Source: the human T2T-CHM13v2.0 reference genome, Homo sapiens. Taken from it: a stretch of 64,000 bases of DNA. The DNA is taken from NCBI RefSeq assembly GCF_009914755.1, contig NC_060926.1, one strand, 5' to 3'. Position numbers and translations under genes: made by a program. Positions 1 through 64,000 of the stretch are shown piece after piece (position 1 is the first letter of the stretch; each line of letters opens with the position of its first letter). Below the pieces are notes generated by a model. It had not been told where the DNA came from. It ran no database searches and worked only from the letters and a program-made list of their open reading frames with translations.

Positions 1-224
1 AAATGAATCTTGACGAGTGAGCTGCCATCATTTCTGTGGCAGTCTTTACCAATACTGTTAAATTTCTACCCATTGGATTTTTCAGGCTTCTAATTATTGG
101 TATGTATATTATATGTGGTGTTTGTGTAGCCACTCAGGATTTTAAATTTGCTTTGGTTTGGTTTTTTTCATGTTGAATTAGGTGGGAATGTTTGAAATAA
201 ACAAGAAGATAAGGGAAGGGCTCT

Positions 225-450
225 TTTCTTTCCTTTTAAGTTCCAGGATACATATGCAGAACGTGCAGGTTTGTTACTTAGGGATACGTGTGCCAAAGTG
301 GTTTGCCGCACCTGTTGACCCTTCCTCTAACTTCCCTCCCCTCGCCCCCCACCTCTCAGCAGGCCCTGGTGTGTGTTGTTCCCCTCCCTGTGTCCATGTG
401 TTCTCATTGTTCAACTCCCACCTATGAGTGAGAACATGCAGTGTTTGTTT
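225..450 (-). mobile_element. L1PA (older, ~L1PA13-16) 3' end fragment
   Basis: ttttaagttccaggatacat...gtgagaacatgcagtgtttg is the reverse complement of an L1PA 3' UTR end. Confidence 0.8.
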
Positions 451-2222
451 TTATTTCTATTTGTGGCCATCTTCTTGGATCCCGTCAGCCAAACTGGTCT
501 TTTCTTTTTCTGAATCCGTGTAGCAGTTTAACTGTATGTCTATTAAGATTCCTCAGTGTTGTAGTTACATGCGTGAACCTCTCTTCTCTACCCTGTTAGC
601 CTGTTGACTACCCTGTTCTTGCTTCCTTTTTTTACCCGCACTCAATGCATCTAGCCAAAAATAGCTTTGTTGTTGTTGCAGTTGTTCTTAACTGTTCTGG
701 CTGGCTGAATCACATTTAGAATGGCTTTAATAATAAGGAAGGCTTCTTGTTGACTTTAATGAATTCATTCAAGATATAATGTGTATGGTAGGTACAGATG
801 TCACAGTCTTAAAGAGGGTTAAAGAATATCACTGCTTTGTATGGTATAGAGCTTGATGGTGTATGGCCACACTCTGACAATATCCTGGAAGGTTCTCTGG
901 ATTTCTTGCTGTAATTCTTTCTAGTTTATTGTCTGTGTATAATTAGACAGTGCTTTCTAAGTAGCAAAACTTGGTTGTAGATACTGATGCAGCTTAGCAA
1001 AAAATGTTCTATGATGGCAGTTAGTCCAACTTTTATCTTCTTCAGGGCCATCAGGCCTCTGTAATAATTAGAATCCATAAAAACTGGCTATATTCTAGAC
1101 TAATATAAAAGTTTTATGTTCTTCAGTGATGTCTCAAGCACATCATAAAGCATCAGTGATCTTTCCAACAATGTTCCTTTGTGCCGGTGATTTGGGTGAT
1201 CGGAAAAGTTTGCCAGTGGAAGAACCACTTGCTGCCCTGATAAGGAACCAATATTACTATATTTCAAAAAAAAAAAAAAAAAAAAACCCTCTAGGCTTAC
1301 CTAAAGGACATGAGTAGAGGTAAGGTTTTATATATCAGAGTGATGTTGTAGCCAAGTTACAGTCTCTATGGGGTAAATGAGAAATAATCTTGATCATCAC
1401 GATGATGGGCTCATTTTTCAAACTACCTCTGTGTTGACCATGCTATCTGCCTTATTGCCTTCATTAAAACATAGCTGTCTCCTGACTCCATGCCTCTTCC
1501 TTGTTTCCCTCTCAAGCGCTGTTCATTTTCTCATATCTCACTACCATATAATGTTCTTAATTTACCTCTGATTTATCCATCCTCGGTAAAAAAAAATACC
1601 GAGTCAAAAAACATTTTTTTGAGCCTTTTGTCATCTAAATATAGCAACTTTTACCTCTCTCAGAAATCAGTCAACCCTTCACTACATCCTCTGCCTCAGC
1701 CTTCATTTCACTGGAGAGGGGAGACTTAGCACCTGGCTCAGTCTTCCATTCCCTCTCTAGTCTAGCCACATTCTTAGGTAAGTTCACCGTCTGCATGATA
1801 ACTCATGCCAGTTCCATGATCTCCTCATTATTCACACTACTTCATAGTTTGGATCTTGTCTTCAGGAATTGCTCCACCTGTTAAACGTTAAATTGCAACA
1901 TCTCACTCTCTAGGCTGTTTTTACTCTCATTAAGATCTCTCTTCCCTTAATACCCTTATGCTTTTTCCCTATCCATAATCATCCTTCTGTGTTCATGCTT
2001 TTCTCTCTTATCGGTTATACTCTGTGGTCCATTGTTTAAACCAAACTCTTGCTAGTATTTGAACACCTTATCCCTGTTGCTCTTGGGTGGCACACAGTCA
2101 GCAGAAGTGCATTCCTGGGTCTTGCCTGCTGCTTGCCTTCTCTATACCTGTACTAGCATTTAGCTCTGCTGGAGAAAATCCCCTAAACCATGCAGATTAC
2201 TGCCAAATAAACTCTTGGTTGC

Positions 2223-2951
<729 letters not shown>

Positions 2952-4839
2952 CGGTTGCTGACTTCAATGCTGGCTGACCATTTTTCTGTTTCCCTAGTCA
3001 ACCATTCCATTCTCTGCAGTAGCAATTTCAAGCCTCCTCTGCCCATCCTCAACATCTTGTCCCTGTGTCTCTTATCTTTAAGCTCTAACTTACCAATCCT
3101 TCCTTATTGTCAGCATTTAATATTGTTCAAATGTCTTTAGTCTTTAAAAAGGAAAAAAAGACTTAAAAAAAACCATGCAACTACACGGACACTTTTTATA
3201 ACCCCCTCACCATGCACCCCTACTCCAAGCTTCTACACTACATCTTTCTTTGCTTCAGATATAAACTTCTTGGAAGAGCTGTTGATGAACTGTCATCACA
3301 CCCTTATTCCCTAATAACTTCAAAACTTTTTGTGATCAGTCTTCTACCTCTTAGATTCCGCTAAACCTGAACACTCTCAAGTGACCACCTTGTGGTAAAT
3401 CCCAGACCTTGTCCTTTCTTGCTCTGTCACTAACACTTGATCCTAATGGACACCCCCTTCCTCTAGAAACATTCTCTGCCTTGAGACCAGCTTAGGGAGA
3501 ACTAGTGAAAAGGACAGAAGTAGAAGACTTCTGAGATCTCTTTTAATTCTAATATTTGATAATTTTCTGAGATTTCAAGAATCTTCTGTTCTCTTTTTTA
3601 ATAGAACTTCTAGGCAATTTGTGGTTATTTAAACATGGTAGTTTTTTTTTTATGATGTTGAGACTGCGGGACGCAACATCTTTCTCATGCGGTTACTGTA
3701 ATTTCAAAGGGATTATTTTTGGTAACTATTTGTTATTGTTAAATTTCTCAGAAATAGAAAAGCACTCTAGGGAAACTTTAAATAGACATGAGCGCTACTG
3801 AATTTAAAATCCTAAGATCTGAAGATACAGACTTTGATGCATTAAACTAGTCTTTTGAAGTTCTGAAGTCTGACAAGTCCTCTTGTAACATTATAAGGAT
3901 TTTATGTTTATAAAAATAGGCTTATTATCTAATTTGATTTTTCAAAGACAACAGGATGGTGAAGTTGTAATATAAGAGAAAGAAGAAACTGAACATTGTA
4001 AAAGTTAAGCAAAACTTGAATTGTTTATAATTTCCTCTTTCCTAACAATATCTTTAGTATGAATAACTCATTTGTTTATGGTACCTTTTTTTTTTAAGAG
4101 CTGTCCTCTTAGACAAATAGTTGAACTCTATTGGAAGTAGAACAATTTGATTTTTATCCAAGATCAATGATTAAAAGATAATTGACCAGTCTTTAAGTGT
4201 TGTAGTAATTCCAAATGTCCCCAAGTCTTCCTAGCCTAAAGATACAGATGAGATTATAATAATACCAAAAAGTCCTATCTGGAAGCCTTCTTCAGCCTAG
4301 CTGCCAAACTTCAGCATCTCTCCCCAAATGTCCAACAATAATTTCCAAGTATTTCTGTCTCCTGAGCTCTGACCCTCTGGTAGAAGCCTTCCTTGCAAAA
4401 TCCATGTGAGGAAGCCACCTTGATCAGGTCACCTCATAGCTGGCTGTATAGGCCAGAAACATTGCTTCGCTGCCTAGGGCATGGCTCTGTGTGCTCCTGA
4501 CGTTTTCAACCCTCCAAGGGCCAAGTGGTTCTGGCCTCTCTCTGTCCTGAAGGAGATCCCTCCTGGGAAGCACTTCTTCACCTCCTTCAGCTTTTAATTC
4601 AAATCTTCTTTCTCTAGGACTCAGACCATATCCTTGGGGATAAACACCTTGCTCTCCTCTCCTGTCCTTTTTACCAGTTTCTGCTCATGTGGCTGTGCCC
4701 CCAAACATCCTTTTCAGAGGCTTCTTCCTCACTGCCATATCATTCATGCACATACATGGGGATGAGGAGAGTGGATGAAAATTTATACTGCAGATATTGT
4801 TAGAGCAGTTAGGAGCCAGAATTCCTAACCAGACTCTGA

Positions 4840-5218
<379 letters not shown>

Positions 5219-7321
5219 ACTTTCTGCCCTAGTTTTATTCAGCTGTAATGAATTAATAAAAGACACAATGAAATCCAGTCAAATAAAATTGCAGAAAACT
5301 TCAAAGGTTATTGAAAAAAATCTTAACATTATGAATTGCTATCAACTTGATGGACAAGATTTTGGTAAAGAGTACATTTTGTAAATTCTGCAAATTGGTT
5401 ATTTGGCATTGATCCATTAGCAAATTGGCCTGCTTTCCAGTTCATCAGATATTAAATTCCAGTTAGGTTCACTTGGGAATTCCTACAGACATAGTTCTTT
5501 CATGACAGTAAACTTGACAAAACATTTTTTTAAATATTAGATAATGTCTTCCAATTGAAATATTATTCCATGTTTAGTTTTACTGAGAACAAAATGTGTC
5601 CTCTTTGGTAGGGGAGTTGTATATGACACAATTACAATAGTTCCTCTAGGATGTTGTGTTAGAGTACTGTCCACCATAGCTGGATGCTGACTTTATTTTC
5701 AGTTGGATGAATTGAGAAAAAGGTGGATAACGAGTATGTTTATCCTAAATCAGGAGAGTGACTGAAGGATGTCATGTTGAGGGGAAAAAAAAAAAAGGAG
5801 AGAAACAGGACAGTGTATTGCTGTCATCCAGAGGGACACTTGCCTACTGAAAATGTAAATTAGACATACAACAGAGTAAGAATGTCTTTCTCCTGTTCAT
5901 CTGATTCCTAAGTTGTAAAACTGTTGATGAGGTGTCTTTAAGCACTAATGTTATTGGAGTGAACTGAATGTACTTAGTACATGGCGTATCTTCTTGAAAA
6001 GCAAATGAAAAACACAAATGTGTATACACACAGATAGCTTTTATTTATAATGGTGTCTGTTTTATCTTTGATATTCAAAGCATATTAAAGTATCCAATTA
6101 TGAGTGGTGAACTTTTACCTACTAATCTTTTAGTTCGTTTTCTTTGGGTCTGCTGCTGCTCCTACTCATGTCTTTGACCAATGTTTAGTAACAGGCCAGG
6201 ATTCTTTTTCCATTCATCCATTGTTTGAAAAGGGTAAATCAAAGCATCCAAGAGGTGATTTAGACTAAGTTTTTCTTCCTTCTGTATGGCATTTTAAATT
6301 CTATTTTATGGAATTTTGTTTTGAAAGAGAGGTGATAATCATGTCTCCTTACTCAAGGACATCTGTCTGCCTTCAGTGTTGCCTTTCTGGTACATTTCAT
6401 TTTCATTTACATAATCATTCTACTCAGACTTTATCTAGAGAAGTTTTTTAGAATCTGTTATGTCCATAAGAATTCTGGATCCTTCTGCTTAGGAAAGGCC
6501 TTCATTTTAAATAAACGCCTAGTGATTTGAGAACATTTGTGAGTGAAGATGTGTCTTGAAATATCACTTAAAAATAATTTTTGCCAGCTATTTAAACTTC
6601 CATCATTGACTTTAAAATACTGTAACTAGGGCTTTTGATAGATTTTTTTTTTTGAAATTGGAAACAATAGTTGATTAGTTATTCCCTAGCTGAAACAACT
6701 TTATAGATGGCAGGGAAATCACTTGATTTATAAAAAGAAGTGAAGAATTAATTAGAAGGAATAAAAGATTTTATTTACCCTACCAAAAGGTAGTAAACCT
6801 ATTTATTACCCATTCTTATGTGAAGGTGGACATATTTTATATATATATATATTATATGTATATCTATTATTATATTCTGGGAGTGATGAGGCATGGCTTT
6901 TACAGGGAGGACGGAAATGAAGAAGCAAATTACATATTTACTTTGGAATGGAAACTTGACATTAAAACAGATCATCTTATGTTTCACTGTTTGAAACTCA
7001 GTAAGAGTTTCAGAAACTAATTATTTAGCAGCAGGTAGTGGCATGGAAATATATTAAATATACATAGAAAACTCTGATACTTGAGCAAGGAAAAGGGCTA
7101 GGTTACTTTATTTTTACACAAATAAAACAAAGTTCAAAGGCGTTAAATATCATTAAAATAAATACTAAGTACTAATAACCAGCAAAGAAATGCCTAGCCA
7201 AGACTAGATATCACAGATGAAATACACTGCATGATTTGTAACATCAAAGCTGTTCTGATGTCCTAAATGTTCCCTCTTCAGTCCTTCAACTTCGAGGTAA
7301 AATTGGAGAGCTGATATATGT

Positions 7322-7549
7322 ATTGTGACTTTTGCAGTTTAGGGCATTAGAAAATCAGTTTGTATAACTGAAATTGGAACTAAATGTTATAGCTATTGAG
7401 GAAAATAATGTTACTTTCCAAACTAGAGTATAGTGATTGTGACTTTTGCAGTTTAGGGCATTAGAAAATCAGTTTGTATAACTGAAATTGGAACTAAGTG
7501 TTATAGCTATTGAGGAAAATAATGTTACTTTCCAAACTAGAGTATAGTG
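7322..7549. repeat. 114-bp tandem duplication, 2 copies, 1 mismatch
   Basis: attgtgacttttgcag...agagtatagtg at 7322-7435 and 7436-7549; the only difference is taaat vs taagt. Confidence 0.95.
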
Positions 7550-8597
7550 ATCAACTTGCTAAACTACCCCATCACATCTGTAAAATGAAAATACCTGCTT
7601 CGGGATTACTGTCAGGAACAAATGACTTCTGTGTAAAGAGCTTAGCTCAGTACCGAGACCACCCTAGTAGTGTTCCATACATCACCAAAATTATTACTAA
7701 TGAACTGTTTAAGGATAATTTTCAGCTGCTGAGCTTTGAGTTTAGCATTGGCCTTAAGTACAATATTTATGTTGCATCCTTTAAGGTCAACAAATGAAAG
7801 AGTGCTTTTAGAATTTATTTTTTTGACTTTAAACAAAGTAGTATGTTTAATTTTTAAATTATTGTCTCCAACTCTTAGAAACAACTGTTCTATACATTCA
7901 TGTTATGTGTGTTATATTACTGATAGAATAATCATTCCTACAAAGTTTTATTGACCACCTGCTGTAACCAGGCTCTGAAAAAACCAAAGTTAATAAAACA
8001 TAGACATGTCTTCCCTAATAGACTAGAGCCCACAGTCTATTAAGGGAGACAGACAGGTGAACAGTTAATAACACCCTGCACACCATTTCAGCTTTCTTTG
8101 CTTATCCCTTTGCCTCAAATACTATCTAGTCCAGAGCTGAATACCTATACACCTTGAAAATTGGCTTGGTTATTGCCCTTCTTAGAAACTTTCTTGCCTC
8201 ACGCCTTCTACCATAGTTAGTCACTCCTTCCTTTGAATGTTCCTATATCTTCTACATTTTTACACTGTTGTCCTCATCACATAGTATAATAATTTGTTTA
8301 TTTACAAGCTTACCTCCCCTACCAGACTGTTAATGTCATGAGAGGTATTGTTCATCTTTGTGATCCCAGCCCTAGCGCAGGACTTGGTACTTACTAAGCA
8401 CTCCATATATGTGAATGAATGGATACTGTCAACCTTTTTGCCCTCTTCAATCTGTTTCCCATATTCCAACATGCACCTTTGAAAGACACTGACAGAACAT
8501 CAAAGAAATGAACCAAAACTCGGGCATGGAAAGGAAAATTGAAAAACCAATTCACTTGATAGGAAAGCATTATTTTTCTTTCCTAACTTAATATTCA

Positions 8598-8812
8598 TAG
8601 ACCAAACTGGGCAACATAGGGAGACCCTGTCTCTACAAATAATAAAATATTAGCCAGGCATGGTGGCACATGCCTGTAATCCCAGCTACACGGGAGGTTG
8701 AGGTGAGAGGATGGCTTGAGCTTGCTTGGGAGGTCGAGGCTGCAGTGAGCTGCAATTGCACCACCATACTCCAGCCTGGGTGACAGAGCAAGACCCTGTC
8801 TAAAGAAAAAAA
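8598..8812 (+). mobile_element. 5'-truncated AluJ
   Basis: ctgggcaacatagggagaccctgtctctac...gaggtcgaggctgcagtgagc...A tail. Confidence 0.85.
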
Positions 8813-9099
8813 GAGATATATTAATGTATAGTAAAGTCCTATTAATGTCAGTTTCTCGATTGAAAATGAATTATGTTGTTTATAAAACTGAACTGAGATA
8901 TCATATAATTATTTCAAAGACAGAGTTGCTAAGCAGAGTAACAATTTGATTAAAACTGCTGAAGATTGTTTAATCCATTACATACATTTTAGTAGCATCT
9001 ATTTAAATATATTTAGTTACACATTGATTACAAATAATCATCTACTTATTAAAGTAGGTCCAATAGGACCTGTTATTTACCAATCTGCTACTAACACTT

Positions 9100-9960
9100 A
9101 TTTTAAAAATTGTTACTGATATGTAACAGTTGTATGTATTTTGGGGGGCATATGTGATATTTTGATAACTGTATACAATGTGTAACAATCAACTCAGAAT
9201 AATTGGACTGTCACCTCAAACATTTATCTTTTCACATTAGAAACATTTATTAATAATTCTTGCCTTCTAGCTATTTTAAATATATGCAATACATTATTAA
9301 CTATAATTTCTCTACCATACTAGAACTTACTCCTTCTAACTATTTTTGTACATCTTAACCAACTTCTCTACATCCCTCCCGACTTTCCCCTTCCCTTGCC
9401 AGCCTCTGGTAACCATAATTCTGCTCTCTGCCTCCATGAGATCCACTTTTTTAGCACCCACATACAAGTAAGAATGTGAGATATTTTGTCTCTCTGTGCT
9501 TGACTTATTTTAATATGATTACTTCCAGTTCCATCTATGTTGCTGCAAATGACAGAATTCCATTCTTTTTTATGGCTGAATAATATTTCATTATATATAT
9601 GGAATACATTTTCTTTTCCCATTCATCCGTTGATAGACAGGTTCTAAGTCCGTATCTTGGCTGTTGTGAATAGTGCTGCAATAAACATGAGAGTGCAGTC
9701 ATCTCTTTGACATACTGATTGATCTATGCATCTGTTTTTCTAGCAGTACCATGTTGTTTGGGTTACTCTAGCTTTGCAGCATAATTTGAAATCAAGCAGT
9801 GTGGTGCCTCCAGCTTTGTTCTTTTTGCTTAGGATTGCTTAGCTATGCAGGGTCTTTTGTGATTCTATACAAATTTTAGTATTGTGTTTTTTATTTCTGT
9901 GAGTAATGTTATTTGTATTTTGATAGGGATTATATTAACCTGCAAATTGCTTTGGGTAAT
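9100..9960 (-). mobile_element. L1MA-type 3' fragment with internal deletion
   Basis: L1MA 3' UTR motifs (ttccatctatgttgctgcaaatgacag) joined to ORF2-end sequence at ~9720. Confidence 0.75.
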
Positions 9961-10114
9961 ACTACTAGCACTTTTCTTTAATAAACTATACTTGAAGTAA
10001 GAAAGATTCTTGTAGAAATATGAACTGGAAAATAGTTTCTCTTCTAATTAATCCATTTAAAGAGCTTTTAAATGTCCTATTCTTGGTATTGAATGGCCAT
10101 AGATTAAAGGTTTA

Positions 10115-10270
<156 letters not shown>

Positions 10271-12636
10271 CTAATTCTAAAATTTTATCATTCCACTGAC
10301 TCCCCAATTCATTTTATTCCACCTATACACTAAAAAAATTACATAAGAAATGTAATATAGGTTTTATGTTTTAATAAAGTTTTCATAGTTTCACACTTGT
10401 TTTTAGGGCCTGGAAACTCAGAGATGTGCTAGGAGCCTTTTCTTTTTCATTATAAGCTTTATTGTGCTATTTGACCTTTTAATCTATGTTATTTTTAGTC
10501 TATATGTTATTCTAATAAAAATTTTAAAAAATCAAGTTTCATAAACTTGTTCCTGACAGAATACATGTGTTTCTCCATATTCAATCCTACTGATTCATAT
10601 AGTTTTTTCCGATACTTTAATGGGAAAATTTTCAAACGTATAGCAAAGTTCAAAGAGGCTTACAGCGAACACCCATACACCCACCACCTAGAGTCTCCTC
10701 CAAGCATTTATTCTACTTCCTTTATCAAGTATCTGCTTCTGTTAGAGAATTGATTAGATGAGTGTGATCCTTGATTAGAGGTCTTTTATGAATTCCTTCT
10801 TTTTTGGTTTGTTTTCTTAATTTGCATCAAGTTTTATTGCTGTTTCATTTAGCTCTGCGTGACTAAGATTCCTTTAATTGTGTGTATGTGCATGTGTATG
10901 TGTGTATACACACATCTTCACAACCAAAGTTTCCAGGTGTTTACACCAAAGTGGCCAGTTACCACTATTGGATTAACTATTATGTGGGAGGGTCTCTTAT
11001 ATCTCAGCACAATGTATAAAATTGTAATCTTTTTTTCTGTTCTCCTCTCAGGAGTTCCAGGTTAATTTAAATGAAACAATGCATAATTAATACTTCTCTA
11101 GGAAACAACAACCAAGCAGATTTTATTGGATATTTTTTAAGGCATCTACAAAGTTTATGCTACATTTGAATCTTGCTGTATAACCCTCAAATATTTTACT
11201 CAAGTATAAAATAAGCATTATTTTAATATATACCTATATTTTCCCAATAAATCATATGCCTAAAGCCTATCCCATTCAGTTATTCTGGTCTCCAGAAATA
11301 ATTGCCTGTTGACTTTATTGGTTTTGTCTTTACCTCTTTTCCTTCTCATTTATGTTTTTTAAACATTAATTTTAATCATAGCCTTTTTGTGAATAAGAGA
11401 TTTATTATGTATCCTTTATTCGTTGAAACTTGAATCAGTTTTCCCTGTGTTGTCTGGTTCATACCCATTTCTTATCACTGAAACTCTCCAGTCTCTTACC
11501 TCTTTTCTTTCTAGGGACTGCTCTGTAATATGTTATTACTGGTTTAAAGCAGCCCTCCTGACCACTATCCTTTGTGGGGGTTTTTTTTTCCCCCATTCCA
11601 CGTCTGTCTCTTAGGTCTGCCCTCTTTTTGATTTTTATAGTGGACCCAGACGTTTTCTTCTCTTAGGCTTTAGTAATTCATTCAGATCACTAATGTCTTG
11701 AGTGTAATTATGTGCCAAGCATTATTGAGCTATCAAGATGCCTCCACCATATTCCTATTCTGCTCAACTTGGATTCTTAGTGCCTCCTGAACACATTATG
11801 GCCATTCCCAACCAGAACCTGTGCCCTGGTTTGCAATGCCTTTCTCACCCATTCCTCCCTGTTTCATTCTTAACCAGTATCCTTCAGCACCTAGCTGCTT
11901 TGAGCTTTTGCTGAACTTAATGGGTACATTGAAAATGTGAAGTTTCTTTATATCAAGGTAATTTTATTTTAAGTTCCAGGGTACATGTGCAGGGTATGCA
12001 GGTTTGTTACATAGGAAAATGTGTGCCATGGTGGTTTGCTGCACCTATCAACCCATCACCTAAGTATTAAGCCCAGCATGCATTAGCTGTATTTCCTGAT
12101 GCTTTCCCCCACTCCCACCCACGGCAGGCCCCAGTGTGTGTTCTGTGTTGTTCCCCTAACTATGTCCATATGTTCTCGTTGTTCACCTCCCACTTACAAG
12201 TGAGAACATGTAGTGTTTTCTGTTCCCGGGTTAGTTTGTTGAGGATAATGGCTTCCAGCTGTATCCATGTCCCTGCAAAGGACATGATCTCACTCCTGTT
12301 GATGACAACATAGTATTCCATGGTGTATATGTACCACATTTTCTTTAGTCTGTCATTGATGGGAATTTAGGCTGATTCTGTGTCTTTGCTATTGTGACTA
12401 GTGCTGCAGTAAATACATGCGTGCATGTATCTTTCTTTATAATAGAATGATTTATGTTCCATTGGGTATATACCGAGTAGTGGGATTGCTGGGTCAAATG
12501 GCATTTCTGATTCTAGGTCTTTGAGGAATCGCCACACTGCCTTCCACAGTGGTTGAACTAATTTACATTCCCACCAACAATGTAAAAGCATTCCTCTCGC
12601 TCCACAGCCTTGCCAGCATCTGTTGTTTCATGACTT

Positions 12637-14172
12637 TTAAATAATTGCCATTTGGACTGGTGTGAGATGGTATCTCATTGTGGTTTTGATTTGCATTTCT
12701 CTGATGATCAGTGATGTTGAGCTTTTTTTCATAAGTTTATTAGCCATATAAATGTCTTCTTTTGAGAAGAGTCTGTTCATGTCCCTTGCCCACTTTTTTA
12801 ATGGGGTTGTTTTTTTTTTCTTGTAAATTTGTTTAAGTTTCTTGTTGACTCTGAGTATTAGACCTTTGTCAGATGGATAGATTGCAAAAATTTTCTCCCT
12901 TTCTGTAGAATGTCTGTTTGCTCTGATGATAGTTTCTTTTCCTGTGCTGAAGCCCTTTAGTTTAATCAGATCCCATTTGTCAATTTTTGCTTTGGTTGCA
13001 ATTGCTTTTGTCATCTTCATCATGAAATCTTTGCCCATGCTTATGTCCTGAATGGTATTGCCTAGATTTTTTTCTAGGGTTTTTATAGTTTTGGGTTTTT
13101 CATTTAAGTCTTTAATCCATCTTGAGTTAATTTTTGCATAAGGTGTAAGGAAGGGGTCCAGTTTCAGTTTTCTGCATATGGCTAGCCAGTTCTCCCAGCA
13201 CCATTTATTAAATAGGGAATCCTTTCCCCATTGCTTGTTTTTGTCAGGTTTGTCAAAGATCAGATGGCTGTAGTTGCACGGACTTATTTCTGAGTTCTCT
13301 ATTCTGTTCCATTGGTCTATGTGTCTGTTTTTGTAACAGTACCATGCTATTTTGGTTACTGTAGCCCTGTAGTATAGTTTGAAGTCAGGTAATGTGATGC
13401 CTCCAGCTGTGTTCTTTTTGCTTAAGATTGTCTTGGCTATATGGGCTTTTTGTTGGTTCCATATGAATTTTAAAAGAGTTTTTTCTAATTCTATGAAGAA
13501 TGTCAACGGCAGTTTAATGGGAATAGCATTGAATCTGTAAATTGCTTTGGGCAGTATGGCCAATTTCACGATATTGATTCTTCCAATCCATGAGCATGGA
13601 GTGTTTTTCCATTTGTTTGTGTCCTCTCTGATTTCCTTGAGCAGTGATTTGTAGTTCTCCTTGAAGTGATCCTTTACTTCCCTCGCTAGCTGTATTCCTA
13701 GGTATTTTATTCTCTTTGTATCAGTTGTGAATGGGAATTCATTTATGATTTGGCTCTCTGCTTGTCTATTGTTGGTGTATAGGAATGCTTGTGACTTTTG
13801 CACATTGATTTTGCATCCTGAGACTTTGCTGAAGTTGCTTATCAGCTTAAGAAGCTTTTGGGCTGAGGCAGTGGGATTTTCTAGATACAGGATCATGTCA
13901 TCTGCAAACAAAGACAATTTGGCTTCCTCTCTTCCTATGTAGATACCCTTTGTTTCTTTCTCTTGCTTGATTGCCTTGGCCAGAACTTCCATTACTAGGC
14001 TGAATAGGAGTGGTGAGAGAGGGCATCCTTGTTTATGCTGGTTTTTCAAGGGGAATGCTTCCAGCTTTTGCCCATTCAGTGTAATCCTGGCTGTGAGTTT
14101 GTCATAAACAGCTATTATTAATATTTTGAGGTACGTTCCTTCAGTGTCTAGTTTATTGAGAGTTTTGAACAT
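12637..14172 (-). pseudogene. L1 ORF2 remnant (RT C-half to start of C-terminal domain), 511 open codons
   Basis: [10 protein letters not shown] and [13 protein letters not shown] motifs; frameshifted upstream and stopped downstream, so non-autonomous. Confidence 0.9.
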
Positions 14173-14235
14173 GAAGGAATGTTGAATTTTATCACAGGCC
14201 TTTTCTGTATCTATTGAGATAACTATTTGTCCTTA

Positions 14236-14352
<117 letters not shown>

Positions 14353-15289
14353 TCAGTTTGCCAGTATTTTATTGAGGATTTCTGCATCGATATTCATCAG
14401 GGATATTGGCCTGAAGTTTTCTTTTTTTGATATATCTCTGCCAGGTTTTGGTATCAGGATAATACTGACCTCATAAAATGAGTTAGGGAGGGGTCCCTCC
14501 TTTTCGTTTGTTTGGAATAGTTTTGGAAGAAATGGTACCAGCTCCTTTTTGTATCTCTGGTAGAATTCGGCTGTAAATCTGTCTGGTCCTGGGCTTTTTT
14601 TGGTTGGTAGGTTATTTATTACTGCCTCAATTTCAGAACTCGTTATTGGTCTATTCAGGCATTCAACTTCTTCCTGGTTCAGTCTTGGGAGGGTGTATGT
14701 GTCCAAGAATTTATCCATTTCTTCTAGATTTTCTTTTTTTTTTTTTTTATTTGCAGAGGTGTTTATAGTATTCTCTGATGGTCGTTTGTATTTCAGTGGG
14801 GTCAGTGGTGATATCCCCTTATCATTTTGTATTGCGTCTATTTGATTCTTCTCTTTTTTCTTCTTGATTAGTCTAGCTAGCAGTCTATTTTATTAACTTT
14901 TTCAAAAAACCAGCTTGTGGATTCATTGATTTGTTTTTATTTTTGAAGTGTTTTTCATATCTCTGTGTCCTTCACTTCTGCTCTGATCTTGGCTATTTCT
15001 TGTCTTCTGCTAGCTTTGGAGTGTGTTTGCTCTTGGTTCTCTAGTTCTTTTAGTTGTGATGTTAGGATGTCAATTTGAGATCTTTCTAGCTTAGTGTGGG
15101 CATTTAGTGCTATAAATTTCCCTCTTAACACTGCTTTAGCTGTGTTCGAGATTCCAGTACATTATCTCTTTGTTCTTATTGATTTCAAAGAACTTCTTGA
15201 TTTCTGCCTTAATTTCATTATTTACCTAGGAGTCATTCAGGAGCAAGTTGTTCAATTTCCATGTAGTTGTATGATTTTGAGTGAGTTTC

Positions 15290-15600
15290 TTTTTTTTTTT
15301 CTTTTCTTTTTTGTTTGAGATAGATAGAGTCTCACTCTGGGTCCAGGCTAGAGTGCAGTGGCGTGATCTCGGCTCACTGCAACCTCCGCCTCCCGGTTCA
15401 AGTTATTCTCCTGCCTCAGCCTCCCAAGTAGCTGGGAATACAGACATGCACCAGCATGCCAGGCTAATTTTTGTATTTTTAGTAGAGATGGGGTTTCACC
15501 ATGTTCGCCAGGCTGGTCTCAAACTCCTGACCTCAAGTGATCCGCCCACCTCAGCCTCCTAAAGTGCTGGGATTCCGGACATGAGCCACTGCACCCGGCC
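15290..15600 (-). mobile_element. AluS (Sx/Sz-like) inserted in the L1PA
   Basis: Reverse-complement full Alu; TSD core TGAGTTTC on both sides. Confidence 0.9.
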
Positions 15601-16506
15601 TTTGAGTTTCATTAATCTGAGTTCTAATTAATTTGATTGTGCTGTGGTCTGAGAGACTGTTATGATTTCAGTACTTTTGCACTTGCTGAGGAGTGTTTTA
15701 CTTCCAATTATGTGGTCTATTTTAGAGCAAGTGCCATGTGGCGCTGAGAAGAATGTATATTCTGTTGTTTTGTGGTGGAGAGTTCTGTAGATATCTATCA
15801 GATCCACTTGATCTAGAGCTGAATTCAAGTCCTAAATATCTTTGTTAATTTTCTGTCTTGATCTGTCAGGGGTGTTAAAGTCTCCCACTATTACTGTGTT
15901 GAGAGTCCCTTTGTAGGTCTCTAAGACCTTGTTTTATGAAACTAGGTGCTCCTGTATTGAGTGCATATATAGGATAGTTAGCTCTGCTTGTTAAATTGAA
16001 CCCTTTATCATTATATAATGCCCTTCTTTGTCTTTTTTGATCTTTGTTGGTTTAAAGTCTGTTTTGTCAGCAAGTAGTACTACAAGCCCTGCTTTTTTCT
16101 GTTTTCCATTTGCTTGGTAAATTTTCCTCCATCCCTTTATTTTGAGCCTATGTATGTCTTTGCATGTGAGATGGGTCTTGTCTTTTTATCTAGCTTGCCA
16201 TTTTGTGTCTTTTAATTGGGGCATTTAACCCATTTACATTTAAGGTAATATGTTTGAATTCGACCCTGTCATCATAATGCTGGCTGGTTATTTTGCAGAC
16301 TTGTCAATGTAGTTGTTTCACAGTGTCATTGGTCTGTGTACTTCAGTGTGTTTTTGTAGTGGTTGGTAACGGTTCTTCCCTTCCATGTTTAGTGCTTCCT
16401 TCAGGAGTTCTTGCAAGGCAGGCCTGGTTGTGACAGATTACCTCAGCATCTGCTTGTCTGTAAAGGATTTTATTTCTCCTTTGCTTATGAAGCTTAAGTT
16501 TGGTCT

Positions 16507-16894
16507 AGAAGAAAAGAAAAAGAAAGAAACTCACTCAAAACCATACAACTACATGGAAATTGAACAACTAACTTGCTCCTGAATGACTCCTGGGTAAATA
16601 ATGAAATTAAGGCAGAAATCAAGAAGTTCTTTGAAGTCAATAAGAACAAAGAGATAATGTACTAGAATCTTGAACACAGCTAAAGCAGTGTTAAGAGGGA
16701 AATTTATAGCACTAAATGCTCACATTAAGCTAGAAAGATCTCAAATTGACATCCTAACATCACAACTAAAAGAACTAGAGAACCAAGAGCAAACAAACTC
16801 CAAAGCTAGCAGAAGACAAGAAATAGCCAAGATCAGAGTTGAAGTGAAAGACACAGAGATATGAAAAACAAACACTTCAAAAATAAAAACAAAT
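16507..16894 (+). repeat. Inverted locally templated copy of 14929-~15308 inserted in the L1PA
   Basis: Reverse complement of 14929-15308 including part of the Alu tail; ~11 substitutions and two 4-bp indels by eye. Confidence 0.9.
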
Positions 16895-18132
16895 TGGGTT
16901 GGAAATTCTTTTCTTTAAGAATGTTGAATACTGACCCCAAGTCTCTTCTGGCTTGTAGGGTTTCCACTGAGAATCTGATGGCCTTCCCCTTAGTAGGTGG
17001 CCTGGCCTCTCTTTCTGGCTGCCCTTATCATTTTTTCCTTCATTTTGACCTTTGAGAATCTGATGATTATGTGTCTTGGTCTATGATGTACTTCTCATGG
17101 AGTATCTTACTGGGGTTCTTGGGTTTCCTGAGATTTGAATGTTGGCCCGTCTTCCTAGGTCAGGGAAGTTCTCCTGGATTATATCTTGAAATACGTTTTC
17201 CAACTTGGTTCCATTCTCCCTGTCTCTTTCAGGTGTCTTAGTCAGTCATAGGGTTGGTCTTTTTATATAATCCCATAGTTCTTGGAGGTTTTGTTCATTT
17301 CTTTTAATTCTTTTTTCTCTAATCTTAAATGCCTGTCTTATTTCAGCAACATAGTCTTCAAGCTCTGAGATCCTTTCCTCCGTTTGATCTATTCAGTTAT
17401 TGATACTTGTGGTTGCATTGTGAAGTTTGTGTGTTGTGCTTTTCAGCTCCATCAGATCATTTATGTTCATCTCTAAACTGGTTATTCTGGTTAACAGCTC
17501 CTGTAATATTTTATCATGGTTCTTAGCTTCTTTGCATTGGTTTAGAACGTACTCCTTTAACTCAGTGAAGTTCATTATTACCCATAGTAACAAGGTGATA
17601 TTTATAACAAGGGTTTCAAATAATCTGTATAGTTTTGCAAAAGAGCTCCTGAATTTTGGGATTCTAAATTTGAATACTGTATGTTATTACTTTTCTACAT
17701 GCCAAGAGCTGTTGTAATATTTCTAGGCCATTTTTCAACACTAAGTAAGTTGCTTTGTAAGTGAACATAATTATTAAAGTGGTAAAACAACGAAGCAGAA
17801 CACTAACTTCACACTTCAGTGTATTATTTATTTTGGTTAAGGACCAATAAGACCAAGATTGTGGGTTATAATCCCATGTGGGCCAGTTGATATCCCACCA
17901 ACAAATACTTTCAGTATTCACATGAATATGACTAATTTAGTACAGACTCATGGTCAGCAGTGCAAGCTTCAGATCCCAAGATTAATAGATGCACTTTAAA
18001 ACAATATGTTTTAATGAAAGCACTTTTTTGGCAGGTTTACTTTCTTTAATGCAATGCCAGAGATACACCAACAAAGTGACATAAATGTTGTATATAAGTT
18101 CTCCATAAATAGTATAATTTAATTGGCATGTC

Positions 18133-18226
18133 ATATATATCTATAGATAGATATATTTATCTACAACAAAACAAGGATCCTATAGATATCTATCTATAGA
18201 TATATATATCTATAGATATATATATA
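18133..18226. repeat. AT-rich (TA/GATA) low-complexity tract with a 28-bp perfect palindrome
   Basis: tatctatagatatatatatctatagata at 18191-18218 equals its own reverse complement. Confidence 0.85.
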
Positions 18227-19639
18227 ATGTTAAACTATAAAAACTTCAAAACAGTCCAATAAAGAAGTAGTATAAAATTGAGAACAAATCACATTTGGGG
18301 CCAGCTCCAACAGTGGGCTGCCTAGATATGATGAGGGGAAGAGGCATTTGACAGACTTTCCTTTTGTTAGGTAGGAGACTTGGTTGTTTTTCATCCAGCT
18401 TCTTTCTCAATAGGATTTCAGGTGGCAGGCAATAGTTAGATTTAATCAAATAGACAAATGGATGAAAGACCTGTAGGGCTTTCATTGGCAAATAATGGGG
18501 TGATAAGTGTGTTTGAGAAAGATGCTGCTTGTAGCTGTGTTAACAGTGTAGCAGATAGATTGCTGAGCTTTTAAAACCAGACATTTTCTGCACTGTGTAT
18601 CTTACTAGATCTTTCCAGCAAATTGGAAGATGCATACTGGGAGGAGTTATAGTTCACTCCTTCTGCACCAGAATACCAGATCCAAAGTATTTTAACTCTA
18701 AGAGTTATAGAGAACTTTGAGAAATTTTCAGGAAGCCAGCCTTTGGTAAAATGGCTACAACGTGAATTTTGTTTCGGTGGTCCCCACCTTACCCTTTCAG
18801 TAACTGCCATCATTGACTGAGATCCTGCTGTTGTTTGGCCATCTTAGACTTCTGCCTAGACACACCTGCACTGGGAATTGTTTTGTACTCTGTCCCATCC
18901 AAAATCATCACTTCTCTGTCTCATTTCTTTCAAGTTTTTCACAAACAGATTAATCAGTTCCTTCCTAATGACTTTTTTTCTTCCTCTCTATATATTATGC
19001 ACATTTAATATCAGCTTTTATTTTAATGGTGTGAAATAAAGGAGTGTTTCTAATGGTGTAAAGTTTAAGCATCATGACCATTTACTCTGACAGCAGGTTG
19101 ATCCTGGAGTGCTACTCTTCACACTAGCTCAGTATTAGCTCAGCCCTGGCTTCCCATCCCTGTCTTTTGGTTGAATACATATACATTTAGACAAAGATAA
19201 GAAGATGTCTAGAAATGGGGATTGTACAACTTTCTTCCAGGAACAGCGGAACAGTAATTTACAGCATGGATTTGAGAACTGGAAAGAATTGAGTTAGAAT
19301 CATAATTCCATGTCTTATTAGCTGTGTGACCTAGGGTGGTATATTTAACATCCCCTTGGTAAATGAGGATAATAAAGCTTTACCTAACATTCTTATTGTG
19401 CTGCTTCAGTGAAATAATATATCTAAGAAATTTAGCATCAATATATAATGCAACATATGTAAGAAATTTAAAATATGTGTGGCACAGTATCTGGCACAGA
19501 ATAAACATTCAGAGAATTAATAAACATTCAGAGAATTGTTTTCTCTTTGCCACAGAGAATAAATTAGCAAGAAATTATTCAATGAATAATTTTAGAATTT
19601 TAAAAAAACCTAGCGTGTCTAGAGATACAATACAGTGAA

Positions 19640-20400
19640 CGAAAAAGACAGATCATAATCATCATTAAATTTCAGACCAGCAACAAAGCAAGGATCCTAA
19701 AAGCTTCCAAAGAGATCAAAACTTAGAATGCTGTCACATTGTCCAAGGCAACACTGGTAGAAAAAGTGGAGGAAACCTTCAATTTTTGCTTTTTTTTTTT
19801 TGAAGGAAAATGGTTTCCAACTGGAGAATTCTGAGCATACTCAAATTCTCAATCAAATGAGAGGACAGAATAGGCATTTTCAAACATTCAAGATCTCCTT
19901 TGCACCTTTCTTGGGGAACTGTTGAAGGATGTATTGTAACAAAAGAGTAAACTAAAAAGGGTGATAGAGAATTTAGGAAACAAGGAAAACAACATATGAA
20001 TAGAATCTCCAGGATTATTATGTTGAAGGAGGATCCAAGGATGACAGCTGTGCAACATGCATGTAAGATTATAGTCCTGATCAGAGTAGGGACATGAAGG
20101 GTTCCAGGAAGAATGGCCCCAAGATGATGAAAGCAATAGATCATCTGACATATTTGAATGTATGGGAAGGAGATTTGTACTTCTAGCAGAGAGTATGGGG
20201 ATAAATTAGTGACAGGTCTCTAGAAAATTAAGCAAAGAGAAAAATAAGGTAATTATTAACCAGGGAAAAATGATTTGTGGAATAAGAAATGTAATTGCTA
20301 CTACATAATTATACTGTGAATATTTACCTGGCTGTATAATATAAACACTAAATATTGAACTTACCAAGAATTATGATATAACTATATTTGGACCATGGAA
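19640..20400 (+). mobile_element. Ancient L1M ORF1/HAL1-like fragment
   Basis: ggatcctaaaagcttcca...gcaacactgg...tgaaggaaaatggtttccaac resembles the 3' part of an L1 ORF1-like coding region. Confidence 0.5.
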
Positions 20401-20681
20401 GAACAGAGTAAGCACATGTCCCCAAGTGCCTTTAGATTAGGGCACAACTAACTCTGGCCAGAGAGCAGATGTAATGAGTGTCATTTTGGGGCTACAACAG
20501 TGTGACCCTTCAGCCCCCTCTTCCCATGCTTCAGCAACTTGCAAGGGACAGGGATAATTGGAATGCATCCAGTAGCCTGGAAATCTCTTCTATGTTCTTT
20601 AGGACTGTGACTTCTTAGCTTAGAGAAAAGACGACTAAGAGAAGATTTGACAGCTGTCTAGCTGTCTAGCTGTCTTTTAAT

Positions 20682-21080
20682 CAGCATTGGTAAGCGTTTT
20701 CTGTAGAGGGCCAGGTAGTAAATATTTTAGGCTGTGCAGGCCATATGGTCGCTTTCCAAACTACTTAATTCTGTTGTACTGCAAATAAATGAATGAGTAT
20801 GTGTTCCAATAAAACTTTATTTATGGACATTGAAATTTAAATTTCATAGGACTTTCAGGTGTGTAAAATAAAATTATACTTTCGCTTTTTTTCCCTGGCC
20901 ATTAAAAAAATGTAAAAATCCAGTGAGCCGAGATCGTGCCACTGCACTCCAGCTTGGCGACAGAGTGAGACTCCGTCTCAAAAAAAAAAAAAAAAAAAAA
21001 AAAGTAAACATCATTCGTAGCTCTCAGGTTGTACAAACACAGGTGGAATGGGTCCATGGGCTGTACTTTGCTTACCCGTG
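20682..21080 (+). mobile_element. MER58B-like hAT MITE interrupted by an Alu fragment
   Basis: ttttctgtagagggccaggtagtaaatattttaggc...gttccaataaaactttatttatggaca...tttgcttacccgtg. Confidence 0.75.
20921..21003 (+). mobile_element. Severely 5'-truncated Alu (last ~60 nt plus A tail)
   Basis: cagtgagccgagatcgtgccactgcactccagc...A25. Confidence 0.88.
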
Positions 21081-22097
21081 CTTTAATATTTGAAGGATTG
21101 TTATCCACAGAAGTTAAAAGCATCATACTGTTTGTTTTTAGAGGACAAACTAAGGAGTGGGAGTCCCAGAGGGATAAACTTCAGCCTCAAATTTCCTTGG
21201 GTAATAAGAGCATTTCTACAAATTAGAGCTGCCTGCCAGGAAAAAGGCTGCCTCAAGGCATCTGTGTCCTTGCCGCCCCCACACACAGGTGGGAGGTTGC
21301 ACTAGATGACCTCTGTGCTCCCTTTTAATGGTTACATTACATGGACCTGTAACACAGTTAACATGGGTCATTCTGATAAAACCATTGTAGTGTTTTCCAA
21401 AGTACAGTAACTTCCCACCAGTTTTAGGACAGTGCTTTAGAAAAAAGACCAAAATGTTTGTGTGTATTGCCTTAACTATTGTAAATTAAGCATTTATAGT
21501 GCGGAGATTTACAGAGACTACTTGCTAACCTAAACGTGTTTGCACACAGCCGTATTTTCTAATTTAAATTCAATCATAATATCCAAACAGCCCTTGCTTA
21601 GACCAGCTAAAGGTATAAACTTCATTTTCATCTCATTAGGCCACCTGGAAGCTGCAATCAGTGAGTAGTCTTGACGTCAGTAGTCTGTCTGCTTCATTAA
21701 AATGTTAATTTCATGGCTTTAATTCCCTTTGTAGAATGTACCAATGCAGGACACTGTATGCAGATTTATTCTAAAGCAGACCAATTTACATATTGTTTTT
21801 AGTTTATTCAGACTTTCTCTTTGTATTGCTGTTAAGAACTGCTTTAGTGTTTAAGAAAGTGTTCAAACATTTAGATATGTAAGGCAATTTCAGCCTAAAA
21901 TGAATTTTAAAAGAATTCTGAGAAAGCTTAATTTCTTCATCAGTGACATAATTCTCACTAAGAGTGAAATATACATTTCCTCTCCTACAACTCTGAAGCT
22001 GCACCTTTAAAGAAAGAAAGGTATAATAGCAGTTTTAGCAAATGATCAGGATGAATCTAGCACCTAATAGAGAAATGGATGAGCAAATCTTTTATGT

Positions 22098-22349
22098 CAG
22101 TGGTCCCCAACCTTTTTGGCACCAGGCACTGGTTTTGTGGAAGACCATTTGTCCACGGCTCGGGGAGGGAGTGGGGGGATGGTTTCGGAATGAAACTGTT
22201 CCACCTCAGATCATCAGGCATTAGTTAGATTCTCATAAGGAGCGCGCAACCTAGATCCCTCACTTGCACAGTTCACAGGAGGGTTCTTGCTACCATGAGA
22301 ATCTAATGCTCCCCACTCCCCACTCTGTTGATCAGGCAGGAGGCAGAGC
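22098..22349 (+). mobile_element. MER1B hAT element, right end deleted
   Basis: cagtggtccccaacctttttggcaccagg...gaaactgttccacctcagatcatcaggcattag; stops at ggaggcagagc with no right TIR. Confidence 0.85.
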
Positions 22350-22520
22350 GAGGGAAGTAAAGGACCACTTCAAGGAGAACTACAAATCACTGCTCAAGGA
22401 AATCAGAGAGGACACAAACAAATGGAAAAACACTCCATGCTCATGGATTGGAAGAATCAATATCGTGAAATTGGCCATACTGCCCAAAGCAATTTACAGA
22501 TTCAATGCTATTCCCATTAA
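22336..22520 (+). CDS. LCLAT1: Candidate alternative terminal coding exon of LCLAT1 ([10 protein letters not shown]...LQIQCYSH*)
   Basis: Branch CTAAT (22303-22307), pyrimidine tract, CAG ending at 22335. Read in phase 1 like the canonical last exon, it gives 61 codons to TAA at 22518-22520. AATAAA at 22823 and 23287. The implied 308-aa length matches my unverified recollection of a curated short isoform. Confidence 0.65.
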
Positions 22521-23483
22521 ACTGCCGTTGACATTCTTCATAGAATTAGAAAAAACTCTTAAAATTCATATGGAACCAACAAAAAGCCCATATAGCCAAG
22601 ACAATCTTAAGCAAAAAGAACACAGCTGGAGGCATCACATTACCTGACTTCAAACTATACTACAGGGCTACAGTAACCAAAATAGCATGGTACTGTTACA
22701 AAAACAGACACATAGACCAATGGAACAGAATAGAGAACTCAGAAATAAGTCCGTGCAACTACAGCCATCTGATCTTTGACAAACCTGACAAAAACAAGCA
22801 ATGGGGAAAGGATTCCCTATTTAATAAATGGTGCTGGGAGAACTGGCTAGCCATATGCAGAAAACTGAAACTGGACCCCTTCCTTACACCTTATGCAAAA
22901 ATTAACTCAAGATGGATTAAAGACTTAAATGAAAAACCCAAAACTATAAAAACCCTAGAAAAAAATCTAGGCAATACCATTCAGGACATAAGCATGGGCA
23001 AAGATTTCATGATGAAGATGACAAAAGCAATTGCAACCAAAGCAAAAATTGACAAATGGGATCTGATTAAACTAAAGGGCTTCTGCACAGGAAAAGAAAC
23101 TATCATCAGAGCAAACAGACATTCTACAGAAAGGGAGAAAATTTTTGCAATCTATCCATCTGACAAAGGTCTAATATTCAGAGTCAACAAGAAACTAAAA
23201 CAAATTTACAAGAAAAAACAACCCCATTAAAAAAGTGGGCAAGGGACATGAACAGACACTTCTCAAAAGAAGACATTTATATGGCTAATAAACTTATGAA
23301 AAAAAGCTCAACATCACTGATCATCAGAGAAATGCAAATCAAAACCACAATGAGATACCATCTCACACCAGTCCAAATGGCAATTATTTAAAAGTCATGA
23401 AACAACAGATGCTGGCAAGGCTGTGGAGCGAGAGGAATGCTTTTACATTGTTGGTGGGAATGTATATTAGTTCAACCATTGTG
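22347..23483 (+). repeat. Inverted ~99% identical copy of L1PA segment 12545-13687
   Basis: By-eye alignment gives 7 substitutions and 2 small indels in ~1140 bp. ORF-track peptides ([12 protein letters not shown]..., [12 protein letters not shown]...) recur in the 511-aa ORF. No TSD or poly(A). Confidence 0.95.
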
Positions 23484-23655
23484 TAGCTGGGACTACAGGC
23501 GTCCACTACCACGCCCGGCTAATTTTTTTGTATTTTTAGTAGAGACAGGGTTTCACCATGTTAGCCAGGATGGTCTCGATCTCCTGACCTCATGATCCAC
23601 CCGCCTCAGCTTCCCAAAGTGCTGGGATTACAGGCATGAGCCACCGCGCCCAGCC
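23483..23655 (-). mobile_element. AluY-like, 3' part and tail deleted
   Basis: gtagctgggactacaggc...ttagccaggatggtctcgatctcc...cccagcc; begins abruptly at the L1-copy junction. Confidence 0.88.
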
Positions 23656-24164
23656 AAGGAAATATCTTTATAGATGTCTTCTTGTGTACCTGTGTAAGAA
23701 TTCCTTTGGGATATACAGTCATGCAACACATAATGACGTTCTAGTTAGTGGCAAACCACATATATGATGGCAGTCTCATAAGATCATAATGGAGCTAGAA
23801 AATTCCTATCACCTGGTGACATCATCACATGTTTGTGATGATGCTGATGTAAACCACTATGCTACCAGTTGTGTAAAACAGTAGCACATAAAATTATATA
23901 CCGTAATGATAATGACTATGTTACTGATTTACATAGTTACTGTACTATACTTTTTATTGTTACTTGAGTGTATTCCTTCTGCTTATAGTAAAAGCAGTAA
24001 AACAGCCCCAGGCAGGTCCTTCAGGAGGTATTCCAGAAGAAGGCATTGCTGTCATAGGACATGACAGCTCCATGCTTGTTATTACCTCTGAAGACCTTGC
24101 AGTGAGACAAGATGTGGAGGTGAAGACAGTGATATTGATGATCCTGACCCTGTGTAGGCCTAGG

Positions 24165-24165
<1 letters not shown>

Positions 24166-24204
<39 letters not shown>
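24166..24204. repeat. (TG)~19 microsatellite
   Basis: Direct reading. Confidence 0.95.
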
Positions 24205-24205
<1 letters not shown>

Positions 24206-24357
24206 TTAATTTTTAACAGTTTTTTTTAAAAAAGTTTTTATAATTAAAGGTTATGGAATCAGGATAGAAAGAAAGTCTTTTTGTACAACTTTACAATAGG
24301 TTTGTGTTTTAAGCGAAGTGTTATAAAAGAGTCAAGTTTTAAACATTTAGAAGTTTA

Positions 24358-24619
24358 CTCACACCTGTAATCCCAGCACTTTGGGAACCCGAGGCAGGTG
24401 GATCACCTGAGGTCGGGAGTTCAAGACTAGCCTGGCCAACAAGTTGAAACCTTGTCTCTTCTAAAAATACAAATATTAGCTGGGCGTGGTGGCAGGTGCC
24501 TCTATTCCCATCTACTTGGGAGGCTGAGGCAGGAGAATAGCTTGAACCTGGGAGGCGGATGTTGCTTGCACTCCAGCCTGGGTGACAGAGTGAGACTCCA
24601 TCTCAAAAAAAAAAAAAAA
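24358..24619 (+). mobile_element. AluS with 5' trimming and right-arm deletion
   Basis: ctcacacctgtaatcccagcac...ggaggcggatgttgcttgcactccagcc...A tail. Confidence 0.88.
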
Positions 24620-25128
24620 TTTATAAGTTTAGAGTAAAAAAGTTACAGTAAGCTAAGGTTAATTTATTATTGATGAAAGTTTTTTAATAAATTTAGTGTA
24701 GCCTAAGTGTACAGTGTTTATTAAAGTCTACAGTAGTGTACAGTGGTGTCCTAGGCCTTCACATTCACTCACCCTCACTCACTGACTCACCCAGAGCAAC
24801 TTCCAGTCCTGCAGACTCCATTCATGGTAAGTGCCCTGTAGAGGTATACTATTTTTTATCTTTTATACTGTATTTTTACCATACCTTTTCTATGTTTAGA
24901 CACACAAATACTTAGCATTATGTTACAATTGCCAACAATATTCAGTACAGTAACATGCTGTACAGGTTTGTAGCCTAGGAGCAACAGGCCATACCATATA
25001 GCCTAGGTGGGTCATAGACTATATACTGTCTAGGTTTGTGTGAGTATGCTCTATGATGTTCCCATGACAAAAAAATTGCCTAAAGACACATCTCTCAGAA
25101 CATATCCCCGTCAAGTGACACATAGTTG

Positions 25129-25860
25129 TATGTCCAAGAGTAGAACTGCTGAGTCATAGGGTTTGGTAACCTTAATTTGACCAGCCCCAAATTATACTAC
25201 ATAATAGATACTCCCCTCTAAACACCCACTGGCAATGCACAAGGGTGCCTGTTTCCTCTCATTCCTGTGAACACTTGGTATTATCCAGCTTTCTACTCTT
25301 TGCCAGTCAAATAGGTATATTTTAATTTGGTTTTGTCTGATTACAAAGGATTTTCACATGCCTGATATTTTCTGGGTTTCCTCATCTATTCATTGCCTGT
25401 TTATATCTTGTCTGTGTTTCTATTGGGATTACTATAGTGACTTGTTAATTCGCACTAGTTCTTATGTTCTAGATATAATCCCTTGTTGAATTTTAGACAT
25501 TGCAGGTATGTTCTATTTTATTACATATTCATTGAACAGAAATTCCTGGTGTAATCAAATTAAGAAGTTTTTATCTTACGACCTATGCTCTTGAAGTCTG
25601 GTTTTTAAAAACCTTTCTTGTTACTTGGTCTCCATTTTCTTTTGTTAATTGTATAATTATGTTTTACATTTCAGCTTTATCCATCTGGAGTCCCTTACAT
25701 GTGTTGTTTGGTGTGAGGATCTGGTTTTATTTTTCTCCAACAGTGTGTACTTAATCTGTTATTCTCCATTGATTTGTGATGTTACCTTTATCATATATTA
25801 AGTCCCCATATATTCATGAGAATGGCTTTGAACTCTATTCTGATACTTGTTTTTCCACAA
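25129..25860 (-). mobile_element. Ancient L1M fragment (continues at 23656-23715 across the Tigger)
   Basis: gagtagaactgctgagtcatagg...aacacttggtattatc...ccatctggag resemble old L1 3' sequence. Confidence 0.55.
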
Positions 25861-28800
25861 CCACTTGATTCTTTTAGAATGTATTTTCCATAGTGAAGAC
25901 CCAGTTTCTTCTAAATCTCAAGGAACTAGTTTATGCATGTGTTATACCAGGATAGCCTTTTTGTGTGCATAACTGTTTAGGCATTTCAGCCCACAGTGAT
26001 CCTGTCCTCCTTTGAACTCATAGTGTTCATTCTCTACTACACTCACCTCACTTCTCTTAAAATTTTCTATTAACTTGTATTCGTTTCCTGTGTTATTACT
26101 TAACTTTTCACATATTTATATGTTGTACTTCAACTAGATTATAAACTTCTAAAAGGCAAGGATTGCTTCCATGTCTTTAAATCTCCCATGGTAGCTGTAG
26201 CTAGCACAGGACTTAAAATCATTATCATAAGCATGATTTAGTGAGCAATTATTAAACTCTTTATTGATACTTTTGATGTGATGAATGCATGTCTTAACAT
26301 AATTTTAAGCACATAAAGGCAATGACCGATTTTTGAAGGATATAGGACAAATATGCAGTTTCTACATGTACAAATTGAACATAGCCATACCCCCTGCATT
26401 TTTCTAATAACTAGACTTTGTCACATATTACTTCCTCTATTTCTTAAAAGGTTTTAGTTTACTAATTTTTTCGTTCCTTCTTTAGTAATTGCATTTTTTT
26501 TTTTAGGTTTCCTTAATAAACCCTGTGAAAAGCAATGTGCTAAATAAATTATATGCAGGGCAAAGCAATACATTATAATTAGGCATTCCATTATTGAATT
26601 GATGCCTCTGGCTTCTCATGGTCTCTGTCTAATCCTGAAACAAATTCTTTTTGTGGACAAATATTAGCCTATAATAATTATTCATCTAAGCTAACGCTTT
26701 TCATTAAATCTCCTTCTGATTAAGATAGCTCCATAAGTACAGACTGATTTAATTTAACATGATTTATCCACTTGTGTATCAAGGTCTGGTGGAAATTGTT
26801 TTTAACACCAGAGGATTGTGAATATTAAGATCATCTTTATATTAACAGATCTCTCAGGTATTTAAGACCTTGTTGTTTGAATAGTTATATAAGCCTAGGT
26901 CTGATGTCACTCTGCTAAATTCAAGAGTATCACAAGTGCTGTAACAGGCTGTCATTAAAAACAATATGGATTCTGTTTTATATTATAATGTTGGAGCTTA
27001 GAGTTAGTACATTCTTGTGTTACTTGGGTTTGGGAATCAATTTTCATTCCAGCTGGTTGGTCCAACACATTTAATGTCTTTTCTGTTTTACCAGAAGTTC
27101 AGTGTTATTAAAAACAAGTAAATCATAGATATATATTCTGAATTAAGGGTCTCCACGGACATGAATATAACTTTTTAAAAAATTTCTTGGACTTAACTGT
27201 TATTATTTCCTCACCTGTTACCATCCTTGTGCTTTTCTTCAGTTTTTTTAATGCTGGCTATGTAATAGATACCAAACACTGAGTTTAATTTTGTTTTTTT
27301 TTCACTTCTTCCTTGATCATCTTTCCCCCAATATTCCTCCCTTAATTTGTTAAATTCTGGCTTCACCACTGCTCTTCTACTTTTAGCTTTTTTTTTTTTT
27401 TCCTATCAGTAGTCAACAGACTCATTAGCATTTTTCTTCTGGCCTTTTTGTCCATTTTTTTTCTTTTTGGTCCTTTTATAGTCTTTCCTGCTTCATTATA
27501 TATGCATGAGAAAGTTTGCATTGCTCTATGTGAACATGATAAAGCTACATGAATTAATTCTATGAAACCAAAGCATATATTCTAATTTGCTGCAACCAAA
27601 AATTCTTGAAAATAAACTATATAATGTCCTAATTATAATTTAGCTCCAGTTTTAGGAAATCCCAGAGAACAGAGAGTGTGTGTGTATACACTCACACTTT
27701 CAGTTGAGGGTGAAAGAGAGTGCCATGAAAGCAAAAGGAAAGGCATTCTAGCATGTGGAACTTTCTGAGGTCCCATTTCCAGCCGTATCCTCTTTATTTT
27801 CAGGTTTCTAAGAGTTGTTAACTGTTCTTTCTCTCTCCCCCTGACTCTGCTCTGCCCCATGTGTGCTGTTCTCAGAAGACAGTGGTGTGTATGGTAGGAC
27901 CCTGAGTCAGTAGGCTGAAGACTTACAGAAAGAAGGTACCTTGGAGTCAGGACTGGAAGCTGAGGGATAACAGGCCAAGTCAGGCTGAGATTCTTAACTG
28001 GTCTGGGCTCTGGGCATAGCAGCAAAGAAGAGCTTACTTCATCTGGGTCAGCTGAGGGAAGTGGTTCATGAACCGCTTAGCAGACCACTTGAACTAATAG
28101 GAGGAGGATGACGCAGAACTCAAGTGAAGTACTGTGGTCATTTGCAGAAGAGTTTCTCCTGGGAGGAGGTCAGAGTAGAAATGGGCGTATCATGCCCATA
28201 AGGCAGCAATTACTGTTTTCAGAGCCGTGTCTGCACTGATGGAAATGCCAGCTCTGTGAAATTTTTTTCAAGCTGGTGGGACTCCCATGTGTCCTGTGGA
28301 TAGAAAGAAAAAAAATAGCACAGTAGAAAATGAAGCTTTCTTTTCTGTGAGGAAAAGACTTTCTGTGAGGAGGTTGGTGGTTCTATTTAAAGACACAGTC
28401 TTGAGAGTTGATTAGGAAACAAGTACTTCTACAGTAATACCTTAATTAATGAAGAGGCTATATTCGGGAATGTTTAATGAAGTTTCTGTTGTTATCAGAG
28501 AGAAAATGAAGCAAGCACAGGGGATTGCATTCCAGAATGTCAGGAAAGAATTTCAGTTTAAAAACAACACTGTATGTTTAACATCGTCAAATATGCCATA
28601 ACTAAAGAGTATTTATATCACGGTTTGAAGGGAGAGGGAGAGAGGAGCATATCAAACTAACATAAGCTCCTTAAACCTATAAAAGGCACCTATCATCATT
28701 GAAGAGGTCTCTAGCTTCCTGTCCTTGTGGCGCCCTGTGCCTATTCAGATGTTGGTCATTTAGTGCTGTTGACCTACTGTTAACACCACATACATGTGAC

Positions 28801-29775
28801 CTTGACTTCCCAGTATATCCTCTGAAACATTATTATCTCAGCTTGCCTGACAACTCATGAAGAACCCCAGTGCTTTAACAATAATATAGTGATTGCACAG
28901 ATTGCAAGTAGCAGAACTACAGAGTATCTAAGGCTTGGCAAAGAATGTCTCATGTCCAGAACAGAAGCACAAATTCCTGTCTGCCTTCTCTGCTATGGTC
29001 TGAGGGATCATTAATCACAATTACTTTCCAGCGACAGTCTCTCATAATGCACCTTTCTACTGCAGGCTGTTAGGGAAGGCTCTATTCTTAGGCTCTCTGC
29101 CAAGAAGTACCCCAGAGACAGAAGCTCAGCTCAGTTTCCCCTTTTCTGCTTATTCAATTTATATATTTCCTGAGCTCACTGAAGCAGCACAGGAATACAC
29201 CAATGAATAAAATAAACAAAAATTTAGACAATAAGTACGTAAAATTTATAGTATGTCAGATGATGGGGCTTACAGAGAAAATAAATCAAGGAAGAGGGAA
29301 GACTGAAGTAGGGTAGTCAGGGCTCCCCTGAAAAGAGGAATTTGGGGGAAGAGGATCCCTAGTAGAAGGAACAATAACGTGCCTGAGATGAGAATGTGCC
29401 TAGTGTGTTCAAAGAAGAACAAGAGATGCAGTGTGGCTAGACCAGATCAAGTCACATGAGCAGTAGCAGAGAATGAGGGCAGAAAGGTAAATGTTTGCCA
29501 GATAGGCCACCATGGGAGTTTGGTGTTCTCTCTGAGATGGGCAGCCACTGGGGAGAAGGGGTGAAGGGGGAGGGGTTATAAGATTGTGACTGACATTATT
29601 AAAGGATTACTCTGGCTGTAATGTTAAGAAAAATCTGTAGGTCGGGCAGGTGGGCAAACAGAGAAACCAATTAGAAAGTTATTTGTAATAATGCAGGAAA
29701 GAGAAGTGGAGAGTGAGGTAAAATTAGTGAGGTTGCAAAAAATGGCTGGATTCTAGATACATTTTAAGGTGGAAG

Positions 29776-30743
29776 TGTAGGGGTGGGTTGCCCCTACACA
29801 CCTGTGGGTGTTTCTCGTAAGGTGGGACGAGAGATTTGGAAAAGAAAAAGACACAGAGACAAAGTATAGAGAAAGAAATAAGGGGAACCGGGGAACCAGC
29901 GTTCAGCATATGGAGGATCCCGCCAGCCTCTGAGTTCCCCTAGTATTTATTCATCATCTGTGGGTGTTTCTCGAAGAGGGGGATGTGTCAGGGTCACAAG
30001 ACAATTGTGGGGAGAGGGTCAGCAGACAAACATGTGAACAAAGGTCTTTGCATCATAGACAATGTAAAGGATTAAGTGCTGTGCTTTTAGATATGCATAC
30101 ACATAAACATCTCAATGCTTTACAAAGCAGTATTGCTGCCCACAGGTCCCACCTCCAGCCCTAAGGCGGTTTTTCCCTATCTCAGTAGATGGAGCATACA
30201 ATCGGGTTTTATACCGAGACATTCCATTGCCCAGGGACGGGCAGGAGACAGATGCCTTCCTCTTGTCTCAACTGCAAGAGGCATTCCTTCCTCTTTTACT
30301 AATCCTCCTCAGCACAGACCCTTTACGGGTGTCGGGCTGGGGGACGGTCAGGTCTTTCCCTTCCCACGAGGCCATATTTCAGACTATCACATGGGGAGAA
30401 ACCTTGGACAATACCTGGCTTTCCTAGGCAGAGGTCCCTGCGGCCTTCCGCAGTTTTTGTGTCCCTGGGTACTTGAGATTAGGGAGTGGTGATGACTCTT
30501 AAGGAGCATGCTGCCTTCAAGCATCTGTTTAACAAAGCACATCTTGCACCGCCCTTAATCCATTTAACTCTGAGTTGACACAGCACACGTTTCAGAGAGC
30601 ACGGGGTTGGGGGTAAGGTTATAGATTAACAGAATCTCAAGGCAGAAGAATTTTTCTTAGTACATAACAAAATGGAGTCTCCTATGTCTACTTCTTTCTA
30701 CACAGACACAGTAACAATCTGATCTCTCTTGCTTTTCCCCACA
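29776..30743 (-). mobile_element. HERV-K(HML-2) LTR5_Hs solo LTR, full length 968 bp
   Basis: Reverse complement begins tgtggggaaaagcaagagagatcag and ends acccacccctaca; perfect 6-bp TSD TGGAAG at 29770-29775 and 30744-30749. Confidence 0.96.
30046..30213 (-). promoter_or_regulatory. LTR5_Hs promoter/enhancer core: TATAAAA (30207-30213) and octamer-like ATGCAAAG (30046-30053)
   Basis: Motifs read directly on the minus strand; LTR poly(A) signal AATAAA at 29946-29951 (minus). Confidence 0.7.
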
Positions 30744-33329
30744 TGGAAGCAATAGGATTTTTTGATGGGTCGGGTGTGGAGTATAAGAAAATGAGAGGGA
30801 ACTAGTGTGACTGCAAGGTTCTTGGCCTCAACTGAAGGAAAGGCAGTTTTGCCTTTTAACTGCAACAAAGACTGTGGTAAGTACAGGTTTTGGGGGAAAG
30901 GCCAAAAAGCAGTTCCATTTAAGCCATGTTAAGTTTGAGCTACTTATTAGATATCCATAGGGAGTTATGAAATTAGTAAATATGTGAGTCTAGAAAGGAG
31001 AGAGGCAGGAGATACACATTTGGTAGGCATGACCACATATGATATTTAAAGCTGCAAGACTGAAAGAGATCACCTAAGGAATGAGTGTGGATGGAGAAGA
31101 GTAAGATCCCAGCCTAGTTAATAGTAGGCAGTACAATATTAGGGATCGGAGAACCAGGCCATCCACAAAGAAGACTTCAGAGTGGCCTGTGAAGTTGGGG
31201 AAAAGCCAAGAGAGTAAGGTGACCAGGAAGCCAAGAGGGAGGGAGGCATTGGATTTGGTACATAAAGGTCACCGAGGACAGTTCTGGTGGAATGATGAGG
31301 GCAGAAGCTTCATTGGCATGGGTTCGAGAGAGAAATGAAAGAGGATTGAAGACAGTGAGTATAGACAGCTCAGGAAGTTTAGCTGTGTAAGTGAACACAG
31401 AGATGAGTGGTCACTAGAAGGAGAGGTGAGCCAAGAGGGAATGATGGGAGAAGTTATAATATGTTGATGGTCAAGATAGAATGACTGATTAAAGGGGAAT
31501 TGCTGGGGCTCTGTTCCTGAGTAGGCAAGAGCAGGTGAGATAGAAGACATAGGTGGAGGGATTGGCCCTAAATACATGCGTGGACAGATCCTCCTTATGA
31601 AAAAAAGAAGGCAAAGTGTATGAACTCACACAGTAGTAGGAGAGTATATAGGGTGGTACGAGTTGTGCAAATTTCTTTTGATTGATTTTCTCAGTGAAAT
31701 AGGATGAGAATGAAGGATAGTGAGGAAGTTATTGGAAGTTTTTGAGAAAAGCAAAGTCATGAAGTCCTCAAATCCAAGCAACTGGGACACAGAATGGACT
31801 AAGGAAATATGTATGTTGAGCAGTACTAAGGAGCTGCTTTTGGCCAGTGATCAGGAATTTACCAAGGACTCCCACTAGCCTTCATTCCCTGCCGAAAAAC
31901 TTAAATACTTCCACCAAAACTTGTGCCTAATAGGCTCAAATAAGTTTCTGGGAGAAAAGAGACACCACATATCAAAAAGTCTTTCTCCATAAGACTTATG
32001 TAAATGTGTAAAGTGAAAGGAAATAAAGCCTTAGGAACTGGGCATTCAAATCTAGTTTGGCTTATGCACTTTGAGTCTGTGGTAAGGAATTTATCTGGGA
32101 AAGGTACATTATATACTGCAAAAAACACATCAAGAGTACTAAATCAGATTACTTGCCGGTTACGTCTTCAGACTGATTGAATGATCAAGACTTATGACAT
32201 CTATTCACATTGGAGTATAATCAGTGAATTGATCAGCTTGTGTAAGGGATTGAAATGAGACCCTTCCCTACCTTGGAAATGGGTAGAGGGCACTAGACAG
32301 AGGGAGAGTTGTGGTCTCCACTGAGTTAGTCTTCACAGTTTACCCAGGCCAGTTTCATCTATAAGAACTGTGCATGTGTAATTAGAAGCTACTCAAAGGT
32401 GATTTTGACACAAGCTGTCACACCATGTGCACAGCTGATAGGGAATGTTGCTGTTGAATTGCAATGGTAAGTGAACGGTTTTTTTGTTGTTGTATTTTGG
32501 TTGCTGGTGGAGGGAGTACTTAGCAGGAGAAAGTTGAAATGGATGTTTAAACCAGTTTCCAAATGTGTTGAGTTTCTGAATCATAGTATTGATTAAAAGC
32601 AAAAATACATCCTTCAAATCTGAATCAAACAGATTAGATGCCATACTGTCATTGTAATATTTGCTCTGAGTTTTACAGGAGGAATTGAAGGGTGCAAGAG
32701 TGTGTGTATGTGTTTGTTTTGTTTGATACACCTAAGCCCTGCTACTACTGTAGTAATCTAATAAATTAGAGCTATATGCTTCTAAAATATTGATTGCAAG
32801 ACACATTGTCACTTTTCTTCTAATATTTTTATTGTTTTCTCTGTGAATTCTAATTGAACTATTTGTAACTGCTTCAGAAATATGTTGATGTAACCTTTTT
32901 CCTTTCTAGATAGTAGCAAGAAAACATGGTAGTTATTATTTGTGACCCTGAAGGAAATTAACGTCCTAGAAATTTTTAAATGTCAGCTTGCACTTAAAGT
33001 GATCCCTTAATTAGGGAATTATATCTTGCATTAACCAGGAAAGGAAAAAGGATGCAAAATAACAATGAAAAGCTTGTCGGATATGTTAATGCTTATTTGA
33101 ATGAATAGGAAAAGATCCTGTTTCAAATAAAATGCTAATACCAAAAAAAAAAAATTGAAATCATACATGTGAATAAATTTGTTTCAAACTCTAAATAATG
33201 TTTTCTAACATTTTGGTTTGACAAGAATCCACGCAGCCTTTTAGAAAGCTCTGTTTAGACTATAGCACATATTACAGATTTGTGATATCACTTAAATTTT
33301 TTTAGGGGAAATATTTGAGACGCCTTAAA

Positions 33330-35240
33330 AAAACAGCTTTTAGAGGTAGAATTTACTTGCTGTAAAATGTACTCATTTTAAGTGTACAGTTAGATGTGTT
33401 TTATTAAATGTATAGAGCCACATATCTACCCACAGTCAAAATATGAAACATGTCCATCACCCCCAAAGGTTTTCTATGTACCTCTGCAGTCAGGCCCCTT
33501 CCCTGAACGTTGGTCCCTGGAACCCACTGATGTGCTTTCTGTCACCATAGTTTTGCCTTTTCTAGATTTTCATATAAATGGAATTATATAGTATGTGGTC
33601 ATCTGTGTCTGGTTTAAGTTAGAATAATGCTGTTAAGTTTCATCCATATTGCTGCATGAATCTGTAGTTTATTCCTTTTTATTGCTGATTGGTATTGCAT
33701 TGTGTGGAATATGCCACAATTTCTTTAACCATTCATGGACTGATAGACACCTGCGTTATTTACAATTTTAGGATACTATGTATAAAATTGCTACAGACAT
33801 TTTTGTATTAATACAAGAATTTGTATGGGCATATATTTTCTTGGGCACATACCTATGCTGTCATTCTCTGGTTTTCCAGAGTGTGTAGACTGTTTTACAT
33901 GTCCATTAGTATTATTTGAGGGTTCCAGTTGTTCACCATCCTGACCAAAACCTGATATTGTTAGCCTTTTTAACCTAGCCATTCTAGTAAATGTATATTA
34001 GAATCTTATTGTGGTTTTGGTTTATGTTTCCCTAATAGTAACTAAAGTGTTAATTTAAGCATCTTTTCCTGGGCTTATTTGTCTTTCATATACCTTCACT
34101 GGTGATATGTTAATTCCAATTTTTTATCCAATTTAAAACATTGGGTTGCTTTATTATGGGCTTGCAAGAATGTTTTATATATCTTAGATACAAGTTATTT
34201 ATAATATATTTGGTTTGCAAACATTATCTTCCAATCTGTGGCTTGCATTTTTATTTCCTTAATACTGTCTTATGAAGAGTAGATGTGTTTAATTTTGACA
34301 AAGTACAGTTTTTCAGTTTATGATTTGTGCTCTTCAATGTCCTATGTAAGAAACTGTTGCCTAGTCCAGGTCACAAAGATTTTCTGTGTTCATCTGTTTC
34401 TAGACTCTGTTCTGTTTCATTGATCTGTATGTCTAACTCTCCTCCAGTACAATATTGTCTCGATTACTGAACCTTTATAGTAAGTCCTGAAATGAGCAGC
34501 TAATGCCAAGCCTCCATCTTTTTCTTTTTCAAAATTGTTTTCTTATTCTAGTTCCTTTGCACATCTATATAAAACTTAGAATCAGTTTGTTAATTTATAC
34601 ACAGAAGCAGACTAGTTTTTATTAGGATTACTTTGAATCTGTAGAGCATTTTAGAGAAATGTAATCTTAATAATATTGAATTTTCCAGTCTATGAACATA
34701 GTATATCTCCCATTTATATGGGTCTTTCTCTCAGTCATGTTTTATAGTTTGCATTCTTGCACATATTTTATAAAATTTACAAGTGTTTCATAACTTTGAT
34801 ATTGTAAATGGTGTTTTTAAAATTTCAGTGTTCCAAAGAAGGAAACAGCAGACACTGCGGTCTACTTGACAAGGGAGGGTGGGAGGAGGGAGAAGAGATA
34901 ACTATTGGGTACTGGACTTAATAACTGGGTGATGAAATAATATGTACAACAAACCCTCATGACGTATGTTTACCTATGTAACAAACCTTCACATGTATAC
35001 CCAAAGCTAAAAGTTAAAAAAAATAAAATTTCAGTGTTCAGTTATTCATTACTAGTATCCAGAAATAGATTTAATAATGAACTTGTATCCTGTAACCTTG
35101 CTAAATCTACTTACCAGTTCTAGTAGTTTTGTAGACCCCTAAGGATTCTCTACATCATAGTTTGTGAATAAAGAGTTTTACTTTTCCTTTTTAATCTGTA
35201 TGCCCTTTTTTGTTTTTGCCTTATTGCAGTGATTAGAATC
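33330..35240 (-). mobile_element. Old L1M (MC/MD/ME-type) 3' fragment
   Basis: cattttaagtgtacagtt...ttttgccttttctagattttcatataaatggaat...ttgtatcctgtaaccttgctaaa. Confidence 0.75.
34834..35023 (+). mobile_element. Short L1PA15/16-like 3' end with perfect TSD
   Basis: ctgggtgatgaaataat...tttacctatgtaacaaacc; TSD TAAAATTTCAGTGTTC at 34818-34833 and 35024-35039. Confidence 0.88.
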
Positions 35241-36536
35241 TCTAGTGCCAGGTGTCTGGTAACAAGTGCTATCATGTAGATGGTAACAAGTCTGGTAACA
35301 AGTGCTATAGTAGAGCTATATGGCTTCTTAATGTTATTTTAGACATGAGGAATTTAGAAGACCAAGAATAGTACACCTAATGACTTGGGTAATTTTTCAA
35401 ACACATCTTCCTACGTAATCCCTGGTTGAGCATCTCTGCCCTAGTGAGCTGCTAGGAGTAGGAAAAAGGTTGAGAACCACTGGTTTTGATTATACATTAA
35501 CCTTGTATCTTTATATACTACTTATAGACACTAGAACTAGATAAAAATTTCGCTAGTAATTACAGCCCTAGCTGAGTGAATACTGGTGTTGAAAAGATGG
35601 TAATATGAAACTTACTTCCCCACATGGCTCTAACACCAAAACCATAGCATTCTCTTTTGGATTCAGGCTCCAGACCACCAGATCTGCTTTCCAGCTCACC
35701 CTGGCATTAGTCAGTAAACCTCTATAAGGTATCTGCATTCCTTGCCACCTTCACTTTCCATCTTATCCCACCAATAAAGGTTTTTACAAATATGAAACTT
35801 TACAAGATATTCTAGTGCTAATAAAAAAGATACTTTACTCATGCACCTATTTTTAAAAGAATTTCTGGTTGTTTTCCTTGTGAATAAAGGATTGGGATTA
35901 ACTGAAAAACTGGGCTGAATTAGAGGTCAGGAAGGCCACTATTCAACCCAGCCCAGGTAAATAACTTTGTCATTAATAAGCTGAGCATGCCAAATGCAGC
36001 AAGAATTCATTTTGAGTGGTAAACTTAGAAGCCACGAGGATCTTCAGGCAAAATTGCAGTATTGGCAGAGCTTATCTTTGCCTTCTTCCCTTTAAGTTTT
36101 TCCCCCCAATCCTTAGTCATTTCGTGTCCCAGAGTTATCCAGAATCATATCTAGCAAGATTTATCTCCCAGGTTCCAAAGTGGGAATAAACTATTTTCAA
36201 TGCCCTAAACAAATCTCCTGCTATATGAGCACAAGTTATGGTAGTTAACTGTTATTACTGAGTAATTCACTCTGTCCTGTAAGTTAAAATTGTTGTTGCC
36301 TTAAATAAATTTTAAAATAATTTTAATAGGCAACATTCGTTGATCACTTACTAAGGATAATCTCAATTAATCCTCCCCAAGGTTATGTATGTTTCTCAGG
36401 GCCATACATCAGCAAGGAGTGGAATTAAGCAAAAAAACCTAGGGTTTTATCTGATTCCAGAACCCAGCTCTTGAATACAACTTCCCATGGTCCTCTCTGC
36501 TTAGAACTATCCCCATAACCCAGTATTTATTTCCCC

Positions 36537-36711
36537 AGTGTGGCCTTTCCAGCCCCTGTATGTGATCATCATCTCTTGGAGTGCTTGCTAAAATACAGTT
36601 TGCCTCATCCCAGCCGTGTGAACTAAGGGAGAGTCTTTGGGAATGAAGCCCAGAACTCTTCATTTTCAATTCCCCAAGTATTCTTAGGCTACTAGAGTTT
36701 GAGAACTACTG
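36537..36711. mobile_element. MER5-like hAT MITE
   Basis: cagtg...tgcttgctaaaatacag...agtttgagaactactg. Confidence 0.6.
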
Positions 36712-37020
36712 TCATATAGCCTCTCTTCCTCAACTAAGGAACAGATCTCTGTAGTTTGTAGTAACTGCTGTAAAATGGCAGCTCCATAGGAACCTATTTT
36801 CCATAGGAACCTGCAGTTCACCTGTTCAGACAGATTTAGAAAATTAGAAGTCTCCATTTTGCATATAGCTATTTATAATAGTTGGGTGATCATGCTTCCT
36901 TCTTCTCAAAATATGCCACTTTATAATTCAAAACTGCAATAAAACTTTAGAAGAAATTTCCTTCCTCAAAAATCAAGACTACGAAAAAAGCAATCCTTGT
37001 CATTAGATATTTCTTAATAC

Positions 37021-37426
37021 TGTATTAGTTTTCTAGACTGCCATAAAATATTACCACAAACTTCGTGGCTTAAAACAATAAAAAATTCGTTTTCTTATAG
37101 TTCTGGAGACTAGAAATTCAAAATTAAGATGCTGACAGGTCCACAAACCCCTCCCATGGCTCTAGGGGAGAATCCTTCCTTGCCTTTTCCAGCTTCTAGC
37201 AACTCCTGGGATACTTTAGCTTGTCACTGCATAACTCCAACCTTTGCCTCTGTCTTCACCATATTTCTATATGTAAAGGCTTTTTTTGGATTTAGAAGAC
37301 ACCTGAATCCACGATGATCTCATCTCAATCCTTATCTTAAATCTGCTATGATCCTATTTCCAAGTAAGGTTACATTCTGAAGTTCCGGTGGCCAGGTATC
37401 TTGATAGGACACTATTCAACCCACTG
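37021..37426 (-). mobile_element. MLT1 (C-like) MaLR LTR
   Basis: tgtattagttttctag...gtggcttaaaacaa...gacactattcaacccact. Confidence 0.8.
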
Positions 37427-37566
37427 AAAGTCCTTATTTACCCCTCATGTATTGTTATTCTCCCTGCTTAAATTTTAGGATCAGTAACTACTCATCCAGA
37501 TGTTGACTCTCATGTTCTAATTGAATTTAAACAAAAAGTTACTACTACAATGAATGTTTTGATGTT

Positions 37567-37720
37567 GCTGTGGAGTGAACGTTTGTGTTCCCCCAAAATT
37601 CCTATATTGAGGCCTCAATCTCCCATGTGACGTATTTATTAGAAGGTGGGGCCTTTGGAGGAAATTAGCTTATAAAAATGGAGCCCCTCATGAAAGAGAT
37701 TAGTGCCCTTACAAGAAGGG
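37567..37720 (+). mobile_element. MLT1A-like LTR 5' part
   Basis: gtttgtgttcccccaaaattc...ggtggggcctttgg...gattagtgccctt. Confidence 0.7.
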
Positions 37721-37722
37721 AT

Positions 37723-41715
<3,993 letters not shown>

Positions 41716-43379
41716 GGGCCATGGAAAAGACAAAACTGCTATCTGTAACTTACCAGAGACCTTCTACTCTCTAATTGTCTTACTCCTGAAGACAGCAGCT
41801 TGCCCCCTACCTCACTGATAATATCCCATCTTCAGCCAAATTTACTTTTCCTCTCAATGGAGAAAAGAAAGAAATTGTAGTAAACTCTGTTATATGCAAA
41901 ATCACACAGAAAGATGGTAGGGAGATTAATAACATTAGACTTTATATTGGGGCATATTTTTACAGGGTTAATCTGTATTGTTATATATTTTGTAGATTTA
42001 CAAGAATGTAATTTAAACAGTCTGCTATAGTTTTGATGGGTACAAAACCAGGTCAGTCTGACTCTGTAGCTCCTGTTCTTAATATGCCATTTTTAGAAAG
42101 TAAAGTAGCATAGTGGAAAGGCTTTAGAGTCATACGATAAGTGACCACTAACTGATCTTCAACAAATGACTTCTCTGTGGCTCAGTTTCTGCAAGTATAA
42201 AAGAAAGATAATTTCTCAAGGGCTCTTACGATACTTAAAAGTGACTGTGTGCACTGATAAACTGTAAGGGCAAGCATTTCTTTTTCTGTTCACCCATGTA
42301 CCCCAGATGACTACAGCTGTGACTGGCACCGTGAGTGCTCTGTAGATAATTTGTGGCATGAATAATGCCTGGCACATCAGAGGCACTCAATAAATAGTAA
42401 TAGCCACGTGCTTCATTAATCACCTTCAATCCTAACATCAGAACATAGAAACTATAATAATATGCTGTCTCTGGTCTCATTTATTTCAAAGACCAGCAAA
42501 TTAGTAGATTATGCACATGCTCATGCCTCTTTTAGGCTTTTGTTGTTTCATTTGCAGGGGTTTTGGCAACTTGTAAACAAATTTGTTGGGCCCAACAGTA
42601 AGATAAAATATACTTTGTTACTGCTCTTGTTTTCACATTGAATTTTGAATGCCCTGTCTGAAAAATGATAATGAAAACAAGGTATATGAATGTAAAGGAT
42701 TATGAGTACATGAATTTACACATGTATATATGTTGTATACAAGTCTTTGTGATTTTCTCACGTGTGTAGATTCATGTTTTCGTAATCCTTTAAGCTCTTC
42801 TGTATTTATGATTTTAGTTTACTGTATGTAATCTTAAATACTTATGCTTTTTCCCCTCAGTCAGATCCATAGGGTTTAAGTATCTTACTCATCTTGTCAA
42901 ATAACTAACTTCTGCATTTATTTTTTAGTTTTATTATATTAAGTACTGCTTTTTATCTTTAGTAATTTTCTCTTTCTCTTTCCATTTGTATTCTTTTTTT
43001 TCTCCCTCTAATTTTCAATATGAGTAGTTTCTCTTTTTCAGTTTTCCTCTTTAGTAATGAAGCATGTAAGGTCATAAATTTTTCTTTCTATTGCAGTCTT
43101 CATTGTATCCTATAGATTCTCTTTTTCATTGCTTTTTAGATAATTCGTAATTTTCCTTTTGATTTTATCTTTTATCCATGGGTTATCTAAACTTTTTTTA
43201 AAAAGAGGAATATTTTATTATTTATTTTTATGGAATCTTGATGTGAGAATGTGCATCATAAAGTCTCAGTTTTTACAAAATGTGTTTAAATTGTCTTGCC
43301 ACTAGGTAAGTAATCAGATTTTTTATAAATGCTCATGGTTACTGATACCTTTAAAATATTTTTGAGTATCAGATGGGTC

Positions 43380-43843
43380 TGTGAGAAACACACTCACCCA
43401 TCCAAACCCAAAGAATGGACTTAGAGGCACAAAGAACAGCAAAAGTGAGACTTATTTTAATAGCGATCTTGCAAGATGGGGTGTCTGGTGGGCAGGCACA
43501 CCCAGGCCAGCTACAACAGATAATTTATCTCCTAGCACACAAGTCCCTCCCCCAGTTCCCCATTGGTCGAGTACTCTGGGGTTACAATCTTCTCTGATGT
43601 CACCTAAGTCTCATTATCCGCCTTATAAGGTTATACCCTGGTCCCCTTCCCCACTTAAGTTTCGATTTCCCAATAACGAAACTTTCTTCGCTTTTAGAGG
43701 CTGACCCCTCCTCTACATTCTGTTTCCTTATTTTGTGACCTTCTAGGTGCATGAGCCATGCAGTTTGTTATGTTCGCAGGCTAGCTGCCCGTACTTAGAC
43801 TTACTATGCCTTAAAAATGGACCATTTAAAATGTTTTCTCACA
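43380..43843 (-). mobile_element. ERV1-class solo LTR (LTR15-like), 464 bp
   Basis: TGTGAGAAA...TTTCTCACA inverted termini; 4-bp TSD GGTC at 43376-43379 and 43844-43847. Family name and strand are from memory. Confidence 0.75.
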
Positions 43844-44069
43844 GGTCTGTATAAATCTATTAAGTCACATTTATCAATAGCTATTCAGTTCCTTTATTTA
43901 ACTAGTTTTTATCACTGGAGTTGTTCAGTTATGGTAGAAATAGTGAAGCCTACACTATAATTTTATTATTTTTCAATTTCTCTTTGGATTTCTTTCTTTT
44001 TTCCTTTTAACTACAAAGACTGGTTCATACAGGTCTTTGACTAATATTTTCTTTTAAAAAAACATTCTA

Positions 44070-46240
<2,171 letters not shown>

Positions 46241-46271
46241 ATCTTTTTTTTTTAAGGTACATGTTATGTAC

Positions 46272-46654
46272 GTATTTGTCTGCTAGAGAGGCCATAACAA
46301 GATAACACAGACTGAGACTGAGTGACTTAAACAAAAGGAATTTAGTTCCTCACTGTTCTGGAGGCCAGAAGACCAAGATCATGTGTTGGCGAGGTCAGCT
46401 TTTCCTGAAGCCTCTCCTTCATGGCTCGCAGATGGCCACTTTCTCACTGTGTCCTCACGTGATATTCTTTGGACATGAACATTCCTGGTGTCCCCTCCTC
46501 TTCTTATGAGGACTCCAGTCATACTGGATCAGGGCCTCACCTTTTTTGCCTCATTTAATCTTAATTACCTCTTTAAAGGCTTATCTCCAAGTATAGTCAC
46601 ATTGGGGGTTAGGGCATCAACATAAGAATCTTGAGGATACAATTGTCTATAACA
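46272..46654 (-). mobile_element. MLT1A0-like MaLR LTR
   Basis: gccataacaa...ttctggaggccagaag...cctcatttaatcttaattacctc...ggggttagggc...ataaca. Confidence 0.8.
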
Positions 46655-47320
46655 ATATCCACTTCCATAGGTGTTTTATGTGAATAAGTATCACCTGAAC
46701 TTTGGGGAGGAAAAAACAAATGGAAGGATATATACCTGAAGGAAATCAGTTGGTATGATTCAAGTTTTTTTCTTCTATAGACTTAACTTGCATTTTCTTC
46801 ATTTATCTATAGTAACTTCTATTACCTTTTGTAATAAGGGAAATATTTTTTGAATTCAGAGAAAGTATCACATGAAAAAAGTAAGTGATAATGCTAATAT
46901 AAAATTTTATGTCTAAATATGAAGCACAGAGAAAACAGCCTTCTACTTTTTTCAAATAATCTTGAAGGCCCACATGTAGGACTATCTGTAGTTTTTTATG
47001 AACCCTGACTCTTCACCTGAGAGAAGTCCATTTCTCAGCATTGGCTTTTTAGGATGAATGGCATTGAGTCACTTAAAAGGGACTTGACCTCATATGAGCC
47101 AAAATGTACTTTGAAATAAAGTATGAATCTTTAAGGTGATACTGGAGAAATGCTTCCTTAGGGTCCACATATATATCAGTCAGAGATTTGCATGCTGTTA
47201 GGGTAACAGTAGATGGTAAATAGAACACTCAAAAGAAATAGAAAGCCTGTTCAAAAACAGAAAATGCCAAAAATTTCTCCTGTAAGTTGTAATTGATGAT
47301 TAACTCCCACCAGTTGATAC

Positions 47321-47780
47321 TGTATCAGTTAGCATACTTTAACTACTTATAGCCAAAAACCTGATTTAAACCAGGTTGAAAGGTAAGGAAATGCATTGAC
47401 ACAGCCACAACTTTAGCAATAGGTTATGTTTAAAGGTTAGATTTTGGCACCCAGCCATCTGAGCTAGGTCCTGGTACCTTCTATCTCCATTCTGACCTCT
47501 ATGGTGTCAGCTGTATGTGGTTTTCTTGTGGCTTTCTGTATGTGGTTTTCTTAGGGCTTTCTCTTGGGAGCAAGACAACTTTCTCTAGAAGCCCTAGACA
47601 TACTCCTCTCATGTCTCATTGTCCCAAATTGAGTAGTGAACTTATTCCTGAACCAGTCCCCAGTAACGGATATAGGGTTGCCATGATTAGCTCAGGTCAG
47701 TATCCTAAAGGCTATGTTTCTGTGCTATGGGAGAGGAGTAGACTGAATGTTAGAAAATAAACCACAGCATGCCCTACACC
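47321..47780 (-). mobile_element. Old MLT1 (J/K-like) LTR remnant
   Basis: tgtatcagttag...tctcattgtcccaaatt...cctgaaccagtc. Confidence 0.45.
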
Positions 47781-49710
47781 ACACTTGGCATCTCTCACAA
47801 AGGAAATATTCAGGGTGCTGAAGGGCCAGTGTGATTATAATTTATATGATGCCCTTGAAGTATCAAGATGTTGCCAGATCCAGTAGAGGTCAATGTTTAT
47901 CACACTTGCTAGGAAGCTCAGTATAGTAGCAAAGTTACTTTTCCTTTTATTTTTAATGCATTATGTGAAAAATATTCCTTGCAAATTTCAGATGTTTTCA
48001 CTGAAGAAGCTTGAAATTAACATGTACTCAGCCTTGACTTTCCACGGTTTTAAATTGTAGAAATTATCAGTAAAATATAGACATAGTAGATAAGTACTGT
48101 TAATAGCTAGGCACTTGGGGCTATTCATTTTTTTATATATGAGAGTTCCAAGAGCTGTGATTTAAATTTCACATTGCTTCTTTAACTCCAGCCTCAGCAA
48201 GTGCATACTGTTATTCAGATTTTCAGTGATCTATTAATGTGTTAAAGTCAAATTTTGGAACATGTTGACATATTTTTATTCTATCTGGAAAATTAAACTT
48301 GTTTTGAAGATCCAGAGAACCAGTATTCATTGGGAGAGATAAACAGCACTGAAAAGATTCACCATTTATACAAAACACAAACAGTGCAACAGATTTAGGA
48401 TAGAAATGTGAAAATAGGTGTCTCTAAAAATATGTGTAAAGAATCAAATTGAAATTGAATAAGCAAGACTGTTCACAAGTATACCATTTTTAGTTTTAAC
48501 TTTCCAGCTGAAGGTTAACTTTGAAGCTCAAAATGGTTCTTATTTAGAAAAAGATTGAGTACTATCCTTGACTTAATAAAAAACAACAACAACAAAAGAT
48601 GGGACAGGTGGCCAATGATCCTAGAGCACAGATCATCAACTTCCAATTCTGAATGCCATGGGACAACTTAAAATGTCTAAGGAGTGAGTTAGTAGGGATG
48701 GAGAGGAATATATGCCAGACATAATAGGGCTCAGAGCCAGAGTCAGTCCTCTAAACAGTTGCTTCTCCCTCTATGCTATGGGAGAGGAGTGGACTGCATG
48801 TTGAGAATAAACCACATCATGCCCTATAACAGACTTCATCTCTCTCAAAGGACAAGGAGAAAGAAGGAAGGTAAAGGATAGCAACCTAAATCTAAATTCA
48901 CATCAAGTGGTAATGGTGATTATCCCACCTAGAGGAAGAATAATGATGATACAACAAGAACAACCTGTGAAGAGTATGTGCCCAACACTTCTCTAAGCAC
49001 TGTAAAGTCCATATCCCATTTGCTCTTCACAAAACCCTACGAGGGTAGGGACTATTGTGTCCATTTACAGCCAAGGCTTATAGTGAGCATGCCAAAGCCG
49101 TAGAGCTGGTAAAAGGCAGGACTGAGAGCTGCCTGACTGCACCTTTTGTTCCTTAAGTATTCAACTTATGTAGAAGGGGAAATTAATAATGTTCCTAGTA
49201 GGAAACAATAGTATTTTAATACTCAAAGAAAATGGTACTGTTTGAGCCTTAATACCAGTTGGTTTTAAGTGCTTCATGCATACCCTTTTATTTTGAAGCT
49301 GAAAGGTATATTATTTATTGGTATTTTTAGTCTAAATATATCTGAATCAATCCATTCAAGACTGTTCTTCAAAATGTACTGACTAGTGCCAATCTGTCAT
49401 GCTTTATTACTAGCTATGTACTGTTACATGTCCATGTCAACGTGGCACAGTGAATGATTGCTGAGTTACTAAATCCAAGTTTTATCTTCTTAGAGTAACT
49501 TTTCTTTTTAATTTGAAAAACAATGTACAAAATCAGCAGCCTCAGCATTTCCTTTCAACTCAAATGCATCTTAGATGACAAGCTACTTAACTCAAAACTC
49601 TAATCCATGCAGTTAGATTCATGAATTTAGATCTGGAAAATAGAAAATAGATTTTTATTTTAATTTTTTTAAAGCAGGTGTTAAAATGTAATCTTAAATA
49701 AGTTACATGT

Positions 49711-50068
<358 letters not shown>

Positions 50069-50647
50069 TTAGTTGTTATGAGATCACTGAGTTAAAAAAA
50101 TTGTGTTATTCTGTCATTGAACTATATAATTGGATCTGATACTTAGGCATGAGCAAACCAGGATTTCTTCACTGTACTATGCATGTAGAGACTACAAAAG
50201 CCTCTTTCCATTCTTTTGTTTTAAACGTACAGATGTGTAAGGATTTGGGCTCCCTCCCATTCTCAGTGAGCTGGGACTCTTATAATAGTCGTGGGCTCAG
50301 CTTGATGTGCTCAGAGACACTTCATGCTGGATATTACATTTGTAAAATTCAGTTATAGCCTGTAAGCTTCTGTAACTTAAACATGAATAAAGTACTCAAG
50401 ATTTCCTCACTCTGAGACTAAAAATTAAGATTTGAAATATTAAGCAAGTGCTTCATTCTTCCAAGGTATAAACAACTATGGGCCCAAGTGAGTGTGGTTG
50501 TTCTAACACAGTGCTGGCTTTATAAAATATTAAAATATGAAACTTTCCAATAGTCACAGTGTCTGAAACAGAACGAACCCGTTTTCTAAAGCCCGTATAG
50601 ACAGATGACAGAATAGACAGCATCTAGATTTATAATTTAAACCATCT

Positions 50648-50918
50648 GGCCATGCGCGGCGGCTCACGCCTGTAATCCCAACACTTTGGGAGGCCGAGGT
50701 GGGCCAATCACCTAAGGTCAGGAGTTTGAGACCAGCCTGGCCAACATGGTGAAACCCCATCTCTACTAAAAATACAAAAATTAGCTGGGCGTGGTGGTGT
50801 GCGTCTGTAGTCCCAGCTACTCGGGAGGCTGAGGCAGGAGAATCACTTGAACCCAGGAGTGGAGGTTGCAGTGAGCCGGCGACAAGCGCAAAACTCCATC
50901 TCAAAATAAAAATAAATA
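50648..50918 (+). mobile_element. AluS with right-arm deletion
   Basis: gtgagccggcgacaagc junction; TSD ataatttaaa(c/g)catct. Confidence 0.9.
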
Positions 50919-51421
50919 ATAATTTAAAGCATCTAAAAAGCAATGAGATCTTTTAAAAATGGCTTTTACTGGTGACAGCCACCTTAATTTGCCTATTTAA
51001 AAGTCTGTTGTTTTCATGCCAAAAGATTTAAAGGCAGTATAAATCCTTCGTAACTGCAGGTACATTTTTTTCTTTACAGATTACAGTATTTTAGCCCAGT
51101 TATAAATGGTAAATGAAAGAGGCACATCTCAACTTTTGACTATCCATTTCATTATTGTCAGTTTCATATGAACCAAGCCCCAAGGCCATGCTAACCTCTT
51201 TCACCTGTTCCCTATACGGAGAAGCTCAGTTGTTTGTTGGTACTGGCTCCCTGTGCCAGAGGCCATGGTGCCAGAAGGTCTTGATAGGATATGAGAAATC
51301 AGTTCTTCTACCTGCACAGAATTTGGCTCTTCTACTCAAGAAGTACAGAGTTACATGTGGCTTTGTGGCTTTTGTGTTTGGAGATATTTACTTAATATAA
51401 AGCTTTAAAGTTATCAAGACA

Positions 51422-51570
51422 GGCCAGAAGTGGTGGCTCACATCTTTAATCCAAGGACTTTGGGAGAATGAAGTGGGAGGATCACTTGAGTTCAAGACCA
51501 GTCTGAGTGACATAGCAAGACCCCTGTCTTTATATATATATATACACAAATATATATATATATAAAATAA
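51422..51570 (+). mobile_element. Alu left monomer (FLAM-like) with (TA)n tail
   Basis: ggccagaagtggtggctcac...gttcaagaccagtctg. Confidence 0.8.
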
Positions 51571-53656
51571 AAGTATCAAGATAGTCAACTCTCCCTCCTT
51601 GTATAAAAGCCATTCTCCATTTCCTCCTCTCTTGCTTTTGGAGTTAACACATTTTCGAGTCTCTATGATGCTTAAGGAAAGCCTAGGCTGCCAGCACTGC
51701 TCAAGGAAATGAGTGTCAAGGTGTAAGCTGTCTTTCTTCTCTCCACACCTAGTTCCCTTCATCACTTTGTCTTTTTTAGTTTCTAACATTACAGTGTTAC
51801 TCTTTACTTGCTTATAATATAGATGACATTTTAATTAAATTATAATATCATTCTAAAGTTCTAGATTTTAAACAAGCAATTTTAAAAAAACTTTTGGAAT
51901 ATTACCTTTTTGTAAAGTGAACCCTTTCCCCCTTCACAAGATTGTTATAATTCTTTCAGAACCAAGACTTCATAGAACCCAAGTTGGAAAGAAAAAAAAA
52001 TACCATGGAACAAGTCATAGAAATTGTAGTAGATGCTAACATCCAAAACTTACTATGTGCCAAGTACTGTCCAAAGAGCTCACTGTACATTAGTTCACCA
52101 AATTGTTAACACAACTCAATCGAGAGAGCATTATAATTATCTTCTATATTTTTAGATGAGAAGATAGCAGACTATACAAATATTGGTCAACTACTCATTT
52201 CTAGAGCCTTTTTAGTGGAGGGCATTGTGCTAGGTACTGAGTCTAAAAAAGCAAAGACATGGTCCTTGCCCTTAATGTACTTGAGCATCTAGTAAGGGCA
52301 CAGGATGGCAACCAGGTACCCAAATGAGGTTATCAGTGTACGTGCTTTAAGCATTCACAGGGGGCAAGGCCACTTTGGGCCTTGGTACTTGAACAAGCTT
52401 CTTCTTAGAACCCTTGGCATTTGAACTAGACATTGAAGGGATTTGAGATGAAATACGTCAGGAAAAAAGGCTGAATATTTGAGGCAGAGGAAGTATTTTT
52501 GGCAATTTTGTGAAATATTCGTTAGAATATTTGTGTTGAGTAGGAAAGTTAAATTAAGAGGCCTCTAATTGGCATTCTCAGCACCCAGGTGAATAGTGCT
52601 GTTGACAGTGGTATGGAGATAGTATTGAAATGTGATTTACCCTGACTACTATGTTGGTATCAGTGGACTCCAGGAGGTAAAGTTAGAGAAAAAGGGTACA
52701 GCCTAGTAAACAGCCTTTATTGAGAATTTGCTATTTAAGCCTCACAACAACCTTCTTAGGTAATTTATAGATATAGGAACTAAGTAAGCCACAGAGATAT
52801 TGAGTAACTCAGCAAGAGGCAGAGCCAGGATCCCAGGCAGTCTGTGTCCACAGCCCTCCCTCCACACTCGGTGCTGCCATGAATCTAGAATCTTTCATCA
52901 AGGAAAATTTCTCAGTGGTGCCATCAAACTTGCCATCTCAAAACTTGCCATTTCTGTACTGAACATTATAATCCCACAGACACACATGGTACACACACAC
53001 CTTTACTATAGATCATCAAGAAGAAGGAAGAAAGAAAAGGGCATTCTTCTCACCATTTTGATACCAATTTGTAAAAACACATGACTGTATTTGATCCGTA
53101 AGCATTAGGAACCACCTGTATGAGAAAGGCTGGGCCATGTGAATGAGCTGTTCCTAAGATTTTAAGATTGACTGTGACACTCACGTAGAATGACTGAGTA
53201 GAGAGGTAGAAGGAGCTACATGGGGAAAGGAGATCGGTCAAGGCTGTTGTGAAAGGTGATACTGATGAAGACCTGTAATCCTGATTGAGGAGAGAAGTAT
53301 TTACACAGATGTTAGAAGCAGAAGTATTGATTTCCGAGGAGTTTTGAAAGTAAATGAAATGTGAACATAGTCCTGAATCTGGCTAATTGGCATGACAAGT
53401 TACAAGAGGTAAAGACATCTTATTTACCTCCATGTGAGAGAAAGGAAAGGGTGAGTGGCACTGAGGAAAGGCACCTAAAACAAGGATTATGGTTGTGGTT
53501 GGCGGGCAGAAATGAATGGCCTCTGAGGTCTGCAGATAGAGAGTGCTCTAAAATATTAAACTAGCTTGTACTGTCTAGTCAAGGAAAAGCTTCATCTCTC
53601 ATGAAGTAATAGAGATGAAAGATTGCTGGTTTTTTTTTTTAATGCAAGTGAGTTAA

Positions 53657-54181
<525 letters not shown>

Positions 54182-55087
54182 CCCAGTTCTCTTCTTTGGA
54201 GCCAAGCAGGTCTGGCCTAGTCTCTCTTCAAATACAGCTCCACTGAAGCTTTCTTCAGTGAGGCTTTCATTTGCACTTCCTCTACCCCCTGCGAACAATA
54301 TACAGCACTCCTGAAGGGCTGTCATTTCAACTTTGAATCTAAGCCTGTTGATGTAGGCATTTTCATTTATAAAGCAGCTCTCATTAAGTGCTGATTATTT
54401 TGTAATTCAGTTATGAAACCAAATTGAAGCCTGGTTCTTACCCTAAAGTAAATCACAGAGTAATGGAGACTGACAAACATTTGCAGAAAACTTGAATAAT
54501 CATTTTTTAAAAAGTGAATACAACCTAACCTGTTCAGTGGAAAGGGTAAATGTGGGATAAGGTGGGGGAATTGCTTCCTATCTTTATTACTGCTATTGAG
54601 GTAAAATGTAAAGAGTGAAATGTGCATGTCTTAAATGTGCAATCTGATTTTTCTGACATATGTAAGCATCATGTAATCCACACCTGAATCTAGAATGTGT
54701 CACCCAGAAAATTTCCTTATGCTCCCTTCTCATCGTTTCCCACCCTCACAGGCAACGACTGTTCTGATTTCTATCAGCACAGATTAGTTTTGTCTGCATC
54801 ATATGGTTCTGTAAGTAATCAAAGTCCTCATCAAAAGTTTCTCACTGAAGGTAACATGGTTCAGGAGACAGTAACATTCAGAGACTCCGCAGCAACAAGC
54901 CGTGTGCCCTTGGGCAAAATTCCAAACTTCTCGGCCTCTTATAAAGAATTGGATTAAGTGATCCCCAAGGTCCCTTACAGGTCCAACACTCCACCTACAT
55001 TTCTAATCTCTATGGCCCCACCATCTACTTGGTACCCTGAGCCAAAAACAAACCTGGATTGACTCCTCCCTGCTCCTCCTCCCCATT

Positions 55088-55167
55088 CTCCCACATCCAG
55101 TTGGCCACTGTACGGTGTCACATCCGTCTCCCACATCCAGTTGGCCACTGTACGGTGTCACATCCGT
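55088..55167. repeat. Perfect 40-bp tandem duplication
   Basis: ctcccacatccagttggccactgtacggtgtcacatccgt twice. Confidence 0.95.
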
Positions 55168-55765
55168 TCTTCCTTGTAACTTTTTTGGACATGTCTTTTT
55201 TGGCCCCTACGTCCTCTCCATTTCTTGCCTGCTGTATTGTAGTAGCCATCAAACTATTCTACCTCTTTTGCCCTTGGTCCTCTCCAAACCATTCTGGTCA
55301 CTGCCCGCAGAGAGTAATCTTTGCTAAAATGAAACATATGGGTTCCTTCTGTCTGAAATCCTTAAGTAGTTCTCCACCATGTAAAATGCTTCTCTGCCAC
55401 CTACAGAATTGAGTTTAAATTCTGAAGAATAACATGGGGTCTTGGACCACATGGCTCCTGCCCACTTTTAGTGTTCCCATCCCCACTGTGCTTTTCTGCC
55501 AGAACATTTGCTCTGCCACTACCCCACCTCATTCCTCTCCTTTACTAACACCTTACGTGTTCCCATAAGGTCTATTTAGGCCTTTATGCATGCCTGCCTC
55601 CCCAGTTACGTTGAGAACATCTTGAGTGAGGTTTAGGACCATGTCTTACTTGACTGTCTATCTCCAGCATCTAGCACTCTGGCCTGTTTAAGTGAAAACA
55701 CTTTACCCCCTAAGTTAAATTCAGGATGACAGGATACAGGATCAGGGTCTTACTTGGAGTTCAAG

Positions 55766-55890
55766 TTTATTTATCTATTTATTTTTAAAGATGGAGTCTC
55801 ACTGTATTGTCCAGGCTGAACTCCTGGGCAATAGCGATTCTCTCACCTCATCCTCCCGAGTACCTGGGCTTACAGGTGTGTGCCCCTGTA
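55766..55890 (-). mobile_element. Degraded AluJ/FRAM fragment
   Basis: agatggagtctcactgtattgtccaggctg...cctcccgagtacctggg. Confidence 0.7.
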
Positions 55891-56420
55891 GCTCAAGTTG
55901 ATGTTTTTTAAAATAAAAAAGTATATGGTAGTTTTCACATGTTTCTCACCACCTAAGTCTGATTTTAAGTTAAGTTTTTCTTTTCAGTAGCTATCGTGGT
56001 AACATTGGGTTAAAGGTGAGAAAGTCTACTTTTATTTGGAGAGATGGCTATATTAATAGGAGGTATCAAAACTGAATTCTATTGGTGTTTAAGGAGCTAG
56101 CCCTGTAATGTTTAATTCCCATCTCAAATTTGAGTTAATGTGCTTAGTAGTTTTAGAATGGCAGATTACTGTTTCTGCAAATGAAGATATTTTCTTTCTA
56201 AATATTTTGTGGTAATTAGCAAGCAGGAAATAAAACTAAAGATGACTGGTAAATATTGACCCAGGTGTCCAGGAACACCAGTATCTCTAACCCTTGTTTG
56301 TTCATTGTGGTTCACACTGTCCTGATTTTTCGGTTTCTGGTGCTGCCCTGCAGTGTGAATCAGCATTATCACCCAAATTGAGCACTGCTTAATCTATGTT
56401 TTCATCTTTTCGAAACCCAG

Positions 56421-56923
56421 GTAAGAACCTTGATGCTGTCCATGATATCACTGTGGCGTATCCTCACAACATTCCTCAATCAGAGAAGCACCTCCTCCAA
56501 GGAGACTTTCCCAGGGAAATCCACTTTCACGTCCACCGGTATCCAATAGACACCCTCCCCACATCCAAGGAGGACCTTCAACTCTGGTGCCACAAACGGT
56601 GGGAAGAGAAAGAAGAGAGGCTGCGTTCCTTCTATCAAGGGGAGAAGAATTTTTATTTTACCGGACAGAGTGTCATTCCACCTTGCAAGTCTGAACTCAG
56701 GGTCCTTGTGGTCAAATTGCTCTCTATACTGTATTGGACCCTGTTCAGCCCTGCAATGTGCCTACTCATATATTTGTACAGTCTTGTTAAGTGGTATTTT
56801 ATAATCACCATTGTAATCTTTGTGCTGCAAGAGAGAATATTTGGTGGACTGGAGATCATAGAACTTGCATGTTACCGACTTTTACACAAACAGCCACATT
56901 TAAATTCAAAGAAAAATGAGTAA
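56421..56923 (+). CDS. LCLAT1: LCLAT1 terminal coding exon (C-terminal 167 aa of lysocardiolipin acyltransferase 1)
   Basis: GKNLDAVHDITVAYPHNIPQ...LNSKKNE* is recognised as the human LCLAT1 C-terminus: acyltransferase C-terminal region, hydrophobic TM stretch, KKXX motif. The ORF-track start at 56396 is intronic; the exon is phase 1. Confidence 0.96.
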
Positions 56924-59900
56924 GATTATAAGGTTTGCCATGTGAAAACCTAGAGCATATTTTGGAAATGTTCTAAACCTTTCTAAGCTCAGATGCATTT
57001 TTGCATGACTATGTCGAATATTTCTTACTGCCATCATTATTTGTTAAAGATATTTTGCACTTAATTTTGTGGGAAAAATATTGCTACAATTTTTTTTAAT
57101 CTCTGAATGTAATTTCGATACTGTGTACATAGCAGGGAGTGATCGGGGTGAAATAACTTGGGCCAGAATATTATTAAACAATCATCAGGCTTTTAGCGAC
57201 AAGGAACACACACATTTTTCTTAAAGGCCCAATCCTAACAGACTCCCCGTACCAGAGGCAGATCTGGAACTCGTCAACAACAGCCCGGATCACATGCTGT
57301 TACTGGACTGCCCAGGTCACCTCATTGAGGTGAGCGCTGTCCCTCCAGGTACTCAGGCAGGTGGTGCCCAGGCTCCCTCCCTTGGCGTCCTTCTTCCTGC
57401 GCCAAACCCATCTCATCCTTAAGATCAGAAAATGGAACCCCCTTTGTCGTGAAACCGATCAAGCATTTTGACAGGAAGCCCTTCATTATTCATAACATTG
57501 TATGCTGACCAAGACGTCAGAAGACCACCTGTGCCCTTTTCTCTCGTGGAAGATAAAACCTGGACTCAGGGAGCAACCACAGGCTCTCCACTTTGAAACT
57601 TTAGTTTGAATTTTAAAAGATAGGAAGTAATACAGTTTAAGTTCCTTTCTCACACTCAGTATTGCATGCTTAGTGCTGGTTTTCTTACAACATTTTGGCA
57701 GGTGTAGCTTTTTCTGTTAAAAATGGTATACATGAAGTCACATACTTTTTTAAAGGAACACTCAGAACATTCTGTCATTCCAGTCAGAAACTGTCTTTTG
57801 AAATATTTCTTTACAACCTACCAAAAAAGGAAGGTTGTTTTTTCTACATGTGCTTGGGTATCTAACATCTACCATTAAAACAACAAATGGCTTGCAGACA
57901 GGGCAGTAATGGTTTATCCTAAATTACTCAACCCCTTGTAGCCTTGACAAATTTTACCTTAAAACCAAAATGAAACACAAAAATTAATCCTTAATAATGA
58001 TAGCAAGTGATCTTTCTTTTTAGTTTTAGCCTTCCTTTTTCAATAGTAATATTTAAACCCACTTTTGACCAATTGTTTGCCCAAATATTCTTGTCATTTG
58101 GAGTCAGTGGAAAATCCAGCACACCAAGCACCAGTCTTCTTCTGAGGCAAAAGAAAAGTGTTGTCATTTTCACTCTGTTGGAGCTGCACACTTTTTTTTC
58201 TTTTTTTTTTTCTTTTTTTTTTTGTCGTGTAAGAAGGATGCTGGTCAGAGCTGCAGAAAATATGAGGCAATTAAAAGTCTTTAGCTGTTAGCAAACCTGT
58301 TAGTTTTACTTCTGCATTGAACCAGCCTCAGAAGCTACTTACTGCTTTATGTACTCTTTGGGCATTAATGCCTTCTCTGTAATTATATCTCGTTTTTGCT
58401 TGACAGTGACCTACCCAATAATTGCATCGTGCATTGCCATGAAAGGTAAACACATTGTGAACTGAACTTACCAAGCAGATTCTGTGAGAAAGCACTGGTT
58501 GAGGCTGAACACTGTTGACACATCATTTTTATTGGAAGAGTATTAACTGGTGCCTCTTCTGAAACACACCAACCCATATTCCTCTGCTCCCCCAAAGCTG
58601 TTTCTGATCCTGCTGGGAGCAACTAACTAGTTATTATGCACATCTGCTCCAGACCCAGCTCTTTAACTTCATGGTTTTACAGCTTGTTTTTTCTTTTTCT
58701 TTTCTTTTTTTTTTTTTTTTTTTAAAAAAGCACCTTTTTTTGTTGTTTCCCCTTAATAAAAGAGGTTTCTAATTTATGTTTCTCTAAGATTTCCTTTGGT
58801 TGTATTTAGAAACACAAATAGTTTTATAATCAGGATTGCATTTGTGCTGGGTAAAAGAGGAGAGCTGTGCTTTCTACCCCAAAGTTGTTGGTAATGGAGC
58901 CGGTCTGCCCTTCCTACAAACTCAAGAGGCTCATTGTTCAAGGTGTAACAACATTTAATTGCATGTCCTCTAACGCTTTGAAACCTTTAGAGGGAAGATC
59001 CTCATTTTTTACAATTTTGTTCCTTTTCATCATAGAAAACATGTTTAAGATAAAATACAAACTTTACCTACCCCAAATTCATAAAGTACATTTAGTGCTG
59101 TATAGCACTAAAACTTAGAGATACAGACACTGTACTTACTTTTTAAGAATTAGAGACAGTAACTCCAAAAATAATTGTCCTTTTTTCTTTCTTTCTTTTT
59201 TTACAATAAGGCTCTTGAAAATTGTCATTACTTGTGTTTTCCTATACATTCATCTGTGTGAAAGCCTTTTTCTTCTTTGATTTAAAAAAATTAACTATAC
59301 AGTTAATGGTTTAGAACTTAGAACTACTTAGAATTAATGCTAAAGTGTCAGGAAGAAATTAATTTAGCTTCAATAATTGTGACTGGCCTCAGGAATTCTC
59401 CCTTCCACACCTGCCCACCTCACCTCACTGCACCGCACCGCACCAGAGCCAGAGCAGCTGCTTGTCTGCAGCAGGACACAGTTCCTACATACGTTTCAGT
59501 TCTTTCATGGTAAGCTCAATGGACTTTGAATTGTTTACAGTGCTGTATGTCCAATTGTTAAATGTACCATTCTGAACGATGTTAAAGCAAGTGTGGTTTA
59601 TTTATGGCATGAACCATGTAACTTGAAATATGAACTTACAAGGAGGGGCACTCATTAGGTAACAAGTTCTTACACCAAACTTCCTTGATGAAATAAGCCA
59701 AAATAATCCTAAAATTCATTAGAAGAACTTGATAAAAGACTCAAATAAATGTTAGAAAGAGCCCGTAATTTTAGGACTCCTATAAAATTCTTCCTTGTTT
59801 GTTAATGCTATTAAAACTCAGATTCAAGGGAAATACCAGCTTCCACTTGAGTCACTTTGAAATAGTTAATTCAACAGCACCATGTTAGAAATATATTGGC

Positions 59901-60530
59901 AGCCAAGACTCTGAACTCTGCAGAAACATTTGTTTCACCCAGACTTCAAACTCTAGCCCTGACTATGATGCCCCTGTGTGCATTTACAATAAAGACTCCA
60001 ACGGAGGGAGCCTGTTGGTGTTAAATTGTTTACATTTCTTTATACAAATAATGTGCTTTCAGTGCCTTAGTTACAGCTCCCTTTCTGTTTCTTGTTCCAA
60101 GGATTCTGTAGTATGTAGTGTGTTTCTTAGGTAAAGTCTCTTTTTGCTACTGAAAGGGAAATGGTCTCTAAACACTGGTCACTGTAGCAGGTAAACACTA
60201 CTCTAACGTGGAGAAATGAGCTTCATGCTGAGGTAGTGGTTGCCTTAGAGCTGTTATTTATGCTGTAGAAAACGAAAATGGTTTTGCTACCTGATAAGCT
60301 TCAGATTAGATATAGCCCTAAAGTTATCCTGTACCTGCATTAAATTTTCATTTTAGAAGAGAATCTTGGTTTTGGTAATTCATTTTTTTTTAAGATCATT
60401 ATGTGCAAAACACCAAGTTTTAAAAATAACTCACAGAATGGCCTTAGTTTTCAATGTCTGATGGTATATTTGTGAGTTGTGTTATCTGTAATATACATCC
60501 CAGAATAAAGGAGTGAATTAAATAGTTTAC
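56924..60530 (+). other. LCLAT1: LCLAT1 3' UTR (~3.6 kb)
   Basis: Repeat-poor AU-rich sequence from the stop codon to the distal AATAAA with downstream GU/U-rich element. Confidence 0.8.
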
Positions 60531-60552
60531 ATGTGTGTTACGTTCTGTTTTT
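60504..60552 (+). terminator. Distal poly(A) signal AATAAA (60504-60509), ATTAAA (60517-60522) and GU-rich downstream element
   Basis: TGTA upstream; atgtgtgttacgttctgtttt downstream. Confidence 0.8.
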
Positions 60553-62933
60553 GCAGGAATAACAAGTAACTGCAAGTTAAGGTGCTACTTTTTTCCCCAC
60601 AATGCCTTGCATTGCAGTGTCTAGTGTTAAGGAAAAACCTGGCCAGTTAGGTCTCTTTTTTCCACAGATGTCAAGAAAAGTGGCCTAATCAAGAAAACAA
60701 TGTACTACCTCCATAATAGGAAAAGTCCAGGCACCACAATTGAATTAAGGACTCAACGAATGTCATCAGAACTTGATTTTCCTCCATCTCTTAGCACAGC
60801 CTTGCTATTGAGAACAATTTGGTTGTTCCACAAATGTGGGATCTTATATAAATATCAGCATGACCAACTCTTACCTAAGATAAGTGGGACTCTGTGCTCC
60901 AGTCCCTGACCTCACGTTGGGGAGTATATAACTATAAAAGCAAATCTTGGACCAAAATCTGACAAATGTATAAAAATGTGCTTAGCAAACAGACAAACAC
61001 ATGAGAATCACGGAGCCTCTTGTAATGGGGCCTTCTGCAATGCCCCACTCTGTCTTCTCAAGTGAGCACTTTGTGTGATAGATTCATGTGGAGGGGAGTC
61101 CACAACGTTGTTCCCTGGGAAAGGGGAATGCAGGACCAGAAGAGCACAGACCCGGCCCCAAGAGCGCCAGTCCCACAGACTGGGACATTGGGTTTGTGGG
61201 ACTCCTGTCCTCCGTTTAAGCAAAAGGAAGAGAAGGGTTTTGTTTCTCACCACCTACTTAGCTTCAGCATTATTCATTTCACTGATAAATTATATAAAAG
61301 GCTTAAGCAACCCTCTCTGGAGGGTGGATTTCTAGTGAGGGCTTCAAATTCCAGCTAGTATGTCCTGGGATGGACATAAGATACTAATCCACACATATAC
61401 AGTGCACCTTCATACTGATATTTTTAAACTAAATTACTAAAGAGAACTTGTGCTGTCCTTGGCTTGATTTGCAGGATCCATGTAGGGTGGCATGGTGCCT
61501 GCAGCCACTTCAGCCCTGCATCCTCTCAGGTTCAAGTCCAGTGGGAAAGAACAAGAGAGACTGCTGTCCCTATGGCGCAACAGCAACCCCATATTGGGTT
61601 TCAGTGCCCATTCCTGGACCAGTCAATTGCCCAGATACATGATGTGTGTTACAGCCCTGGGTTACTTGCGGAGCCTGTTGAGTAACCTGGACAGCATGGA
61701 TGGGGGAGGGATGACTTTTAAGACAAAAATTAAACACTTGTTATCAAGAACAGGATGAACTGACGCTGGATGGCCAAATTACCACAAATGTCCACCACAA
61801 CTATCAAATTTCCCAGCCTCCCAGTGGAGAGAGGACTGGGAGGCTGGAGCAAATGACTGTGATTTCCTGTGCAGTGAGAGGCATCAAGAGGCTGAGCAGC
61901 CTTGTCTATCCACATCAGGGGTTACTTGGGAACCTAAGGGTTCTCCATAGCTGTGTCTGGACAATCTCATCAACAATTGGTCCATCTGAATTATTCAGTC
62001 ATTGCCTCCACAGAGATCAGTATTGAGAGCATTTCCTTATGGGAAATTTCTTGAAGTGTAAATACTACAGCTCTAATGGCTCTCCCTGTTGGCAGAGGCA
62101 GTTCACATTCTCCCAGTGCTGCAGGTTCAGAATATTGCAGCGTCCCTCCTTCCTGGACACTCAAGCTGTCACTACCACCCGTGTCTTCCTCTTCAGGGCC
62201 CTTCTTACTTGTGTTCTGCACACAACTATTGCATCAGACCTGGGCAGGTCTGGCAACATCCAATCAGTTTCCTGCTCCCACATTCTCCCGATGCCAATCC
62301 TGGTGCACTGGACTTGTTCCTTGATCATACTGCAACACCAGTTTTATCATGGAGCTTCCCTTCTCATAATGCAGTGCTTCCTACCAACTGCTGGACAGTC
62401 TAGACACCTCTGCCTCCCCTGGGTCCTCTAGCCTAGGCTTAACCTTGTTTCTAGGCATTTTCTCCTGTGCGAACCTTTTCATATGAGCACAGCTGGTTGC
62501 CCAAACCTCCTCATGTCCCCTCTCCCTTTCCCAACTTTGCACATATTTCTCATTTGTGAAAGGTGCTTTCTTAACCAGCCCGAGTCTAGTTGAATCCCAC
62601 TTTTTCTCTGAAGCTTATCCTGTTCAATCTAGCTTGAAATGTCCTCCTCCTATCATGGATGATATTTCTCTGCAGCTCTCGCTTGAGTGTATTACAAGCT
62701 GTCTTATGTTACAGTTATTTTTCAATCTTATCACCTCCATTGGATTATAAGCTTTCATTTCTCTTATCCCAAACAGTGTTCAGCCCAGCCATTCTTTTTG
62801 CACAATACATTCTTAATGATGTTTGCTTGAAGTCATTCATAAAGCATCCTGTTTGTTTTAAATGAAAGCTGGGTGGAGAAGTTTACAAATTTAAAATTTA
62901 AAAATTTTTTTAAATTTTTTAAATTTAAATTTA

Positions 62934-63280
<347 letters not shown>

Positions 63281-63614
63281 TTGAAGTGCAAGTCCATCTA
63301 CTTCTGGAAAATAGATTTTTTGACAAGAATAAAAGTATTTTTGATATGATTCACCAAAATATTAGTATCTGAACTCTTAGAAAAGTGGGCTCAACATGTG
63401 TGCCCTCAGGAAGCCTTGCTCAGGTGATTTCGCCATGCCCTCTTCTACACTTGAACAGAGGAGAACTCGCCAAGGTCTAACATAATTATTACACATTTAC
63501 CCTTGTCCCACAATCCTGCTTCTAAGAACCTATTCCAACAATACACTAGCCAAAACAAAAACGATAATAATTGTAAGGTGCACACACAAAACTCCATAGC
63601 CCTCTCCATAAGAA

Positions 63615-63960
63615 TACTGGAAACTACCTAAATGTCTGTGGTGGGGAACTGATTGAATAGTCCATGGTATAATTATACTGGTTACTGTCTTAGCTGTTCC
63701 CATGTTCTTAGCAGCATTGTTCACAAGCGCCAAAAGGAGTAAGCAACACAAATATCCATTGGTCGATGAATGGATAAACACAATGTGGTGTGTAGAGACA
63801 CATACACACAGACACTGGAATATTAACCCTTAAAAAGAGGGAACTGTTATTTGCGATGGGGATGAATCTGGAGGATATTATACTAAGTGAAATCAGTCAC
63901 CAAAAACACAAGACAATACCTACTTTGGGGTATATTTGTGAAGAATGAAAATGGAAGCTC
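63615..63960 (+). mobile_element. Old L1M 3' fragments
   Basis: gcagcattgttcacaa...gatgaatggataaaca...gatgaatctggaggatattatactaagtgaaat. Confidence 0.7.
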
Positions 63961-64000
63961 ATCTACCTAATAGTCTGGTAAGTGCTACATAAGCTTAAGG

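What the first reader, a model, noticed from the sequence alone, without database searches (positions are those of the whole stretch)
22347..23483. Young 1.14-kb inverted templated insertion patching a deletion
Seen: reverse complement of 12545-13687 with 7 substitutions and 2 indels (~0.6%), far closer than two independent old L1PA insertions would be. There is no TSD or poly(A). The left junction cuts MER1B at a 3-bp AGC microhomology; the right junction cuts an AluY mid-arm with 1 bp shared. Inference: a break was repaired by template switching (MMBIR/FoSTeS-like or RNA-templated) from ~9 kb upstream, deleting the MER1B end, the intervening DNA and the Alu tail. The low divergence is compatible with a hominin-era event. 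A repeat masker would hide it as an ordinary L1.
Basis: partly seen in the sequence, partly recalled or inferred. Interest (0 to 1): 0.7.

Follow-up and report, generated by a model that had tools for sequence, protein, structure and literature searches.

The report
Inverted repair patch forming LCLAT1 exon
A 1.1-kb piece of an old jumping-gene copy is duplicated backwards 9 kb away inside the human LCLAT1 gene, likely as a DNA-repair patch made before humans and bonobos split, and it supplies the predicted tail of a shortened, likely inactive form of the enzyme; this is a known kind of event.

Summary
Window 22347-23483 is the reverse complement of 12545-13687, with 7 substitutions and 2 indels; the next-best genomic match scored is 88%. 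The copy replaces the end of a MER1-type element and the tail of an Alu (at least ~190 bp lost). It has 3-bp and 1-bp microhomologies, no TSD and no poly(A), and the donor L1 is unbroken. Best reading: a local template-switch repair, the 'deletion plus nearby inverted duplication' class already described (Pace 2009; PCAWG 2020). Two corrections and additions. (1) It is likely not human-specific: a 308-aa protein labelled 'LCLAT1 isoform X3 [Pan paniscus]' carries the junction-spanning peptide and differs from CHM13 at three sites. (2) The junction lies 11 bp inside an annotated alternative LCLAT1 exon (start 22336). A locus-specific splice acceptor in the MER1 element runs into an off-frame L1 reading, replacing the last exon with 61 residues. 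That keeps the four catalytic motifs but drops both membrane helices. Function is untested; low-level cryptic splicing is most likely. An older inverted copy of the same kind sits in the donor L1 (16509-16894). Verdict: new member of a known kind, interest 0.33.

The parts
22347..23483 (+). Inverted templated copy of the donor L1 segment (C-terminal part of ORF2; no 3' UTR or poly(A)), now sense to LCLAT1
12545..13687 (-). Donor segment inside an old L1 copy (about 12% from its nearest scored paralogs); the L1 continues unbroken on both sides
22098..22349 (.). Truncated MER1-type element (MER1B by recall): one terminal repeat present, 78-114 bp and the other terminal repeat missing; ends in the AGC microhomology
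22310..22335 (+). Cryptic 3' splice site: 13-bp pyrimidine-rich insert (22310-22322) and AG at 22334-22335, each absent from 11 of 11 paralogs (all read TG)
22336..22520 (+). Coding part of the alternative LCLAT1 exon: phase 1, a split Gly codon plus 60 codons and a TAA stop; 11 bp MER1-only, the rest an off-frame reading of L1 ORF2
   Evidence: hub annotation (exon start 22336)
23483..23655 (-). Head of an Alu (AluY-like by recall), cut mid-arm; 109-110 bp of body plus the tail missing; 1 bp shared with the copy
13688..22346 (.). 8,659-bp spacer between the two inverted repeats; same orientation as the donor L1 that runs into it
16509..16894 (+). Second, older inverted local copy (of 14929-15308, 94.3%) replacing about 15 bp of the same L1; independent event of the same kind

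Best explanation
The 1,137-bp segment is an inverted copy of L1 sequence 8.7 kb upstream that replaces at least ~190 bp of MER1 and Alu DNA, likely written in one germline repair event by DNA template switching, likely before the human-bonobo split, and it now encodes the predicted 61-residue tail of an alternative, likely inactive, LCLAT1 isoform. Steps. (1, inferred) A break or stalled fork left a 3' end at the MER1 AGC. (2, inferred) The end annealed through those 3 bases to exposed plus-strand L1 DNA at 13687 and copied 1.14 kb backwards. (3, inferred) It rejoined inside the Alu at 23483, dropping the DNA between. (4, shown) The result places L1 ORF2 sequence in the sense of LCLAT1, 11 bp behind a locus-specific AG with a pyrimidine tract. 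(5, annotated in human and in a bonobo-labelled protein, not tested here) Exon 5 splices to 22336 in phase 1, giving a 308-aa protein that lacks the C-terminal domain, both membrane helices and the KKxx end. (6, inferred) This is low-level cryptic splicing without a selected role.
For: Structure. Local donor: 99% vs at most 88% for the other 38 of 40 scored matches. Donor intact: 26 of 26 paralog alignments run across both donor ends, one of them by only 12 bp. Homology stops exactly at both junctions, with no unconverted L1 remnant. Differences polarised on 26 paralogs (majority state 21-25 of 26): 5 arose in the donor and 2 in the copy, as expected for two copies drifting after one duplication. 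Age: P0001, 308 aa, 'isoform X3 [Pan paniscus]', cluster of 10, 98% over 100% of the 60-aa query; it aligns to the copy from residue 248 but to the donor only from 252, and carries the copy's Pro258. Splicing: exon 5 ends in phase 1 before GT; hub annotation gives an exon start at 22336, exactly after the AG. Domain loss: P0001 has PF01553 only, and PF16076 lies wholly in the canonical last exon. Motifs at 123-233 and membrane helices at 343-365 and 369-387 are from PMC8753187 (passages); the new tail is hydrophilic (maximum 19-residue hydropathy -0.87 vs 2.04). Class precedent: PMC2671141 and PMC7025897 (472 such two-jump structures).
Against: No outgroup DNA was available, so the pre-event allele and the deletion size are not seen. 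The microhomology is weak (about 5.7% and 45% by chance). The bonobo evidence is one database label on a cluster representative whose 10 members could not be listed; residues 1-36 were not compared. 0.62% is low for a pre-split event: P(7 or fewer) = 0.31, 0.12 and 0.04 for 0.8%, 1.0% and 1.2% expected divergence, and it is below the 0.89% mean that Pace reports for human-specific cases. Six of 7 substitutions lie in the right 400 bp (post hoc P = 0.007; 0.038 with indels counted), which hints at later gene conversion and makes the sequence clock unreliable. The size (1,137 bp) and distance (8.7 kb) fall outside Pace's proximal class (at most 619 bp, under 5 kb). No RNA or protein data were examined; 'isoform X' labels are predicted models.
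Confidence: 0.74

Rival explanations
1. One replication-based pass inverted the 8.7-kb spacer with a flanking inverted duplication, and recombination between the two 1.1-kb repeats later flipped the spacer back; the spacer might still toggle, which would turn the cryptic acceptor antisense.
For: The two new junctions (13687 to 22349; 12545 to 23483) are the same in both histories (follows from the geometry). PCAWG notes multiple solutions for such two-jump structures. Uneven divergence hints at exchange between the repeats.
Against: It needs an extra step. CHM13 and the bonobo-labelled isoform imply the same spacer orientation. No coordinate starting 3064 or 3065 was found in the 3 supplements of the T2T inversion paper PMC10150506, whose Table S1 has 375 rows and 44 samples in CHM13 v1.1 coordinates.
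Confidence: 0.08
2. The template was RNA: nascent LCLAT1 pre-mRNA (plus strand, already transcribed upstream of the break) was reverse-transcribed from the left break end.
For: The geometry fits: extension from the left end needs a plus-strand template from upstream. The older copy at 16509-16894 has the same upstream-and-inverted geometry.
Against: Two cases carry no statistical weight. Fold-back onto exposed plus-strand DNA gives the same geometry. No poly(A), splice removal or other RNA mark is present.
Confidence: 0.07
3. The event is much older (early ape or catarrhine), or an independent L1 fragment sat here, and gene conversion between the inverted repeats produced the 99% identity.
For: There is a 719-bp stretch without substitutions next to a 400-bp stretch with 6. 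The truncated Alu is 94-95% identical to its 5 nearest fetched paralogs, so an older date is allowed.
Against: Identity extends to the last base at both junctions and the microhomology is with the donor's own flank. Even the diverged part is about 1.5%, far from the 12% of independent L1s. An independent insertion would need to be an internal ORF2 fragment with no tail or TSD.
Confidence: 0.09
4. Assembly artefact in CHM13.
For: None found; both copies are repeat sequence.
Against: Nine differences separate the copies, falling on both sides. The junction peptide occurs in an independently derived, bonobo-labelled protein.
Confidence: 0.01

Closest known systems
Repair-mediated duplication (RD) by capture of proximal DNA, Pace et al. 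2009 (PMC2671141; read parts 1-3 of 8, passages, part 1 of 15 of Table S1 plus searches)
   Same: Germline, locally templated insertion with microhomology plus deletion, no poly(A) or TSD, a single donor; one of their cases (ACSBG2) is inverted and transcribed.
   Different: Longer (1,137 vs at most 619 bp), further (8.7 kb vs under 5 kb) and with a larger deletion (at least ~190 bp vs 1-15 nt); it bridges two different repeats, so their interrupted-element screen could not see it. No chr2 row starting 305-308 in Table S1 (the hg18 position is a recalled conversion). The older copy at 16509-16894 fits their class closely.
[quoted passage not shown] 2020 PCAWG (PMC7025897; passages)
   Same: Identical topology: two inverted junctions, one deletion, one nearby duplication; attributed to copy-and-paste template switching.
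   Different: Those are somatic (472 instances); this one is an old germline event shared with an ape.
Non-classical (endonuclease-independent) L1 insertion, Sen et al. 2007 (PMC1920257; abstract and section 5)
   Same: 3'-truncated L1 piece, no TSD, no poly(A), target deletion, microhomology.
   Different: Their set is limited to young L1s (under 2% from consensus). This L1 is about 12% from its nearest scored paralogs and has a 99% local DNA donor, so it is not retrotransposition of an active element.
Transposon exonisation giving alternative terminal exons (general knowledge; search listing only)
   Same: An intronic repeat supplies an acceptor and a coding tail. The same off-frame L1 peptide ends a predicted marmoset IDO2 isoform (P0026).
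   Different: Here the exon is a chimera whose acceptor (MER1) and coding body (L1) were joined by a repair junction rather than by an insertion.

Membership tests
Repair-mediated duplication (Pace 2009, proximal class) | Single identifiable donor on the same chromosome | tested here: met
   99% donor vs at most 88% for the other 38 of 40 scored matches; 40 of 19,423 candidates scored
Repair-mediated duplication (Pace 2009, proximal class) | Microhomology, deletion or filler at the breakpoints; no poly(A) tail | tested here: met
   3-bp and 1-bp overlap, MER1 and Alu ends missing, no tail
Repair-mediated duplication (Pace 2009, proximal class) | Donor within 5 kb (their ad hoc cut-off); observed lengths up to 619 bp | tested here: not met
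   8,659-bp spacer and 1,137-bp copy. It works like an RD but falls in their 'distant' bin
Repair-mediated duplication (Pace 2009, proximal class) | Empty pre-insertion site in an outgroup genome | not testable with these tools
   No other primate genome is held; only paralogous repeats were used as a proxy
Local two-jump: deletion plus nearby inverted duplication (PCAWG) | Two inverted-orientation junctions on one chromosome | tested here: met
   13687 to 22349 and 12545 to 23483
Local two-jump: deletion plus nearby inverted duplication (PCAWG) | One segment gained and a nearby segment lost, donor retained | tested here: met
   Donor continuous in 26 of 26 paralog alignments; lost MER1 part and Alu flank copy not found in the window; total deletion size unknown
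Non-classical L1 insertion (Sen 2007) | 3'-truncated L1 with no TSD and no poly(A) | tested here: met
Non-classical L1 insertion (Sen 2007) | Young L1 (under 2% from consensus), derived from an active element | tested here: not met
   Nearest scored paralogs are 87-88% identical; the donor is a local old copy with 2 stops in its ORF2 frame
Transposon-derived alternative terminal exon | Acceptor AG with pyrimidine tract, in phase with the upstream exon | tested here: met
   AG at 22334-22335; 17 of 22 pyrimidines vs 15 of 22 at the canonical acceptor; phase 1 on both sides
Transposon-derived alternative terminal exon | Spliced transcript annotated | tested here: inconclusive
   Hub annotation gives an exon start at 22336 and P0001 matches it, but both may be predicted models; no reads were seen
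Transposon-derived alternative terminal exon | Defined poly(A) site; stable mRNA and protein | not testable with these tools
   Six A[AT]TAAA hexamers lie in the copy, none at 37800-38100; no expression data available
Recurrent inversion between inverted repeats | Both orientations of the spacer segregate | tested here: inconclusive
   Not in one T2T inversion call set of 44 samples; other catalogues and ape assemblies not seen

The most novel reading that the evidence does not exclude
A single repair event in the human-Pan ancestor built a new protein-coding terminal exon by fusing a MER1 splice acceptor to off-frame L1 sequence. The resulting 308-aa LCLAT1, with catalytic motifs but no membrane anchors, is expressed and acts as a decoy or mislocalised regulator of phosphatidylinositol and cardiolipin remodelling found only in humans and their closest apes; the flanking inverted repeats could switch it off by inversion.
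Probability: 0.06. Interest if true: 0.72.

Novelty: new member of a known kind. Interest (0 to 1): 0.33.

Why it matters
It is a clean, roughly datable germline example of a deletion patched by a nearby inverted copy, hidden inside repeat annotation, and it shows that such a patch can become coding sequence: the annotated 308-aa LCLAT1 isoform ends in L1 sequence that exists at this place only because of the event. If the isoform is real and stable it would be a lineage-restricted variant of a lipid-remodelling enzyme tied to mitochondrial and signalling phenotypes (PMC8753187, passages). More likely it is splicing noise, in which case the practical lesson is that this database isoform has a mutational-accident origin. 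The 1.1-kb, 99% inverted repeats also make the 8.7-kb spacer a candidate for rare inversion.

Tried and rejected
Closer donor elsewhere: none among 40 of 19,423 candidates scored. Staggered-break inversion with the spacer now inverted: rejected, the donor L1 runs across both ends in 26 of 26 paralog alignments. Displaced rather than deleted DNA: the missing MER1 part (11 paralog queries) and a second copy of the Alu flank were not found in the window; the short Alu 3' fragment at 20921-21003 looked by eye like a separate insertion with its own flanking duplication and was not tested further. Outgroup isoforms reading into an intact MER1: of 239 saved proteins, 118 had the exon-5 motif, 89 continued canonically by pattern, 29 did not, and only P0001 had this tail; 120 of 189 hits were listed. 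Selection on the tail: no power (one change vs P0001). The stop-free frame is shared with the donor, so it was inherited; 19 of 123 paralogous L1 matches are also stop-free (my count). Prior description: not found in 10 full-text searches; the LCLAT1 hits concern a promoter AluYa5, a promoter Alu and a HERV-W in intron 2. Pace Table S1 and the Porubsky 2023 supplements gave no row; the control search used the wrong id format, and one search then showed plain numeric coordinates, so stands. Three paper ids were not held, including the 2022 Cell inversion catalogue; supplements of bioRxiv preprints are closed, and unseen inversion or ape structural-variant tables could list this locus. Earlier scan findings were not available. 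No structure prediction or complex job was run.

Full report
1. The observation. Window 22347-23483 is the reverse complement of 12545-13687: 1143 columns, 7 mismatches, 2 gaps. The substitutions are at 22365, 23084, 23177, 23197, 23258, 23465 and 23479; the indels are 2 bp and 4 bp in T/A runs. A search of the whole CHM13 assembly scored 40 of 19,423 candidates: the copy itself, the donor at 99%, and 38 others at 87-88%. The donor is therefore local and the L1 is old. The segment is the C-terminal part of ORF2, with no 3' UTR, poly(A) or TSD.

2. The junctions. Left: 11 paralogs of the MER1-type element (83-86% identical) align up to 22349. Ten carry AGC there and all continue for 78-114 bp to the second terminal repeat, where the window switches to L1; the donor also has AGC at that point. 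Right: the copy ends on a G that is also the first retained base of an Alu; 7 of 8 other Alus in the window have G at that position, and 5 of 5 close paralogs have 109-110 bp more body plus a tail. At least about 190 bp is therefore missing, plus an unknown amount between. Neither the lost MER1 part nor a second copy of the Alu's flank was found in the window. By chance, 3 bp or more of overlap occurs about 5.7% of the time and 1 bp or more about 45%, so only the left overlap carries weight. The names MER1B and AluY are recalled.

3. The donor is intact. All 26 paralog alignments run across both donor ends (one by only 12 bp), so the spacer is not inverted relative to the L1. With these paralogs as outgroup, 5 substitutions arose in the donor and 2 in the copy (majority state 21-25 of 26).

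4. Age. Divergence is 0.62% (0.25-1.27%), or 6.2 Myr (2.5-12.7) at an assumed 0.5e-9 per base per year. A search with the 60 codons after the junction returned as best hit P0001, 308 aa, named 'lysocardiolipin acyltransferase 1 isoform X3 [Pan paniscus]', 98% identical over the whole query, a cluster of 10 sequences. It aligns to the copy from residue 248, across the MER1-L1 junction, but to the donor only from 252. It differs from CHM13 at residues 64, 193 and 276 (my notebook says 63 for the first; 64 is correct); other mismatches are at exon edges, and residues 1-36 were not compared. So the junction exists in a non-human ape and the event likely predates the human-Pan split. Against this, 7 substitutions is on the low side (P = 0.04-0.31), and 6 of 7 lie in the right 400 bp (post hoc P = 0.007, or 0.038 with indels), which may reflect partial gene conversion between the repeats. 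Gorilla and orangutan status is unknown.

5. The junction lies in an exon. The hub's annotation starts an alternative LCLAT1 exon at 22336. An AG at 22334-22335 precedes it, with 17 pyrimidines in 22 upstream bases, against 15 of 22 at the canonical last-exon acceptor. The AG and a 13-bp pyrimidine-rich insert at 22310-22322 are each absent from 11 of 11 paralogs, so the acceptor is locus-specific; whether it arose with the repair or separately is unknown. Exon 5 ends in phase 1, as the canonical last exon requires. Splicing to 22336 gives one split codon plus 60 codons in an off-frame reading of L1, then TAA at 22518-22520. The product keeps PF01553 and loses PF16076. By the table in PMC8753187 (passages) all four motifs (123-233) are kept and both membrane helices (343-365, 369-387) are lost, as is the C-terminal KKxx (its role in ER retention is general knowledge). 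The tail is hydrophilic. No strong donor-like motif lies in the copy and there is no GT after 38035, so the annotated span 22336-38035 is probably one long predicted terminal exon (inference). I recall a curated human 308-aa isoform, but no call shows it.

6. Is the isoform functional? Probably not. Of 118 LCLAT1 representatives with the exon-5 motif, 29 continue non-canonically by pattern, mostly with unrelated lineage-specific tails or inserts, and only P0001 has this one. Predicted cryptic exons in this long intron are thus common across mammals. The same off-frame L1 peptide ends a predicted marmoset IDO2 isoform. The open frame is shared with the donor, so it was inherited rather than selected; 19 of 123 paralogous matches are also stop-free (my count). 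No expression data were examined.

7. Mechanism. Shown: an inverted copy, an intact donor, loss at both flanks, the overlaps, the splice site and phase. Inferred: a 3' end at the MER1 AGC annealed to exposed plus-strand DNA at 13687, copied 1.14 kb and rejoined in the Alu (confidence 0.74). Rivals: inversion with flanking duplication later flipped back, which has the same junctions (0.08; no entry in the 44-sample T2T inversion set of PMC10150506); a nascent-RNA template, which fits the geometry but leaves no mark (0.07); an older event masked by conversion (0.09); artefact (0.01).

8. Comparison with what is known. Pace et al. 2009 describe 824 germline repair-mediated duplications with microhomology and deletion. 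This one works the same way but is longer and further than their proximal class, and I found no row for it in Table S1 (hg18 position by recalled conversion). PCAWG counts 472 somatic structures of this topology. Sen et al. 2007 concerns young L1s only. A second event in the same donor L1 (16509-16894, 94.3% to 14929-15308, next paralogs at most 88%, about 15 bp replaced) shows how ordinary the process is: two in one 64-kb window. Ten full-text searches found no description of this locus or of the isoform's origin. Of the remaining papers opened I saw passages only. Subscription papers, the 2022 Cell inversion catalogue and preprint supplements were not seen.

9. Verdict. Interest 0.33.

Noticed in passing
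window 16509-16894 (donor 14929-15308): Older inverted local copy inside the same L1: 94.3% to its donor vs at most 88% elsewhere, replacing about 15 bp, 1.2 kb from the donor. It begins in the T-rich tail of the Alu at 15291-15600, so it likely postdates that Alu. It fits the Pace proximal class; not found in their Table S1 by coordinate prefix.
   Followed up: partly
window 7322-7551: 116-bp tandem duplication with 1 mismatch (99.1%), apparently young.
   Followed up: no
window 22310-22322: 13-bp pyrimidine-rich insert in the MER1 element, 25 bp from the junction, itself a short tandem repeat and loosely similar to the reverse complement of 22160-22180; it may be a small template switch, possibly from the same repair.
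   Followed up: partly
window 22338-22339: A second AG lies 4 bp downstream of the annotated acceptor; if used it would put exon 5 in frame with L1 ORF2 itself (frame 0) until the 2-bp deletion at 22559. No annotation for it was seen.
   Followed up: no
window 20921-21003: Short 3' Alu fragment with a long A tail, by eye flanked by a target duplication inside another repeat; not the missing tail of the Alu at 23483 as far as inspection shows.
   Followed up: partly
window 22366-23083 vs 23084-23483: Uneven divergence between the inverted repeats (0 substitutions in 718 bp, then 6 in 400 bp), and 4 of 7 substitutions are A/T transversions; unexplained, possibly gene conversion.
   Followed up: partly
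P0026: A predicted marmoset IDO2 isoform ends in the same off-frame L1 ORF2 peptide, an independent exonisation of the same L1 region.
   Followed up: no

What the first reader, a model, noticed from the sequence alone, without database searches (positions are those of the whole stretch)
22298..23300. A chimeric MER1B / inverted-L1 alternative last exon that would truncate LCLAT1
Seen: CTAAT branch motif (A at 22306), pyrimidine tract ctccccactccccactctgtt (itself a micro-duplication), and GATCAG|G at 22335/22336. Read in the same phase 1 as the canonical last exon, this gives [61 protein letters not shown] in an off-frame reading of L1 ORF2. AATAAA follows at 22823 and 23287. All but the first ~4 codons, the stop and the poly(A) signals come from the young inverted duplication. 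Knowledge: sense-oriented L1 carries premature poly(A) signals. Recalled but unverified: a 414-aa main isoform and a 308-aa short isoform; 247+61=308. Inference: a recent rearrangement built a lineage-restricted intronic-polyadenylation isoform lacking the DITVAY segment, the C-terminal TM helices and the KKXX signal. It would probably be inactive or mislocalised and reduce full-length output.
Basis: partly seen in the sequence, partly recalled or inferred. Interest (0 to 1): 0.8.

Follow-up and report, generated by a model that had tools for sequence, protein, structure and literature searches.

The report
Annotated transposon-built short LCLAT1 last exon
This is a real but already catalogued alternative last exon of the lipid-remodelling gene LCLAT1, built from two transposon fragments, that replaces the enzyme's C-terminal 40% with 61 unrelated residues and is shared at least by humans and bonobos.

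Summary
22336 is also the start of an exon of another RefSeq transcript in the hub table.

I located LCLAT1 exon 5 upstream of the window. It ends one base into a codon (G), so the phase is right and the junction reads ...LREG|RRQSEG.

A 308-aa 'LCLAT1 isoform X3 [Pan paniscus]' in public databases is 247 aa plus this tail, 60 of 61 identical. The isoform is therefore already known and predates the human-bonobo split.

Origin:
- The branch site, pyrimidine tract, AG and first 11-14 nt lie in an old MER1-type element. A 13-nt insertion and a T-to-A change seen in 0 of 29 other copies made the acceptor.
- The rest is a 1.14-kb sense L1 ORF2 piece. It is an inverted DNA copy, 7 mismatches and 2 indels, of 12545-13687 inside a longer L1.

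The short protein keeps all four acyltransferase motifs. It loses Acyltransf_C, both C-terminal membrane helices and KKNE.

Expression level, 3' end and function were not testable here. Interest is low.

The parts
22098..22349 (+). It supplies the branch site, pyrimidine tract, AG and first 11-14 nt of the exon.
   Evidence: 39 other genomic copies scored, at 79-86% identity; alignment with 29 of them shows family homology running through ...CAGGAGGCAGAGC (about 22349). After that the other copies continue differently.
22303..22307 (+). CTAAT branch-point-like motif (A at 22306), 29 nt upstream of the AG.
   Evidence: The motif is ancestral to the transposon family (TCTAATG is shared by most of the 29 copies).
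22309..22333 (+). Pyrimidine tract, including a local 13-nt insertion (about 22313-22325; tandem CTCCCCA CTCCCCA).
   Evidence: 77% pyrimidine at -25..-4; 0 of 29 other family copies carry the 13-nt insertion (one has 2 extra nt).
22334..22335 (+). AG of the 3' splice site. The exon starts at 22336.
   Evidence: Hub table: exon of another RefSeq transcript starts at 22336; the other family copies have T where the window has A at 22334 (0 of 29 have AG here).
22336..22520 (+). Coding part of the alternative terminal exon: GC completes Gly248, then 60 codons, then TAA at 22518-22520.
   Evidence: 60 of 61 identical to residues 248-308 of P0121.
22347..23483 (+). Sense L1 ORF2 segment (arm B) read one base off the ORF2 frame by the exon. 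It has no L1 3' end or poly(A) tail.
   Evidence: the native frame of 22550-23230 matches LINE-1 ORF2p residues 843-1065 of 1275 (8uw3_A, E 2e-113); other genomic L1 copies are only 91-93% identical.
12545..13687 (-). Parent copy (arm A) of the L1 segment, inside a longer minus-strand L1 in the same intron.
   Evidence: 39 of 39 other scored L1 copies align straight across each arm-A boundary, so arm A is contiguous L1 and arm B is the derived copy.
22516..23292 (+). Candidate poly(A) hexamers downstream of or at the stop: ATTAAA at 22516, 22916, 23066 and 23226; AATAAA at 22823 and 23287.
   Evidence: No 5' splice-site-like sequence with at least 7 of 9 consensus matches lies between 22336 and 24397.
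23483..23655 (-). Truncated repeat abutting arm B on the right. By eye it is an antisense Alu lacking its 3' part; the name is recalled.
   Evidence: reference copy of direct-repeat family D3 (4 copies in the window); identity to arm A stops here.
56421..56923 (+). Coding part of the canonical last exon that the alternative exon replaces (DITVAY, Acyltransf_C, two TM helices, KKNE).

Best explanation
This is an already annotated alternative 3'-terminal exon of LCLAT1, made of two transposon pieces and present at least in human and bonobo.

Shown:
- The donor of exon 5 (phase 1, last base G) can join the AG|G acceptor at 22336.
- That acceptor lies in an old MER1-type fragment. A local 13-nt pyrimidine-rich insertion and a T-to-A change made it.
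- Eleven to 14 nt into the exon the sequence becomes a 1.14-kb piece of L1 ORF2 in sense orientation. It was copied at the DNA level, in inverted orientation, from a parent L1 8.7 kb upstream.
- The piece sits between the truncated MER1 fragment and a truncated Alu-like repeat. Microhomology at the junctions is 3 nt on the left and about 1 nt on the right.
- The reading frame enters ORF2 one base off-frame, runs 60 more codons and stops at 22518-22520.

Inferred:
- Cleavage and polyadenylation follow at one of six A-rich hexamers in the L1, so the exon is terminal and the mRNA escapes nonsense-mediated decay.
- The product is 308 aa from the long start, or 270 aa from the short one. It keeps the N-terminal hydrophobic segments and all four acyltransferase motifs. 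It lacks the end of the acyltransferase fold, the Acyltransf_C domain, both C-terminal transmembrane helices and the KKNE retrieval signal.
- It is most likely a minor, poorly folding or inactive by-product whose main effect is to divert some pre-mRNA from the full-length form.
For: - Sequence features.
- The exon start equals an annotated RefSeq exon start (hub table).
- Exon 5 and its phase.
- The 308-aa LCLAT1 isoform X3 of Pan paniscus carries the same junction and tail, 60 of 61 identical.
- Acceptor origin: 0 of 29 other family copies have the 13-nt insertion or the AG.
- L1 identity and frame: (ORF2p residues 843-1065).
- Copy and parent relation: 7 mismatches and 2 indels over about 1137 nt, against 91-93% identity to other L1s. 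Arm A is contiguous L1 in 39 of 39 comparisons at each boundary. Arm B lacks the ORF2 end, 3' UTR and poly(A) tail.
- No consensus-like donor lies in 22336-24397.
- Domain loss: Pfam finds only PF01553 (profile positions 2-119 of 132) in P0121, against PF01553 plus PF16076 in the full-length relative.
- Motif and helix positions come from the table in section 6 of PMC8753187.
- Sense L1 ORFs carry 19 poly(A) signals and cause premature polyadenylation, and exonization upstream of L1 needs a cryptic acceptor (passages of PMC3192792).
Against: - I saw no RNA, 3'-end or protein data, so use of the exon in human tissues rests on the hub's RefSeq row alone.
- P0121 is an X-numbered, predicted model.
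- The hub gives 'exons of other transcripts 22336-38035'. I could not resolve this into single exons. If one exon really runs to 38035, the 3' end is not in the L1. At 38035 there is neither a GT donor nor a poly(A) hexamer nearby.
- All four catalytic motifs are retained, so inactivity is not demonstrated.
- The fold model meant to test whether residues after 247 are core was too poor to use (mean pLDDT 51.1).
Confidence: 0.75

Rival explanations
1. The 308-aa isoform is a stable, functional protein with its own role. Examples would be a dominant-negative partner, or an enzyme relocated because the KKXX signal and the C-terminal helices are gone.
For: All four AGPAT motifs and the N-terminal hydrophobic segments are kept. 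The frame is open and nearly identical in bonobo, 60 of 61.
Against: The tail is an off-frame L1 reading with no Pfam family. The single human-bonobo difference changes the residue (Q/E), and one change cannot show constraint. Only 14 native residues follow motif 4 (residue 233), and the Acyltransf_C domain is lost. No paper among those found by six searches describes such an isoform (passages read).
Confidence: 0.1
2. The exon is not terminal in most transcripts. Either it is a poison exon spliced onward, so that the stop triggers nonsense-mediated decay, or it is the start of a long unprocessed read-through reaching about 38035. Either way essentially no protein is made.
For: The hub table gives a span of 22336-38035 for exons of other transcripts. 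Poly(A) hexamer use was not verified.
Against: No 5' splice-site-like sequence with at least 7 of 9 consensus matches lies in 22336-24397. Six poly(A) hexamers lie within 800 nt of the stop. 38035 has no donor and no hexamer.
Confidence: 0.1
3. The annotated exon is a database artefact, for example a rare mis-spliced clone whose 3' end came from internal priming on A-rich L1 sequence. It is not used at biologically meaningful levels.
For: A-rich runs at about 23215-23235 and 23296-23305 could prime oligo-dT. The motif type is not rare: 41 candidate acceptors in the window.
Against: The same junction is modelled independently in bonobo. The acceptor's pyrimidine tract is richer than that of the canonical last exon, 77% against 68%. 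Internal priming would make only the 3' end false, not the splice junction.
Confidence: 0.05

Closest known systems
L1-associated exonization and cryptic or premature polyadenylation in introns (Kaer et al. 2011, PMC3192792, passages read; the earlier work it cites on sense-strand L1 poly(A) signals is known to me only by recall)
   Same: A sense-oriented L1 ORF2 sequence in an intron, with many A-rich hexamers. An upstream cryptic acceptor creates a terminal exon, giving a truncated host transcript.
   Different: The L1 piece here is not a retrotransposed insertion. It is a 1.14-kb internal ORF2 fragment copied as DNA, inverted, from a neighbouring L1. The acceptor comes from a DNA-transposon fragment improved by a 13-nt insertion and a point change. 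The exon runs into the L1 instead of ending upstream of it.
Intronic-polyadenylation ('skipped terminal exon') isoforms that encode C-terminally truncated proteins (general class, recalled)
   Same: An alternative 3' splice site plus an in-exon stop and poly(A) signals inside a long intron. The result is loss of C-terminal domains, membrane anchors and sorting signals.
   Different: Actual cleavage sites and regulation are unknown here. The exon is young (great-ape age or somewhat older) and entirely repeat-derived.
Splice variants of other lysophospholipid acyltransferases, e.g. mouse LPCAT2 variants lacking motif III (PMC4280512, section 5.2, passage read)
   Same: Same enzyme superfamily, with isoforms that lack parts needed for normal function.
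   Different: The LCLAT1 short form keeps motifs 1-4. It loses the post-motif-4 fold, Acyltransf_C, the transmembrane helices and KKXX.
Microhomology-mediated templated insertions and inverted duplications (FoSTeS/MMBIR or alternative end joining; class recalled)
   Same: An inverted copy of a template a few kb away. The target sequence on both sides is truncated. Short microhomology sits at the junctions (AGC on the left, about 1 nt on the right).
   Different: The pre-insertion allele was not seen, so the mechanism is inferred from the junctions only.

Membership tests
Alternative 3'-terminal exon (intronic polyadenylation isoform) of LCLAT1 | An intronic 3' splice site joined to the constitutive upstream donor | tested here: met
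   AG|G at 22335|22336 equals the RefSeq exon start (hub table). The exon 5 donor was found. The junction LREG|RRQ is present in P0121. No RNA reads were seen.
Alternative 3'-terminal exon (intronic polyadenylation isoform) of LCLAT1 | An in-frame stop inside the exon | tested here: met
   TAA at 22518-22520 in the phase set by exon 5.
Alternative 3'-terminal exon (intronic polyadenylation isoform) of LCLAT1 | Cleavage and polyadenylation within the exon, with no onward splicing | tested here: inconclusive
   Six hexamers lie at 22516-23292 and no good donor lies before 24398. Real 3' ends are not available, and the hub span reaches 38035.
Transposon-derived (exonized) exon | The exon and its splice signals lie in sequences with many dispersed genomic copies | tested here: met
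   MER1-type part: 3814 first-look candidates, 39 scored copies at 79-86% identity. L1 part: 4518 candidates and a match to ORF2p.
L1 retrotransposition insertion (for the 22347-23483 piece) | Contains the L1 3' end with a poly(A) tail and target-site duplications | tested here: not met
   The piece ends inside ORF2 (its last part is still ORF2 coding sequence) and abuts a truncated repeat with no A-tail. It is 99% identical to a neighbour, against 91-93% to other copies.
Microhomology-mediated templated inverted insertion | A nearby inverted template, truncated target flanks and junction microhomology | tested here: met
   The template lies 8.66 kb upstream. The MER1-type element and the right-hand repeat are both truncated at the junctions. 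Microhomology is AGC at the left junction and about 1 nt at the right.
Microhomology-mediated templated inverted insertion | An empty (pre-insertion) site in outgroup species | not testable with these tools
   No primate genomes are available. The only clue is that bonobo has the tail.
Catalytically competent AGPAT/LPLAT acyltransferase (for the 308-aa product) | Motifs 1-4 present | tested here: met
   Motif positions 123-128, 170-176, 201-206 and 233 (PMC8753187 table) all lie before residue 248. NHRTRMD at 122, FPEGTD at 201 and HPRTTG at 232 were found in P0121.
Catalytically competent AGPAT/LPLAT acyltransferase (for the 308-aa product) | Complete acyltransferase fold plus the Acyltransf_C domain, C-terminal membrane helices and ER retrieval signal of LCLAT1 | tested here: not met
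   P0121 matches PF01553 only to profile position 119 of 132 and has no PF16076. The helices at 343-365 and 369-387 and KKNE are encoded by the replaced exon.

The most novel reading that the evidence does not exclude
The parent L1 segment (12545-13687) and its inverted copy (22347-23483) lie in the same intron and are 98.9% complementary over 1.14 kb. In the pre-mRNA they could therefore form a long double-stranded stem starting 12 nt after the alternative acceptor. That stem would bury the alternative exon's body, its stop and all its poly(A) hexamers. Use of the short isoform would then depend on co-transcriptional folding, RNA helicases or A-to-I editing. This would be a built-in structural switch for intronic polyadenylation, created by the same rearrangement that created the exon. 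The same arms could also mediate a recurrent inversion of the 8.66-kb spacer.
Probability: 0.1. Interest if true: 0.55.

Novelty: already known. Interest (0 to 1): 0.2.

Why it matters
The exon itself is catalogued, so its practical value is modest.
- It explains where the short LCLAT1 isoform comes from.
- C-terminal reagents cannot see the short form. One example is the antibody against residues 296-324 used in PMC13048267.
- Variants near 22300-22340, or in the L1 hexamers, could shift the ratio of full-length to truncated mRNA for an enzyme implicated in phosphoinositide and cardiolipin remodelling.

The origin story was not found in the papers searched. A DNA-transposon acceptor was sharpened by a 13-nt insertion and then fused to a templated inverted L1 patch. 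It is a tidy example of how young terminal exons arise, but the kind is known.

Tried and rejected
- Literature. Five topical searches returned nothing on this isoform or its origin. They were: LCLAT1 with isoform and alternative (45 papers, 20 listed); LCLAT1 with polyadenylation (13); LCLAT1 with transposable element and exon (4); accession numbers (1); and gene aliases with splice-variant terms.
- Passages read do not mention the isoform. PMC6478742 only confirms that NM_001304445 is an LCLAT1 accession. That this accession or a UniProt isoform 3 is the 308-aa human form is my recall, not a result.
- Structure. An AlphaFold2 model of the full-length relative P0001 with a 30-sequence alignment was too poor (mean pLDDT 51.1, pTM 0.46). 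I did not use it or run fold searches.
- A PDB sequence search with P0001 found nothing. The profile reached only PlsC 5kym_A, at E 0.0052 over motifs 1-3, which does not cover the region that is lost.
- Pfam on the three native-frame L1 ORFs found nothing. The PDB search then identified ORF2p.
- I could not list the other 9 members of P0121's cluster, so which other species have the isoform is unknown.
- Rejected: that arm B is an independent L1 insertion (see the membership test), and that arm A was copied from arm B.

Full report
**Observation**

- CTAAT lies at 22303-22307 (branch A at 22306).
- A pyrimidine-rich stretch follows, with a tandem CTCCCCA CTCCCCA at 22309-22322.
- No AG lies between the branch A and the AG at 22334-22335.
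- G at 22336 is the first exon base.

Translation from 22335 gives the 61 residues quoted, then TAA at 22518-22520. AATAAA lies at 22823 and 23287. ATTAAA also lies at 22516 (overlapping the stop), 22916, 23066 and 23226.

A crude acceptor filter passes 41 of 4390 plus-strand AGs in the window, 22336 among them. The motif alone is therefore weak evidence. What makes the site real is that the hub's RefSeq table lists 22336 as the start of an exon of another LCLAT1 transcript.

**Phase and upstream exon**

The canonical last exon starts at 56421 after ...CCCAG. Its first two bases complete a codon, and it reads G KNLDAVHDITVAY ... KKNE stop.

To find the upstream exon I searched the window's own genome with Pfam families. 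I then searched with a 379-aa primate LCLAT1 relative, P0001, obtained from a protein search with the canonical exon.

Exon 5 lies at G000:C2:30612379-30612495 and ends ...CTA AGA GAA G|GTAAGC. One G is carried over. With GC from 22336-22337 it makes Gly, followed by RRQSEG...

**Already in databases**

I searched the protein database with the 61-residue tail, restricted to longer proteins.
- It returned one LCLAT1 entry, P0121: 308 aa, named 'lysocardiolipin acyltransferase 1 isoform X3 [Pan paniscus]' in NCBI, UniRef and nr. It represents a cluster of 10 sequences.
- The remaining listed hits bear no LCLAT1 name. Many carry the reverse-transcriptase family PF00078, and I take them to be L1-derived open frames.

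P0121 is 247 residues of LCLAT1 followed by this tail, with 60 of 61 residues identical. So the 308-aa figure is right, the isoform is known, and the exon with its L1 body exists in bonobo.

I could not list the other cluster members. That the human RefSeq NM_001304445 or a UniProt isoform 3 is this form is my recall. only shows that NM_001304445 is an LCLAT1 accession.

**Origin of the acceptor**

The left flank, 22098-22349, belongs to an old dispersed family with copies at 79-86% identity.

I aligned 29 of those copies.
- The branch motif is ancestral.
- 0 of 29 copies have the 13-nt pyrimidine-rich insertion (about 22313-22325).
- 0 of 29 copies have AG at the place of 22334-22335. They have T where the window has A.
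- Family homology runs through ...CAGGAGGCAGAGC, about 22349. The first 11-14 nt of the exon are therefore transposon-derived.

**Origin of the body**

From 22347 to 23483 the sequence is an inverted copy of 12545-13687.
- Identity is 98.9% over 1143 alignment columns, which is 7 mismatches and two homopolymer indels.
- Other genomic L1 copies are only 91-93% identical to it.
- Its native frame matches LINE-1 ORF2p residues 843-1065 of 1275 (8uw3_A, E 2e-113).
- The exon reads this sequence one base off that frame.

Arm A is internal to a continuous L1. At each of its two boundaries, 39 of 39 other scored copies align straight across.

Arm B is flanked by non-L1 sequence and lacks the ORF2 end, 3' UTR and A-tail. 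It is therefore a DNA-level copy of arm A, not a retrotransposition.

The junctions share AGC on the left and about one base on the right. Both flanking repeats are truncated there. This fits a microhomology-mediated templated insertion that replaced the sequence between them. That is an inference, because no empty site was seen.

**Age**

Seven mismatches in about 1137 nt is 0.62%. With recalled great-ape substitution rates this corresponds to roughly 3-6 million years, with wide Poisson error.

Bonobo has the tail, so the event is at least as old as the human-bonobo split. Gene conversion between the arms may have kept them similar. Whether gorilla, orangutan or monkeys have the exon could not be tested.

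**Consequences for the protein**

The table in section 6 of PMC8753187 places the LCLAT1 motifs at 123-128, 170-176, 201-206 and 233. It places the transmembrane helices at 343-365 and 369-387.

The short form keeps all four motifs and the N-terminal hydrophobic segments at 44-72 and 84-107.

What it loses:
- Its Pfam acyltransferase match stops at profile position 119 of 132.
- It has no Acyltransf_C domain.
- It lacks both C-terminal helices and KKNE.
- The tail matches no Pfam family.

Misfolding, inactivity or mislocalisation is plausible but not shown. A fold model meant to test this was unusable (mean pLDDT 51.1).

**Transcript end**

No donor-like site with at least 7 of 9 consensus matches lies between 22336 and 24397. 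Sense L1 ORFs are known to carry many poly(A) signals and to cause premature polyadenylation (PMC3192792). A terminal exon ending in the L1 is therefore the most likely form.

The hub span runs to 38035, where I see neither a donor nor a hexamer. That end remains unexplained.

**Verdict**

The feature is real but already catalogued. Its mechanism, transposon exonization plus L1-borne polyadenylation, is a known kind. Function and abundance are untested.

The one less ordinary aspect is that the exon body is almost perfectly complementary to its parent 8.7 kb upstream in the same intron. That could gate its use through RNA structure or editing. I rate this a low-probability lead.

Noticed in passing
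window 22516-22521: An ATTAAA hexamer overlaps the TAA stop of the alternative exon, so the shortest possible 3' end would leave almost no 3' UTR.
   Followed up: partly
window 12545-13687 and 22347-23483: The two arms are 98.9% complementary over 1.14 kb and sit 8.66 kb apart in one intron. They are a potential long double-stranded RNA in the pre-mRNA (an editing substrate). They are also a potential substrate for recurrent inversion or gene conversion.
   Followed up: no
window 14929-15308 and 16509-16894: A second inverted pair in the same intron, 94% identical over 388 columns. By eye it is L1-like sequence. It is probably two copies of one subfamily and not a recent duplication.
   Followed up: partly
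window 38035: The hub gives 38035 as the far end of exons of other transcripts. No GT follows it, and no AATAAA or ATTAAA lies in the 236 nt before it. The nature of this annotated end is unclear.
   Followed up: partly
P0142 (348 aa, residues 280-333): A predicted marmoset IDO2 isoform X6 contains the same off-frame reading of this L1 ORF2 stretch, 44 of 54 residues identical. This suggests the frame is exonized repeatedly in gene models.
   Followed up: partly
window 56396-56420 versus 22311-22332: The canonical last-exon acceptor has a poorer pyrimidine tract than the alternative one, 68% against 77% at -25..-4. It also fails my crude acceptor filter.
   Followed up: no
PMC6478742, Table 1: The largest methylation difference in that study is assigned to LCLAT1 with accession NM_001304445 (mean beta 0.46 against 0.015). 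The probe position is not given. A sequence or structural polymorphism could produce such a near-binary value.
   Followed up: no
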